From NCBI GenBank assembly GCA_009885205.1, contig VFLE01000046.1, forward strand, positions 1 through 39,670: a DNA stretch of 39,670 nucleotides. The letters are read 5' to 3'. The notes under the pieces are model-generated. The model did not search any database, was not told where the DNA came from, and worked only from the letters and a program-made list of their open reading frames with translations. This document shows, one piece after another, positions 1-39,670 of this stretch. Each line of letters opens with the position of its first letter. Position 1 is the first letter of the stretch. Both the position numbers and the translations under genes were made by a program. The stretch is from Candidatus Shapirobacteria bacterium (GTDB lineage Bacteria > Patescibacteriota > Microgenomatia > UBA12405).

Positions 1-1
1 T

Positions 2-121
2 GGTGAAAAAATCACTGTTGAGAAACTAGCGAGATATCTTGGTTGTTCTTCGAGAACAGTTTACAGAAACATGAGTAACGAACTTAAAAAAGAAAAAGAA
101 CTTTTAAATCAAACATTATGA
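2..121 (+). CDS. C-terminal fragment of a helix-turn-helix DNA-binding protein (5' end outside window)
   Basis: The frame is open from the window edge to TGA at 119-121. It translates GEKITVEKLARYLGCSSRTVYRNMSNELKKEKELLNQTL, and LARYLGCSSRTVYR looks like an HTH turn plus recognition helix. The stop overlaps the next start (ATGA). It is absent from the ORF track because no start lies in the window. Confidence 0.45.
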   Translation, partial: GEKITVEKLARYLGCSSRTVYRNMSNELKKEKELLNQTL

Positions 122-393
122 GTACAACATTTGGAATACCTCAACGTATGATAGACATCGATAAGATATGTGATGAAGACGGAGAATTATTAGATTATAT
201 AAATCATGACTTTTTCGAAAGAATATGGTTTAGGTCACATTACGGACGATGGTTAAATCCTTTAGCATCTAGACTACCTGATGATACTAGAGTATTTCCA
301 TTAGATAATTCAGCACAAGGAATATATACTATTGGAGATATAAAAGAATTCATGGATAGAATAGATAAAGAAAAATCAAATGAAAAAGTATAA
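118..393 (+). CDS. hypothetical early protein (91 aa)
   Basis: ORF track. It is tightly packed, with an ATGA overlap to the upstream frame and a 14-nt overlap with the sigma-like gene. I recognise no family. Confidence 0.5.
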   Translation: MSTTFGIPQRMIDIDKICDEDGELLDYINHDFFERIWFRSHYGRWLNPLASRLPDDTRVFPLDNSAQGIYTIGDIKEFMDRIDKEKSNEKV

Positions 394-1156
394 TATAGAC
401 AATTATTTAAGATACAAAGACGATGTAAAAAAGTCTATATTAAGAATACAACCTAAACAATTAAAAGATTATACTAGAGATGAATTAATAATAATGTTTT
501 TACCATTAGTAGAGAATATAGCTAGAAAATTTTCAACAGCAGACCAAGCTTCAGGAATAATGGATATAACAGATTTATTACAAGAAGGAAGCATAGCTTT
601 AATCTTAGCAATAGACAATATAGAATGGGATAAAATAAATGAATCTGAAGACGAACAAAACACATTAAGATCGTTTCTGTCTAAACGAATAAAAGGTTCA
701 ATTAGACGTTCAATAAACATTAATAGAGGCAGTATACGTATTCCAGAATACAAATTAAATGAAATACGTAATAATCCAGATGATAAAAAAATGGTTGAAA
801 TGTTCTTTAATAGTATATTTGAAAGCGTGGATATTTATTATAATAATGATGACAGTGACAGTGTAAGTTCTGAACATTCTGTGTTTCAGTATGAAGATAA
901 ATCTAAAGAATACAATATAGATTTATTAAATATTTATTTATTTAGTTTATTTAATAAATATTTAACTAAAATTGAATCTGAAGTTTTAAGACTAAGTTAT
1001 GGTCTTGATTGTGATAGATATTCTGGAGTATTAATAGCAGAAATGCTAAATTTTAAAGGTCCTAGTGCTTATGTAAGAATATCTGAGTTAAAAAAATCAG
1101 CAATAAGTAAATTAATAGCGAATGTAGAATCTTCGCAAGTGCTTGATTATATGTAA
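380..1156 (+). CDS. phage-encoded sigma-70-family RNA polymerase sigma factor
   Basis: Region-2-like ITDLLQEGSIALILAIDNIEW and FLSKRIKGSIRRSIN. Region-4 HTH-like ESEVLRLSYGLD...VLIAEMLNFKGPSAYVRISELKKSAISKL. Confidence 0.8.
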   Translation: MKKYNIDNYLRYKDDVKKSILRIQPKQLKDYTRDELIIMFLPLVENIARKFSTADQASGIMDITDLLQEGSIALILAIDNIEWDKINESEDEQNTLRSFLSKRIKGSIRRSININRGSIRIPEYKLNEIRNNPDDKKMVEMFFNSIFESVDIYYNNDDSDSVSSEHSVFQYEDKSKEYNIDLLNIYLFSLFNKYLTKIESEVLRLSYGLDCDRYSGVLIAEMLNFKGPSAYVRISELKKSAISKLIANVESSQVLDYM

Positions 1157-1215
1157 AATGTAAACAAAAGATGTAATTATAATGTTATAGAGTATAAACA
1201 ATTAAATTAAATTAT

Positions 1216-1332
1216 ATGGAAGATTTTGTTATGCACACAATGGCGCCTCTTTTTATTGGAATAATAATGGTTGGCGTTACAGTATTAATGGTTGGTATGG
1301 TTGTACATTTTATTAGAGAATTTTTAAATTAA
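1216..1332 (+). CDS. small hydrophobic (single-TM) protein, 38 aa, not in ORF track
   Basis: Read by hand as MEDFVMHTMAPLFIGIIMVGVTVLMVGMVVHFIREFLN followed by stop. It fills an otherwise empty 190-nt gap. Its leader aattaaattaaattATATGGAA nearly duplicates the leader of the next gene (aattaaattaaatATATGGAA at 1346). Confidence 0.45.
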   Translation: MEDFVMHTMAPLFIGIIMVGVTVLMVGMVVHFIREFLN

Positions 1333-1345
1333 TTAAATTAAATAT

Positions 1346-1912
1346 ATGGAAAATCAAAAGTTGCCTTTGTCTATTAAGTTGTCTAGAATTCAAATAGAGT
1401 TCAAGTCAAATAAAAGTAGATACAATTCGTTCGGTAAATACAATTTTAGATCCGCTGAGGATATACTAGAAGGTTTAAAACCTTTTAATGAAAAATATGG
1501 TGTGTATTTTACAATAAACGAGGATTATATTTATTCTCACGATTTACCTGTGATAATAAGTAAAGCTGCTATACACGATGTTGAAAGCGACAATGTTATC
1601 GAAGTAAAAGCAATTGTTGGTGTAGACTTAGTTCAAAAAGGTATGCAGACGCCACAGGCATTTGGTTCTGCTTCTAGTTACGGTAAAAAATATGCTCTTG
1701 GTAATTTATTACTTATTGATGATACTCAAGATGCTGACGCTTCAAATACACATGGTAAAACAGATCCTGTTAAACCAAGAGTAAAACTAGGTGTTTCAGA
1801 TTTAGCATTTGAAAAAGCTAAAACATTCATAGAAACAGGCGGTTCTATTGAAAGTATTAAAGGTAAATACGATTTAACTAAGGAAGCAGAAGTAATTTTA
1901 TATAATTTATAG
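1346..1912 (+). CDS. erf: ERF-family single-strand annealing recombinase
   Basis: N-terminal YNSFGKYNFRSAEDILEGLKP and central FGSASSYGKKYALGNLLLID match the ERF-family pattern. It sits next to an exonuclease and an SSB. Confidence 0.75.
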   Translation: MENQKLPLSIKLSRIQIEFKSNKSRYNSFGKYNFRSAEDILEGLKPFNEKYGVYFTINEDYIYSHDLPVIISKAAIHDVESDNVIEVKAIVGVDLVQKGMQTPQAFGSASSYGKKYALGNLLLIDDTQDADASNTHGKTDPVKPRVKLGVSDLAFEKAKTFIETGGSIESIKGKYDLTKEAEVILYNL

Positions 1913-1913
1913 T

Positions 1914-2645
1914 ATGAAGAAAGAATTAATATTAGAAAGACTTAAAAATGATGAAGACTATTATGGTCTTTTTGGTCAACAGTACCTTAGCAATTCAAAT
2001 GTTGGTACATTATTAACAAATCCATTAGCATTAAGAGATACTCAACAGTCGAATATAAACTTCTTGATTGGTGGTTATTTTCATACGGCTATATTAGAAC
2101 CAGATAAACTTAAAAAGTATCGAATAGTTGAAGCATCGACTAGAAATACAAACATATATAAGGAAATGTCTGGTGGAGAAATGTGTCTGTTAAAACACGA
2201 AGTAGATCAGTTAGAGTTAATGATAGACAAAGTACTATCTAATGAAGTATGTAAAGGTTTAATCAGAGCAGATAACAATGACTATGAGGTTCCTGGTATT
2301 GCAGAAATTGCAGGTTTAATGTGGAAAGGTAAAGCAGATATACTTAATCATTCTGAAAAATTAATTGTAGATTTAAAAACTACATCTAATCTAGCAGACT
2401 TTAGATATTCTGCTAAAAAATATAATTACGATAGTCAAGCATATATATATAAGCAATTATTTGGCTACGATATGGTTTTTATGGCCATAGACAAAATAAC
2501 AAATCAAATAGGTATATATGACTGTTCTGATAAATTCTTAGAAACAGGCAAAGAAAAAGTTGAGAAAGCTGTTGAAGCATATAACTTGTTTTACAACAAT
2601 CCAGACTTTATTCCTGAAAATTATTTTATTAACTTAACTTTATAA
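1914..2645 (+). CDS. PD-(D/E)XK exonuclease (RecE / exodeoxyribonuclease VIII-like), recombination partner of Erf
   Basis: GKADILN...LIVDLKTTS gives the D...D-x-K motif, followed by YDSQAYIYKQ, as in the PDDEXK exonuclease VIII-like family. Synteny with erf supports the call. Confidence 0.65.
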   Translation: MKKELILERLKNDEDYYGLFGQQYLSNSNVGTLLTNPLALRDTQQSNINFLIGGYFHTAILEPDKLKKYRIVEASTRNTNIYKEMSGGEMCLLKHEVDQLELMIDKVLSNEVCKGLIRADNNDYEVPGIAEIAGLMWKGKADILNHSEKLIVDLKTTSNLADFRYSAKKYNYDSQAYIYKQLFGYDMVFMAIDKITNQIGIYDCSDKFLETGKEKVEKAVEAYNLFYNNPDFIPENYFINLTL

Positions 2646-2647
2646 TT

Positions 2648-3001
2648 ATGAACAATGAACAATTTGAAGTTACACTTCCGCATGAAGGTAACAATGAACA
2701 ACTTAAAGTTACACTTCCCTATGAAGGTAACAATGAACAATTCGAAGTTATACTTCCGTATGAAGGTAACATAGATGATGCTATTAAATCAGCAGAAGAA
2801 TATTCTCTTAAACTAAAAAACATAAAAAGAGACGGTATTGATGTAGATAATATTGATATAATTACTGGAATAACAGTTGCTACATTTGTTGGTTCAAAAA
2901 ATAAAATACTAGAATTATTAGAAGAATTTGGTGGAGAACAAAATGCATTAGATACAATGGATGAACCTTATGGTAGAATAAGTAAATTAGTAATCAATTA
3001 A
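2648..3001 (+). CDS. acidic repeat protein (117 aa), function unknown
   Basis: ORF track. The N-terminus is three 13-aa repeats NNEQ[FL][EK]V[TI]LP[HY]EG. My count is about 23 D/E against about 10 K/R. Confidence 0.6.
   Translation: MNNEQFEVTLPHEGNNEQLKVTLPYEGNNEQFEVILPYEGNIDDAIKSAEEYSLKLKNIKRDGIDVDNIDIITGITVATFVGSKNKILELLEEFGGEQNALDTMDEPYGRISKLVIN
2651..2767 (+). repeat. three tandem 39-bp in-frame repeats
   Basis: The units are 2651-2689, 2690-2728 and 2729-2767 (aacaatgaacaaNtNNaagttaNacttccNNatgaaggt), with a few substitutions each. Confidence 0.9.
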
Positions 3002-3019
3002 ATAAATAAATAAATAAAT

Positions 3020-3340
3020 ATGGCTTCAATTATCAATGCAAGTATCAACTTAAATGAAATTCCAAAAGACAAGATTATCAGTGGTGCTAAAGGTAAATAT
3101 CTACCTATTACAATAGTACTTAACGATGACTTTGATAAATTTGGAAACCAAGGTCCTATTACTGTTGGACAAAGTAAAGAAGAACGAGAGTCTAAAGCTC
3201 CTAAGGTTTATCTAGGTAATGTTAAAGTACTTTGGACTAATGGAGAAAATGTAAATGTAGCTCCTAAAGACGGTCAACAACAAAGCGCAGCACCTAAAAA
3301 GGCAACACCTAAAGAAGTGTTTGACGATTTACCGTTTTAA
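3020..3340 (+). CDS. small single-stranded DNA-binding protein (SSB-like, 106 aa)
   Basis: The C-terminal acidic tail ...EVFDDLPF resembles the canonical SSB tail (E. coli DDDIPF), preceded by a Q/P/A/K-rich linker. The position in the Erf/exonuclease module fits. Confidence 0.55.
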   Translation: MASIINASINLNEIPKDKIISGAKGKYLPITIVLNDDFDKFGNQGPITVGQSKEERESKAPKVYLGNVKVLWTNGENVNVAPKDGQQQSAAPKKATPKEVFDDLPF

Positions 3341-3342
3341 TA

Positions 3343-3534
3343 TATACCAATGCTCGCTGTTAGGCTCGACATATTTTAAAAAGGGTTTATATTAAGGTCG
3401 GCAAACCAGAAACCCTGCTCTTGTAAAAGCTCCGTAACTGATAACTCGGTAAGCTACAAGAAAGACCAAGGTTGGTATAATGTACCTATAGCGCTTCCCG
3501 TAAGATCAGCCTTTAGGTCTTTTGTTAGTTAGTT
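3343..3534 (+). ncRNA. candidate structured RNA (class unassigned) in a GC-rich non-coding island
   Basis: No ORF longer than 10 codons and visibly higher GC than the flanks. A closing helix pairs tataccaa 3343-3350 with ttggtata 3472-3479. Nested helices pair gggttt 3383-3388 with aaaccc 3410-3415, and tcttgta 3419-3425 with tacaaga 3455-3461. An intrinsic terminator follows. Confidence 0.35.
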
Positions 3535-3557
3535 AAACCCCATTTATTGGGGTTTTT
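3535..3557 (+). terminator. rho-independent terminator
   Basis: An 8-bp stem aaacccca / tggggttt (3535-3542 with 3548-3555) has a 5-nt loop tttat and runs into a T tract (ggggtttttc). Confidence 0.75.
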
Positions 3558-3590
3558 CTATCTATAATTAGTAACAATTAAATTTAATAG

Positions 3591-5306
3591 ATGCAAGTAA
3601 ATAACACGGAGATTAATGGTTTCTTAATCGATACTTTTAATCAATATGGTCTTGAAGAAGGAAAATCGCAGGGTATATGCCCGTTGTGTTCTTCTGATAG
3701 AAAACCTAAGAATGAGAAAGCTAAGTGCTCTTCTTATGATTGGCAAAAAGGATTAGGTACTTGTCATAACTGTAATAAGTCGTTTCAACTACATACTTAT
3801 CAGCGCAAAGGCGCATCTGAAAAGATATATGTTAGACCAGAAGTTAGTGCTATACACACTAACAGTTCTAAGGTTGTTGAATGGTTTAAAGGTAGAGGTA
3901 TTTCTGAACAAACGCTTACTGAATTAAGAATAAGCGAAGGTCCAGAATTTATGCCTCAGACAGGAAAAACTGAGAATGTAATAAAGTTTAATTACTTTAT
4001 GGGTGATCAATTAATTAATATAAAATACCGTGATGGCAGAAAGAATTTTAAACTATTTAAAGGTGCCGAAAAAGTTTTTTATAATATTAATAGTATTGTG
4101 GGTTTCGAGTATTGTGTTATCGTTGAGGGAGAAATGGATGTGCTCGCGTTGCACGAAGCTGGTATTACTAATGTTGTATCAGTTCCAAATGGCGCAACAT
4201 TAAACAGTAATAATCTAGACTATTTAGATAGTTGTATTGATTACTTTGAAGACAAAGAAAAGATTATATTAGCAGTTGATTCTGATGCTGCTGGACAAGC
4301 ATTACAGTCTGAACTTATACGTAGATTGGGTTCTGAAGTATGTTATCTAGCATCGTTTGAAGATTGTAAAGACGCAAATGAATATTTATTAAAATATGGA
4401 AAAGAAGCACTATCAAAAAGAATATCAAAAGCTAAACCTGTTCCGCTGGAAAATGTTAAAACTTTTAGAGACATCGAAGATGATGTTACAGATTTTGTGC
4501 GAAACGGTTTCAAACCAGGTTTTCAGATTGGTTTGGATAATTTTGATAGTATTTTCTCTACTTATACGGGTCAGTTTATTACTGTTACTGGTATTCCTAG
4601 TAGTGGTAAGTCTGATTTCGTTGATCAAATGGTTGTAGGTTATAATGGTAACTATGGTTGGAAAACAGCATTTGCTTCGCCAGAGAATCAACCTACATAT
4701 TTACATGCTCATAAATTAATGCGTAAAACTTGGGGCGATATGCCATCAGCAGAAGATATACACGGAGAAAAGTGGAATCAAATAGCAACGCATGTTAATA
4801 GTAGTTATTTCTTTATAGATATGGAACGTTATACGTTAGAATCTGTTCTTAGAAAAGGTGCTGAACTAGTTAAACGTAAAGGTATTAAATGCCTTGTTAT
4901 AGATCCATTTAATAAGGTTAGAGCAACAGATGCTTCTGGAGATGTTAATGTATATACATTGGAATATCTACAACAGATAGAAGTCTTTGCTAAAAAGTAT
5001 GATGTATTAGTTATTGTAGTTGCTCATCCAACTAAAATGTATAAAGACAGAGATGGTAAAATAGAAGAACCAACTATGTATAATATAAAAGGTGGTGGTG
5101 AATGGTACGATGCTTCTTATCACGGATTACTTGTACATAGAAACTACGAGGAAAAAACAGTTAAAGTAAAGGTATTAAAAGTTAAGTTTCAAAACCTCGG
5201 TGAGAACGGAGCAGAAAGTCATTTCAAATGGGAACCTAAATCTGGTTGTTTTATACCTCATGAACCAGTCGATGCTAGTGGAGATAAATTACCATGGGAA
5301 AGTTAA
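3591..5306 (+). CDS. bifunctional DNA primase-helicase (T7 gp4-like)
   Basis: Zinc ribbon CPLCSS...CHNCNKSF. TOPRIM motifs VIVEGEMDVLAL and AVDSDAAGQ. Helicase Walker A VTGIPSSGKSDF, Walker B CLVIDPF and VVAHPTK. Confidence 0.9.
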   Translation: MQVNNTEINGFLIDTFNQYGLEEGKSQGICPLCSSDRKPKNEKAKCSSYDWQKGLGTCHNCNKSFQLHTYQRKGASEKIYVRPEVSAIHTNSSKVVEWFKGRGISEQTLTELRISEGPEFMPQTGKTENVIKFNYFMGDQLINIKYRDGRKNFKLFKGAEKVFYNINSIVGFEYCVIVEGEMDVLALHEAGITNVVSVPNGATLNSNNLDYLDSCIDYFEDKEKIILAVDSDAAGQALQSELIRRLGSEVCYLASFEDCKDANEYLLKYGKEALSKRISKAKPVPLENVKTFRDIEDDVTDFVRNGFKPGFQIGLDNFDSIFSTYTGQFITVTGIPSSGKSDFVDQMVVGYNGNYGWKTAFASPENQPTYLHAHKLMRKTWGDMPSAEDIHGEKWNQIATHVNSSYFFIDMERYTLESVLRKGAELVKRKGIKCLVIDPFNKVRATDASGDVNVYTLEYLQQIEVFAKKYDVLVIVVAHPTKMYKDRDGKIEEPTMYNIKGGGEWYDASYHGLLVHRNYEEKTVKVKVLKVKFQNLGENGAESHFKWEPKSGCFIPHEPVDASGDKLPWES

Positions 5307-5552
5307 ATGGCAATTAAGAAAGGTATTGACATGGGAGATTATCTTCCATCTAATAAAGAAAGAAAAGCTTATATATGGTGTATTAATAATGGTATTTATA
5401 TATCACCACAAGCTAAATCTTTAATAGAATGGTTTATATGTATTGAGATGAATAATAAGATTAATACAAGTCCAGACGCATACAAGAAAGTAGAAATATG
5501 GAAACAAATATTCAAATATTATACATACTATTATGAAAAATATAAAAAGTAG
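5307..5552 (+). CDS. hypothetical protein (81 aa)
   Basis: ORF track. It starts one nt after the primase-helicase stop and overlaps the next gene by 20 nt. Confidence 0.5.
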   Translation: MAIKKGIDMGDYLPSNKERKAYIWCINNGIYISPQAKSLIEWFICIEMNNKINTSPDAYKKVEIWKQIFKYYTYYYEKYKK

Positions 5553-6171
5553 TTTCGAAACTGCAGATGAAGCTTATTCTTATTTATTAGATAAAATAAT
5601 ATTAGAAGGAGTAGAATTTGATAATACAAAAGCTTTATTCAATGTAGGTTTTTATATAGAAAATCCAACAGATAATTATATAAAAGATGTTAATAGAAAA
5701 TGGAATCCAACATACGCAATGAGAGAATGGTTATGGTATCTATCTGGTGATCCTAGTGCTTTAGAAATATCTAGATATGCTCCAATATGGAAAAATATGA
5801 TGGATGAGAATGGCAATGTTAGATCTAACTACGGTTGGCAATGGAAACGTAACGATCAAATAGGTAAAGTGATTAAAATGTTACAAGATAATCCTAATAC
5901 TAGAAAAGCAACAATATCTATATATGATGGAAAAGAAATAGGTGCGTATTCTAAGGATACTCCGTGTACTTATGCTATACAGTTTACAATATTAGACAAT
6001 AAACTGAATATGGCTGTTTTAATGCGTTCTAATGACTTATGGTACGGTTTTTGTAATGATCAATTTTGTTTTTCAAACTTACAAATAGATATTGCTAAAA
6101 TTTTAGGTATTGAAATTGGTACTTATTATCATTTTGCTCATAATTTACATTTATACAACGATAAATTATGA
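5533..6171 (+). CDS. thymidylate-synthase-superfamily enzyme, dCMP hydroxymethylase/methylase-like (212 aa)
   Basis: Family motifs MREWLWYLSGD, SNYGWQW, NPNTRKATISIYD, catalytic Cys in TPCTYAIQF, MRSNDLWYGFCND and HNLHLYN. Counting from the Cys gives R+20, D+23, G+27 and Asp at +31, where ThyA has Asn177. Confidence 0.75.
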   Translation: MKNIKSSFETADEAYSYLLDKIILEGVEFDNTKALFNVGFYIENPTDNYIKDVNRKWNPTYAMREWLWYLSGDPSALEISRYAPIWKNMMDENGNVRSNYGWQWKRNDQIGKVIKMLQDNPNTRKATISIYDGKEIGAYSKDTPCTYAIQFTILDNKLNMAVLMRSNDLWYGFCNDQFCFSNLQIDIAKILGIEIGTYYHFAHNLHLYNDKL

Positions 6172-6353
6172 TACCAAAAGAAAAAGCAATAGAATTAGTA
6201 GAAAAATATTTTTATTTATTTTCAGTAGAATTAGAAAACACAATTGCTGATTACGAAGCTAAAGAATGTGCATTAATAGTAGTTGATGTATTAACTAAAG
6301 AAACAGGAGCTAAGTATTGGTATGACGTTAAAAAAGAATTAGAAAATTTATGA
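6168..6353 (+). CDS. hypothetical protein (61 aa)
   Basis: ORF track, with ATGA overlaps at both ends. Confidence 0.5.
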   Translation: MIPKEKAIELVEKYFYLFSVELENTIADYEAKECALIVVDVLTKETGAKYWYDVKKELENL

Positions 6354-7186
6354 AATATTATCTATACCATATATATGGTAAAAAAATAGGAGTCACGTGT
6401 GATATTAAAGATAGGTTAACTAGACAACAAGGTTATGGTTATAAAGAATATGAAGTATTAGATTCTAGTGATGATATAGATTATATATCAAATAAAGAAA
6501 TAGAACTTCAAAAAATACATGGATACAGAGTTGATAGGCAATCTTACAAAGAATTAGTAACTAAATATAAATTAAATAAAATGGTATTAAACGTAACAGA
6601 ACAAACAACTACATTTCCTTTTCCTTTGAACAAGTTAAAAGGTAACTTGATGGACACTTTAGGTGTTAAAATGGATAATTCTTTTGGCAAATATGTTTTA
6701 ACTGCAGATCTATGCAACTGGATAGTTAAAAATGCTAAAACATCTATGTATAACCCAGCGCGTTCATTTATCTACAATAAAGCAATGGATGAGTATTGTA
6801 AGTCATTAGGTAAAAAGTCTATGGCAATGGAACATAAGAATCAACCTGAAGAAGTTGAAGTTGAAGTTCCTAATGTATATGACTTGATTAGAAAATGGGC
6901 TGATGATCGTGGTATCTATAGAAATGGTGATACTAAAACTCAGTTTGTAAAACTAATGGAAGAAGCTGGTGAATTAAGTAGATCTATTCTTAAAAACGAT
7001 AGAGATGAATTCATCGATGCAATTGGCGATATGATGGTTGTATTAACCAATTTAGCTGCGTTAGAGGGATTAAAAGTTGAAGACTGTGTTGTATCAGCTT
7101 ACGATGTAATTAAATCAAGACAAGGCAAAATGGTAAATAACACTTTTGTAAAAGAAAATAATAACGAAATAATAGCAACATTATAG
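6350..7186 (+). CDS. fusion protein: degenerate GIY-YIG-like N-terminus plus C-terminal MazG-like NTP pyrophosphohydrolase
   Basis: The C-terminus LMEEAGELSRSILKNDRDEFIDAIGDMMVVL carries the E-x2-E ... E-x2-D metal-binding pattern of all-alpha MazG-type NTP-PPases. The N-terminus YYLYHIYGKKIGVTCDIKDRL resembles a GIY-(x)-YIG motif. Confidence 0.6.
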   Translation: MKYYLYHIYGKKIGVTCDIKDRLTRQQGYGYKEYEVLDSSDDIDYISNKEIELQKIHGYRVDRQSYKELVTKYKLNKMVLNVTEQTTTFPFPLNKLKGNLMDTLGVKMDNSFGKYVLTADLCNWIVKNAKTSMYNPARSFIYNKAMDEYCKSLGKKSMAMEHKNQPEEVEVEVPNVYDLIRKWADDRGIYRNGDTKTQFVKLMEEAGELSRSILKNDRDEFIDAIGDMMVVLTNLAALEGLKVEDCVVSAYDVIKSRQGKMVNNTFVKENNNEIIATL

Positions 7187-7187
7187 T

Positions 7188-7568
7188 ATGAAAGAAAAAA
7201 GTATTGTTTTTAGAGATCCTATCGTAGAAAGAGTTGTAGAAAAGTTTGTATCTAGGTCAGATGTTGGTTTTAAGAAATACGGTCATACTTTACATGATGA
7301 ACGTACTAAAAAAATGAAAGGTCTTGCTAAGTACTTAAACGATGTACAAGAAGAATTAATGGATGCGGTGCTATACATACAAGCATGTAGAGAAGAAATT
7401 CAAGACTTAACTGAAGAAGCGTTGATTAAAGATTTTGAAGATGCCGATTACTCAGCTTTTGATGATTTAGAAGCATTAGAAAATATATCAAACAGCTCTA
7501 TTGGTGATATTAAAGTTAACTACGAATTGGTTGACGTTAAGAAAGAAAAATACGGTCATCGTAACTAA
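7188..7568 (+). CDS. second MazG-like / all-alpha NTP pyrophosphohydrolase (tentative)
   Basis: FKKYGHT...LNDVQEELMDAVLYIQ resembles the short phage NTP-PPase family. Only one clear E-x2-D helix is visible. Confidence 0.4.
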   Translation: MKEKSIVFRDPIVERVVEKFVSRSDVGFKKYGHTLHDERTKKMKGLAKYLNDVQEELMDAVLYIQACREEIQDLTEEALIKDFEDADYSAFDDLEALENISNSSIGDIKVNYELVDVKKEKYGHRN

Positions 7569-8026
7569 TGAAAAGGATAAGTAGAAAAAAAGGACCAGTT
7601 GTTTCGAAGAAGGTGATATATGATGGTATCACCTTCGCTTCTGGTTTAGAAAAGTATATGTACAAAGCTTTAAAGGAAGCAGGTATATATACAGAATATG
7701 AAAAACATACTTACGAGTTGTTACCTTCTTTTAATTTTAATAATGAGTGCATAGAAAGACAATCTAATGGTAAAGGTGATTTTATAAATAGAGGAAATAA
7801 AAAAGTATTAAATTTAAAATACACTCCTGATTTTGTAGGTCATGAATTTATAATAGAAACTAAAGGTAGAGCTAATGATTCTTTTCCTTTACGTTGGAAG
7901 ATGTTTAAATACTATATGTCATTAATTGGTGACAAAAGAATGTTATACAAACCTCAATCGCAGAAAGACTGTGATGAGACAATTAGATTAATACTAAAAC
8001 AAAGACAAGATGACATTAAACAATGA
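7568..8026 (+). CDS. DUF1064-type PD-(D/E)XK endonuclease (possible junction resolvase)
   Basis: YDGITFASGLEKYMYKALKEAGI ... YTPDFVGHEFIIETKG ... KMFKYY follows the DUF1064 pattern (DGI-F-S--E---Y--L ... Y-aDF ... vE-KG). Confidence 0.6.
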   Translation: MKRISRKKGPVVSKKVIYDGITFASGLEKYMYKALKEAGIYTEYEKHTYELLPSFNFNNECIERQSNGKGDFINRGNKKVLNLKYTPDFVGHEFIIETKGRANDSFPLRWKMFKYYMSLIGDKRMLYKPQSQKDCDETIRLILKQRQDDIKQ

Positions 8027-8162
8027 TGAAAAAGGTTGGGAATTAGCTATTGGTACGTATCCAGGTATTTTATTTGGAATTAGAACCTATCAAGAAGAAA
8101 CATTTGATACTCATGTATTGTATTTACCATTCGTAAACGTAATATTTACTATAGACAAATGA
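8010..8162 (+). CDS. possible small ORF (50 aa), not in ORF track
   Basis: Read by hand as MTLNNDEKGWELAIGTYPGILFGIRTYQEETFDTHVLYLPFVNVIFTIDK. It fills the 8027-8158 gap, and its stop overlaps the next ATG (ATGA at 8159-8162). Confidence 0.35.
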   Translation: MTLNNDEKGWELAIGTYPGILFGIRTYQEETFDTHVLYLPFVNVIFTIDK

Positions 8163-8725
8163 TATATGTAGAAGATGATTTCTTAGATATTAATCTAATT
8201 AATGAATTAAATAATGATGAAAGTGATTTCCAGGAAGTAAAAGCTCCTGGAAAATTTTTTTGGGTAAAAATACCTTCTAATGATTTTGTAGAATTAGTTT
8301 GTAATAAGATTTCTAAAATAGAAAATGCAACTATAAAACCAATATTAGGTTTCTTTAGAGAAGCTAAAGAAGGTCAAGACAATGATTGGAGAATACATAA
8401 CGACTCTATAATAGAAGGTCAACAACCTGACAGAGCTATAGTATTGTATATTTCAGAAAATAATTATTGTGATTTAAACGGCACAGCTTTTTGGGAACAT
8501 TGGAAACATGGAGAAACATTTGAAGATATTGAACCTGAAGAATATAATAGACTATTAATAGAAGATTCTAATGATAGAGATAAATGGATATTAAAGTCTG
8601 TAGTAGGACATAAACAAAACAGAGTAGTATCTTATCCATGTAATTACTTTCATAGTAAATATCCTAATGAATTTCTAAATAGTAGAAAAGTATTTGTAAT
8701 GTTTTATAAAGTAGAGAAAATATGA
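8159..8725 (+). CDS. 2OG-Fe(II) oxygenase-like protein (tentative)
   Basis: H-x-D in WRIHNDS, then PDRAIVLYISEN...LNGTAFWEH, a distal His in CNYFHSKYP and Arg in NSRKVFVMFY. This is the double-stranded beta-helix dioxygenase layout. Confidence 0.5.
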   Translation: MIYVEDDFLDINLINELNNDESDFQEVKAPGKFFWVKIPSNDFVELVCNKISKIENATIKPILGFFREAKEGQDNDWRIHNDSIIEGQQPDRAIVLYISENNYCDLNGTAFWEHWKHGETFEDIEPEEYNRLLIEDSNDRDKWILKSVVGHKQNRVVSYPCNYFHSKYPNEFLNSRKVFVMFYKVEKI

Positions 8726-9402
8726 GAATATGGCATATAAGTGATACGCATAGTTATCACAATTTACTAGATGTACCTAAAGATATAGATATGGTAATAC
8801 ATTCTGGCGATTGTAGTAATCCTAGAGATCCGTATAATAATGAACCTGAGGTTAGGGAATTTATTCATTGGTATAAGTCTTTACCTATTAAGTATAAAAT
8901 ATACGTAGCTGGTAATCATGACTCTAGTATTGAAAAGAAATTAGTTACTAAAAAAGATTTTGAAGACTATAATATTATATATCTTGAAGATGATTTTATA
9001 CATATAGACAAATGGAAAATTCACGGTAGTCCAATGACACCTAGTTTTTCTAATTGGTCGTTCATGAAGAGTAGAGATAAACTAGATAAGCACTGGACGC
9101 GAAGTATAGATGATGATGTTGATATATTAATCACACACGGTCCACCTAAAGGCATATTAGATGTTTCTGAAGATAGGAATCATAATTTGGAAAACTGTGG
9201 ATGTAATGCTCTTAAAAGACATGTTATAACTAGAATAAAACCTAAGTTAATGTTATTTGGTCACATACATAATAATAAAGAAATTATAAATGCTGGAACA
9301 ATGAAGTTATCTATATGTGATACCATATTTAGTAATGGCTCTGTAGTAACAGATGGAAGGTTTGGAAAATTAAGTAGTAATGGTAATATAATAAATTTAT
9401 GA
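8722..9402 (+). CDS. calcineurin-like metallophosphoesterase
   Basis: Motifs in order: WHISDTHSYH, HSGDCSN, VAGNHD, ITHGPP, FGHIHN. Confidence 0.85.
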   Translation: MRIWHISDTHSYHNLLDVPKDIDMVIHSGDCSNPRDPYNNEPEVREFIHWYKSLPIKYKIYVAGNHDSSIEKKLVTKKDFEDYNIIYLEDDFIHIDKWKIHGSPMTPSFSNWSFMKSRDKLDKHWTRSIDDDVDILITHGPPKGILDVSEDRNHNLENCGCNALKRHVITRIKPKLMLFGHIHNNKEIINAGTMKLSICDTIFSNGSVVTDGRFGKLSSNGNIINL

Positions 9403-9617
9403 AAGAAAAAATAGAAAAATATAATAGAAAAGCAATATTTTCTACATTAAAAGATTATGAATTTACATGTAAAGAACATAGTTATATAGAAGTAACTGAA
9501 TGGAATAATGGCGAAGGATTTGATGTAAATGTTTGTAATTATACAGATAAAACAATAGCACTTACTCACGGAGAGTTTAAATTAATTAAAAAACTTATTA
9601 AAAAATTAGAAGAATGA
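9399..9617 (+). CDS. hypothetical protein (72 aa)
   Basis: ORF track, with ATGA overlaps to both neighbours. Confidence 0.5.
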   Translation: MKEKIEKYNRKAIFSTLKDYEFTCKEHSYIEVTEWNNGEGFDVNVCNYTDKTIALTHGEFKLIKKLIKKLEE

Positions 9618-9814
9618 GCGATTTTGTAGAAAGAATGCACGAAGAATTAAAACAATTAAAAGAAAAAAAGGATAAGTTAAACGACTTTATTGATAATAAT
9701 TTAAAATTCAAAGAATTAAGTAATATTCAAAGAATTTTATTAATAAATCAATTTAATGCGATGGACTTGTATTACTTTGCTTTAGAATCAAGAATAGAAT
9801 ATATCAACGATTAA
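9614..9814 (+). CDS. hypothetical protein (66 aa)
   Basis: ORF track, with an ATGA overlap upstream. The sequence looks coiled-coil-like. Confidence 0.5.
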   Translation: MSDFVERMHEELKQLKEKKDKLNDFIDNNLKFKELSNIQRILLINQFNAMDLYYFALESRIEYIND

Positions 9815-9823
9815 ATAAAAAAT

Positions 9824-10045
9824 ATGAAAGAACAAAGTTTAGTTGAAATGAAAAATAAAGTTGAAGCACTTATTAGAGTGCTTCAAAATGTTATGGATGA
9901 ACAACAGCATTTAACTGTATTAGCAGCTGGAACATTAGAAACAATTAAATTAATGCCTGGTTATGACGATGCTATTAAAGCAATGACTGAAAAAGCTAGT
10001 AAGGAATTAGAAGAAAGTAAACCAAAACCGGTTTTAAATACTTAA
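9824..10045 (+). CDS. hypothetical protein (73 aa), last gene of the + block
   Basis: ORF track. A strong hairpin terminator follows it. Confidence 0.5.
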   Translation: MKEQSLVEMKNKVEALIRVLQNVMDEQQHLTVLAAGTLETIKLMPGYDDAIKAMTEKASKELEESKPKPVLNT

Positions 10046-10069
10046 AAGTGCTATACACACTAAATAAAG

Positions 10070-10101
10070 AAAGGGGATTCACTTAATTGTGATCCCCTTT
10101 T
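10070..10101. terminator. bidirectional intrinsic terminator between convergent blocks
   Basis: The stem aaaggggat(t)cac / gtgatcccctttt has a 6-nt loop ttaatt and one bulged T. T-runs follow it on both strands (ccccttttatt on +, cccctttctttattt on -). Confidence 0.75.
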
Positions 10102-10147
10102 ATTATATAGAAACTTTGAGTATGTTGCTCATTTTATATTGTTTCTA

Positions 10148-13100
10148 TTACTTTAAACCTGGTGATTTTAAACCACCACCTGAAAGACCTGGAGATTTTA
10201 AACTACTACCTCTAGTCGCAGATCCTGAATCTTCTTCTTTATCTTTTATACCTAAATTCTGCTTACTATATCCAAAAATCATAGCTATTCTCTGCCAATC
10301 TTCATTTTGAGAATCAAGTGCACCAGCTATATTTTGTATTTTTTGATAAATTCTATCTACAGGTATGTTTGTACTTACTGATATAAAAGAAGAAGAAGCT
10401 TCTACTATAGATTTAGTAGGTATAACTTTATCTCCTTCTGGATTGAATTCTTTATTATATTCTAATGCTTTTATACCTTTAAGAATCTGTCTAAACTTAA
10501 TACCAACCATTGGTGATATATTAAGTAATTCAAGAACTGGTGCATAAACTCCTTCTGGTGTTCCAGTAGTATCGTACCATTTTATTAATGCATTTTTAAC
10601 AACTGAAAGAGCAACGTAGTTCATGCCCATACCTTTTAGAATATTGTCAGCAATTCCATTTACCGTTCTAGTAATTCTTTGTTTACTATCTTTTTCTTTC
10701 TTTTCTTCATCATCGTCATCATCACCCCACATTATAGCAAATACTAAGTTTTGTAAAGCATTAAACATAATATTCTGCAAAGCGCCGTAATACACGATTT
10801 TACCTACATTGTTAGCAAGACTTCCCCTGCCTTTAACAATATCTATTGCAGCTTTTTTCATAATTCTGGAATACTGAAAAGGTGTATTCATAAATGATAA
10901 AAGAATTCTACCTGTTGTACTTGCTTGATTAGCAGATATTTTAGATACGTCAGCAGATTGTTGGGATTTTTCAGATGTTTGATAGAAATCACTCATCGTC
11001 TTTTTCTCAGCTTGTTCGTCTGTATAACCTTGTTTTTTATATGTGTTTAATCTATTTCTATAAAAACTAGAACCACCAAAAGCAATAGCAACAGCATCGA
11101 ATACTCTAGTAGCTATAAAACCGTTTGTTGAAATCCAATTTACAATACGTCTATATTTATTAATAGAATCATCTCCTTTTTGACTATCCATTAACTGAGC
11201 TATTTCAGACTCAGCAACATCATTCATAAGACCTGATCTTCTGTCTTTTAGATAAGGAGAATTCCAAAGATACTTTACATCTTGCCAGAATTGTTTTTGA
11301 TTAGCAAAAGCTAGTGCAACTTGTGCAATATTATTGTCAGATGTGTTGATAAAATTGACAGCACTTAAAAGTTGTAATACTGCAGATCTAGTATTAAGGA
11401 ACATTACATTTGCTGTAGATTTATTTAACCAGTTTAATAACTTACTGTTAGCACCTGGGTTTCTATTAGTACCACTTTTTAATCTACCTAGCATGTTTTT
11501 CAATGCTTTTACATATTCACCTCCATATACTGCTTCAATTTTGCTTAAGTTTTCTTTAGAGAAAATCTTATCAGCTCTATTCTGCCAGTCTTGTAGATAC
11601 TTAGCTCTATTCACCTTAGATATTATATCATTCATGTCACCTAAGATACTACCAAAACTCCAATTGCTTTCTGGTTCAACATATCCATTAGCTTGTTTAG
11701 AAAGTAAACTAACAGAATTAGCAAAATCTTTTAATTTAGGATTTGTCCTAACAATATCTGTTAAATTAAATTTATCTTTATTATTTATACCAGGTATTTT
11801 ATATCTTGCTTTATCCCATAAATAAACCCTAACAGCTTGATCGTATGTGTAACCTTCATAGCTAGTTTGTTGTGATAATAGTTTTATTATACCTTTATGT
11901 TGTTTAGTTATAACGTCTTTCCAATCACCATACATTTTCTGTCTAGCAACCATAAGTGTTGTCATAGCTTCACTATACGGTTTAATTAAGTTTTCGTTAA
12001 AGAATTCAAGTTGTGCTTCTCCCATTGCACCTTTTCCAGATGCCAATTTATACAACAAACCTTCAAAATCTTCATCACCTGGAGGAAGATATGCAAAATC
12101 TAATTTCTTTCCTTTACCAATGTTCTTTGCTGTTTCTTCTGAGAAAATTTCAGCCTTTGGAATCCCTTTGTTCTCTTCTATGATTTCATTCATAGTAAGT
12201 TCTAAATTAGAATTTCTAAAAGCTATTTGTTTTATCTTTTTAGAATTAGCATCTAAAGCGTCTAAGACTTGTTTCGTTAATGGACCATCAGCATTTTTCT
12301 TAACATGAAAATCAAAACTATTATAACCCTCAGCCATTTTATTTATTATAAAAGTAGCTATTGCTTTATCTGTAGATGTAGACATTCTAGGAACCTTAAA
12401 AGGAACTGTGTCTGCTTGAAACAAATCAGACATTTCTTGTCTAACCTTTTTTATTTCAATAGGATCAGTCTGCTTTTTTAATTTAGCAGTTAACTTATCC
12501 ATTTCTGTGTTTTTTGCAAGTTTTGATAATTTACCATTCATTATTGCTTTATCTATGTCTCTAGCAATAACAGATTGTTGTGTCAGATTTAAACCACTTA
12601 ACAAAGGACTTATTACCGCGTTAGCAGTCTCTGCTAAACTATATTTAATAGCAGAATCATTTTCTTTGTTTGATTTTATAACTGTTGTTTTATAGTAATA
12701 TCCACCACCAGCAGCTTCATTGTCTTCATCAAATATACCTACTCTTACTGATATTTCATTAGAACTAGAACCTATACTACTTTTTAATATACTTTCTTTT
12801 AATTCATCGGTTAATTGTTCTTTTATATTTATTTTTAGTTCATCTATAACTGCATCAACTACATTATTATCAGAAAATTGATACATGTTAATAAAATCTA
12901 TCGCTTTATCTTTTTTAGTAATATAACTATCCGTAAGATCGAGATGTAAAATACCAATACTTTCACCTCCAAACAACTCAACTTCTTTAGGTATTGAATT
13001 ATTGTGTTCTCCAATAAGCAATCTTAAATCATTTATTTTTTTTGGTAAATATATCATACTTGCTAAACCATAAAGATAAATTTGTTGGGTGTTAATAGCA

Positions 13101-16100
13101 CTTGAAATGTCTATCATAGATTTTTCTTGATCATCAAAAGTAGTTACTAAACTTAATATACCATTATGAAAATTTATAGGGTCCATAGATAACCAAAAAG
13201 TATCAAACTCATCTATATCTGAATTACGATCTATACTTGCATCAATGCTTAAATCATAGTAAATATGATCTGAAAGAGTAAGAAAAGCACGACCCTCCAT
13301 CATTTTACCTTGTATATCTAATTTATTTCCTTTCGTTAGATTAGGAGCGTCAAAACCGTATGCATTTACAAATGCAACAAAATCTATTTTTATTAAATTA
13401 GGCATGTCATAAGAACCTAATTTTCCATCTTGAAAACCTATTGTTATATATTCTTCGTCCATGTCTAATTTAAACTCGTCTTGACTTATTTCTTCTTGTT
13501 CTTTTAATATATCTAATTCGTCCTCTCTATTTATAAAAATTTGAAAATTAGAATCTATAATTTCTCTAATATTTCTTATAGGTTCAAGTAAATCTAACTT
13601 TCTTAATTCTCTTTTAATATTTCTTATTTTTTCTTCTAATTCTTGTCTTGAATCTACTTCTAATTCAAATCTAAATAAATTACCTCTATTTAAAGAAGAA
13701 ACATTTTTAATTAATTTAGTGTTTTTTTCTTTACTGTTATTTTTAAAGTCTACTTCATTTTCATCAGTTAATAATGAATATGCTAAATCCATAGAATCTA
13801 TATAATCCTGTTTTTCTTTGACATTTGAAAGTTTAAAAACTTCTGATATTAAAGGTATTTCTTCTGCTTTAAAACTTTGTCCTGCTTCTACACCAACAAC
13901 TTCTCCAACACCAGAATTAAGTCTGTCTTCAAATCTAACTGCTATTGATGGTTTGTAATCATTATCTGATGCTATAAAAAAGTCTCCATTTGTTAAATGT
14001 GTAGTAGCATAACCCAAAGATCTTTGACCAGTACACCATAAAGCATTTGAATTTATATTTCTAGAAGCTAGAGAGTTTAATGATAAGATATTTTCTTCTT
14101 TATCACTTTTATCAAACTTAAATATTTTTTTATTATCAGAGTCTGAAACTTTTCTATTGTTTTCCCAATCAGAAATATATTTTTCATTTTTTTGCATGTT
14201 TAAAAAACCGTAAATAAATGCAGGATTTTTTAATTCAGTATGACTGTAATTCTCAAATACTTTTTTTATTAATTCTTCATCATTATAAGAATCTATAGGT
14301 GTCAAAGTTGTGTTATATTGAGATCTTTTAAACGGTTTTCTTTCAACTACTTGATTTATAGGATTAGAAATATATCTATTAGATAATGCATCATTTAAAA
14401 ACAAATATGCAAAGAAAGGATTTAATTTTAAACCATTAGGTTTTTCATATTTTACAGTGGCATCTTCATTCCATTCTTCTGCACCTGGTTTAATATTATT
14501 AATGTAACCTCCATTATGCCATGCGGCAGTTGGTATTTTTTCAAAATTTTCACCTTCTTCATCTATAAAATTAATTTTAAAATCACCTCTGTACCAAACA
14601 CTTTCTAATAATAACTGAATAGATTCATATTGTAATTCTTGTTTTTTGAAAATATCTTCTTCTCTATAAGTATCATTATTTTTTAAAGCTGTAAAATGAT
14701 CTATATAATTTTGATCGCCTTCATTTATAGCTTTCTCAAGCATTCTATCTATGTAATCTTCTGTATAATCTTTAATCAAAAAAGGATTAATAGCACCATT
14801 GGTATTTCCTATTGGTATATTCATTGAATCTATTAATTCTATTATTCTTCTAACAACTTCCTTTTCAACTTCTTCATAATTTTTAAGAGTATGAAGTTTT
14901 AAACTTCCTGGGGTTGTATCTACAGTATCAGAGTATTGCAATACTTTTACATAATAGTTTTTATTAGAAGTAAAATAATTATCTATAATAATTGTATTTG
15001 AATCACTAAGTTTATCAGTTGGTCTTTTTACTATATCTTTGTAATTGTTTTCGTATTTTTTATTATAACCTTTATAAACGGCAACACCTGAAATTAAGTC
15101 AGATTCTTGATCTAATACTTCAGATAAACTAAATTTAATTGTATCACTAATAACTGGCATAGAATCTACACCATAATAAACATTATTCGCTATTCCTTCT
15201 GATAAAGCTTTTTGAGTTTTTAATAGTTGAGTTTTATTCAATAATTTATATTGACCTTGTCTTTTTTCTTCTTCTAAACTGAATTTAACTGAACTACTTT
15301 TACCTTTAGCCAAATCATTAAGAACTTGTGTTCTAATAACATCATCTTTAAGACTGTTGTATAGGTTAGGTTTCTCTTGACCTATTTGCTCTATAAAATC
15401 AGGATTACGTAGTAATCTTCTCGCTTCTTGAAGAACCATTACGTCTCCAAACAACTCTCTTAATGCTGTTCTTCTATCGAACCAAGCATTAGTTGTTAGT
15501 TTTTCGTAATCTAAGAATTTTGAAATTTCTTCTTCAGGATTAACTGAATTGTATTTTCTTATTATTTTCTTTGCATCTTCTTCAGAGTAAAATGATTGAA
15601 GGAAAACTGCTCTATTAATATCTGCAACTTTTTGAAATTCTCCTTTTTCATTTCTTTCTTTTAAATACGGAGGTATTTTTTTAGAAGCATAACTAGATTG
15701 ACCTGTAACTTCATCTACTGGATTATTTATTACATCATATACTAATTTCCAATTATTATACATGAGTGATTCAAGTCCTTCGCCTGTTTCAAATGTGATT
15801 CTTTTCATCATCACCATAGATCTATCTGCTAGTAACTTTTTAAAGTTTCTAAATTCTAGTGTTTCTACATTTGGAGATCTTAATATTTCATCTGCAACTT
15901 GTCTAGCAACAATCCTAGCTGGTGATTCTTTTTTGATTATAGCTTTAAATACATACTCAACATTTCCAGTAGTTAAATTAAATGCTTTTGTAGGTTTTAA
16001 AGACTTGAGTTCTTGTTTCTCTTCAGGAGTTAAAGGTTCTTCTTTATTTTGTAAATCTAAACCTCTCTGTAAGTCTCTTAGATCTTTTTTTAATTCTTCT

Positions 16101-19100
16101 ATTCTAACTGAATCTGTTTCTGTTTTTAATTGTTTATTAACTTCTATACCTTTATCTTTAGCAGAAATTACATAGTCACCACGCTCAGGAACTGTATCTA
16201 TAATAACTTCATCTCCTTTTTCATCAACAAATCTAAATACAGGATCTTTTAATATATTGGCTAACTTTTCTTGTTCTTCATTAAAATCTTCAGTAGCTTC
16301 CATTACATCAACACTATCTCCTAATAAATAATCAAGTTCTTCACCAATGTCTGTAGTGCCTCTTCCTTCTACGAAATCTTCTCCGTCAAAGTCTAAATCA
16401 AATTTTTCATCTACTATACCTGCTCTTTTAAGAGCATTTCTCATCTTATTTAAAACCTGAGAGTTTATCCAACCATTTAAACTGTTGTTCTCTTTAACGA
16501 TGCCTTTTTTACCTTTGTAACCTTCTGCATCTTTAGCGTCTAATATTTCTTTAAACTCTTTAGAGTTTGGATCAAAACCTTTAGAAATTAAATCTTGTTT
16601 ATATTCTTCTCTTAATTCTAGAAACTCTTTATTAAAATTTCGTATATGAGGTAATAGTTCAGCTTGTGTTTCACGTACAAAATCCTCTTCACGGTCTTTT
16701 CTGTCTTTTTTAAAACCAGGTAAACTAAAAAATTTTTCTGACTTAGCTTTACCCCTTATTAAATATTCATACTCCTCAACTATATCCCACAGTAAAGGAT
16801 CTCTTTGACTGTTCATCTTTTGTGTAAATGTTTCTTTATTATAAGCATTGTCAACATCTCTCTTTATATCATCTGATGATTTTTTCTCTCCTGATCTTCT
16901 ATCACCACCTAAAGACGGTTTTACTTCACTACTACCAGAGCCTTGAGATACTACAATATTCTCACCAGTTTCTAATCTCAATGCTTCTTTGTCTATAAAT
17001 GCTTTTGATTGACCCAACGTTCTCATTGCACCTATACCAGGAATACCAAAATTACCAGTTGTAACACTTTTATTATAATCTTTTAGAAAATTGTATACAT
17101 CTCTACCGGATTTAAACTCTACTTTTCTAAGTCCTAAGTTCTGTAAGACTTGTCTGACTGTGTCTTTTAAACCAGTAAATACATTTTCATTGAACTGAAC
17201 AGAACCGTTACTAATAGCATCAGAATACAACGTTAAAACCTCTTCCCATGAATTACCCATGAGTTCACTTACTTTTTCGTCATATTGTCTTTTGTACTTT
17301 GGATCTTTTTGTAATTTTAAATCTTCGGCAGCAATTTTATCCATGTAAAAATTAGAATACTTATTGATTCTATCTCTAAATGCTTGCGGAAGAACTGTGT
17401 TCTCATCAGATACAGTCTTACTTATTTTTATTATTTCTTTATGTAATGCTTTACCTAATAGAATTTGAGATTCTGGACTATTTTTTAAAGTTTCATATAT
17501 TAAACCATGTAAAAACTCATGTTGTGCAACATCAGTAGTTCCACCTTTAATAGAAACATCTTCGTTTACAAATATAACTTTCTTACCTTTTACTATTTTA
17601 CTTGTATCTTTACCAGATTGATTCGCATATTTTGTAAGTAATACATCGTCAAGAAAGAATCCTCCTCTTTTAGAATTAGTATCAGCTTCATCTTCTGGCA
17701 TACCAACTACATCTATTAGATATTGTTTTATTTCAGCACTAGAACCAAAAGTCTGCATTTCTATATCTTTTATTACTTTCTTATCTATAGCTGCTTTAAT
17801 TAACTTATTTTTAGTCTCTAAATCATCTGCATAGTATAAATCATCAGCAATTTTTTCCTCTTTCTTTATCTTCTCATCTATCGATGGATGAAAAGCTTTG
17901 TCTAAAGATTCTTTCTCGTCTTTTAATTTTTGTATTTTATCTAAAGATCTTAAGATAGGCATAGCGGCTTTTGCGGACACACTTTTAGGCATCTTATTGG
18001 CATTGTTAGAATATATATCTACATCTGCTTTTAAGTTGTCTACTTCTTCTTTAGTGAAAACTTCTTTTTTGTAAAGATTATCTACTACTTGGTTGAATTC
18101 ATCTTTATTCTTAGATAAAGTACTCAAAGCTCTTAACTTATCAAGGTCTTCATTCTTTGCCTTAAAATTAGGAATTTTAGCTTTAGCCATTAATCCAGAT
18201 GATATAAATGAAATCATAGAGGTGTTCATGAAATCATCACCAGATATAGTTTCGTTCATTATCTTCCTACCAGCGTCTTTATTTGTAAGGGCATTTACAC
18301 CCATTGTTTCACCAGCTTGTTGTATATTTTCTTGAACAACTTCTTTTAATCCATCTTCAACAAATCCTGTAAGTTCTTTAGGTGCATTTTTTATTGCTGA
18401 ATTAAGATAATTAACAAATCCAGTCTTACCTTGTTTTTTAAATGTTTCTACAGCTTGTTTAACTGTATTTTTTAAAAATAATTTATTAGCGAGATTTGTT
18501 TGTGGATTTATTGGAGTAGTTATGGCATATAATATACCCATTCTTTCAGCCGCTACACCTGCTAATTCGTATGCTTCATCGTCATCAACACCAGACGCTT
18601 TAAGTTCTCTAAAAGTATCCTCTAACCCAGATGAATACCCCATACCACCTTGAGCAATCATAGTATAACCAAGATCTCTTTTAATAGGTAGTTTTTTCAT
18701 CATCTTAGATGAATAATTCATAAGTCCAAGAGAAGAACTAGGCAAAGGTCTAGGACCAAGTGCCATGGTTGCTTTACCAGCCATTGCTGCTCTACCAGCA
18801 CTTGCTACATAACCTAGATTTCCAACTGCTCCTGCTATAACTGATTGAAGTACCATGTCGGCAATAACACCTGTTGTAGTAACAGCAGCTCCTTGCGTAC
18901 TAAATATATAATCAGATTGTCCAGTCTTTGATTTACTTACTATCTCATCATATTGATTTTTATCTAATAAATCTGTTACTACTATATCATCATCAGCATC
19001 ATAAACATTTTCTTTTGCATCTACTAAGTAATTAGTACCATTAGATTTAGCAGTTTTTCCAGAAACATAACCAACGCCTCTAGTATTTGGTTTTAATAAC

Positions 19101-20335
19101 ATGTTTTCATCTGCTACTAATCTAGAACCTTCCGCTTGTGTATCAAGTCCAAGAACATCCATTGTTGTCGCTGTTGTATTTATTATTCTATCAGCAGACA
19201 TATTCCACGCATTCTTGGCTATTTTAACCGGCGTATCCCAACTCCAAAAGTCAGTTCCACCAGCTTTAGCCTCTTTATATAGTTTCTTATTCTCTAAATC
19301 TAACTCGTCCATCTTTTTTACATAAGTTGGAAAGTTTGTTTTATAGTAATCGTATAAAGCTCTATTGTCAAATAACTCGTTCTTCTTTATCTCTTTTTGT
19401 TCTCTTATTCCTTTGTATATTTCTTCATCTTGAGTAAGATCTTGTCTAAGAAAGTCCCTATTGTTCATGTCCTGCATGTATAGATCTAGTGCCTTCTTTT
19501 TAGACATCTCTCTAGCAAGGTCAATATCATAACCATGCATTATAGATCTACCAGAACCTTCAAATACTCCTTGTTCTTGTTTCTTTAATATATTCTTCTT
19601 CTGTCCGCTTTTATTCAACCAACCATCGAAGTTGTCTAAATTTACACCAGCTTTACTTAAAGCTTTAGTATCATAGTTGTTAGCAATAAAATTAACACTA
19701 GGTTCTTCTAGATCTTTTGCCTCTTCTATATTAAGTAAATTACCTTGATCACCTCTCTGTTTCTTCATATTTGAAGAATAGTATAGATACGGGTTTATTA
19801 AATCAATATCATTTAACTTTTGTTTTCTTTTTATATCACTTAATTGAATAAGTCTATTATTTTTTACAATAATATCTTTTGGTAAATTATCTTCTTCTTC
19901 TTCAAAAGTAGTTGGAGTAGTTTTAAAACCTTCTGATTTAAAACCTTTCATAGATTTAGGAAGAGGTTCTTGTGGTCTAATTGCCTTAGATTCTAGATCT
20001 TGACTTCTTTCTATTTTACGACTAGTAATCTTATTTAATCTATCAGTATAGTTTAAAAAAGGTTTTAGTTTTTCTTTTTCAGAAGGCGGAGCGATGAATC
20101 CTAATCGTTGTAAGTTTAAATCAGCTTGAGAACGTGCATCCCAAGAACCATCTGTTGATTCTGATACCAAACTCCTTGATTGTGTTTTTTTTACCGGCGC
20201 TACAACTGCACTCTTTGCACCGCCTTTGAACTTTTTTGCTCCTTCATTATTTAATAAGAATTGCATTTTCTCTAATTGAGAATATTTTGATATATCAACT
20301 GTTGATCCGTCCGGTAAAGTATATAAGTCTTCCAT
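10148..20335 (-). CDS. giant virion-associated protein (3,395 aa), candidate internal/ejected polyvalent protein with a zincin-like motif
   Basis: Single uninterrupted 10.2-kb ORF and last gene of the structural operon. It contains an HEFLH motif, Gly/Ala-rich hydrophobic segments and an acidic patch WGDDDDDEEKKEKD. Most of it has no family I can name. Confidence 0.6.
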   Translation of the reverse strand: MEDLYTLPDGSTVDISKYSQLEKMQFLLNNEGAKKFKGGAKSAVVAPVKKTQSRSLVSESTDGSWDARSQADLNLQRLGFIAPPSEKEKLKPFLNYTDRLNKITSRKIERSQDLESKAIRPQEPLPKSMKGFKSEGFKTTPTTFEEEEDNLPKDIIVKNNRLIQLSDIKRKQKLNDIDLINPYLYYSSNMKKQRGDQGNLLNIEEAKDLEEPSVNFIANNYDTKALSKAGVNLDNFDGWLNKSGQKKNILKKQEQGVFEGSGRSIMHGYDIDLAREMSKKKALDLYMQDMNNRDFLRQDLTQDEEIYKGIREQKEIKKNELFDNRALYDYYKTNFPTYVKKMDELDLENKKLYKEAKAGGTDFWSWDTPVKIAKNAWNMSADRIINTTATTMDVLGLDTQAEGSRLVADENMLLKPNTRGVGYVSGKTAKSNGTNYLVDAKENVYDADDDIVVTDLLDKNQYDEIVSKSKTGQSDYIFSTQGAAVTTTGVIADMVLQSVIAGAVGNLGYVASAGRAAMAGKATMALGPRPLPSSSLGLMNYSSKMMKKLPIKRDLGYTMIAQGGMGYSSGLEDTFRELKASGVDDDEAYELAGVAAERMGILYAITTPINPQTNLANKLFLKNTVKQAVETFKKQGKTGFVNYLNSAIKNAPKELTGFVEDGLKEVVQENIQQAGETMGVNALTNKDAGRKIMNETISGDDFMNTSMISFISSGLMAKAKIPNFKAKNEDLDKLRALSTLSKNKDEFNQVVDNLYKKEVFTKEEVDNLKADVDIYSNNANKMPKSVSAKAAMPILRSLDKIQKLKDEKESLDKAFHPSIDEKIKKEEKIADDLYYADDLETKNKLIKAAIDKKVIKDIEMQTFGSSAEIKQYLIDVVGMPEDEADTNSKRGGFFLDDVLLTKYANQSGKDTSKIVKGKKVIFVNEDVSIKGGTTDVAQHEFLHGLIYETLKNSPESQILLGKALHKEIIKISKTVSDENTVLPQAFRDRINKYSNFYMDKIAAEDLKLQKDPKYKRQYDEKVSELMGNSWEEVLTLYSDAISNGSVQFNENVFTGLKDTVRQVLQNLGLRKVEFKSGRDVYNFLKDYNKSVTTGNFGIPGIGAMRTLGQSKAFIDKEALRLETGENIVVSQGSGSSEVKPSLGGDRRSGEKKSSDDIKRDVDNAYNKETFTQKMNSQRDPLLWDIVEEYEYLIRGKAKSEKFFSLPGFKKDRKDREEDFVRETQAELLPHIRNFNKEFLELREEYKQDLISKGFDPNSKEFKEILDAKDAEGYKGKKGIVKENNSLNGWINSQVLNKMRNALKRAGIVDEKFDLDFDGEDFVEGRGTTDIGEELDYLLGDSVDVMEATEDFNEEQEKLANILKDPVFRFVDEKGDEVIIDTVPERGDYVISAKDKGIEVNKQLKTETDSVRIEELKKDLRDLQRGLDLQNKEEPLTPEEKQELKSLKPTKAFNLTTGNVEYVFKAIIKKESPARIVARQVADEILRSPNVETLEFRNFKKLLADRSMVMMKRITFETGEGLESLMYNNWKLVYDVINNPVDEVTGQSSYASKKIPPYLKERNEKGEFQKVADINRAVFLQSFYSEEDAKKIIRKYNSVNPEEEISKFLDYEKLTTNAWFDRRTALRELFGDVMVLQEARRLLRNPDFIEQIGQEKPNLYNSLKDDVIRTQVLNDLAKGKSSSVKFSLEEEKRQGQYKLLNKTQLLKTQKALSEGIANNVYYGVDSMPVISDTIKFSLSEVLDQESDLISGVAVYKGYNKKYENNYKDIVKRPTDKLSDSNTIIIDNYFTSNKNYYVKVLQYSDTVDTTPGSLKLHTLKNYEEVEKEVVRRIIELIDSMNIPIGNTNGAINPFLIKDYTEDYIDRMLEKAINEGDQNYIDHFTALKNNDTYREEDIFKKQELQYESIQLLLESVWYRGDFKINFIDEEGENFEKIPTAAWHNGGYINNIKPGAEEWNEDATVKYEKPNGLKLNPFFAYLFLNDALSNRYISNPINQVVERKPFKRSQYNTTLTPIDSYNDEELIKKVFENYSHTELKNPAFIYGFLNMQKNEKYISDWENNRKVSDSDNKKIFKFDKSDKEENILSLNSLASRNINSNALWCTGQRSLGYATTHLTNGDFFIASDNDYKPSIAVRFEDRLNSGVGEVVGVEAGQSFKAEEIPLISEVFKLSNVKEKQDYIDSMDLAYSLLTDENEVDFKNNSKEKNTKLIKNVSSLNRGNLFRFELEVDSRQELEEKIRNIKRELRKLDLLEPIRNIREIIDSNFQIFINREDELDILKEQEEISQDEFKLDMDEEYITIGFQDGKLGSYDMPNLIKIDFVAFVNAYGFDAPNLTKGNKLDIQGKMMEGRAFLTLSDHIYYDLSIDASIDRNSDIDEFDTFWLSMDPINFHNGILSLVTTFDDQEKSMIDISSAINTQQIYLYGLASMIYLPKKINDLRLLIGEHNNSIPKEVELFGGESIGILHLDLTDSYITKKDKAIDFINMYQFSDNNVVDAVIDELKINIKEQLTDELKESILKSSIGSSSNEISVRVGIFDEDNEAAGGGYYYKTTVIKSNKENDSAIKYSLAETANAVISPLLSGLNLTQQSVIARDIDKAIMNGKLSKLAKNTEMDKLTAKLKKQTDPIEIKKVRQEMSDLFQADTVPFKVPRMSTSTDKAIATFIINKMAEGYNSFDFHVKKNADGPLTKQVLDALDANSKKIKQIAFRNSNLELTMNEIIEENKGIPKAEIFSEETAKNIGKGKKLDFAYLPPGDEDFEGLLYKLASGKGAMGEAQLEFFNENLIKPYSEAMTTLMVARQKMYGDWKDVITKQHKGIIKLLSQQTSYEGYTYDQAVRVYLWDKARYKIPGINNKDKFNLTDIVRTNPKLKDFANSVSLLSKQANGYVEPESNWSFGSILGDMNDIISKVNRAKYLQDWQNRADKIFSKENLSKIEAVYGGEYVKALKNMLGRLKSGTNRNPGANSKLLNWLNKSTANVMFLNTRSAVLQLLSAVNFINTSDNNIAQVALAFANQKQFWQDVKYLWNSPYLKDRRSGLMNDVAESEIAQLMDSQKGDDSINKYRRIVNWISTNGFIATRVFDAVAIAFGGSSFYRNRLNTYKKQGYTDEQAEKKTMSDFYQTSEKSQQSADVSKISANQASTTGRILLSFMNTPFQYSRIMKKAAIDIVKGRGSLANNVGKIVYYGALQNIMFNALQNLVFAIMWGDDDDDEEKKEKDSKQRITRTVNGIADNILKGMGMNYVALSVVKNALIKWYDTTGTPEGVYAPVLELLNISPMVGIKFRQILKGIKALEYNKEFNPEGDKVIPTKSIVEASSSFISVSTNIPVDRIYQKIQNIAGALDSQNEDWQRIAMIFGYSKQNLGIKDKEEDSGSATRGSSLKSPGLSGGGLKSPGLK
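17507..17521 (-). other. HEXXH (HEFLH) metallopeptidase-type motif inside the giant ORF (aa 939-943)
   Basis: The plus-strand sequence atgtaaaaactcatg is the reverse complement of cat gag ttt tta cat. The context is TTDVAQHEFLHGLIYETL, with Glu five residues after the second His. Confidence 0.5.
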
Positions 20336-20340
20336 TTTTT

Positions 20341-22152
20341 TTATTTTATTGATTTTTTGTATCTAGCAACATATTGTAAATCTGTTTCATTTGAATTTTG
20401 AGGATTTGCTTTCATCCAATTAGATACATTATCTTGTTGTTGAGCTTCACCAACTTTATCTTGTAATTTTTTAATCTCTCCCTCACCAGCTGTAAAATCT
20501 AATGCTAGTCTCGCTCTACTAGATGCTTTATTTAAATCATAATTAGTTAATGCTCTATAATCACCAGGTGATTGTTCATAATATATATCTGATTTAGGGA
20601 ATCTAGAATTAAAAGATTTTTTAACACTCTCTTTAGTTAATTTTCCAGATGCGATTTGATCTCCAAAAGTTAAAGAAGCGTTTTCTTTAATTGGTTCTTG
20701 AAGGAATTTTTTATAAAGATCATCAGTAGTAATGAATTTACTTGTACTTTTAGCTAATCTATTTAGATTTTGAGCATAATATTTTCTAGATCTATAGTTG
20801 TAAACTCCTGGCGCTTCACCTGGTTTCTTTTTCACTCCAACTCTTAAGTTATTGTAATATTCACCTCTGTAATCTTCATTTTCTTCTGAATCAAGAATAC
20901 CATTATCGTTCTTATCTAATTTATTAGTTCCAACACCGCCTCCGGTTTTCTCTGGTTTTTCTCTTTCAACTACTTTTGAAGTAGGATTCCAATATACAGT
21001 TTTATCACCTTCTTTTGTTTGTTCAAACTCTTTAGTCATTCCTTGAAATGATTTTTCAGTCAGTAAATCAGTTAGCATTTGTTTTTGTTCTGCTGTACTT
21101 CTAGCATTACCTTTTTCATCAACTTTAAATACTTTATCGTAGTATTGTGGTCCTTGACCTAAAGAATAATTTAATAGAACTTTTAAACTAGAAGGATTGT
21201 CAGCTGATAATATACCAGTAGCCGTTACATTTGATTTTTTACCTATTTCTTTTCTTATTACATCTTCTTGCAGTCTTTGACCTTCTGTAATTTCATATTT
21301 TCTAGTACCTACACTTGGCAGTTGAACTGTTTCATATTTTGGATTTAAAAAACCAGTATATACTTTACTATCTTTACCCATTATTGTTTCCCTGGCTTGA
21401 GTATAAAAAGTATCCATACTTTCAACAGGTAGTAGTAAACCATCACCTAAGTTTTCTTCTGCGTCTATATATGATTTAGTGTTTATAGGTACATTAAAAG
21501 TTCTACCATCAGCATGCTGTCCACTTGCTGTTACTATAAAACCATCTCCTTCATCATCTAGAGTTACTTTTAGACTAGAACTTTTATATAAAGGATTACC
21601 ATCAGTCATACCGCTCAGAGATTCCACAAAAGCAGTATTATCTAGTATTTCGTTATCATCTTTACCGTTAATAACATATCCACCAGGTATTCCAATAGTA
21701 GAAGCTTTTGCTTTTAATCTATAAGTAGCAGCAACACCACCTAATGATTTACCAGCTTTAGCAGCATTTTCAAGTGCATTGTCGGCATTTCTTATAGTAG
21801 TTAAATACTCTTGTCTTTTAGTTGCATTAGTTTCATTCAACAAAGATATTCTAGCATCTGCAGCATCTATTACTTTTTGCCGAATTATATCTTTTATCTG
21901 TTTATTTACTTCTGGATTTATAGAAGATTGTTTTTCAGACCATTTAGACAGTTTTTCATTGTAGTAAAGATCTGTTTCATTCTTTCTATCTTGAAGTTTC
22001 TGTAATGTTAGTTTTTGTTCTTTTTCTTCAGCGCGTCTTCTTTCACCTCTAGCGATTAAACCTTGAGCAATAGATTCACCTGCTCTAGCAATAGAACTTC
22101 CTATAGTATCTTCACCAGGTTGTATAATTGGTGGATTTTCATAATATCCCAT
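20341..22152 (-). CDS. putative internal virion / ejection protein (603 aa)
   Basis: Called only by position, between the small Ala/Gly-rich protein and the giant protein (the T7 gp15-like slot). I see no recognisable motifs. Confidence 0.35.
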   Translation of the reverse strand: MGYYENPPIIQPGEDTIGSSIARAGESIAQGLIARGERRRAEEKEQKLTLQKLQDRKNETDLYYNEKLSKWSEKQSSINPEVNKQIKDIIRQKVIDAADARISLLNETNATKRQEYLTTIRNADNALENAAKAGKSLGGVAATYRLKAKASTIGIPGGYVINGKDDNEILDNTAFVESLSGMTDGNPLYKSSSLKVTLDDEGDGFIVTASGQHADGRTFNVPINTKSYIDAEENLGDGLLLPVESMDTFYTQARETIMGKDSKVYTGFLNPKYETVQLPSVGTRKYEITEGQRLQEDVIRKEIGKKSNVTATGILSADNPSSLKVLLNYSLGQGPQYYDKVFKVDEKGNARSTAEQKQMLTDLLTEKSFQGMTKEFEQTKEGDKTVYWNPTSKVVEREKPEKTGGGVGTNKLDKNDNGILDSEENEDYRGEYYNNLRVGVKKKPGEAPGVYNYRSRKYYAQNLNRLAKSTSKFITTDDLYKKFLQEPIKENASLTFGDQIASGKLTKESVKKSFNSRFPKSDIYYEQSPGDYRALTNYDLNKASSRARLALDFTAGEGEIKKLQDKVGEAQQQDNVSNWMKANPQNSNETDLQYVARYKKSIK

Positions 22153-22171
22153 ATCTTATTTTTTTTATATT

Positions 22172-22903
22172 TTATGCACCACCACTTGCAAAACCACCAG
22201 CAATACTACCAACAGCGCTTATAGCACCACCTATAGCAGCACTTTGAGCCTGTTTAGCCGCTGCTTGATTAGTTCTTGCTTGAGCTTCTTGTCCTGATAA
22301 TCTATTAAGTTTAGATATATCTCTAGACTCTTGTTCACCATATTGAAATTTAATACCTTCTGTTTCAGCTGCTTGTATTCTTTGTCCTTCACTAAACTGA
22401 ACTCCTTGAATTCTTTGAGCTTCAGCCATTTTCTGTTCTTGCATTTTAGCAGCGCCTTCTGCTTTCATTTTTTCATTATTAGACTCTTGTTGTTCAATAC
22501 TAGCTGACACACCTTTCTTACTTTGTAATGCCGCTTGAGCTAAAGCAGTAGCTCCACCAGCACCAGAGCCAGTAGATCTAATAGTATCTAAAGTATTAGC
22601 TAATGAAATATCAGTTTCTTCTGCTTGCATCTTAGCCGCTTGAGTTGCGACTCCTAGATTAGCAAAAGGATTACTTATCATACCACTAAGATCTTTAGCG
22701 ATTCCACTTAAGTCTTTTATGTTAGCATAAGGATTTGGAATAGCCTGTCTATTTGCTTCTATAGCAGCTATTTCACCTGCTTTTCTCGCTGCTTCATTCG
22801 CGTAACCTTTACCTGCTTGTTTAGCTTGGTTATTTTGAATCAATCCTCCTCCTACTGCAGCGGCTACTGCTACGCCTGCCGCTATTGCTGTTACTACTGC
22901 CAT
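22172..22903 (-). CDS. Ala/Gly/Gln-rich protein with hydrophobic termini (243 aa), putative membrane-inserting internal virion protein
   Basis: N-terminus MAVVTAIAAGVAVAAAVGGGLI, C-terminus AIGGAISAVGSIAGGFASGGA, and a Q/A/E-rich helical middle. It sits just upstream of the 603-aa and giant genes. Confidence 0.4.
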   Translation of the reverse strand: MAVVTAIAAGVAVAAAVGGGLIQNNQAKQAGKGYANEAARKAGEIAAIEANRQAIPNPYANIKDLSGIAKDLSGMISNPFANLGVATQAAKMQAEETDISLANTLDTIRSTGSGAGGATALAQAALQSKKGVSASIEQQESNNEKMKAEGAAKMQEQKMAEAQRIQGVQFSEGQRIQAAETEGIKFQYGEQESRDISKLNRLSGQEAQARTNQAAAKQAQSAAIGGAISAVGSIAGGFASGGA

Positions 22904-22904
22904 A

Positions 22905-23312
22905 TTATGCTATTTTTTTTGAAATTTCGTAAGAAGGATTATCGTCTACCGTATATCCTAATTCTTTGTGCACCTTTAATAATCCCTTATTTCTACCTAC
23001 ACTCAATATTATTTTGTATCCTTGAGATACAGCTACGTCTTCTAATCCTTGAACTAAAAGTTTCAAAGCATCTACTCTATCGTCTTCCCTATATTCAGGA
23101 TCAGATACGATCCACTCTGTCCATGCAACCTTAGCGTTTGTAAGATACAAAAAACCAGAAGCAATAGATTTACCATGTTTTTCAATAATAAGTCCTCCTA
23201 AGCCTTCTAATGGCATTAAGTCTTTAGTTACTTCAGGCCAACCCCAGGCTTTCCACCATAGTTGCATTGTTTCCCAATCTGATTCTTGTAATGCTCTTGT
23301 TTTTAATTCCAT
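22905..23312 (-). CDS. GNAT-fold (acetyltransferase-like) protein, 135 aa, divergent cofactor motif
   Basis: WIVSDPEYREDDRVDALKLLVQGLEDVAVSQGYKIILSVGRNKGLLKVHKELGYTV follows the GNAT motif A/B layout (V-PeyR ... G-- i-L-v ... lGy). The usual R/Q-x-x-G-x-G/A loop is replaced by REDDRVD. Confidence 0.55.
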   Translation of the reverse strand: MELKTRALQESDWETMQLWWKAWGWPEVTKDLMPLEGLGGLIIEKHGKSIASGFLYLTNAKVAWTEWIVSDPEYREDDRVDALKLLVQGLEDVAVSQGYKIILSVGRNKGLLKVHKELGYTVDDNPSYEISKKIA

Positions 23313-23327
23313 TTAATTTTATTTAAT

Positions 23328-24800
23328 TTAATATACTGAAAAGTCATAATTTGTCGATGCTGAAAATAATTCTTTAACACCTCTTGGATCTGTAACAGTA
23401 TCTATTGACATATCTACTACAGCAAAATACCCTTTTATTCCAGATATTTCATTTCCAAAAGACACTTCTCCCTGCGTAGGTAAACTTTTATTTACTAACG
23501 CTGCCATGTATTTATTTTCTTTTCTATCAAAACCGGCTCTATTTATAGGCGGATATAATGTGCTTGGATACGAATTACCATATTCATCATAAGACCCTTC
23601 AACATAACTAAATACAGATGGAGTTGTTAAAACACCTGTTGTATCTTGTGTTTGAATATAATTAGGGGCTAAGTAATCTACTCCTGTAAAATCTGATACA
23701 AAAGAATCCACTTGCCAGCCATTAGAACCCTCGTAGTTTACAGTTTTAAAAATTTTAACATTACTTGGAGACTCATTAAAAACAAACCTAATAGAGGCAT
23801 TATTATTTACATTGTAAAACCTACACCTTGTATTCACTGCTTGATTGTAGTGTTTCCAAAGTGCTCCCTGATTTAAAGAATAGAATTTACCTTTTAAACT
23901 AACCATTTGAGAAGGTTTAAAAGTATAAAAACTAGTAAAACCATTTGCTTCTTCATTAAATCCTAAGGTATTATATGTCTGTGTAATATTCGTACTTGAT
24001 GTTTGAGTAGATATTATATACTGTTTACTATAAGCATCCCACCCACTAACTACCTTTCCTGGTCCACCTGTAGTTGGGGTTGCATCTATATTAGAAAATT
24101 CATCCCTAAAATAATCAATCATTCCATATTGTGATATTTCAGTTATACCGTCTTGAGATAATCTTAATACAGCATTTCTATATCTATCCGTAAAATACTT
24201 TCTATAACCATAGACAGCAAAACTTCCTGGATCTTTACTTATACCATAAACTCCGGCGTAACCTTGAATCTGACCAATAACAACATTTGATGATGTTAAC
24301 GTTCCCTCTCCTTCTGCAGAATATATAGCGTCTTTATCAATCAAAGCTCTGCTTACTTTATTCTCTTGGAAAACAATTAAATTTGTATCTTCGGCATATA
24401 GCCTTTGAATAGAGCCATTCGCTGGATCTAAACTTTTTGTTATCTCTTCTCCAGACGAAAATTGGTTTGTATTATTAACGCCCGTTCTTGAATTAAATAT
24501 ACCAGAATATATAAGTGAATTAGGCCTAATGGATGCCGAATTATTAATATCAACTATGTACGCTTTAACACCTAAATCAACAGATAAATTATTATATCCA
24601 CCTCTTATTCTAGCTTCTTCAATAACCCACTCTTTGCCTGGTTCAGCTACAACAGAGGATATAGGATAGCCTGTATTAGCCCCGTTTATAGTAGTTGGTA
24701 TCCCAAAAGAACCTCCCCAAACGGGATTATTTGATTCGTTTGGAAATACTTTTTTAAGTAAAAACGTATTAAAATATTTTATTTCTATTACCGCACTCAT
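23328..24800 (-). CDS. putative tail structural protein (490 aa)
   Basis: Called by position between the tail and internal-protein genes. The composition is beta-rich (G/S/T/N/Y), and I recognise no family. Confidence 0.4.
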   Translation of the reverse strand: MSAVIEIKYFNTFLLKKVFPNESNNPVWGGSFGIPTTINGANTGYPISSVVAEPGKEWVIEEARIRGGYNNLSVDLGVKAYIVDINNSASIRPNSLIYSGIFNSRTGVNNTNQFSSGEEITKSLDPANGSIQRLYAEDTNLIVFQENKVSRALIDKDAIYSAEGEGTLTSSNVVIGQIQGYAGVYGISKDPGSFAVYGYRKYFTDRYRNAVLRLSQDGITEISQYGMIDYFRDEFSNIDATPTTGGPGKVVSGWDAYSKQYIISTQTSSTNITQTYNTLGFNEEANGFTSFYTFKPSQMVSLKGKFYSLNQGALWKHYNQAVNTRCRFYNVNNNASIRFVFNESPSNVKIFKTVNYEGSNGWQVDSFVSDFTGVDYLAPNYIQTQDTTGVLTTPSVFSYVEGSYDEYGNSYPSTLYPPINRAGFDRKENKYMAALVNKSLPTQGEVSFGNEISGIKGYFAVVDMSIDTVTDPRGVKELFSASTNYDFSVY

Positions 24801-24842
24801 AGATTTATTATTACTTATTTATTAATTAATTTACTGTTAGCT

Positions 24843-27800
24843 CTATACTGGGCAAGTTACTCCCGGGGCTCCTAATGTTAATGTTAAAGCAGGGGCGTCG
24901 TTCAGATCTAATTCATCAAATTCGATAAACGTTGTTGGAGACGTAATTGGCTTGCATTGGCAAACATCACCTACGCAAAGCGTTAACACTTGACCCGCTG
25001 CGCTAAAAATGTAAACTTCAAGTATATGAGGTATAGGATCTGTAGGCACATCATAAGTTCCAATTAAAACATCTTGAGCATTAGCCGGAAACTCATTTCC
25101 GCTATTTAAAGCTACCTCAATGCCATTAACCAACACAGGACCGACCTCAGAGTTGTCGCCGATAGGGCTATTATTGATTATAGTTATTTCACCTTCTCTA
25201 AACGGGTATTTTACTGTTATGCTTTGATAAACAGTGACATTCCCTGCGTCGGTTAAATTAATTACTAATAAAGTAGAACCTTGAGCAAGCCCGCTAGATT
25301 CCTGCACTAATCCATATTGGTTAATTGTAAATGTACCTTGACCATCCAATGAGTATTGGTTAATGTCCCAAGTTAAATCTTCTGTTGTTCTATTACCAAA
25401 CTGATTTGATCCATTAGATCCAGTAAATTGCCATACATTTGGTGTTCCAGAAGCTAACTCTATTGGATTAGGGATGGGTAATGCCGACGATATAATAGGG
25501 CTTTTGTTTTTTAACAAATTTGCAGATAGAGTAATAAGTTCAGTAGAAACTGGAGATCCTATTGTTGTTTTTATAATAAAATTATAAGACTCAACATTTA
25601 CGGCATTAAGCCCATAATAAAAATATGCTCCCGGAACGGCTCCTACAGTAGGTCTTGTTTTAATTATATATCTAGTTGAAGATCCTATTCTTTCTATAAT
25701 GAATTTATTTGTTAAAGTTGTACCTAGTTGGTTTTTTACAGAGAATATTTCAACAGTAGTAGGCACTACAGCAATGTCTATTGAATTAAAAAATCTAAAC
25801 CCAATACCAGAAACATTTGTCCCGGGAGCTGCGTCTTCTGATAAATCAAAAGTAAACTCAGTTATCCTTGATACATTATTCCCTCCTGTACCGGCGTCTA
25901 TAGCGCTATTCAATTCGCTTATTAATCCAGACGTAGAAGTTTCCCAATATACATCTATTCTGGATTCAACAGGTTTTGTTTCATATATAGCTAAGTTTAT
26001 TACGCTTTTACCAGAAGGTACATCTGTAGATACTCCTAATTTATTAAAAGTTGAAATTCTAGATATTAATGGATCAGAATCAATTTGATAAAATTGATTA
26101 AAACCAAATGGCAATACCTGGGAGGTGCCTTGCAGCGGAATAACTCCGTCCGGATAAAATAAAGAGCCTCCGGTAGCTATAGCGCTTGAAAAAGCATAAG
26201 TATTACCTGGGTAGGCTTGGTTGTTACGCCAGTTTTCTGTATTATTATTAACTCTAGAGTATAAAATAACGCTGCTTCTAAATTGCTTTTGATTAGGCCC
26301 AACTTCAGATAAATCCCGGGGCACTTTATTTATATTGTCGTTTATTAAAACGGCGTGAGACGTTTTTCCTATTTCTTTAGCATATCCGTCAACGCCCGGG
26401 TAAGAAGCCATTACGCCTGGAAAATATACATTATAATAATCTTGCTCTGTTTGCTTAACTACTATTTTATAAGCATACCAGCCAAGCGGGTTGTAATCCG
26501 CACTATATATATTGCCATTGTATAAGCCAGGCCAACCATTGTTTAAGTCAGGTCCTGTGGGCGATATTTTATTATTAAATAGTATTTTTAATGAATTACC
26601 AGGCCAATTCGACGGGGTAATCTCATTTTCTGTTGGGTAAGGTATATATAAAGACGAAGCTCCAAACTCTCCCGGATTAGAACTTTTTATTAAATCAGAA
26701 AGTATTACCCCGGACTGTCGCCCAAATTTATCGCATAATACAATGCCTATTTGATAATTTCTATTTAATTTAACTGAGTGATTAGGGTACTCTACAATAC
26801 TAGTTCCTTGGCTTTCTAAAAAACCGAAATTAAATTTTGTGCTAAATCCAACATTATAATCTAAATATTTTGGATATGAAAATTTATCTTGGTAATTTGC
26901 ATATACAACTCTATTGCTAATAATCTCTTGACCTAATGCTTTTACAGGGACAATATCATTTACCCTTATAGAATCGCTGCTGGGTAATGTTTTAAAAGGT
27001 TTTTTTGCTTGATAATTATAACTATAAATCTTACCTTCAGTATTCCAAATATATGGATCTTCTACTGTTCCTTTTGTTAAATTCGGGATAGTTGACACTG
27101 CTTCAACCACGCTAATTGCAACGGCATCGGACTCTTTGTAAAGTATCTCTATTTCGGTTATTTTATATAATAAATTTAATTCATTAGCAGCGGACGGTAA
27201 TGGTATTTGCAAAAGTATATTATTTGCTTTATTTTGCATAAAGCTAACTACGGTACTTCTATAAGTACTTTCTTCATCATTTACAATTGGTGATGATGTT
27301 GCATTATACAAAAAATAACCGTCTTGCTTAGGTATATACGCAATTTGTGTAAACGGAGCAATAATAGAATATTCTCCATCATCAAATTTATACCTATAAC
27401 TAAATCTAACGAATCTGCTTTCTAAATAGGCTGGGTCTCCAGGGTACTTATCTAATGGTTTATAAGGATTAGCGGTAGTTCCGTTAGGCAAATATGCGCT
27501 AACACGATCGTACATAGTCGTTTCATACTGCTCGAGTTTTAGCAATGATATATTACCGCTTGTAAAAATAGTAGATGAAGAAACAGTAAAAGAGGCTACG
27601 TTCGAACCTGACAAAGTTATTGCAGTAACTACTCCTTTAGTAAAGCTTGAACTGCCAACGTTAGCTAAAACTACATTGCCTATACTCAATAAACTTTCAG
27701 CAAAGGTAGTTGAAGGAGTTATTACCGCTGTATACGGGCTAACCGCGGGCGAAGTTGGGGCAGTTACAGTTCCAACCGTTGCCGCTACCGAAAGGGGTAA

Positions 27801-28364
27801 GTAAAATTCAGAAATTGTAAATAATTCAGGGGCTTGTTGCGGACTTAATTTTGACACGGATATTTGATCCTCAATTAAATAATAATTAGGATCTATTGAA
27901 GCTTTATCTACATTTATTTTTCTAGGTTGATTTCTATTGTCTGTCCAGAATAATAAATTTTCTAATAAGTTTATTCCATATATAGGCGATTGAGTAGAAA
28001 AATTTAAAAAAGCACCACTAGTTAATAACACTGTTGTATTTTCAAGTTGATTATAAACATATATATAATTCAAAGAAGTGTTACTATAAGCTGATCCGCT
28101 ATAATCAGTTAAAAATACATATATATTATCATTTGAATCATCTGCTAACAATCCAATACACTCAAGACCTTCTTCACCGTTTAGATAATTAAAGTCAACT
28201 ATCAAACTATTACCTAGTACATTTTGTAATGTTCCTACATCAGATCCCTCAGACCTATTTATTTGTAAGTTAAACGCTTCACGATATTCGTTAGAAGATA
28301 GTAATCTATCATCTATATCTCTATTCATCTTAGCGCCAAGAAAATTATTTTTAACTTCTGCCAT
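24843..28364 (-). CDS. large putative tail (tube/nozzle or spike) protein (1,173 aa)
   Basis: Called by size and position in the virion operon. The composition is beta-rich. It is visibly more GC-rich than its neighbours and contains four CCCGGG sites. Confidence 0.45.
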   Translation of the reverse strand: MAEVKNNFLGAKMNRDIDDRLLSSNEYREAFNLQINRSEGSDVGTLQNVLGNSLIVDFNYLNGEEGLECIGLLADDSNDNIYVFLTDYSGSAYSNTSLNYIYVYNQLENTTVLLTSGAFLNFSTQSPIYGINLLENLLFWTDNRNQPRKINVDKASIDPNYYLIEDQISVSKLSPQQAPELFTISEFYLPLSVAATVGTVTAPTSPAVSPYTAVITPSTTFAESLLSIGNVVLANVGSSSFTKGVVTAITLSGSNVASFTVSSSTIFTSGNISLLKLEQYETTMYDRVSAYLPNGTTANPYKPLDKYPGDPAYLESRFVRFSYRYKFDDGEYSIIAPFTQIAYIPKQDGYFLYNATSSPIVNDEESTYRSTVVSFMQNKANNILLQIPLPSAANELNLLYKITEIEILYKESDAVAISVVEAVSTIPNLTKGTVEDPYIWNTEGKIYSYNYQAKKPFKTLPSSDSIRVNDIVPVKALGQEIISNRVVYANYQDKFSYPKYLDYNVGFSTKFNFGFLESQGTSIVEYPNHSVKLNRNYQIGIVLCDKFGRQSGVILSDLIKSSNPGEFGASSLYIPYPTENEITPSNWPGNSLKILFNNKISPTGPDLNNGWPGLYNGNIYSADYNPLGWYAYKIVVKQTEQDYYNVYFPGVMASYPGVDGYAKEIGKTSHAVLINDNINKVPRDLSEVGPNQKQFRSSVILYSRVNNNTENWRNNQAYPGNTYAFSSAIATGGSLFYPDGVIPLQGTSQVLPFGFNQFYQIDSDPLISRISTFNKLGVSTDVPSGKSVINLAIYETKPVESRIDVYWETSTSGLISELNSAIDAGTGGNNVSRITEFTFDLSEDAAPGTNVSGIGFRFFNSIDIAVVPTTVEIFSVKNQLGTTLTNKFIIERIGSSTRYIIKTRPTVGAVPGAYFYYGLNAVNVESYNFIIKTTIGSPVSTELITLSANLLKNKSPIISSALPIPNPIELASGTPNVWQFTGSNGSNQFGNRTTEDLTWDINQYSLDGQGTFTINQYGLVQESSGLAQGSTLLVINLTDAGNVTVYQSITVKYPFREGEITIINNSPIGDNSEVGPVLVNGIEVALNSGNEFPANAQDVLIGTYDVPTDPIPHILEVYIFSAAGQVLTLCVGDVCQCKPITSPTTFIEFDELDLNDAPALTLTLGAPGVTCPV

Positions 28365-28370
28365 TTAATT

Positions 28371-29588
28371 TTAGTGTTTAATCCATTTGTATTGACCACG
28401 TAATACTTTTGTAAATTCTTCTAATTTTATGTTAGATAACCTTATTTTTGCATTTCTTATTTTAGCAAACTTCTCTTGTTTTAATCTCTGTACTATATAT
28501 TCAGGTTGGTTTTGTTTATTTGATATTACGGAGTGTAAGATATAAGCGTACATAGCTTCTTCTGCTAACTTAGGCACTCTAGTATCTAAATCATAAGCTA
28601 ATCCATCTGAAATATATTCTAATATTATTAAAGAATCAACTAAGTCACTACTAAAAGATATTTTACCTTCTCTATCATTTATCATAAATGTTCCATTGAT
28701 ATTTGCCTGAGAAGTATTCATACCATATCTTTGGCCTAATCTTCTAGATATATTATTATTATTATATATATCTGAAGTAAAATATTCTTCGTTATTTATT
28801 AATTCATTAGTTTTATTAGCATTCCATCTTTCTTCTGTAATAGATGTTCCTTCTATATTTGAATCAAATGTGTCTTGTATTGGAAAACCTTCTGTGTCTT
28901 GAATTGGAATTTCATAAGGATGTCCAGATAACATACCTGGATATATAATATGTTTAATACCATTTGAATCTATTCTAGATATTTTCACATAATTAACATA
29001 ATCTTGAGGTATGATTACATTAAGACTAGGTGGTACTGTTAGTTCTTGTGATTTTATGCTTTTTAATACATCATAACTAAACTCTTGCAAACCTCTTTTA
29101 GCATGAAAAACTATATCTGTTCTTTTTGCAGTAATTATTAACTTATCATCACCAACATAGGCAACTATAAAGTTGTTTATAAGTTCATCTAGCTTAATAT
29201 AAGCATAACTACTATAGTTCTCTTCAACAACAGTGCCGAAAGCATTATTATCACCATATTTACCACCCTCTAATCTTTTTAGTTGAACTAAGTATATATT
29301 ACCAGAGGTAGCACCACTATTTAAAGTTATAATACCACCATTAACGTTAGTAATACGAGGAGAAATAGGCGTAGTATAATATACTACTTCTGTAAAAGTA
29401 ACTCCATTGTTAGTACTTTTATAGAATTTAAAGTTATTTAATTCATAATTTTCATCATCACCATTAGATGTAAACCAAACAAACGGAGTATCGAATCCAC
29501 TAAAATTAAATATTGTCTGACCAGCAGTGGCTACAATACTTTTCGCTCCTTCGTAATATTGCCTATTAGTTTCTGTAATTAAACTCAT
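28371..29588 (-). CDS. cassette protein B' (405 aa), paralog of 30354..30962 with an extra N-terminal domain
   Basis: Shares LDELINNFIVAYVGDDKLIITAKRTDIVFHAKRGLQEFSYDVLKS and VPKLAEEAMYAYILHSVISN with B (LNDIINNFLISYTGPGKLIPDAKRTEVVFHARRCLQEFAYETLKT and IPKLAEEALYACMIYAILCN). Confidence 0.5.
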   Translation of the reverse strand: MSLITETNRQYYEGAKSIVATAGQTIFNFSGFDTPFVWFTSNGDDENYELNNFKFYKSTNNGVTFTEVVYYTTPISPRITNVNGGIITLNSGATSGNIYLVQLKRLEGGKYGDNNAFGTVVEENYSSYAYIKLDELINNFIVAYVGDDKLIITAKRTDIVFHAKRGLQEFSYDVLKSIKSQELTVPPSLNVIIPQDYVNYVKISRIDSNGIKHIIYPGMLSGHPYEIPIQDTEGFPIQDTFDSNIEGTSITEERWNANKTNELINNEEYFTSDIYNNNNISRRLGQRYGMNTSQANINGTFMINDREGKISFSSDLVDSLIILEYISDGLAYDLDTRVPKLAEEAMYAYILHSVISNKQNQPEYIVQRLKQEKFAKIRNAKIRLSNIKLEEFTKVLRGQYKWIKH

Positions 29589-29594
29589 TTGTTA

Positions 29595-30338
29595 TTATGA
29601 TTTTGAGTTGATTTGTTCTGTTTCTACTTGTTGAGCCGCTGCTTGTACAATTTGAGGATCTTTTATTATTATACCGGCGTAGACTAATATTTTAATAATT
29701 AATCTAGTTTGTTCTGATTGGTGAAGTTCAAAGTTTCTTGAACCTGTAGCCGGTACTAGCGGAACAGCAAAAGGATTTCCTGGACTATAAGTGTTAGCAT
29801 TATATAGGTATTGACCTCTAGTTCCAACTGTAAAACCCCATATAGGATCAATTATATTTCTTATATAGTTTACAGAAACACCACTAGTTATTGTTATAGG
29901 ATATACTTTTATTTTATTATCTTCGTATAGATATATAGGATAATTGTTTGATGGTCTTGTTAAATCAGATTTATTTATATTATAAAAATCACTTCTTTGT
30001 AATCTTTGTATTTCAATTTCATTATAAATAACAGTTCCTAATTCCCTAACTCCTGGACTTGTAGGTAGACTAAAAATTCCTAACGTGCCACCAGTCGCAT
30101 TACCATTAGTTTTAAATATAGCTATTTTTTCATCTATCAAAGTTACTTTATTTGCGTAATCTAAATCACTTTGTTGTATTCTAAGTAATTTATTTAAGTC
30201 ATCAAAATACTCATTAAATATTTCAATTTGTACTTGCGCTGCTATTTTGTTAAATTCATCCGGAGTGATATAACCTCTTTGTTCTTTATTAAGAATCAAT
30301 AAAACTGTTCTATAAACCGTATCTACACTTACTGCCAT
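29595..30338 (-). CDS. cassette protein A' (247 aa), paralog of 30969..31661
   Basis: By my manual alignment about 45 of the first 77 residues are identical to A (…RGYITPDEFNKIAAQVQIEIFNEYFDDLNKLLR…). The C-terminal tail is also conserved (VETEQINSKS vs VEQEVNINSKQ). Confidence 0.5.
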   Translation of the reverse strand: MAVSVDTVYRTVLLILNKEQRGYITPDEFNKIAAQVQIEIFNEYFDDLNKLLRIQQSDLDYANKVTLIDEKIAIFKTNGNATGGTLGIFSLPTSPGVRELGTVIYNEIEIQRLQRSDFYNINKSDLTRPSNNYPIYLYEDNKIKVYPITITSGVSVNYIRNIIDPIWGFTVGTRGQYLYNANTYSPGNPFAVPLVPATGSRNFELHQSEQTRLIIKILVYAGIIIKDPQIVQAAAQQVETEQINSKS

Positions 30339-30353
30339 TTGCTATTTTTTATA

Positions 30354-30962
30354 TTATGAGAAAGACGTGAATATAAGTCTAGATTTTGATCTGTCTAATT
30401 TATTCTCTTTGTCTATAAATAATCTTTGTAAAGTATTTGGGTCTGTTTTTTCGCGGTTACACAAAATAGCATAAATCATACAAGCATATAAAGCTTCTTC
30501 TGCTAACTTTGGTATTGATGCTAGTTCTTCTACGGTTAAAGCGTTAGATAAATACTGATAGACAATAGTCTCGCCTGGCCCAACAGTTGATGGAAAGTAT
30601 ATAATATTTGGACTCTTTGAATAGTCAATGTAATACTTGGACCCAGTAGGTGCCGTATCAACCTGAGTAAAAATATCGTCTTCAACAATTACTTTTATCG
30701 TTGTAACAGTATCGCTAGGCACAGTAAAAGGTGTGAACGTACCGGATATAGGCGTAGTAATTGTTACTGTCTCTCCGGCAGTGCTTGAAGTTTGTAGTTG
30801 AGTTTTTAAGGTTTCATAAGCAAATTCTTGTAGACAACGTCTAGCGTGGAATACGACTTCTGTACGTTTAGCGTCTGGAATTAATTTACCAGGACCTGTG
30901 TAAGATATTAAAAAGTTATTTATAATATCGTTTAATGATATAAAGGCATTAGAAAGTACCAT
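30354..30962 (-). CDS. cassette protein B (202 aa), virion/tail-associated, function unknown
   Basis: See B'. The N- and C-terminal blocks are conserved around a divergent centre. Confidence 0.5.
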   Translation of the reverse strand: MVLSNAFISLNDIINNFLISYTGPGKLIPDAKRTEVVFHARRCLQEFAYETLKTQLQTSSTAGETVTITTPISGTFTPFTVPSDTVTTIKVIVEDDIFTQVDTAPTGSKYYIDYSKSPNIIYFPSTVGPGETIVYQYLSNALTVEELASIPKLAEEALYACMIYAILCNREKTDPNTLQRLFIDKENKLDRSKSRLIFTSFS

Positions 30963-30968
30963 AATTTA

Positions 30969-31661
30969 TTATTGTTTTGAGTTAATGTTTACTTCTTGTT
31001 CTACTTTAGCACCTATACCCATAACCAATTGGTCCTTAGACATTACACCGGCATATTCTAATATCTTGCTTATAACCAAAGGTTGATCAGATCTGTGTAT
31101 TTCAAAATCTTGAGAATCTAATTTGTTATATACGTAATTACCTAAATTCGCATTTATATTAAAGCCCCATTTAACGTCCACTGGGAACCTTAAATAATTT
31201 AATGACAATAGAGTTCCGTTTAATTGCGTAGGGAATATCTCTATTACTTTGCTCTTATAAGTATAAACTGGATAATAATTTGTCGGAGCCGTTAAAGGAG
31301 ATGTATTTGTAGTATATACTTCGTATTCTTGAATTCTTTGTACTTCTCTATTACTTAATACAACAGTGCCTAATTCTTGTACTTCAAATGGCACGTTTAT
31401 CTTAGAATTAGTTAAAGCAACGCTTGACGCTGTTTTAAATAAAGATATTTTTTCATCAAGCAAAGACATCCTGTCGGCGTAAGCTAGACTAGATTGCGGA
31501 GTTCTTAAAAGTTGATTTAAGTCGTCAAAATATTTTGTAAATATTTCTTGTTGCACTTGGGTAGCTATCTTGTTGAATTCTAATGGAGTTAGAACACCTC
31601 TTTTTTCCTGTTCCATTACAACTAAAACCGCTTTATAAACTGAGTCTATATTTATTGACAT
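30969..31661 (-). CDS. cassette protein A (230 aa), virion/tail-associated, function unknown
   Basis: See A'. It is the first gene after the 31662-31766 non-coding spacer. Confidence 0.5.
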   Translation of the reverse strand: MSINIDSVYKAVLVVMEQEKRGVLTPLEFNKIATQVQQEIFTKYFDDLNQLLRTPQSSLAYADRMSLLDEKISLFKTASSVALTNSKINVPFEVQELGTVVLSNREVQRIQEYEVYTTNTSPLTAPTNYYPVYTYKSKVIEIFPTQLNGTLLSLNYLRFPVDVKWGFNINANLGNYVYNKLDSQDFEIHRSDQPLVISKILEYAGVMSKDQLVMGIGAKVEQEVNINSKQ

Positions 31662-31677
31662 TTATATTAATTTATAG

Positions 31678-31704
31678 TTATTATTATTGTTATTATTATT
31701 ATTA
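31678..31704. repeat. trinucleotide microsatellite (TTA)3 TTG (TTA)5
   Basis: Read directly from the sequence. It is non-coding and lies 17-43 nt upstream (minus-strand sense) of the start of cassette gene A. Confidence 0.9.
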
Positions 31705-31710
31705 TAATAT

Positions 31711-31750
31711 TTAGGCAGTTATTGCAGTTTTAAGTACAATAACCGCCTAA
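31711..31750 (-). other. 14-bp stem hairpin downstream of the 286-aa gene (RNA stability/processing or weak terminator)
   Basis: ttaggcagttattg pairs with caataaccgcctaa around a 12-nt loop. The single A.C mismatch on + becomes a G.U wobble in the minus-strand RNA. No U-tract follows. Confidence 0.5.
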
Positions 31751-31766
31751 GTATTAGTATTACATG

Positions 31767-32627
31767 TTATTTAAGTTTTTTCTCTATAGACTTGAAGATT
31801 CCAATACCTTCATCTGTCTTAAAAAATGCTGCCATTGCTGAATAAGGATTCTCGTCAAATGGTACAGTCATTAATTTTCTGTCATTTTCACCCCAATGAA
31901 AAGTTCTTTGATCTTGCGATAATTTTAAAATACCAAGTTCACTTGCTCTAATAGCTAAATTCCTTAAAGGTACATTATCATCATTTGCTAATTCTAAGAA
32001 TAAATTAGGATTTCTTCTAGCCATTAATAATAAATCTCTTCTAATTTCTTTAGAACTCATCTTATTAACTCTACTACCAACTTCTACTCTTACTATAGCT
32101 TCTGCAATATCTATATCCATTTCAATAGCAGAATTCATAGCATCTATTTCTAGTTCTATATAATCTAATTCATCTTCAGCTTCTGCAGTTGGATCAAATT
32201 CAGTATATTTTTTATTTAAAGCTGGATGATAAATAGAAAGAAGTTTTTGTAGATTTTGTTTTTCTTTTGGCACATTTAATATACCTTCTAAAAACATAAT
32301 ATGCCCTAATGTTACTTGACCTTTTTGTTTACTAACTAAAGGTGAATTTTGATTTGTAGCGTATCTTATTTCTTCTTGTTCACCTGTTTCTTTATCAAAC
32401 CATAGTAATGGGTATCTAAGTGTATGTTTTCCTTGTAATGTATAAGTTAAAGGTGAATTTGATTCTGATATTATATATGTTCTATCTTTTATTTCCCATT
32501 TATGTTTATCATCTTTAACTTCTACTATCTTTTTAGTTACAGTTTGCTCTGTATATTCTGTAGTTAATATATCTTGTGTATTAACTTCTTCTGATTCTTT
32601 TACTTTTGTTTTTTGCGTTGTCGCCAT
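31767..32627 (-). CDS. hypothetical virion-module protein (286 aa) downstream of the capsid gene
   Basis: ORF track. It is bracketed by hairpins on both sides and shares a 22-nt upstream element with the scaffold gene. Confidence 0.45.
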   Translation of the reverse strand: MATTQKTKVKESEEVNTQDILTTEYTEQTVTKKIVEVKDDKHKWEIKDRTYIISESNSPLTYTLQGKHTLRYPLLWFDKETGEQEEIRYATNQNSPLVSKQKGQVTLGHIMFLEGILNVPKEKQNLQKLLSIYHPALNKKYTEFDPTAEAEDELDYIELEIDAMNSAIEMDIDIAEAIVRVEVGSRVNKMSSKEIRRDLLLMARRNPNLFLELANDDNVPLRNLAIRASELGILKLSQDQRTFHWGENDRKLMTVPFDENPYSAMAAFFKTDEGIGIFKSIEKKLK

Positions 32628-32649
32628 AATATAATATAATTTAATAGTT
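32628..32649 (-). promoter_or_regulatory. conserved 22-nt element abutting the start codon (copy 1)
   Basis: The plus-strand sequence aatataatataatttaatagtt matches 35366-35387 at 21 of 22 positions. In minus sense it reads AACTATTAAATTATATTATATT directly before ATG. Confidence 0.35.
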
Positions 32650-32650
32650 T

Positions 32651-32701
32651 ATTTTAAAAGGTAGTAATTACCCCCATAGTTTCAATGAGGGTAATATTAC
32701 C
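32651..32701 (-). terminator. probable intrinsic terminator after the major capsid gene
   Basis: Interrupted stem: 32660-32663 pairs with 32698-32701 and 32667-32673 with 32689-32695 (attaccc/gggtaat). On the minus strand it is followed by ttttaaaat. Confidence 0.5.
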
Positions 32702-32707
32702 AGGTTT

Positions 32708-34174
32708 TTACAATGAAGCAGTAAACAATACGAAATTGTTAGCACCTTGAACAACCAAACATCTTTCAGACAAGAAATGTACTTGCATTGCATCAAGATC
32801 AGAAGTATAAGCACCTCCAACAGATCCAGTGATCCAAGTTTTCATACGTCTGTCATCTGCTTGACTAGCTCTATAACGTACGTGTAAGAATGGTCTACGG
32901 ATGTTAGTACCTAATTGTTGATCATATACTGTAGATGTTCCAGCAGGAATAAGTACACCATCAATAGAAGTATTAGCTAAACCTCCACGAGTAGAAGCAT
33001 CATTTAGATATTTCCAATCAGTTTTGTAGAAATCATAAGATCCACGACGGAAACCAGAGAAACCTAAATTCAATGCCATTTGCTCAGAGTTTTCAAATAA
33101 TCCGTAAGCAACACCACCAGCAGCGCCAGCAGATAAAGAAGCTAACATATCATCAAAATCAAGAGCAGTAGATCTGTTTAAGAAGAACATGTTTTCTTCA
33201 ATTGCTCCTTGAGTATCTAAGTTTTTCAAGATTGAATCAAAATCACCAAGACCAGCTGCTGCTGTAAAGTTATTTACAACATTACCTCTAACTCTAATAG
33301 CTGCAAAAAGACCTTCAGTTCCTTTTAATCCATTACCACTAGTTAAAGTAGATCCACCAGCTACTAATTCACCTTCAATTACAGACATTTCTAAATAATC
33401 TTCAAAACGAAGTCTTGTTTCAGCTTCTGCTTTTAAATACCATAAGAAACCACCAGTACCATCTTCAGTAGCAACTTCAACCCAACCAATTTGAGCTGTA
33501 TCAGAACCAGATATTTGATATTTTTCTTTAATTATAATAGGTGAGTTACTGAATTGAGTAAAAGATGGAGTTACAGAGTTGATACTCGAATCTGTAGTTC
33601 CTTTTTTAAATTCAGAACCATATACAAAGATTTTAAGATCTCCATTTCCTACTGTAGTAACTGGGAAAATAACATTACTTCCACCAGTAGTACCAGTAGT
33701 AGCTAAATCAGCTTGAGTATAAGGTTTTACAGTAATAAGTGCTGGGTTTGTAGTACCTGAGGTAATAGTAGTAACAAGAACTTTAAGTTCTTGTCCTGTA
33801 GAAGGACTAATAACTACTAAAGTTTGTCCAACAGAAATAACGTTATTAACTAATGCAGAACCTGTACCGCCTACAACAAAACTTAATTGAGTAGCATTAA
33901 TAACAGAAACATTACTATAAGAAATGTGTAATCTATTTTGTTCAGACCAAATGATTTGATCAGAGGACATAGGCATTTCAGCTCCTACCATACGTAAGAA
34001 TCCTGAAAGAGTTCTATTTCCATAACGTTCTACTTCTGCTTCATAAATTTCTGGAAGATATTGTTGAGAGAAGTTTTTACCACTACCGTCGGTAAAGTTT
34101 ATATAATTTGAGTCTAAAGCTTGTTGAATCTGACTAGGTTTAATAGAACCGAATGCAGGATTGACATTTGCCAT
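32708..34174 (-). CDS. major capsid protein (putative)
   Basis: Called by position directly after the scaffold gene, a downstream terminator and a size of 488 aa. I recognise no family-specific motif by eye. Confidence 0.65.
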   Translation of the reverse strand: MANVNPAFGSIKPSQIQQALDSNYINFTDGSGKNFSQQYLPEIYEAEVERYGNRTLSGFLRMVGAEMPMSSDQIIWSEQNRLHISYSNVSVINATQLSFVVGGTGSALVNNVISVGQTLVVISPSTGQELKVLVTTITSGTTNPALITVKPYTQADLATTGTTGGSNVIFPVTTVGNGDLKIFVYGSEFKKGTTDSSINSVTPSFTQFSNSPIIIKEKYQISGSDTAQIGWVEVATEDGTGGFLWYLKAEAETRLRFEDYLEMSVIEGELVAGGSTLTSGNGLKGTEGLFAAIRVRGNVVNNFTAAAGLGDFDSILKNLDTQGAIEENMFFLNRSTALDFDDMLASLSAGAAGGVAYGLFENSEQMALNLGFSGFRRGSYDFYKTDWKYLNDASTRGGLANTSIDGVLIPAGTSTVYDQQLGTNIRRPFLHVRYRASQADDRRMKTWITGSVGGAYTSDLDAMQVHFLSERCLVVQGANNFVLFTASL

Positions 34175-34186
34175 AATTTTTTAATT

Positions 34187-35365
34187 TTAATTGTTAAATT
34201 TTTTTGTTTGTATTCTTAATTTAGAAGAATCAAAACCACTGATAGATTTAACTCTTAATCCATTTATAAAAACCTCTCCAGATGTTTGTCTAGGTTGACT
34301 TAAACTTGGATTTTTAGAGTTAGCTACTACTTCTTTTACCGCATCAGCTCTACCTTGTTCATAAAAGTGTTGTGCAATTTTATCAGAATTCATAGCAGTG
34401 TAAAGAGCCTTATGATAACTTTTAGCGTCACTAATATCTCCATTTTTATCAAGGAACTTCCCTATGAAATTATTAATGTCTGATTGTTTATCAGAAACTT
34501 GATCGACGTTTTGGATGCCATATCTAAATCTTTTTTCTCCGACATTGTATTCAAAACCTTTGAATTCTTCGTTAAATAGATTTTTTGTGACTTGTTTAAA
34601 TCGATCGTGTCTATTTTTAGACTCATCTTCATTCTTCTTGTATCGGTTAAAAAACTCAGAAGCCTCTTGTTGTTCTCGAGTTACGCCAGGTCTCAACTTG
34701 ATCTCTTCGTAATATTTACTCTTTACTAACTCTAGGTGATTCTTTGCTTTCGCAACCTCTTCTTTATAAGCAAGTTTCTTCTTACGAATATCTCGCTCTT
34801 CTTCTAAATCCTCATCAAAGAAAAAAGTATCTTCCATAAGGAATTGTATTTCTTCTAAATCTAAATGAGGTTTTGTTGATTTATAATATTCTCTTATTAA
34901 AACATCTTCGTTTACAGTTGAATAGTCAGTATTTAATCTAACATAATCTTCAACAGTTCCACCAGTTTCTTCCATAAAAGTAACTAGTTTTTCAATGTTT
35001 TCTGGTAAAGGTTTACCTGTGTTTATTTGTTCTTGAATACTCTCTTTAAGTTCTTCCTTAATTTCAACTATTTCTTCGCTAGTGATTTCTTCAATAACAT
35101 TTTCAAAGGTCCCTTGGTCTCCTTGCTCCATTTCTTGCAATCCCACTTTGGATTGTTCTGTGCGTAACACGCTTTCATCTGTGCTTTGGATTTGAATGGC
35201 ATCTGGATCTGGGTTAGTTGTTGGTATTGTTACTTTAGTAATATCTTGTTCTATTACTGGTTTAGAAATATCTACTTTAAAGACATTGTCTTCTTTATTT
35301 AGATTTCTAGGTTTTTTTGGTTTTGGCATTTTAAATTCGCCTTCTTGTACTAAAATTTCTGACAT
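34187..35365 (-). CDS. scaffolding protein (putative)
   Basis: Lies between the portal and capsid genes. The protein is strongly acidic, E/K-rich and looks helical. Confidence 0.6.
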   Translation of the reverse strand: MSEILVQEGEFKMPKPKKPRNLNKEDNVFKVDISKPVIEQDITKVTIPTTNPDPDAIQIQSTDESVLRTEQSKVGLQEMEQGDQGTFENVIEEITSEEIVEIKEELKESIQEQINTGKPLPENIEKLVTFMEETGGTVEDYVRLNTDYSTVNEDVLIREYYKSTKPHLDLEEIQFLMEDTFFFDEDLEEERDIRKKKLAYKEEVAKAKNHLELVKSKYYEEIKLRPGVTREQQEASEFFNRYKKNEDESKNRHDRFKQVTKNLFNEEFKGFEYNVGEKRFRYGIQNVDQVSDKQSDINNFIGKFLDKNGDISDAKSYHKALYTAMNSDKIAQHFYEQGRADAVKEVVANSKNPSLSQPRQTSGEVFINGLRVKSISGFDSSKLRIQTKKFNN

Positions 35366-35387
35366 AATATAATATAATTAAATAGTT
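35366..35387 (-). promoter_or_regulatory. conserved 22-nt element abutting the start codon (copy 2)
   Basis: The plus-strand sequence aatataatataattaaatagtt is the partner of 32628-32649. Confidence 0.35.
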
Positions 35388-35395
35388 AACTTTTT

Positions 35396-37789
35396 TTAAA
35401 AACCTAAATCCTCAAAATCTTCAATCTGATTTGTTTCGAATTTCATAGGTAATGCATTATTTTTTCTTTGATTTATAAGTTCTGACTGTTGAGATGCTTG
35501 AATCTTTGTTCTCTCGTCTTTCCTATCTTCTGCTGTTTGTAATTTGTTAGTTTCAGAACCAACTTTTAGTTGTGCTAATTGCATGTTGTATTGAAACTCA
35601 ATCTCCATTAATTGTTGTTTCATTTGAGTCTCCATTTGCATTCTTTCAACTTCAAACTGAGACTTAGATCTTTCTATATTAACAGTTTCTTGCGTTAATG
35701 CTTGTTGTTTTTGAACTTCAAATAAAGCAGCTTGTTGAGCGGTTTCTTGATTTGCTTTTGCTTGTGCTTGTATATTAGCCATTTGAGCAGCTTGCATTGC
35801 TTTTTGCTTCTTAGTTTTTCTAAACTTAAGAACTTGATTTGCCATTTTTAGATTTTTAATCTGTCTAATGTCTATGGCATCGTCCAAATCTATACCTTGA
35901 CTCTGTAAAGCAACTTGTATATTTTGTTCTAACATTGCTTTCTCTTCTTCGTCTGGTTCTAACTCTAAGTATATACCAAAGTCATGAAGATTAAGATTTT
36001 TTATTTCTCTTAACGTTGAAACATTATAAGTAGTTATACTTTGTTCTAACACGTGTGCGGTTAAAGGAAAGTCTAAACAATCAGCTATTCTCAATGATAT
36101 GTTCTCACATGTTTTAAGAGTTAAATATAGACTAGATTGTAGTATGTGTTTAGTAGCAGTATTTGATGCATTAGCAGCCATTTTCTGTAATCCTACTAAA
36201 GTATCTTTATCTACCATACTTCCGTCTCTAGCTTCATTAAGTCCAGTGACATCCCTTATCATTTGTAAATAGTATTGATATGTTTGAATCAATGACGCTA
36301 ATTTGGCTTGACCAGATGAACTAGTAAGTTCTTGGATTGGTATTTTAGCAGCATTCATTCCACCTTCTTGTGTTAAAGATCTACCTACTATACTACCAGT
36401 TTGAAAATACATATTTAATGCTTCTGCTGGATTATAGTTTGTTCCATTACCTAAATCAACATCAGCAAAACCATCTACGTCAACAAATACACCATCAGGT
36501 ATCATCCTAGACATAACTTGTTGTATTTTAAGATGTGTTAGTTGAATCATATCAGCAAAACCAGTTATCTTGTTAACTGTAGAATCAATTTTACCTTTAT
36601 ACATTCTAGGTGCTGCTATAGAATAGTTCATTTGAACTTTTGTAGTATCAGCAAAAGGACGAGTCATGTGTTCTGACATCTTCCATTCAAGCATTGTATT
36701 AGTACCTAGTATTTTAGCACCTGTATATAATGCTTCTATAGTTCTAGATATTCTATTAAAATTATCATTTTCTGGTGGATCAAATTCATCAGTTTTCTGA
36801 ATTGCTTTTTCTAATCCATTTTCATTGTATTTTATTTTAAATACTTGATTCATATATGTCTTATATTCAAAATATAAAACTTGCACGGTATTTTCATCGT
36901 AATTACCCCAACCTGTAATGTATTGATTATTACCTGGCATGTTCTGAATTTTCAACAACTCTTCTTCTGTTATATTTGGGAATTGTTTTTTTAATTCAGA
37001 TATTGTAACTGCTCTTATTTCTCCTACGTAATATATATCATCAAAGTTTGGATCTTCTGTATACGAGTAAACTATATATGCTGGGTCAACATAATCTATT
37101 GTTATACCCTCACTTTTATTAAAACTAGTTTTAACGCAGCCTATTCCTAATACGGTTAGATCGTAGTTTAATCTTCTTCTAATTAAATCCCACTTATTAT
37201 TAGCTAATACATTATTTATCGCTTCTTCTTCAGCTACCTCTATAGATTGCTTATAAGTAAGTTGCATGTGTATGTCTAATTCTTCTTTTGTTTCTGGAAG
37301 TTCTTCTTGTGGAAGAGGTGAATTTGAAAAATCCATTCCAGTTAGACTATTTGCTTTATTTATTAAGTCCTTAGAATACATGTCTCTAAGAATTGATTGA
37401 GCATAAGATGTTCTTGCTTGTAATGACTCTGGATCTTGAGCGTATGCTTTTATATCATAAGTCTTTTGTGACATTCCATTTACTACAATATCAACAAACT
37501 TAGATATAACAGGTACTGGTCTCCAATCTAAATTTAGATATGAAATATCTCCATTAGTAGCTAATTCATCTTTGTATTTTTGTACAGATTGTTCTCCTCT
37601 AGCATATAATCTTAATTGATGAAAATTACCCCAATTAGAAGCATATCTATTATTGTTTGCTCTGCTTTTACCAAACCATTCTTGTTCTATAGCTCTAGAT
37701 ACTTGCAATCCATATTCTTCCGATGCTTTCTCTGCATCACTTACAACTTGACTTGGAAATGCACTATTAGTATTTGTATATACACTCAT
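35396..37789 (-). CDS. portal protein (putative), with a long Q/A-rich helical C-terminal extension
   Basis: A 797-aa gene immediately after the terminase and before the scaffold. The last ~145 aa are Q/A/E/K-rich heptad-like sequence. Confidence 0.65.
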   Translation of the reverse strand: MSVYTNTNSAFPSQVVSDAEKASEEYGLQVSRAIEQEWFGKSRANNNRYASNWGNFHQLRLYARGEQSVQKYKDELATNGDISYLNLDWRPVPVISKFVDIVVNGMSQKTYDIKAYAQDPESLQARTSYAQSILRDMYSKDLINKANSLTGMDFSNSPLPQEELPETKEELDIHMQLTYKQSIEVAEEEAINNVLANNKWDLIRRRLNYDLTVLGIGCVKTSFNKSEGITIDYVDPAYIVYSYTEDPNFDDIYYVGEIRAVTISELKKQFPNITEEELLKIQNMPGNNQYITGWGNYDENTVQVLYFEYKTYMNQVFKIKYNENGLEKAIQKTDEFDPPENDNFNRISRTIEALYTGAKILGTNTMLEWKMSEHMTRPFADTTKVQMNYSIAAPRMYKGKIDSTVNKITGFADMIQLTHLKIQQVMSRMIPDGVFVDVDGFADVDLGNGTNYNPAEALNMYFQTGSIVGRSLTQEGGMNAAKIPIQELTSSSGQAKLASLIQTYQYYLQMIRDVTGLNEARDGSMVDKDTLVGLQKMAANASNTATKHILQSSLYLTLKTCENISLRIADCLDFPLTAHVLEQSITTYNVSTLREIKNLNLHDFGIYLELEPDEEEKAMLEQNIQVALQSQGIDLDDAIDIRQIKNLKMANQVLKFRKTKKQKAMQAAQMANIQAQAKANQETAQQAALFEVQKQQALTQETVNIERSKSQFEVERMQMETQMKQQLMEIEFQYNMQLAQLKVGSETNKLQTAEDRKDERTKIQASQQSELINQRKNNALPMKFETNQIEDFEDLGF

Positions 37790-37792
37790 TTA

Positions 37793-39670
37793 TTAATATA
37801 TTTTTGATAAAGAACCGTTATTGTCGTATTTTTTTATTCCTAAATCATAAACTTGTCTAACAACTTTCACAGATGGACTATATCTATGTTTATTGCATGC
37901 CATTATAGCTAATCCAGAACTTATAGAAGCGTCATGATCAGTTCTATTATTTATATTAAATCTAGCCCAATCATTAAGAGTTCTATTAAAATACATATTT
38001 CCATACCCAGTATCTGTTAGTCCTATGTATTCTTCAATATATGATTCTATAGCGGAAGCATGCGCTTGTTTTATATCCTCACTAGAATTAGGTATTCCAC
38101 CAATTTCTCTTTCAGTTATAGATAAGTTATTCCAAACCTTATCAGGTCTATTCATTGAAAAACCTCTATAACCTCTTCTTTTAAAATGATATAATAATCT
38201 AGGTTTATTATTCTCTGCTAGTATTGGCATACCATAAAATATACATGCCATTAAAACTTCTTCGAAAAATATCTCTGCTGTTTGTGGTCTAGCAATATAT
38301 TCTAAAAAGAAAGCATTAGGTGGCGCGTCTTCCATTGAAAACTTAGTTAATCCACTTAATGATCCGTTAGATCCTTTACCATCAACAGTACCAGATATAT
38401 CATACGGGTCACACCCAAATGCTCCAACGTGTTCATTGCCAGGATATTTAAAACCATTCTTTATTACTATATTATTCTGTAATTGTAATGGTGGAACCCA
38501 TGATATTAAAAACCTACCATCTTTATTTGGATAGAATATAACTCTAGTATCTTGTATACCATTCTCCCATTGAAAACTACCTTTTGTTATGACACTAGTA
38601 TTTCTTAAATCTTCATTATAATCTATCTGTTCGTATATCTTAGTTAGATTAAAAAGAGATTGTTTCGCTTCATCTCTAAAAGCGTGTTGTTCTGTTCTTG
38701 GAAACTGACGATAATATTCATTTAAACCATCTTGATCTGATTTAAGACCATCTACTTCATTTTGCCAATGTTCTATAACTCCGTAATCTATTTCATTACC
38801 ATCTACACCTTTTATAGGTTTTATTGGTTTATCAAAAACAGGTACTCCGTACACATCTATAAAACCTTCGTATGACCATTCCATCGGAATGAATAAACTA
38901 TATAATCCAGAACTTGTTTGTCCGTTCCTATTTCTTTTGGAAACATCTGAATTATAGTATAAAGTTTTAAAATTATCTCCACCTTTATCTAAAGCATTAG
39001 AAGTTGAACCCATCATACATTTACCAATAACTCTACTACCTAACCTTAAAGTTGTTTTAGTAACTCGCCAGTTGTTTAATATATTATCTGGTCTTTCCCA
39101 CTTACCACTTTCATCATGCACCAACAGTTTTAATTTTTCACCATCATAACTATTGTCTCCAGTATTCTTCCAGTCAATGGTTGTATCTAGTCCATCTAAT
39201 TCTTCTAGTTTTTCATTAGAATCTAATTTTCTTCTAGTAAGTTTAGATGCTGGTATTCTGTATGCTAGTTCTGTTTTAGGTCTATCCATACCATCTTGGA
39301 TAGGTTTAAAAAAGAAAGGATAATTTATTGATATTGGAACTACTTTATCTGTAAACATTTTTTTAGCATCTGCTCCAGATTTTGATAGTATACCAAATCT
39401 TGAGTCACTTGATATTGTCGCTAAGTTTACTAGTTCGGAAGAAGACATAAAAGAAAATCCAGAACGTCTATTTTTTAAATAACACATTCCATAACATCTA
39501 GGATCTGCTTTACAAGCTTCCCAAAAAATAAAAAACAATCTATTTGATTCTCTAAAATCAGGAGCACCAACATCAATTTTACTCCATTGAAGATACATGT
39601 AATGTGTACCTGTTATATACGTTTGCTTGCCATTATTATAAAAGAATAAACCTTCTTCTCTATATTTGAA
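37793..39670 (-). CDS. terL: terminase large subunit (N-terminus lies beyond the window end)
   Basis: Walker-B-like KLKLLVHDESGKW, followed by a nuclease-like C-terminal half. The frame stays open for the 24 codons upstream of the tracked Met (FKYREEGLFFYNNGKQTYITGTHY-M...) up to position 39670. Confidence 0.75.
   Translation of the reverse strand, partial: FKYREEGLFFYNNGKQTYITGTHYMYLQWSKIDVGAPDFRESNRLFFIFWEACKADPRCYGMCYLKNRRSGFSFMSSSELVNLATISSDSRFGILSKSGADAKKMFTDKVVPISINYPFFFKPIQDGMDRPKTELAYRIPASKLTRRKLDSNEKLEELDGLDTTIDWKNTGDNSYDGEKLKLLVHDESGKWERPDNILNNWRVTKTTLRLGSRVIGKCMMGSTSNALDKGGDNFKTLYYNSDVSKRNRNGQTSSGLYSLFIPMEWSYEGFIDVYGVPVFDKPIKPIKGVDGNEIDYGVIEHWQNEVDGLKSDQDGLNEYYRQFPRTEQHAFRDEAKQSLFNLTKIYEQIDYNEDLRNTSVITKGSFQWENGIQDTRVIFYPNKDGRFLISWVPPLQLQNNIVIKNGFKYPGNEHVGAFGCDPYDISGTVDGKGSNGSLSGLTKFSMEDAPPNAFFLEYIARPQTAEIFFEEVLMACIFYGMPILAENNKPRLLYHFKRRGYRGFSMNRPDKVWNNLSITEREIGGIPNSSEDIKQAHASAIESYIEEYIGLTDTGYGNMYFNRTLNDWARFNINNRTDHDASISSGLAIMACNKHRYSPSVKVVRQVYDLGIKKYDNNGSLSKIY

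Follow-up and report, generated by a model that had tools for sequence, protein, structure and literature searches.

The window analysed here is the whole of a 39,670-nt stretch of DNA (contig VFLE01000046.1, assembly GCA_009885205.1, Candidatus Shapirobacteria bacterium), read on the forward strand. A 250-nt intergenic gap at positions 3341-3590 separates a 106-aa ORF (3020-3340) from a 571-aa primase-helicase with Toprim and DnaB_C domains (3591-5306). The original prediction took the upstream ORF for an SSB. This assignment could not be confirmed; the ORF has no Pfam match, and its sole PHROG match is of unknown function. The gap had also been described as a GC-rich island free of ORFs longer than about 10 codons. 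It is indeed richer in GC than its surroundings (0.39 at 3341-3560 and, within the core at 3345-3479, 0.41; the window as a whole has 0.307), and the core ranks in the top 3% of the 135-nt windows of the stretch. The lack of ORFs holds in substance but not in its exact limit: two TTG-start ORFs of 24-25 aa lie in the gap, which has no other mechanical ORFs of 20 aa or more. The element described below runs in the same direction as every flanking ORF of the window. No tRNA or tmRNA gene was found in the window by ARAGORN, and no sigma-70-like promoter for an independent gene was found there with a tool that omits Bacteroidota-type promoters.

Predicted fold of the core element

The core element, at 3343-3479 of the plus strand, is predicted to form an H-type pseudoknot that is closed by a stem (P1) and carries a variable inserted hairpin. 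In P1, UAUACCAAU (3343-3351) pairs with GUUGGUAUA (3471-3479). The following linker J1 (GCUCG, 3352-3356) reads AGUGAAG in other subtypes and is conserved within subtypes. The short helix P2 consists of CUG (3357-3359), part of a GCUGU that is invariant in the family defined below, and CAG (3407-3409), which is invariant save for GAG in the Klebsiella jumbo phage RaK2; the CUC/GAG pair of this phage is the single compensatory event in P2. Next comes a junction (3360-3363) that is UUAG in 82 of the 122 family members and UA in 29 of them. The 5′ strand of helix A (3364-3370) is made up of G, a bulged C at 3365 and UCGAC, of which 3364 and 3366-3370 pair with GUCGGC at 3397-3402. The loop of helix A in the window is GAAAAA-GGGUUU-AUAUUA. 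Its AAAAA run, which is found in 110/122 members, and the pseudoknot strand GGGUUU (B5′, 3383-3388) together span 3378-3388, and the conserved loop AUAUUAAG spans 3389-3396. The family consensus of the latter is RUAGUA, with GUAGUA or AUAGUA in 88/122 members and AUAUUA in 8/122. An AAAC junction (present in 72/122 members) and the CAG of P2 occupy 3403-3409, and AAACCC (B3′, 3410-3415), directly 3′ of the CAG, pairs with GGGUUU to form helix B. The variable hairpin (3418-3461; stem 3419-3425 with 3455-3461, inner CCGUAACUGAUAACUCGG) and the linker J2, GAAAGACCAAG (3460-3470; family consensus GAAAGACCCGAA), a near-invariant block across subtypes, lead back to P1.

The original prediction had proposed the GGGUUU/AAACCC pairing as a simple hairpin. 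The pairing stands; since helix A and the CUG/CAG helix (3357-3359 with 3407-3409), both overlooked, are present, it makes up a pseudoknot instead. The other helices that had been named are likewise present, namely P1, the stem of the variable hairpin, a downstream hairpin at 3484-3488/3514-3518, and a terminator stem. Compensatory changes in relatives support all named helices except the terminator stem, which recurs in relatives with small differences in the loop. The folding energy (MFE -52.9 kcal/mol, z = -1.22) is no better than chance. Thus, the evidence for the element is comparative and not thermodynamic.

Covariation and membership in a phage RNA family

The conserved blocks of the window element are shared by phage immuto and about 120 further non-redundant members. 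They make up an RNA family that was defined in the present analysis and has 122 non-redundant members and no Rfam accession. The consensus order is GCUGU(U)AG, helix A, GAAAAA-GGGUUN-RUAGUA, helix A′, (AAAC)CAG-NAACCC, YG, and GAAAGACC, and all these blocks are present in the window at 3356-3467. A covariance model (R1) built without window-type sequences matched the window at 3357-3417 with 49.7 bits (E = 1.5e-11), and this is its sole match in the window. One strict sequence pattern by itself matches more than 118 viral contigs, and the family extends to hundreds of phage genomes that are unrelated to each other. A pattern scan of genome contigs gave mostly chance matches, about 9 of 79 being confirmed by the covariance model.

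All three major helices vary in a concerted manner. P1 occurs as 40 distinct stems in the family, with a score of 22.0 for cognate strands versus 9.2 for non-cognate strands, and in alignment A4 both sides were changed in 5/7 pairs. For helix A, 93 distinct sequences with all four types of Watson-Crick pair were found (GGUACG/CGUACC in phage immuto), and the scores of cognate and non-cognate strands were 16.3 and 4.5. Helix B was assessed in 59 members gathered with anchors outside helix B. Ten variants of B3′ were found; the exact complement lies upstream in 51/59 members and the other 8 use G.U pairing, while a non-cognate complement was present in 7/531 comparisons. In alignment A4 as a whole, 89.5% of the paired cells were filled by pairs versus 80.1% in shuffles, and the covariation score was 0.297 versus 0.141; none of 500 shuffles scored as high, and slid registers were all lower. 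The covariation among homologous regions by which the fold was to be checked was thus found in P1, helix A, and the pseudoknot. These comparisons show that 3343-3479 (+) belongs to a large phage-borne family of pseudoknotted RNAs, whose fold with P1, helix A, and the helix B pseudoknot is established by covariation.

The family members, which are about 75-135 nt in length and share about 35 highly conserved core nucleotides, occur as three natural circular permutations that are opened at three different peripheral sites. The variable hairpin shows compensatory changes in loci L044 and L064, is missing from the minimal members L122 and L082, gives way to different hairpins in immuto, L107, and L292, and is found detached from the element in L292. 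In L008, a skipping-rope RNA is at the variable site. The variable site is permissive and tolerates other RNA modules.

The original prediction did not assign the region to any known RNA family, and Rfam 15 agrees. A cmscan search at gathering scores, with the whole window and 27 loci covering all permutations, placed nothing on the element, and neither did the E-value mode for the gap (E <= 10) and for 13 kb of other subtypes (E <= 1). A GcvB match of 18.9 bits, with a threshold of 42 bits, was taken as chance. The family is unannotated and absent from Rfam 15. Searches of the literature, both for the concept and for sequence strings, turned up no account of the motif. A 2023 catalogue (PMC10690425) that lists 10,006 candidate structured RNAs from viruses may include it.

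Genomic context of the element and its family

The gap was compared with those of 74 close relatives in which both flanking genes, the primase-helicase and the upstream ORF, are the same. The gap ranges from 9 to 740 nt in length among them, and the element is present in 2/74. A terminator scan identified the intrinsic terminator of the upstream operon at 3535-3560 (+), with an 8-bp stem and a 5-nt loop (3535-3555) followed by a T-run. The same terminator was found in 22/75 loci (the 74 relatives and the window), of which 19 lack the element. The original prediction had regarded it as the element's own; as it is found in relatives without the element, 3535-3555 belongs to the conserved backbone. 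The AT-rich spacer (..CUAUCUAUAAUUAGUAACAAUUAAAU..) at 3561-3590 (+), just 5′ of the primase-helicase start, has a GC content of 0.13 and looks like a promoter-like part of the same backbone. It is conserved in relatives both with and without the cassette.

The hairpin mentioned above, hereafter hairpin 2, lies with a U-run at 3482-3523 (+), where 3484-3491 pairs with 3511-3518 (inner GCU/AGC, loop UCCCGUAAGAUC). Compensatory changes were found as ACCUA/UAGGU in the window, ACCAG/CUGGU in L044, and ACUUA/UAAGU in L096, and a run of 6-8 U follows in all three loci. Hairpin 2 is also found in L278, L280, L281, and L289, which lack the element. It is a separate module and probably serves as the first terminator. 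The gap 5′ of the primase-helicase is a hotspot for inserted cassettes in the relatives. One such insert, in L291, has a candidate ORF that resembles a GIY-YIG endonuclease as judged by eye.

Because the element is found in only 2/74 relatives and the terminator is kept without it, the element is a sporadic cassette, and the comparison supports neither a switch for the adjacent gene nor a conserved origin. Its location is probably the upstream operon's 3′ UTR. In this phage group, the gap 5′ of the primase-helicase is a site where small RNA modules are shuffled.

In the family as a whole, a same-strand tRNA lies within 2 kb of 68/122 members, and 41/122 directly abut one, while an opposite-strand tRNA was found once. 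Members may precede or follow the tRNAs or lie at a distance from them. In PM2, a T4-like phage, the element heads the tRNA cluster, after trna.2, and GOLLD (L060) and ROOL (L005) share tRNA arrays with family members. About 43% of the members are in tight intercistronic gaps, about 9 nt after a stop codon and about 17 nt before a start codon, and many tight same-strand gaps have the downstream ribosome-binding site directly 3′ of the element. The neighbours of stand-alone members are genes of RNR, ThyX, deoxyribosyltransferase, helicase, nuclease, and polymerase. Unannotated members were found in cultured phages of Klebsiella, Pectobacterium, Erwinia, Rhizobium, Vibrio, Bacillus, and Flavobacterium. 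Cultured phage-host pairs exist for Flavobacterium phage immuto, Klebsiella RaK2/K64-1, Pectobacterium PM2, Vibrio Va1, and Bacillus Eldridge. Annotation pipelines overlook the element or place spurious small ORFs on it, as in phage immuto.

The order of fold, terminator(s), and gene in the window had suggested a riboswitch or attenuator, in which an aptamer and the downstream terminators would control read-through into the primase-helicase gene and, more generally, into genes of nucleotide metabolism. The highly conserved pseudoknotted core, of a kind often seen in aptamers, and the stand-alone members beside RNR, ThyX, deoxyribosyltransferase, helicase, and polymerase genes are consistent with this reading. 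However, 72/74 close relatives have the same primase-helicase gene and lack the element, the terminator exists independently of it, and the fold and the terminator stems showed no alternative pairing with each other. Nor does the family have a coupled expression platform, since a terminator was found within 110 nt downstream of 8/121 members and, in the upstream control, for 9/121. A consistent position in the 5′ UTR of a coherent gene set is lacking, over half of the members being located in tRNA arrays instead, and no riboswitch family of Rfam matches. A role of the element as a regulator of the adjacent primase-helicase gene is therefore not supported by the comparison, and the riboswitch reading is very unlikely.

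A transcription-activated origin had been suggested as well. The location in a replication module, adjoining the primase-helicase, and the insertion hotspot with its GIY-YIG-like candidate would suit a feature that acts at the DNA level, either a replication origin or a target of recombination or homing. Against this, nearly all close relatives lack the element, and the typical features of origins, iterons and AT-rich unwinding repeats, were not found in it. The covariation preserves RNA pairing including the pseudoknot, and the helices tolerate G.U (41 cases) and not A.C (9 cases). Since this asymmetry is accompanied by the strict co-orientation with tRNAs (68:1), the element appears to be a strand-specific RNA on the transcribed strand rather than a DNA structure, and I regard a DNA-level role as extremely improbable.

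Presence in RNA libraries and possible roles

The element is present in RNA libraries. In at least 7 freshwater metatranscriptome runs, contigs cover 3345-3477, some extending to 3523, with word depths up to about 2,600; these Logan contigs are directionless and may contain DNA. The drop in coverage at the edges of the motif is mainly due to conservation among different phages. In one RNA contig, which is a minimal window-type variant, an Illumina adapter is fused exactly at CU|GUUAGG. This single observation may point to a defined site within the element at which the RNA is cleaved or processed. Other RNA contigs from several metatranscriptomes span CU|GUUAGG.

Of the roles that had been considered, that of a 3′ UTR-derived or independent phage sRNA fits best with the location between the operon's stop codon and its conserved terminator on the strand predicted to be transcribed. 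The metatranscriptome contigs and the strong covariation in the family lend further support. The original prediction thus survives as far as its sRNA reading is concerned, and its riboswitch/attenuator and origin readings do not. I consider it about an even chance that the element is a stable accessory RNA in the 3′ tail of the upstream operon that acts through its fold on a conserved partner in trans. The cassette would have been inserted between the stop codon of an early recombination/replication operon and the terminator of that operon, and so would be transcribed as the operon's 3′ tail. Transcription would terminate near 3523, at hairpin 2 with its U-run, or else near 3560, at the backbone terminator. 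In the fold, helix A is enclosed by P1 and the CUG/CAG helix, and its loop pairs with AAACCC; this compactness may allow the RNA to persist as a discrete stable molecule. The near-invariant core (GCUGUUAG, GAAAAA, RUAGUA, AAAC, and GAAAGACC) may then act on a conserved partner encoded elsewhere. A function based on the fold is favoured by the three circular permutations with their different peripheral openings and by the other modules accepted at the variable site. I infer that the partner is most likely part of the machinery of tRNAs, translation, or RNA processing, because most members are in tRNA arrays. The tight intercistronic placement of about 43% of the members would fit a cis-acting processing or stabilising element equally well as a trans-acting RNA.

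Natural circular permutation is typical of small self-cleaving ribozymes. The three permutations, together with a pseudoknot core of such conservation, therefore call to mind an RNA-processing element, either a small ribozyme of a new type that cleaves itself or a dedicated host RNase signal, that would cut polycistronic transcripts at a fixed site in tRNA arrays and replication operons, possibly at CU|GUUAGG, and leave structured, protected ends. The members that abut a same-strand tRNA, those in tight gaps with a ribosome-binding site directly after them, and the adapter at the G of GUUAGG would suit this reading. The HDV-like 'theta' ribozymes, described in PMC10879173 as adjoining phage tRNAs, are a precedent for small ribozymes in this position. 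On the other hand, the adapter junction was seen once, and RNA contigs run across the putative site, so that cleavage, if any, is incomplete. The site is within the CUG/CAG helix, and RaK2 has a different base at its +1 position. Terminators follow the window-type members, which is atypical for self-cleavers according to Weinberg et al. 2017 (PMC5737381), and the known ribozyme models of Rfam have no match. Such a processing element is rather unlikely. A phage-borne new class of small catalytic RNA is unlikely, too; this could be a self-cleaving ribozyme that punctuates tRNA arrays and replication operons by cutting near the invariant GCU|GUUAG or, with a lower likelihood, an ultra-minimal RNase-P-like core with tRNA precursors as its substrates. 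If the catalytic reading is true, the three permutations and about 35 near-invariant nucleotides would define the catalytic fold.

The known ribozymes resemble the element in part. Hammerhead, twister, twister-sister, pistol, hatchet, hairpin, and HDV-like ribozymes gave no Rfam 15 match in the three permutations. Twister and hammerhead ribozymes are also natural circular permutations of one fold and are frequent in phage-like DNA, but their core sequences and junction architecture are unrelated to those of the element. The hairpin ribozyme, suggested by strings like ACCAGAGAAAC and UAUAUUAC, was ruled out because the strand connectivity differs. Like the present element, theta ribozymes are small pseudoknotted RNAs abutting phage tRNA genes, whereas the present family has members on either side of tRNAs or far away. 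The order of the crossing strands and the extra hairpin of the element recall the nested double pseudoknot of HDV-like ribozymes. However, 8 nt between the corresponding strands are too few for P3/L3, and an HDV-like fold was ruled out because P3/L3 is absent; the curated HDV-like families are ruled out by the lack of a match to any Rfam model.

RNase P is another RNA linked to tRNA genes. Its core (P1-P2-P4) has the same strand order of a closing P1, an outer helix, and a pseudoknot helix, which is a resemblance only. RNase P RNA has GGAAAG before P4 and ACAGAA after P2, and the element has an A-rich joiner and an ACCAGA-type joiner before the pseudoknot helix. In contrast, the CR-I/CR-V consensus is unmatched (by eye, the CR-V pattern ACNNRANNNNGNNUA misfits ACCAGAAACCCUGAA), and the element has no specificity domain, P15, or L15. 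The smallest known RNase P RNAs exceed 140 nt, while the element is about 90 nt, and the window phage has no tRNA genes. As no Rfam model of any kind matches the element, the curated RNase P families are ruled out. tRNA and tmRNA models likewise have no Rfam match on the element.

Phage T4 encodes two small stable RNAs of unknown function, species 1 (rnaC) and species 2 (rnaD), within its tRNA cluster, a setting comparable to that of the element in PM2. The covariance model found no match in the T4 tRNA region, and the conserved blocks of the present family are missing from rnaC and rnaD. GOLLD, ROOL, skipping-rope, and drum are orphan structured RNAs of phages and prophages that often lie beside tRNAs (Weinberg et al. 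2017, PMC5737381). The present family shares with them the co-oriented phage tRNA neighbourhoods and an elaborate conserved structure, and a skipping-rope RNA is nested within the member L008. It does not match them in sequence or structure, and GOLLD and ROOL are about 400-800 nt in length, compared with about 75-135 nt here. The H-type pseudoknot core, the three circular permutations, and the occurrence between replication genes also distinguish the present element.

Orphan phage RNAs, GOLLD, ROOL, and skipping-rope among them, pose some of the clearest open questions of bacterial RNA biology, and the present family adds a small, tractable class to them. Since members are found in cultured phages of at least 7 host genera, they can be tested genetically and biochemically. 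If the RNA is catalytic or has an anti-defence role, it would bear on the processing of phage tRNA arrays or on the protection of translation.

A pseudoknotted RNA fold in unrelated phages

The gap between an ORF of 106 aa (3020-3340) and an ORF of 571 aa (3591-5306), which encodes a Toprim + DnaB_C primase-helicase, is 250 nt in length. The primase-helicase is 44% identical to its counterpart in Cellulophaga phage phi10:1. The upstream ORF had been named SSB; since it has no Pfam match and the only PHROG found is of unknown function, this name is unverified. It was also predicted that the gap is a GC-rich island lacking ORFs longer than about 10 codons. The GC content of 3345-3479 is indeed 0.41 versus 0.307 for the whole window (top 3% of 135-nt windows), and only two small ORFs overlap the gap, although these TTG-start ORFs reach 24-25 aa. 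The minimum-free-energy fold of the gap recovers the predicted P1 helix and hairpins, and its stability is not greater than that of shuffled sequences (z = -1.22). Rfam and ARAGORN scans gave no match in the gap.

In a sensitive BLAST search against GenBank phages, the gap was matched over only 75 nt (3345-3420, 83%) by an intergenic stretch of immuto, a 160-kb Flavobacterium myovirus otherwise unrelated to the window phage. The immuto copy heads a tRNA cluster, beneath a spurious 34-aa ORF, and when it is aligned with the window, four conserved blocks alternate with variable segments that are complementary to one another. Pattern scans revealed that the element is abundant in IMG/VR; one strict pattern found more than 118 contigs among the matches listed. 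BLAST with other subtypes located it, unannotated every time, in the cultured Klebsiella jumbo phages RaK2 and K64-1, T4-like Pectobacterium PM2 (between trna.2 and the first tRNA), Erwinia Hena1, Rhizobium RHEph12, Vibrio Va1, and Bacillus Eldridge and Kirov. Of 79 pattern matches in a bacterial genome collection, only about 9 were upheld by a covariance model, most of these on short MAG contigs; in essence, this is a viral family.

In the strand order of the window, the family fold comprises the P1 5′ strand, J1, CUG, UUAG, the helix A 5′ strand, a linker, GAAAAA-GGGUUN-RUAGUA, the helix A 3′ strand, AAAC, CAG, NAACCC, YG, an optional hairpin, GAAAGACC(C)GAA, and the P1 3′ strand. An H-type pseudoknot results from the pairing of GGGUUN with NAACCC across helix A. 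In the window, P1 is 3343-3351 with 3471-3479, the CUG/CAG helix 3357-3359 with 3407-3409, helix A 3364 and 3366-3370 with 3397-3402, and helix B 3383-3388 with 3410-3415, while an inserted hairpin occupies 3418-3461. The family occurs in three circular permutations. In type 2, the form of the window, P1 closes the fold; in type 1, both ends lie within the helix-A loop and a short hairpin or AUUAAGAUCG takes the place of P1; in the third, at locus L250, the variable-hairpin site holds the closing stem.

Does sequence variation follow this pairing? Among 59 non-redundant members gathered by anchors excluding helix B, ten variants of the helix B 3′ strand were found; in 51 members a strand exactly complementary to the member's variant is present upstream, and G.U pairing accounts for the other 8, whereas complements of other variants appeared in only 7 of 531 comparisons. 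Helix A occurs in 93 distinct versions, in which positions 2-6 use all four Watson-Crick pair types, and cognate strands score 16.3 against 4.5 for non-cognate ones, only 0.28% of non-cognate combinations attaining the cognate median. The 40 distinct P1 stems score 22.0 against 9.2. CUG/CAG does not vary except in the RaK2 group, where one compensatory event has made it CUC/GAG. When G.U and A.C were allowed equally, the helices contained 41 G.U and 9 A.C. For a formal covariation count, 16 members of subtype 2b were aligned by MAFFT with window-type sequences excluded. Paired cells amounted to 89.5% versus 80.1% in shuffles, 13 pairs were altered on both sides, and the covariation score was 0.297 versus 0.141, a value reached by none of 500 shuffles; every slid register scored lower. 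The covariance model from this alignment has the element as its sole match in the window (49.7 bits, E = 1.5e-11). These results show that the element is a conserved, pseudoknotted, strand-specific RNA fold, tolerant of permutation and insertions, in unrelated phages.

The gap in close relatives

IMG/VR contains 473 relatives of the primase-helicase, among which 74 loci (79-88% identity, with an upstream ORF ending in the same ..DDLPF* motif) were taken as close relatives. Their gaps range from 9 to 740 nt (median 115). With the window included, 29 of 75 gaps are empty, 24 hold a small Zn-ribbon-like ORF (CxxC...CDICPxC motif), and 22 have a terminator and AT-rich spacer as at 3535-3590. The element is present in only two of the 74, L282 (the L010 contig) and L292. 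This gap is a hotspot for insertions. Four relatives have hairpin 2 (3482-3523) but lack the element. Because the element is rare, and hairpin 2 and the inserted hairpin are found detached, both element and hairpin 2 are optional cassettes in the upstream operon's 3′ UTR, lying after the stop codon and before the backbone terminator. This arrangement fits one of the original proposals, a 3′UTR-derived or independent phage sRNA. The terminator itself (3535-3555) was recovered by a terminator scan; it occurs in relatives and belongs to the backbone rather than to the element. With an optional 3′-UTR cassette, the riboswitch/attenuator and replication-origin readings lose their main support, the element being absent from nearly all relatives with the same gene. 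Terminators are not a family feature either (8 of 121 members downstream versus 9 of 121 upstream). A riboswitch and a DNA-level feature are both very unlikely.

Further modules were observed at this locus. Hairpin 2, GUACCUAUAG-CGCUUCCCGUAAGAUCAGC-CUUUAGGUC plus a U-run, is seen in the window, L044, L096, L278, L280, L281, L289, and L292, with and without the pseudoknot element; its stem varies in a compensatory manner and its 12-nt loop is conserved. It is an independent conserved module, terminator-like in appearance, with a sequence-specific loop. The inserted hairpin of the window (inner CCGUAACUGAUAACUCGG) stands free in L292, about 150 nt downstream of the L292 element, which holds another insert. 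Apparently, small RNA modules are both shuffled and nested at this locus. A further module, about 110 nt long (GUGGCGUUAGGCGACACCAC...AAGAAUCGCC...), recurs in the gap of L010/L282, L274, L289, and L298; distant segments of it are complementary (GGCGA/UCGCC), and it may be another structured RNA. The Zn-ribbon-like ORF is found in L285, L286, L326, L331, L337, and about 20 other relatives, and the L291 gap has an ORF resembling, by eye only, a GIY-YIG endonuclease. The AT-rich spacer 3561-3590 (UCUAUCUAUAAUUAGUAACAAUUAAAU), from the terminator to the primase-helicase start, is kept among relatives and may be a phage-specific promoter.

Genomic context, transcripts, and possible roles

A same-strand tRNA directly adjoins the element (within 40 nt) in 41 of the 122 non-redundant members surveyed and lies within 2 kb in 68; a single member has an opposite-strand tRNA at that distance, and 53, the window among them, have none. 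The tRNA arrays with the element also contain GOLLD, ROOL, and permuted tmRNA. In the viral contig L011, a permuted two-piece tmRNA gene (2229-2654, minus strand) lies directly downstream of a type-1 member. Directly 3′ of window-type elements in immuto (L001 3131-3216), L027, L034, and L107 is an 86-nt tRNA-like sequence with normal acceptor and T arms and an odd anticodon region; it is a tRNA-Cys in GenBank, yet it goes uncalled by ARAGORN. Members standing alone occupy narrow same-strand gaps, about 9 nt past a stop and about 17 nt ahead of a start, among replication and nucleotide-metabolism genes: RNR, element, then ThyX, deoxyribosyltransferase, or helicase; DnaB, element, helicase; element, PD-(D/E)XK nuclease; element, RNR; or DNA polymerase A, element. 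The window genes around the element form a recombination/replication/nucleotide module resembling these flanks: in order, a sigma-factor-like protein (380-1156), an Erf-like annealing protein (1346-1912), a PD-(D/E)XK (DUF3799) nuclease (1914-2645), thymidylate synthase (5533-6171), and a MazG-like pyrophosphohydrolase (6350-7186).

The closest known systems are GOLLD, ROOL, skipping-rope, and drum, orphan phage or prophage RNAs near tRNAs (PMC5737381), and the theta ribozymes, which adjoin phage tRNAs (PMC10879173); the element has no match to any of these. No Rfam 15 model matches it in any of its three natural permutations, and text and sequence-string searches of a collection of papers found no description, although it may be among the unnamed candidates of PMC10690425. 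It is an orphan structured phage RNA, absent from Rfam 15.

Freshwater metatranscriptome contigs, which derive from many related phages, are directionless and possibly include DNA, span exactly 3345-3477, some reaching 3523, with word depth up to about 2,600; their sharp coverage edges mostly reflect the limits of between-phage conservation. In a contig of run X25 (aligned at window 3378 / L027 1652), an Illumina adapter is fused to GUUAGGCUGAUGAC (GUUAGG...) of a minimal window-type variant. This implies a population of fragments that start after the U and at the second G in the invariant GCUGU, and suggests a defined RNA 5′ end there. The main rival, a processing element or a new self-cleaving ribozyme, draws on this single end, the circular permutations, and the intercistronic placement, but other RNA contigs run across the GCU/GU site and there is no ribozyme match at all; I consider it rather unlikely, and a new catalytic RNA class quite unlikely. 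The best explanation, to which I give about an even chance, is that the RNA would be released as a stable folded molecule whose invariant core acts on a partner encoded elsewhere. Since the element resides in tRNA arrays, the partner would probably be a component of the tRNA, translation, or RNA-processing machinery. In L008, a skipping-rope RNA (RF02924, 51 bits; 3112-3203, minus strand) is nested at the variable-hairpin site of a type-1 member, which physically links two orphan RNA classes.

Follow-up and report, generated by a model that had tools for sequence, protein, structure and literature searches.

The stretch of DNA analysed here (the window, 39,670 nucleotides) derives from an uncultured marine flavobacterial phage and carries, on the + strand, a series of genes around a thymidylate synthase (TS) homologue. 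An 81-aa ORF without a Pfam match (5307–5552, +; 40 of 82 related loci) overlaps the start of the TS gene by 20 nt and is conserved 5' of it in phages of the window's type. The TS gene itself (5533–6171, +) encodes a minimal, 212-aa family member that is predicted, from Pfam, PDB and alignments with ThyA and T4 gp42, to be a dCMP C5-hydroxymethylase. It is followed by a gene (6350–7186, +) for a 278-aa two-domain protein, in which an N-terminal region of ~170 aa (6350–6859) precedes a C-terminal MazG domain of ~105 aa (6860–7186).

After the MazG gene, window-type phages encode a conserved helical protein of 126 aa (7188–7568, +; 39 of 82 loci). An earlier, sequence-only reading of this DNA had proposed two successive MazG-like pyrophosphatases; the first is upheld for its C-terminal domain only, whereas the 126-aa protein is not supported as a MazG enzyme, given an hhalign probability of 0.9% against the MazG domain, an empty PDB profile search, no Pfam domain among the best 120 of its 4064 homologues, and an AlphaFold model (a low-confidence helical hairpin, pLDDT 71, pTM 0.35) that returned no Foldseek matches. 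The adjoining gene (7568–8026, +; 38 of 82 loci), missing from the cluster as it was first described, encodes a 152-aa DUF1064/endonuclease-I-like protein (Pfam DUF1064 5.8e-9, Phage_endo_I 4e-5). With a PHROG match to Holliday junction resolvase (1e-12), it is a probable Holliday-junction resolvase and is part of the replication-recombination module, not of a modification pathway.

Two further genes complete this part of the window. The first (8159–8725, +) encodes a 188-aa 2OG-Fe(II) oxygenase with invariant His80, Asp82, His165 and Arg176, whose AlphaFold model (pLDDT 88, pTM 0.85) has only 2OG oxygenases among its top 50 Foldseek PDB matches; its structural neighbours are of the prolyl-hydroxylase, PiuC and FtmOx1 types, and none of these 50 is a TET, JBP or AlkB protein. 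The second (8722–9402, +) encodes a 226-aa MPPED2-like metallophosphoesterase (Pfam Metallophos 5e-14, PDB MPPED2 5e-27). Both identities had been recognized correctly, but a conserved five-gene cluster is rejected because, across the 82 loci, the MazG gene is present in 80, the 126-aa gene in 39, the DUF1064 gene in 38, the oxygenase gene in 12 and the phosphoesterase gene in one. The oxygenase is thus an accessory gene without a consistent link to TS, the phosphoesterase is likewise accessory, and the hydroxymethylation scheme developed below needs neither of them, nor the 126-aa protein or the resolvase.

Active-site residues of the thymidylate synthase homologue

Membership of the 212-aa protein in the TS family is secure on profile evidence (PF00303, E=2.5e-26; PHROG thymidylate synthase, 3.7e-41), and the catalytic cysteine is Cys145. 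The other key residues are Glu65, Trp86, Tyr100, Arg124, Asp142, Thr146, Met164, Arg165, Ser166, Asn167, Asp168, Gly172, Asp176, His206 and Tyr208. HMM and MAFFT alignments agree in placing Cys145, Arg165 (+20), Asp168 (+23), Gly172 (+27) and Asp176 (+31) on E. coli ThyA C146, R166, D169, G173 and N177, and Cys145, Arg165, Asp168 and Asp176 on T4 gp42 C148, R168, D171 and D179. The ThyA-like spacing and the dCMP-type Asp at +31 that had been counted without gaps are thereby borne out by alignment.

Relative to ThyA, Asn177 is replaced by Asp176 and Leu143 by Asp142, while the equivalents of Asp169, Ser167 and Arg126 are kept (Asp168, Ser166, Arg124). T4 gp42 shares this pattern within the same fold, including Thr for His147 and Asn for Cys168, and every diagnostic site is equal between the two proteins (T4/window: E60/E65, R123/R124, D145/D142, C148/C145, T149/T146, R168/R165, S169/S166, N170/N167, D171/D168, D179/D176, H216/H206, Y218/Y208). 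The C-terminal lid of ThyA is absent from both: just four residues (NDKL) follow Tyr208 (ThyA Tyr209) in the 212-aa protein, where T4 gp42 has 28 and ThyA 55, so that the truncation noted earlier stands while its count of five residues after HLYN was slightly off. The active-site signature is invariant in all 184 close homologues and present in 135 of 137 aligned best cluster representatives, none of which has Asn at position 177; the Arg127 equivalent varies in the family between Lys, Gln and His.

Overall similarity points elsewhere than to T4. The protein is only 26–29% identical to gp42, is 34 aa shorter, and scores higher against MilA (84.7 bits) and ordinary ThyA (71) than against gp42 (54); it bears the signature of T4-type enzymes without belonging to their clade. 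The closest gene from a cultured phage is WAX06796.1 of Bacteroides phage BF486P2, annotated as deoxycytidylate 5-hydroxymethyltransferase, which is likewise short (226 aa), carries an equal signature and is 49.5% identical over its full length. Its locus differs in having a second TS homologue and trimeric dUTPase/DCD-like, AAA_28 kinase-like and carbamoyltransferase genes, which suggest a 5-carbamoyloxymethylcytosine pathway, and in lacking a MazG neighbour.

Read against published accounts of the diagnostic TS positions (PMC13326640, PMC5175136, PMC8670742), these residues strongly suggest selection of cytosine by Asp176, of hydroxymethyl over methyl transfer by Asp142, and of deoxyribose by Ser166 and Arg124. 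Under the criteria of PMC13326640, Asp at the Leu143 site, retention of Asp169 and loss of the folate-closing tail together point to 5-hydroxymethyl-dCMP as the product.

The MazG partner and its genomic context

Within the 278-aa protein the MazG domain is restricted to residues ~172–271, where Pfam MazG (1.1e-5) and PRA-PH (PF01503, 2.1e-5) both match above their cut-offs; the ORF also matches PHROG MazG-like (3.9e-35). Searched against PDB, the family profile finds SSO3215 (1.6e-8) as well as 2yxh, YpjD and HisE. The metal-binding acidic residues of the motifs EExxE...ExxD..D are all present, E52 being nearly invariant and the others invariant. Residues 1–170 have no match in Pfam or PHROG, and this N-terminal domain occurs as a stand-alone ORF in loci L019 and L041. 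The C-terminal domain is predicted to be a dCTP pyrophosphatase of the MazG-type all-alpha NTP pyrophosphatases, a class in which the substrate cannot be read from sequence. The proposed relationship to the T4 dCTPase/dUTPase gp56 holds at the level of the all-alpha superfamily but does not extend to sequence similarity (none by BLASTP): gp56 is of the dUTPase_2 type, with a weak PRA-PH match, whereas in the window's protein a MazG/PRA-PH-type domain is joined to an N-terminal domain without matches.

In 80 of the 82 related loci the MazG ORF comes directly 3' of the TS gene and in the same orientation. Of the 81 gaps between them that were measured, the window's among these, 63 are no longer than 60 nt, and the pair sits on at least three unrelated phage genome backbones. 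Adjacency alone is weak evidence, the phage operon being tightly packed and co-directional. T4, ViI-like, Enterococcus and Bacteroides phages likewise combine some (d)NTP pyrophosphatase with a TS-family hydroxymethylase. Judged by residue signatures and gene context, the TS–MazG pair is a probable dCTPase–dCMP hydroxymethylase pair. An analogy, and no more, is offered by 2-aminoadenine phages, in which the MazG-like pyrophosphatase MazZ adjoins the base-modifying enzyme PurZ and supplies its dNMP substrate; the two cases differ in base (G/A as against C), in partner enzyme and in chemistry, and MazZ matches the MazG family profile weakly (E=0.68).

Metavirome data provide a closer parallel. 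Where viral DNA was enriched for cytosine modification, TS was the top associated domain, Asp177 was found in the modified contigs, and TS with PRA-PH was among the domain co-occurrences often specific to them (PMC8670742). The contigs of Yang et al. (2021, eLife; PMC8670742) resemble the present locus in combining PF00303 bearing Asp177 with PF01503/PF03819 in uncultured phages, coastal samples included, but usually also carry carbamoyltransferase or deaminase genes, none of which lies at the window's locus.

The earlier reading saw no dNMP kinase or glycosyltransferase in the window, and none was found there or in the ~25 kb flanks of relatives; nor did either yield a DNA polymerase, a Walker-A kinase candidate, or homologues of T4 gp56 and beta-GT and of the BF486P2 kinase-like and carbamoyltransferase genes. 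The locus differs in this from T4, where gp1 plays the dNMP kinase role (PMC13326640; bioRxiv 10.1101/2024.12.05.627091) and a glucosyltransferase and a phage DNA polymerase are present, and from the loci examined in Enterococcus, Bacteroides and ViI-like phages, in which a kinase-like (P-loop) ORF adjoins TS. No enzyme for further decoration of 5-hydroxymethylcytosine was found in the phage lineage with the 212-aa TS.

Alternative activities and fates of the product

The two proteins might instead alter the nucleotide pool and leave virion DNA unmodified or partly modified, for instance by draining dCTP in favour of AT-rich phage synthesis or by making 5-hydroxymethyl-dCMP for another purpose. 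This explanation arises because no kinase was found that would take the product to the triphosphate, and it gains from the missing phage DNA polymerase, from an AT-rich genome (~30% GC) and from the frequent occurrence of MazG genes among marine phages without TS homologues. We nonetheless consider it unlikely: a dedicated pathway is suggested by a dCMP hydroxymethylase signature that is strictly conserved in all its parts and by the tight coupling of TS to MazG on several backbones, contigs with Asp177 TS and PRA-PH/MazG were enriched experimentally as cytosine-modified DNA (PMC8670742), and such TS homologues expressed alone in E. coli led to some incorporation (PMC13326640).

Rather less probable is that the TS homologue resembles the dCMP methyltransferase of Xanthomonas phage Xp12 and makes 5-methyl-dCMP, which would give 5-methylcytosine DNA. 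Asp at the Asn177 site suits any dCMP-using TS, and several environmental Asp177 homologues make 5mdCMP (bioRxiv 10.1101/2024.12.05.627091), yet methyl transfer depends on hydride from folate being passed on in a closed, water-excluding site, and here Asp142 replaces Leu143, as in hydroxymethylases, and the lid is absent. Furthermore, no dCMP/dCTP deaminase neighbour was found at this locus, unlike in 5mC systems (bioRxiv 10.1101/2024.12.05.627091). The cytosine C5-modification pathway of the sequence-only reading, which had admitted 5-methyl, is thus retained and narrowed to 5-hydroxymethyl.

An enzyme acting on dUMP, be it a conventional thymidylate synthase yielding dTMP or a hydroxymethylase yielding 5hmdUMP, is very improbable even though JGI names many homologues 'thymidylate synthase' and the 212-aa protein matches Pfam Thymidylat_synt. 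Asp stands in place of Asn177 in every homologue, and NCBIfam ThyA equivalog models reach at most 85 bits against cut-offs of 108–427. The residue at this site follows chemistry: Asn is kept in the TS enzymes of ViI-like phages and of Pseudomonas ZC01 (the latter annotated as a dUMP hydroxymethyltransferase), lineages that we take to be 5hmdU makers, while Asp is the residue of T4 gp42, of the TS that an Enterococcus phage encodes beside a beta-glucosyltransferase, and of Bacteroides phage TS enzymes whose genes lie near a carbamoyltransferase.

Just as improbable is a ribonucleotide (CMP) hydroxymethylase of the MilA/BcmA type, working outside DNA synthesis. MilA of Streptomyces (mildiomycin; PDB 5B6D, 5JNH) is the best solved-structure match by sequence (6e-23) and shares hydroxymethylase chemistry and Asp at the Asn177 and Leu143 sites, but its ribose preference is set by Ala176 and Lys133, the A176S/K133R double mutant turning to dCMP (PMC5175136). 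The 212-aa protein has Ser166 and Arg124, as in deoxyribose-specific enzymes, lacks MilA's large helical C-terminal domain, and is encoded within a phage replication module.

Least credible is a 5-hydroxy-dCMP synthase resembling RB69 gp48, a flavin- and O2-dependent enzyme that feeds glycosylated 5-hydroxycytosine. Such enzymes share Asp at the Asn177 site and have an acidic Leu143 counterpart as well (PMC13326640), but the 212-aa protein lacks the diagnostic D169N, all 184 homologues keeping Asp168, and searches for glycosyltransferase and NDP-sugar genes found none.

A proposed route to 5-hydroxymethylcytosine

Residue signatures and gene context make it reasonably likely that the TS homologue (5533–6171) and the MazG protein (6350–7186) form a two-gene pre-replication module for 5-hydroxymethylcytosine in phage DNA; a hydroxymethylase-like active site next to a MazG pyrophosphatase points to probable replacement of C by 5-hydroxymethyl-C. 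In the first step, the MazG domain would split dCTP into dCMP and pyrophosphate, removing the competing canonical nucleotide while supplying the substrate. In the second, for which the residues argue strongly, Cys145 would attack C6 of dCMP, with 5,10-methylene-tetrahydrofolate as methylene donor, cytosine being selected via Asp176 and deoxyribose via Ser166 and Arg124. With Asp142 in place of Leu143 and no C-terminal lid, the pocket would be open, so that water rather than hydride would add to the exocyclic methylene, giving 5-hydroxymethyl-dCMP and tetrahydrofolate. The third step, which has no gene in the sequence examined, would need a kinase to take the product to the di- and triphosphate, either the host's Cmk and Ndk or a phage protein not recognised as such, and incorporation would fall to the host replicase, as no phage DNA polymerase was found.

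If this proposal is correct, the 5-hydroxymethylcytosine DNA of these phages would withstand restriction enzymes. The anti-restriction strategy is already known; what would be new is the widespread lineage that carries it.

The thymidylate-synthase homologue and its predicted activity

The 212-aa protein encoded at 5533-6171 (+) belongs to the thymidylate-synthase (TS) family, matching Pfam Thymidylat_synt (PF00303) with 92.8 bits against a cut-off of 24.3 (E=2.5e-26) and carrying the hallmarks of that family, namely Cys145, Arg165-Ser166-Asn167-Asp168 and His206-x-Tyr208. Its best relatives of solved structure are MilA CMP hydroxymethylase (6e-23), bacterial ThyA (7e-19) and T4 dCMP hydroxymethylase (1e-13). 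In an alignment with E. coli ThyA and T4 gp42, taken from annotated records and with residue numbering checked, Cys145, Arg165, Asp168 and Gly172 correspond to C146, R166, D169 and G173 of ThyA, so that the ThyA-like spacing of +20, +23 and +27 from the cysteine, counted in an earlier sequence-only reading, is correct. The same reading had placed an Asp at the position of ThyA Asn177 and T4 gp42 Asp179, and the alignments bear this out for Asp176, which also matches an Asp of MilA. Asp142 lies three residues ahead of the Cys, as do T4 Asp145 and its MilA counterpart, Ser166 and Arg124 invariantly occupy the positions of ThyA Ser167 and Arg126, and Thr146, Met164 and Asn167 are common to the protein and T4 gp42. 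Because the chain ends only four residues after Tyr208, the protein is, as judged from these alignments, devoid of the ThyA-type C-terminal lid, the folate-closing segment that had been reported missing.

This full signature, including Asp176, Asp168, Ser166 and Arg124, is shared without exception by all 184 distinct close homologues, whose C-terminal tails span 1-12 aa. A whole-library search with the TS protein (E up to 0.001) returned 8948 clusters at 50% identity, and among 137 aligned best representatives, 135 carry Asp at positions 143, 169 and 177 (E. coli ThyA numbering, as for position labels hereafter) and none carries Asn177. Just 17 of 133 best cluster representatives are as short as the protein of the window.

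Published work links Asp at 177 to dCMP selection (PMC8670742), an acidic residue replacing Leu143 to hydroxymethylases and not methylases (PMC13326640), and Ser167 with Arg126 to a preference for deoxyribose, MilA having Ala and Lys at these sites (PMC5175136). The sequence features of a dCMP hydroxymethylase of the T4 gp42 type are all found here (Asp at 177, an acidic residue at 143 without a lid, Ser167/Arg126), and the best reading of the protein is that of a predicted dCMP C5-hydroxymethylase, expected to turn dCMP, CH2-THF and H2O into 5hm-dCMP and THF, in which the acidic 143 position and an open, lidless active site would allow water to add instead of hydride. It shares this signature with T4 gp42, yet falls outside the T4 clade. 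A CMP hydroxymethylase of the MilA/BcmA type was rejected on account of Ser166 and Arg124, where Ala and Lys would be expected. Likewise, the newly described flavin-dependent 5-hydroxy-dCMP synthases (RB69 gp48 / DLP3 gp80 type), which are marked by an Asp169 to Asn change (PMC13326640), were rejected as an assignment since D169N is absent and Asp168 is invariant in the 184 homologues. Canonical ThyA activity (dUMP to dTMP) is dismissed by Asp176, Asp142 and the four-residue tail against the required Asn177, Leu143 and lid, the best NCBIfam ThyA equivalog model scoring 85.5 bits against a cut-off of 327.

The MazG gene and its pairing with the TS gene

The gene at 6350-7186 (+) encodes a two-domain protein of 278 aa, MazG-like in residues ~172-271 only. 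This domain exceeds the Pfam cut-offs for MazG (26-28 bits against 22) and PRA-PH (25-28 bits against 21.3), and within its EExxE...ExxD metal-binding motifs Glu36, Glu37, Glu40, Asp55 and Asp59 are invariant and Glu52 nearly so; a profile of the family, run against the PDB, retrieved MazG-type structures. The gene carries a MazG / all-alpha NTP pyrophosphatase domain. The N-terminal 170 aa have no Pfam or PHROG match and form an independent, unannotated module that starts with YxYxxxxxKIG(C/V)T...R; residues 3-30 look GIY-YIG-like by eye only, and no assignment is claimed. In some relatives this module is a stand-alone ORF of 63-119 aa directly after the TS gene (related loci L019:3989-4180 and L041:588-947 and 998-1339), the MazG domain then being a separate ORF or absent.

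The likeness to T4 gp56 drawn in the sequence-only reading holds for superfamily and role only, because BLASTP of the MazG domain against gp56, which itself matches Pfam dUTPase_2 and weakly PRA-PH, was not significant. The protein, in whose sequence no determinants of specificity are legible, is a predicted dCTPase that would preferentially convert dCTP to dCMP and PPi.

Among 82 related loci gathered from IMG/VR and ENA, 80 carry a co-directional MazG ORF downstream of TS, with a gap of at most 60 nt in 63 of the 81 pairs measured (the window counted), and the pair recurs on three or more genome backbones that differ in their terminases and replication genes. Such pairing across several backbones argues for functional coupling more strongly than a shared position in a single operon would. 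The coupling agrees with published experiments, in which metaviromes selected for modified cytosine showed the TS domain as their leading associated family, Asp177 marked modified contigs, and TS co-occurred with PRA-PH, such co-occurrences often being specific to modified contigs (PMC8670742). The most likely pathway predicted from these sequences is therefore one of two steps, in which the MazG protein would hydrolyse dCTP to dCMP and the TS homologue would convert dCMP to 5hm-dCMP. The earlier proposal of cytosine C5 modification was right in outline, as regards the residue signature and the TS-MazG pair; the second MazG enzyme that it recruited finds no support, and the oxygenase and the phosphoesterase are unrelated.

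Phage setting, neighbouring genes and missing steps

The window (~30% GC) derives from an uncultured tailed phage. Its minus-strand half holds the large terminase, portal, major structural protein, two crAss-type muzzle proteins and a 3395-aa ORF, while its plus-strand half, a compact early or replication operon, encodes a sigma-like factor, an Erf annealing protein, a PDDEXK exonuclease and a primase-helicase, followed by the genes discussed here. The nearest terminase relatives (48-66% identity) belong to podophages of Flavobacterium, Cellulophaga, Tenacibaculum and Maribacter; despite this podophage-like terminase, the muzzle-protein homologues (23328-24800 and 24843-28364, both -) are a crAss-phage hallmark, as is a small crAss001_48-related protein (9614-9814, +; 6.8e-18). 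The 3395-aa ORF (10148-20335, -), which has no Pfam match, contains an HExxH motif (HEFLHG), lies at the boundary of the early and structural modules and is kept at ~3351 aa in the relative L004, could function as an ejected or cargo protein of the crAss-like kind. A megablast search with the 3.9-kb region came back empty across 50,697 phage records, and an exact-sequence look-up of the TS protein found no record.

Further genes vary among the relatives. An 81-aa ORF without a known domain (5307-5552, +) overlaps the TS start by 20 nt and is conserved ahead of the TS gene in 40 of 82 loci. Ribonucleotide reductase genes occur a few kb downstream of TS-MazG in relatives (L012:12796-14664, L004:4518-6395, L020:11124-12101 and L080:4757-6478), some as a class-II-like 622-aa protein and others as an R1/R2 pair, and none is present at that position of the window. 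In L092, a relative with 85% terminase identity, a 520-aa protein that is GroEL-type chaperonin-like by eye only is encoded upstream of the terminase (3355-4917), in a region falling just past the end of the window.

Of the five genes initially grouped as one cluster, the TS-MazG pair stands, and the remainder does not. The 126-aa ORF at 7188-7568 (+) has thousands of homologues and is conserved behind the MazG gene among window-type phages (39 of 82 loci). It had been taken for a second MazG enzyme and was rejected as such: Pfam, PHROG and PDB profile searches were all negative, as was hhalign against MazG and DUF6378 alignments (probability 0.9% against MazG), and its low-confidence AlphaFold model gave 0 Foldseek matches. 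It is followed by a DUF1064/endonuclease-I-like resolvase (7568-8026, +; Pfam, PHROG). The ORF at 8159-8725 is confidently a 2OG-Fe(II) oxygenase, with a double-stranded beta-helix fold, a His-x-Asp...His iron triad and a 2OG-binding Arg, and its Foldseek neighbours are of the PiuC, prolyl-hydroxylase and FtmOx1 types. A role as TET-like 5mC/5hmC oxidase was rejected, given 0 TET, JBP or AlkB proteins in the top 50 Foldseek matches and a weak linkage to TS, which it adjoins in only 12 of 82 loci. An MPPED2-like phosphoesterase (8722-9402) recurs in one related locus of the 82. These four genes amount to ordinary early-region accessory genes and do not make up a pathway.

Related contigs were used to read ~25 kb past the window, and across the window and these flanks no dNMP kinase, DNA polymerase, glycosyltransferase or carbamoyltransferase was found, in line with the earlier remark that the window has neither dNMP kinase nor glycosyltransferase. 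Scanning the window and the relatives L166, L167 and L092 for Walker-A motifs turned up only the helicase, a MoxR-like ATPase and motifs attributable to chance; tblastn against all 187 loci with the kinase-like, carbamoyltransferase and dUTPase proteins of Bacteroides phage BF486P2 and with T4 gp56 and beta-glucosyltransferase gave 0 matches; and Pfam searches of the remaining window ORFs revealed no nucleotide enzymes. No DNA polymerase gene was seen in window positions 1-10045 or in L166:1-7342, L167:1-10000 and L092:1-10000 (~65-kb relatives), regions that do hold primase-helicase, Erf, exonuclease and resolvase, and the lineage appears to depend on the replicase of its host. Getting from 5hm-dCMP to DNA therefore requires host enzymes or unrecognised phage proteins, and these unfilled steps are both the main weakness of the model and its sole potentially new aspect.

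Related enzymes and broader meaning

Among cultured phages, Asp versus Asn at 177 follows the chemistry. A ViI-like phage and Pseudomonas phage ZC01, both from lineages that make 5hmdU, carry Asn177, and the ZC01 enzyme is annotated as dUMP hydroxymethyltransferase. Asp177 occurs in T4 gp42, in Enterococcus phage nattely, where a dUTPase-fold gene and a beta-glucosyltransferase follow the TS gene, and in both TS homologues of BF486P2, with a carbamoyltransferase and a kinase-like gene nearby. At the nattely locus (L191:2483-5350), where a P-loop protein also flanks the enzyme, annotated as thymidylate synthase, the arrangement suggests glucosyl-5hmC. Agathobaculum phage AB434P2 (L190:2860-3522) has an annotated dUMP hydroxymethyltransferase with Asp177 and an equally short C-terminus, and the enzyme annotations of both phages look wrong. 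BF486P2 (OP172667.1; L001:3662-9690) holds the closest cultured relative of the window TS gene, near the carbamoyltransferase (Carbam_trans_N/C, 1e-34), the kinase-like gene (AAA_28), the second Asp177 TS and a dUTPase/DCD-fold gene; apart from the TS genes and dut, these genes are annotated as hypothetical, and the locus resembles the 5-carbamoyloxymethylcytosine pathway (Yang et al. 2021).

In a sibling group of ~28 smaller phage contigs, a TS homologue of 65-68% identity lies within a fixed gene block (L032:7053-10930; also L044, L059, L085, L019 and L061) ordered as DUF6378, a 305-aa protein with a GDS(H/L)-like motif, a 301-aa unknown, a 298-aa PLP-dependent enzyme (PALP, threonine-dehydratase-like), TS and a ~100-aa MazG. 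This block, absent from the window, appears to be a candidate cluster for cytosine hypermodification starting from 5hmC.

It is conceivable, if somewhat doubtful, that marine flavobacterial crAss-like podophages (~66 kb) of one widespread lineage replace C by 5hmC through two genes only, the 212-aa hydroxymethylase and the MazG dCTPase, lacking their own dNMP kinase and DNA polymerase and using either host kinases and replicase or an accessory activity of a new kind, supplied by the 126-aa protein or the MazG N-terminal domain. The chemistry and the type of system are established, as is the practice of reading a product class off the active-site residues of TS, and the gain is therefore one of breadth, with no new principle. 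If true, this would be the smallest known gene set for pre-replicative cytosine hydroxymethylation, with one of the shortest enzymes, a compact catalyst that could serve for 5hmC introduction. The TS family has thousands of metagenomic members, and 5hmC-type DNA would then be common in phages of marine Flavobacteriia, biasing virome methods based on amplification or restriction and affecting the interplay of these phages with host defences.

What the first reader, a model, noticed from the sequence alone, without database searches (positions are those of the whole stretch)
10148..20335. 3,395-aa ORF closing the virion operon: candidate injected polyvalent / ejectosome giant protein
One uninterrupted 10.2-kb frame takes about a quarter of the window. 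It is the last gene of the late operon, after a 243-aa Ala/Gly/Gln-rich protein with hydrophobic ends and a 603-aa protein. That ascending trio occupies the slot of the T7 gp14/15/16 internal core, and the giant is also placed like N4 gp50 (the ~3,500-aa virion RNA polymerase) at the end of a late operon. Several features are readable directly. HEFLH lies at aa 939-943 (nt 17507-17521) with Glu five residues later, a zincin-type signature. A Gly/Ala-rich hydrophobic stretch (VIADMVLQSVIAGAVGNLGYVASAGRAAMAGKATMALG) lies near nt 18750-18900. Hydrophobic segments flank WGDDDDDEEKKEKD near nt 10690-10740. There is a duplicated LKSPGL at the extreme C-terminus, and long K/E-rich linkers occur throughout. 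I find no convincing T7-like (R-x3-K-x7-YG, HDS) or multisubunit (NADFDGD) polymerase motif. Most of the 3.4k residues match nothing I can name. Giant multi-domain virion-delivered (polyvalent) proteins are known to carry enzymatic effector domains such as metallopeptidases, so this is the most likely place for new biology in the window.
Basis: partly seen in the sequence, partly recalled or inferred. Interest (0 to 1): 0.8.

Follow-up and report, generated by a model that had tools for sequence, protein, structure and literature searches.

The report
Giant injected phage protein, sigma-like domain
The 3,395-residue gene is real and is most likely a giant protein carried inside the phage particle and injected with the DNA; it has a conserved zinc-protease module and, unexpectedly, a segment resembling the core-binding part of a bacterial sigma factor.

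Summary
It is the last gene of the virion module of a Flavobacteriia podophage related to Elemovirus and Cellulophaga phi38:1/phi40:1. It follows crAss-muzzle-like tail genes and 135/243/603-aa genes that mirror T7 gp13-16 and N4 gp52-51-50.

No library (Pfam, PHROGs, NCBIfam, PDB, 50,697 phage genomes) recognises it, and about 50 metagenomic relatives define an orphan family. All 16 long members share one order: N-terminal region with a Gly/Ala-rich hydrophobic stretch, HExxH module, sigma-70 region-2-like module, variable middle, and a ~740-aa all-helical C-terminal module.

HExxH is kept in 31 of 32 sequences, with a near-invariant Glu1032. The C-terminal model matches later segments of viral proteins named as polyvalent in BFVD. 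The sigma-like call rests on sub-threshold Pfam hits and hhalign P=1e-5 with clean controls, but Foldseek did not confirm it.

The positional analogue in phi40:1 is a virion protein by MS/MS.

The parts
10148..20335 (-). Whole giant ORF, 3,395 aa, about 385 kDa, pI 5.5; last gene of the virion module
17696..20335 (-). N-terminal region (aa 1-880). About 45% identical to L002 although the next 900 aa are about 90% identical. No match to any family.
18755..18907 (-). Gly/Ala-rich, moderately hydrophobic stretch (aa 477-527). Comparable stretches lie in the N-terminal third of every homologue and of the positional analogues. Inferred to be a membrane-active segment.
17054..17587 (-). Zincin-like metallopeptidase (MPTase) module, aa 917-1094. 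Contains HEFLH 939-943 (nt 17507-17521) and near-invariant Glu1032 (nt 17240-17242) in WEEVLTLYSDAI, with a variable insert between them.
16802..17053 (-). Low-complexity linker (aa 1095-1178, GSGSSEVKPSLGGDRRSGEKKSS...), pLDDT below 50 in the model. Candidate processing site (inference).
16418..16801 (-). Sigma-70 region-2-like module (aa 1179-1306). The 45-aa insert at aa 1238-1282 (nt 16490-16624) lies where sigma factors have the loop between regions 2.2 and 2.3. Always directly downstream of the MPTase in the family.
15263..16348 (-). Family-specific middle region (aa 1330-1691). Conserved in L002 (~90%) and L003 (~55%). No match outside the family.
12668..15262 (-). Variable cassette (aa 1692-2556). 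Absent from L003 and only 20-36% identical to L002. Lowest GC of the gene. Only family members found among 1.84 billion representatives.
10235..12448 (-). Conserved all-helical C-terminal module (aa 2630-3367), 36-54% identical in all relatives. The model matches later segments of viral giant proteins named as polyvalent in BFVD, and nothing in the PDB.
10598..10786 (-). Two moderately hydrophobic helices flanking the acidic patch WGDDDDDEEKKEKD (aa 3184-3246). A weak (E=0.26) match links this helix-plus-acidic-patch motif to the otherwise dissimilar giant of MW202828.1.
10154..10201 (-). C-terminal tail with LKSPGL twice. Kept in L002 and as LKVPEL/LVTPEL in L003. Other relatives have basic or Cys/His tails.
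20341..23312 (-). Three upstream genes: 135 aa (weak GNAT hit; homologous to elemo gp69 and weakly to MS-detected phi40:1 gp098), 243 aa (Ala/Gly/Gln-rich, hydrophobic ends) and 603 aa. They are positional counterparts of T7 gp13/14/15 and N4 gp52/51.
23328..28364 (-). Two genes (490 aa and 1,173 aa) that match the crassvirus muzzle protein. Together they correspond to phi40:1 gp097.

Best explanation
The ORF encodes a virion-internal cargo or ejection protein of about 385 kDa. It is the counterpart, in a Flavobacteriia podophage, of T7 gp16 / N4 gp50 / the crassvirus giant cargo proteins, and it is built like a phage 'polyvalent protein'.

Inferred mechanism:
1. It is made late and packaged in the capsid. 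The conserved all-helical C-terminal module probably mediates this, by analogy with the N4 gp50 C-terminal region, which is needed for encapsidation.
2. On infection it is extruded through the portal, tail and muzzle after the 243-aa and 603-aa proteins. Its Gly/Ala-rich and C-terminal hydrophobic helices help build or cross the envelope conduit.
3. The parts that reach the cytoplasm act at the very start of infection. The zincin-like peptidase (HEFLH939-943 plus Glu1032) cuts the polyprotein at flexible linkers, or cuts a host target.
4. The adjacent sigma region-2-like module engages host RNA polymerase. This either starts transcription on the entering genome or competes with host sigma.
5. 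The middle cassette (aa 1692-2556) is an exchangeable, lineage-specific payload. Some relatives carry a Zeta-toxin kinase in this part of the protein.

Shown here: the gene, its motifs, their conservation, the fixed module order, the mosaic divergence, and the synteny. Inferred: packaging, ejection, proteolysis and RNA polymerase binding.
For: Context:
- Terminase, portal, capsid-like and crAss-muzzle-like genes precede it.
- The 135/243/603/3,395-aa series mirrors T7 gp13-16 at 138/196/747/1,318 aa and N4 gp52-51-50.
- In crAss001 the muzzle gene is followed by cargo proteins and giant RNAP-associated proteins found in virions (PMC10172136).
- Relatives have a giant in the same slot: elemovirus gp72 (3,757 aa), MW202828.1 (3,859 aa), Panino (1,829 aa) and phi40:1 gp101 (1,691 aa).
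- phi40:1 gp098-gp101 are annotated as virion proteins from MS/MS.

Peptidase:
- The chance expectation for HExxH is 0.0065.
- HExxH is kept in 31/32 sequences, and E1032 is near-invariant.
- The layout of two predicted strands (the MPTase definition has three), a helix carrying HExxH, a variable insert and a helix carrying Glu largely fits the MPTase definition of Iyer et al. (PMC5512222).
- The only sub-threshold Pfam hits are zincins.
- hhalign of the family profile against the HExxH region of elemo gp72 gives Prob 94.7%, P=6e-8. Against the N4 gp50 MPTase it gives P=0.009.

Polyvalent character:
- The C-terminal model gives 37 BFVD hits at E<=1e-3. They include segments of proteins named ART-PolyVal, MuF C-terminal and large polyvalent protein-associated domain.
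- A Zeta-toxin cassette occurs in L007 and P0027.
- Mosaic identity to L002 is ~90%, ~45% and 20-36% in different blocks.

Sigma-like module:
- Pfam Sigma70_r2 is the top or only hit for three of four tiles tested; the L005 tile gave none. E=1.2e-4 at 22.3 bits against a cut-off of 24, then 0.015 and 0.043.
- 5 of the 11 PDB profile hits are sigma factors aligned at region 2, led by T4 gp55.
- hhalign against a region-2 alignment gives Prob 82%, P=1e-5. Reversed and shuffled decoys give P>=0.4.
- Sigma profiles against five other giants give P>=0.15.
- The module follows the MPTase in all 16 long members.
Against: - There is no direct evidence that this protein is in virions.
- No sequence or profile similarity was found to T7 gp16, the N4 gp50 C-terminus, phi40:1 gp101 or the C-termini of the elemo, MW202828.1 and Panino giants. 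The link to them is positional, plus a moderate structural match of a medium-confidence model (pLDDT 62.8).
- Foldseek of the peptidase/sigma tile found neither zincins nor sigma factors in the PDB (best E 1.2). The peptidase part of that model is of low confidence.
- All sigma evidence is sub-threshold or pairwise. P0018-type members gave no Pfam sigma hit.
- No region 4 is present.
- No hydrophobic segment reaches a typical transmembrane score.
Confidence: 0.7

Rival explanations
1. It is a purely structural ejectosome protein. The giant only builds the internal core and the trans-envelope channel. The HExxH module acts solely in capsid maturation. The sigma-like similarity is a chance resemblance of helices, so nothing acts on host machinery.
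For: The C-terminal model is all-helical, as reported for internal virion proteins (PMC4819975). Foldseek found no sigma or zincin fold. Every sigma score lies below the curated threshold.
Against: The MPTase-sigma-like pair is kept in that order in all 16 long members, across 20-30% identity. hhalign gives P=1e-5 with clean decoys, and the top local hit over 3,207 columns falls on that exact segment. Relatives carry a Zeta-toxin kinase, which has no structural role.
Confidence: 0.2
2. It is a virion RNA polymerase, like N4 gp50 or the crassvirus giants, that has diverged beyond recognition.
For: It occupies the same genomic slot and has the same size class as N4 gp50 and the crAss001 RNAP-associated giants. 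One DxDxD string lies at aa 1313-1317.
Against: It has no Pfam, PHROG or NCBIfam hit. tblastn of aa 1-3000 against 50,697 phage genomes found nothing. PDB profile searches found no polymerase. The DxDxD string is lost in L002 (DLDFGG) and L003 (TEDIEG). The phage encodes its own sigma-like protein, which implies use of host polymerase.
Confidence: 0.04
3. It is a late-expressed protein that is not packaged, for example a cytoplasmic or envelope anti-defence or superinfection-exclusion giant that merely sits at the end of the operon.
For: There are no proteomic data for this phage. The C-terminal module has no sequence link to MS-verified virion proteins.
Against: It starts 5 nt after the upstream gene in the virion module. 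The positional analogues and their three upstream genes are MS/MS-verified virion proteins in phi40:1. The C-terminal fold is shared with viral proteins named as polyvalent.
Confidence: 0.05

Closest known systems
Phage polyvalent proteins (Iyer, Burroughs, Anand, de Souza, Aravind 2017, PMC5512222)
   Same: It is a giant multi-module protein encoded among virion genes of a portal-terminase phage. A zincin-like MPTase acts as the conserved hub. Cassettes are exchangeable (Zeta toxin in relatives). The C-terminal model matches segments of proteins named ART-PolyVal, MuF-C or LPD.
   Different: None of the catalogued polyvalent-protein domains (ART, MuF, SNF2, methylase, ArdC-N, LPDs) is detectable by Pfam. 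A sigma region-2-like module is not among the domains that paper describes; the word 'sigma' occurs 0 times in it.
Coliphage N4 gp50 with gp51/gp52 (PMC13434306; PMC4819975)
   Same: It is the last gene of the virion module, about 3,400-3,500 aa, preceded by a small protein and a ~600-aa protein. N4 gp50 also contains an MPTase, and its C-terminal region is needed for encapsidation.
   Different: It has no T7-like polymerase. hhalign of the C-terminal profile against the gp50 C-terminus gives no match. The MPTase match is weak (P=0.009). Here the MPTase lies in the N-terminal third, not the C-terminal third.
T7 internal core proteins gp13-gp16
   Same: The order and ascending sizes agree: 138/196/747/1,318 aa against 135/243/603/3,395 aa. 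Both sets come just after the tail or nozzle-type genes.
   Different: No sequence or profile similarity was found. No lytic transglycosylase domain is present. This protein is 2.5 times larger.
Crassvirus cargo proteins and RNAP-associated giants (crAss001 gp45-gp50, PMC10172136)
   Same: The upstream 1,173-aa and 490-aa genes match the crassvirus muzzle protein above Pfam's cut-off. In crAss001 the muzzle gene is followed by cargo proteins and giant virion-packaged proteins.
   Different: It has no similarity to crassvirus RNAP subunits, and no PHROG hit.
Elemovirus gp72, MW202828.1 3,859-aa protein and Cellulophaga phi40:1 gp101
   Same: All occupy the same slot in related genomes, whose portals are 34-49% identical to the window's. 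Elemo gp72 shares the MPTase (P=6e-8). phi40:1 gp101 is MS-verified in virions.
   Different: Outside the MPTase there is no detectable sequence similarity. No sigma-like module is present in them. phi40:1 gp101 has no HExxH.
Sigma-70 family region 2, in particular sigma2-only phage factor T4 gp55
   Same: The helix pattern and key motif are in register with regions 2.1-2.4..EDF..E....L..HIRNFNPE..dSLyGWInsql.Nk matches ..DL.QE....L...a..Fdp..g.f.tWL..ia.N. T4 gp55 is the best sigma hit in the PDB search.
   Different: The module is embedded in a 385-kDa protein. It has no region 4. In this phage it carries a 45-aa insert where sigma factors have the loop between regions 2.2 and 2.3. All scores are below family thresholds.

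Membership tests
Phage polyvalent proteins (Iyer et al. 2017) | Large protein combining several unrelated domains, at least one of them enzymatic | tested here: met
   An HExxH module, a sigma2-like module and a conserved C-terminal module are present. Relatives L007 and P0027 carry a Zeta-toxin/AAA_33 cassette.
Phage polyvalent proteins (Iyer et al. 2017) | Encoded among virion or late genes of a phage with portal-terminase packaging | tested here: met
   It is the last gene after terminase, portal, capsid-like and muzzle-like genes.
Phage polyvalent proteins (Iyer et al. 2017) | Shares catalogued polyvalent-protein domains (MPTase, ART, MuF, LPDs...) by sequence | tested here: inconclusive
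   There is no Pfam hit above threshold. The MPTase is inferred from motifs, from weak zincin hits and from hhalign P=0.009 against the N4 gp50 MPTase. The C-terminal model matches such proteins by structure only.
Phage polyvalent proteins (Iyer et al. 2017) | Packaged in the virion and delivered with the DNA | not testable with these tools
   The only support is indirect: the positional analogue phi40:1 gp101 is MS/MS-verified.
Zincin-like metallopeptidase (MPTase / gluzincin) | HExxH on one helix plus a Glu ligand on a later helix, both conserved | tested here: met
   HExxH is present in 31/32 sequences and E1032 is near-invariant. Both lie in predicted helices.
Zincin-like metallopeptidase (MPTase / gluzincin) | Zincin fold (three-stranded sheet plus active-site helices) recognisable by structure comparison | tested here: inconclusive
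   The model has pLDDT 55-70 in this part. Foldseek against the PDB found no zincin.
T7 gp16 / IVP-D family (Hardies et al. 2016) | Profile similarity to T7 gp16 or to the N4 gp50 C-terminal domain | tested here: not met
   hhalign gives P=0.37-0.54. These were single-sequence templates, so sensitivity was limited.
T7 gp16 / IVP-D family (Hardies et al. 2016) | Syntenic position after IVP-A/B/C-like genes, with extensively helical structure | tested here: met
   The gene order is 135-243-603-3,395 aa. The C-terminal model is all-helical. The 135-aa protein gives a weak GNAT hit, and IVP-A is reported to be GNAT-like.
Virion RNA polymerases (N4 T7-like; crassvirus double-psi beta-barrel) | Polymerase catalytic motifs or domain similarity, conserved in homologues | tested here: not met
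   No hits in Pfam, PHROGs, NCBIfam, PDB or tblastn. The DLDFD string at aa 1313 is not conserved.
Sigma-70 family | Region 2 (Pfam Sigma70_r2) at or above the gathering score | tested here: inconclusive
   The best score is 22.3 bits against a cut-off of 24, for relative P0009. The window tile, with the insert removed, gives E=0.015. hhalign gives P=1e-5 with clean controls. Foldseek gave no sigma hit.
Sigma-70 family | Region 4 (recognition of the -35 promoter element) | tested here: not met
   No Sigma70_r4 hit in the giant or in 18 relatives.
Sigma-70 family | Binds RNA polymerase core and directs promoter use | not testable with these tools
   This needs biochemistry.

The most novel reading that the evidence does not exclude
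The giant delivers a sigma-factor-like module from inside the virion. After ejection, and perhaps after release by the neighbouring metallopeptidase, the region-2-like domain clamps host RNA polymerase. This starts early transcription, or transcription-driven genome entry, on the incoming DNA. It would be the functional counterpart, in this phage lineage, of the virion RNA polymerases that N4 and crassviruses carry in the same genomic slot. I found no report of a virion-packaged sigma-like factor in the papers searched.
Probability: 0.25. Interest if true: 0.85.

Novelty: new variant of a known kind. Interest (0 to 1): 0.62.

Why it matters
Tailed phages with short tails must push proteins into the cell ahead of the DNA. 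In several lineages the largest of these proteins also carries the machinery for the first transcription. N4 brings a T7-like polymerase, and crassviruses bring a double-barrel polymerase.

This window shows a third solution may exist in abundant marine and freshwater Flavobacteriia phages. The slot and the giant size class are the same, and a conserved protease-plus-sigma-like pair stands where the other lineages have a polymerase. If the sigma-like module binds host polymerase, early takeover in these phages would be explained. It would also add a new domain type to the polyvalent-protein repertoire.

Independently of that, the family is almost entirely dark. An exhaustive search of its 1,200-aa middle region against 1.84 billion representatives found only 18 proteins. 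The family also shows block-wise cassette exchange, so it is a defined target for structural and proteomic work.

Tried and rejected
- Whole-protein search of the 5.8-billion collection timed out. Tiles were used instead.
- Pfam, PHROGs and NCBIfam on the whole protein found nothing.
- megablast, and tblastn of aa 1-3000, against 50,697 phage genomes found nothing.
- PDB profile searches of the C-terminal module, the HExxH region and the full-family alignment found nothing meaningful.
- Foldseek against the PDB found nothing for either model.
- A profile search with the MPTase-sigma alignment returned only 2 proteins.
- An exhaustive phmmer search of aa 1401-2600 returned only family members.
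- hhalign of the C-terminal profile against N4 gp50, T7 gp16, phi40:1 gp101, elemo gp72, MW202828.1 and Panino gave no match.
- hhalign of the 135/243/603-aa proteins against T7 gp13/14/15 gave no match.
- DLDFDG as a polymerase motif was rejected because it is not conserved.
- Glu948 as the third zinc ligand was rejected because it is not conserved.
- True transmembrane helices are not supported at Kyte-Doolittle >=1.5.
- No tRNA is present. There is no convincing terminator just after the stop codon: the one hairpin, at 9861-9886, lies inside a plus-strand ORF.
Full report
**Observation.** The ORF list gives a single uninterrupted frame at 10148..20335 on the minus strand, 3,395 aa with an ATG start. 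It begins 5 nt after the stop of the 603-aa ORF (20341..22152), which follows the 243-aa ORF (22172..22903).
- HEFLH at aa 939-943 (nt 17507-17521), with Glu948.
- The Gly/Ala-rich stretch at aa 490-527 (nt 18755-18868).
- WGDDDDDEEKKEKD at aa 3203-3216 (nt 10688-10729), between two moderately hydrophobic helices.
- LKSPGL twice, at aa 3379-3394.

The protein is about 385 kDa. It has only 17 His, so a chance HExxH is expected 0.0065 times. Plus-strand ORFs run to 10045 and converge on its stop, so it does close the minus-strand virion module.

**What phage this is.**
- PHROGs identifies the large terminase (37793-39598), the portal (35396-37789), a capsid-type virion protein (32708-34174) and further virion proteins on the minus strand. 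Replication and nucleotide-metabolism genes lie on the plus strand.
- The portal finds 87 phage records, all infecting Flavobacteriia. They are MW202828.1 (49% identity), Maribacter phage Panino, 68 Elemovirus records, Cellulophaga phages of the phi38:1/phi40:1 and phi18:3 groups, and Tenacibaculum phage Gundel.
- The 1,173-aa and 490-aa genes upstream match the Pfam crassvirus muzzle protein above its cut-off. Together they align with phi40:1 gp097.

**The slot.**
- In every related genome the virion module ends with a small, a medium and a very large gene. Examples of the large gene are MW202828.1 (3,859 aa), elemovirus gp72 (3,757 aa), Panino (1,829 aa) and phi40:1 gp101 (1,691 aa).
- In phi40:1 the last four genes, gp098-gp101, are annotated as structural 'based on experimental MS/MS proteomics analysis'.
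- The window's 135-aa protein is homologous to elemo gp69 (E=1e-21) and weakly to phi40:1 gp098 (E=0.007). It gives a weak GNAT hit. Hardies et al. describe T7 IVP-A as belonging to an acetyltransferase family (PMC4819975).
- The size series 135/243/603/3,395 aa mirrors T7 gp13-16 at 138/196/747/1,318 aa and N4 gp52/gp51/gp50 at 150/644/3,500 aa.
- In crAss001 the muzzle gene is followed by cargo proteins and by giant RNAP-associated proteins found in virions (PMC10172136).
- N4 gp50 is expelled together with gp51 and gp52 to form an ejectosome (PMC13434306).

**An orphan family.**
- The giant has no hit in Pfam, PHROGs or NCBIfam. It has none in 50,697 phage genomes by megablast or tblastn.
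- Tile searches of the 5.8-billion-protein collection and IMG/VR recovered about 50 relatives, all metagenomic. They include six near-full-length genes, L002-L007, of 2,312-3,522 aa.
- An exhaustive phmmer search of aa 1401-2600 against 1.84 billion representatives found 18 proteins, all of this family.
- The giants of MW202828.1, elemovirus, Panino and phi40:1 are not detected by family HMMs or by hhalign outside the peptidase. They are positional analogues that have diverged beyond sequence recognition. Hardies et al. report the same behaviour for internal virion proteins.

**Anatomy.** All 16 long family members have the same module order:
- An N-terminal region that contains a Gly/Ala-rich, moderately hydrophobic stretch.
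- An HExxH module (Q aa 917-1094).
- A low-complexity linker.
- A sigma region-2-like module (aa 1179-1306).
- A family-specific region (aa 1330-1691).
- A variable cassette (aa 1692-2556).
- A ~740-aa C-terminal module (aa 2630-3367).

Identity to L002 is mosaic. It is about 90% over aa 800-1700 and 2600-3395, about 45% over aa 1-700, and 20-36% over aa 1700-2550. L003 lacks the cassette altogether. The cassette DNA has the lowest GC of the gene. L007 and P0027 carry a Zeta-toxin/AAA_33 domain in the variable part.

**Peptidase.**
- HExxH occurs once per protein and is kept in 31 of the 32 sequences that cover the site. The exception, P0017, has NEFLH.
- The +5 Glu is not conserved.
- Glu1032, in WEEVLTLYSDAI, is invariant or nearly so. 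It is separated from HExxH by an insert of variable length.
- In the AlphaFold model both residues lie on helices that follow two strands.
- Apart from the model showing two strands where three are expected, this is the arrangement Iyer et al. give for the zincin-like MPTase of polyvalent proteins: three-stranded sheet, HExxH helix, variable insert, Glu helix (PMC5512222).
- The only weak Pfam hits of family members in this tile are zincins: SprT-like, DUF3267 and Peptidase_M78.
- hhalign of the family profile against the HExxH region of elemo gp72 gives Prob 94.7%, P=6e-8. Against the second HEFGH of MW202828.1 it gives P=6e-4, and against the N4 gp50 MPTase region P=0.009.
- Foldseek of the model found no zincin. 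The model is weak in this part (pLDDT 55-70), so the fold test is inconclusive.

**Sigma-like module.** About 250 residues after HExxH all members share a pattern that reads like sigma-70 regions 2.1-2.4, for example P0009 ...LPGFSEEDFINEGVAKLITHIRNFNPEKNDSLYGWINSQLENKAKQVL.
- Pfam Sigma70_r2 is the top or only hit for three of four tiles tested; the L005 tile gave none. The values are E=1.2e-4 (22.3 bits against a cut-off of 24), 0.043, and 0.015 for the window's tile with its insert removed.
- A PDB profile search returned 11 sequences at E<=10. Five of them are sigma factors aligned at region 2: T4 gp55 (0.079), 6pfv/6pfj (0.09), 8b3z (0.23) and RpoH (1.1).
- I ran hhalign of the family alignment against an alignment of region 2 from E. 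coli RpoE, FecI, RpoH, RpoS and FliA, T4 gp55 and the window's own sigma-like ORF. It gives Prob 82%, P=1e-5, with 68 columns in register.
- Controls were clean. Reversed decoys and 30 column-shuffled decoys give P>=0.4.
- The sigma profile scanned over the 3,207-column full-length alignment puts its best hit on aa 1218-1237.
- Five other giant proteins, about 14,600 aa in all, give P>=0.15.
- Subsets still give P=4e-4. Single sigma factors (RpoE, RpoH, RpoS and T4 gp55) give P=0.004-0.012, always at region 2; FecI, FliA and the window's own sigma-like ORF gave P=0.06-0.11.
- In the window's protein a 45-aa insert (aa 1238-1282) lies where sigma factors have the loop between regions 2.2 and 2.3. 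The model is confident here (pLDDT 75-85), yet Foldseek returned no sigma factor.
- No region 4 is detectable.

I rate true homology at about 0.6-0.7 and a host-polymerase-binding function at about 0.3.

**C-terminal module.** The model (pLDDT 62.8, pTM 0.56, all-helical) matches nothing in the PDB. In BFVD it matches 37 entries at E<=1e-3. After four members of its own family, one of them named UDP-GlcNAc kinase (which I take to be a Zeta-toxin domain), come entries with suffix _2 or _3. I take these to be later pieces of long proteins split for prediction; I did not verify this. They belong to viral giants named ART-PolyVal-like, Phage MuF C-terminal domain, large polyvalent protein-associated domain, PolyVal ADP-ribosyltransferase, restriction enzyme, nuclease, acetyltransferase and helicase. 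An elemovirus 'structural protein' piece also appears (E=2.7e-3), as does a Cellulophaga phi19:3 protein (E=0.03). The module therefore looks like a shared chassis of phage polyvalent proteins. By analogy with the N4 gp50 C-terminal region, it is the likeliest packaging or ejection determinant.

**Comparison and verdict.**
- The protein works like, and by context is, a phage polyvalent / internal-virion giant.
- Membership of the T7 gp16 / IVP-D sequence family was tested and not met.
- A virion RNA polymerase is not supported.

The third metal ligand is probably Glu1032. The peptidase is always paired with a sigma region-2-like module, which is the one really unexpected feature. Packaging, ejection, proteolysis and polymerase binding remain inferences.

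Noticed in passing
window 23328-24800 and 24843-28364 (minus strand): Two adjacent genes (490 aa and 1,173 aa) match the Pfam crassvirus muzzle protein families above cut-off. Together they align with the single 1,324-aa gp097 of Cellulophaga phage phi40:1. This is a split muzzle gene, and it links this Flavobacteriia podophage group to crassvirus tail architecture.
   Followed up: partly
window 380-1156 (plus strand): A 258-aa ORF hits PHROG 351 (RNA polymerase sigma factor) and Pfam Sigma70_r2 just below cut-off (23.2 bits against 24). The phage seems to encode its own free-standing sigma-like factor in addition to the module inside the giant.
   Followed up: partly
window 28371-31661 (minus strand): There are tandem paralogue pairs among the virion genes. 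The 230-aa and 247-aa ORFs both hit phrog_14543. The 202-aa and 405-aa ORFs both hit phrog_13977.
   Followed up: no
window 22905-23312 (minus strand): The 135-aa protein (phrog_17252) gives a weak GNAT acetyltransferase hit. It is homologous to elemo gp69 and the MW202828.1 136-aa protein, and weakly to MS-detected phi40:1 gp098. It may be an IVP-A-like internal protein.
   Followed up: partly
L007 giant aa 2393-2539; P0027: Some family members carry a Zeta-toxin/AAA_33 kinase cassette just upstream of the conserved C-terminal module. The window's protein has an unrelated cassette in that part.
   Followed up: partly
L006 and L007, last ~25 aa of the giants: The C-terminal tails differ by lineage. 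The window and L002 have LKSPGL twice, and L003 has LKVPEL/LVTPEL. L006 and L007 end in a Cys-x(12-13)-Cys-x-(Y)H pattern that could bind metal. L004 and L005 have Lys-rich tails.
   Followed up: no
window 12668-15262: The DNA of the variable cassette has the lowest GC of the gene, 0.26-0.28 against 0.30-0.32 elsewhere. It is also the block most diverged from L002.
   Followed up: partly
P0017 (metagenomic relative): One family member has NEFLH in place of HEFLH, so it may have an inactive peptidase module.
   Followed up: no
L010 (elemovirus gp72) aa 1386-1455: The elemovirus giant carries a Pfam DUF3293 domain (E=1e-12) about 150 aa upstream of its HExxH module. This is another cassette of unknown function in the same slot.
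   Followed up: no
window 9861-9886 (minus strand): The only terminator-like hairpin near the giant's 3' end lies about 260 nt past the stop codon and inside plus-strand ORF 9824-10045. The two convergent operons are only ~100 nt apart.
   Followed up: partly
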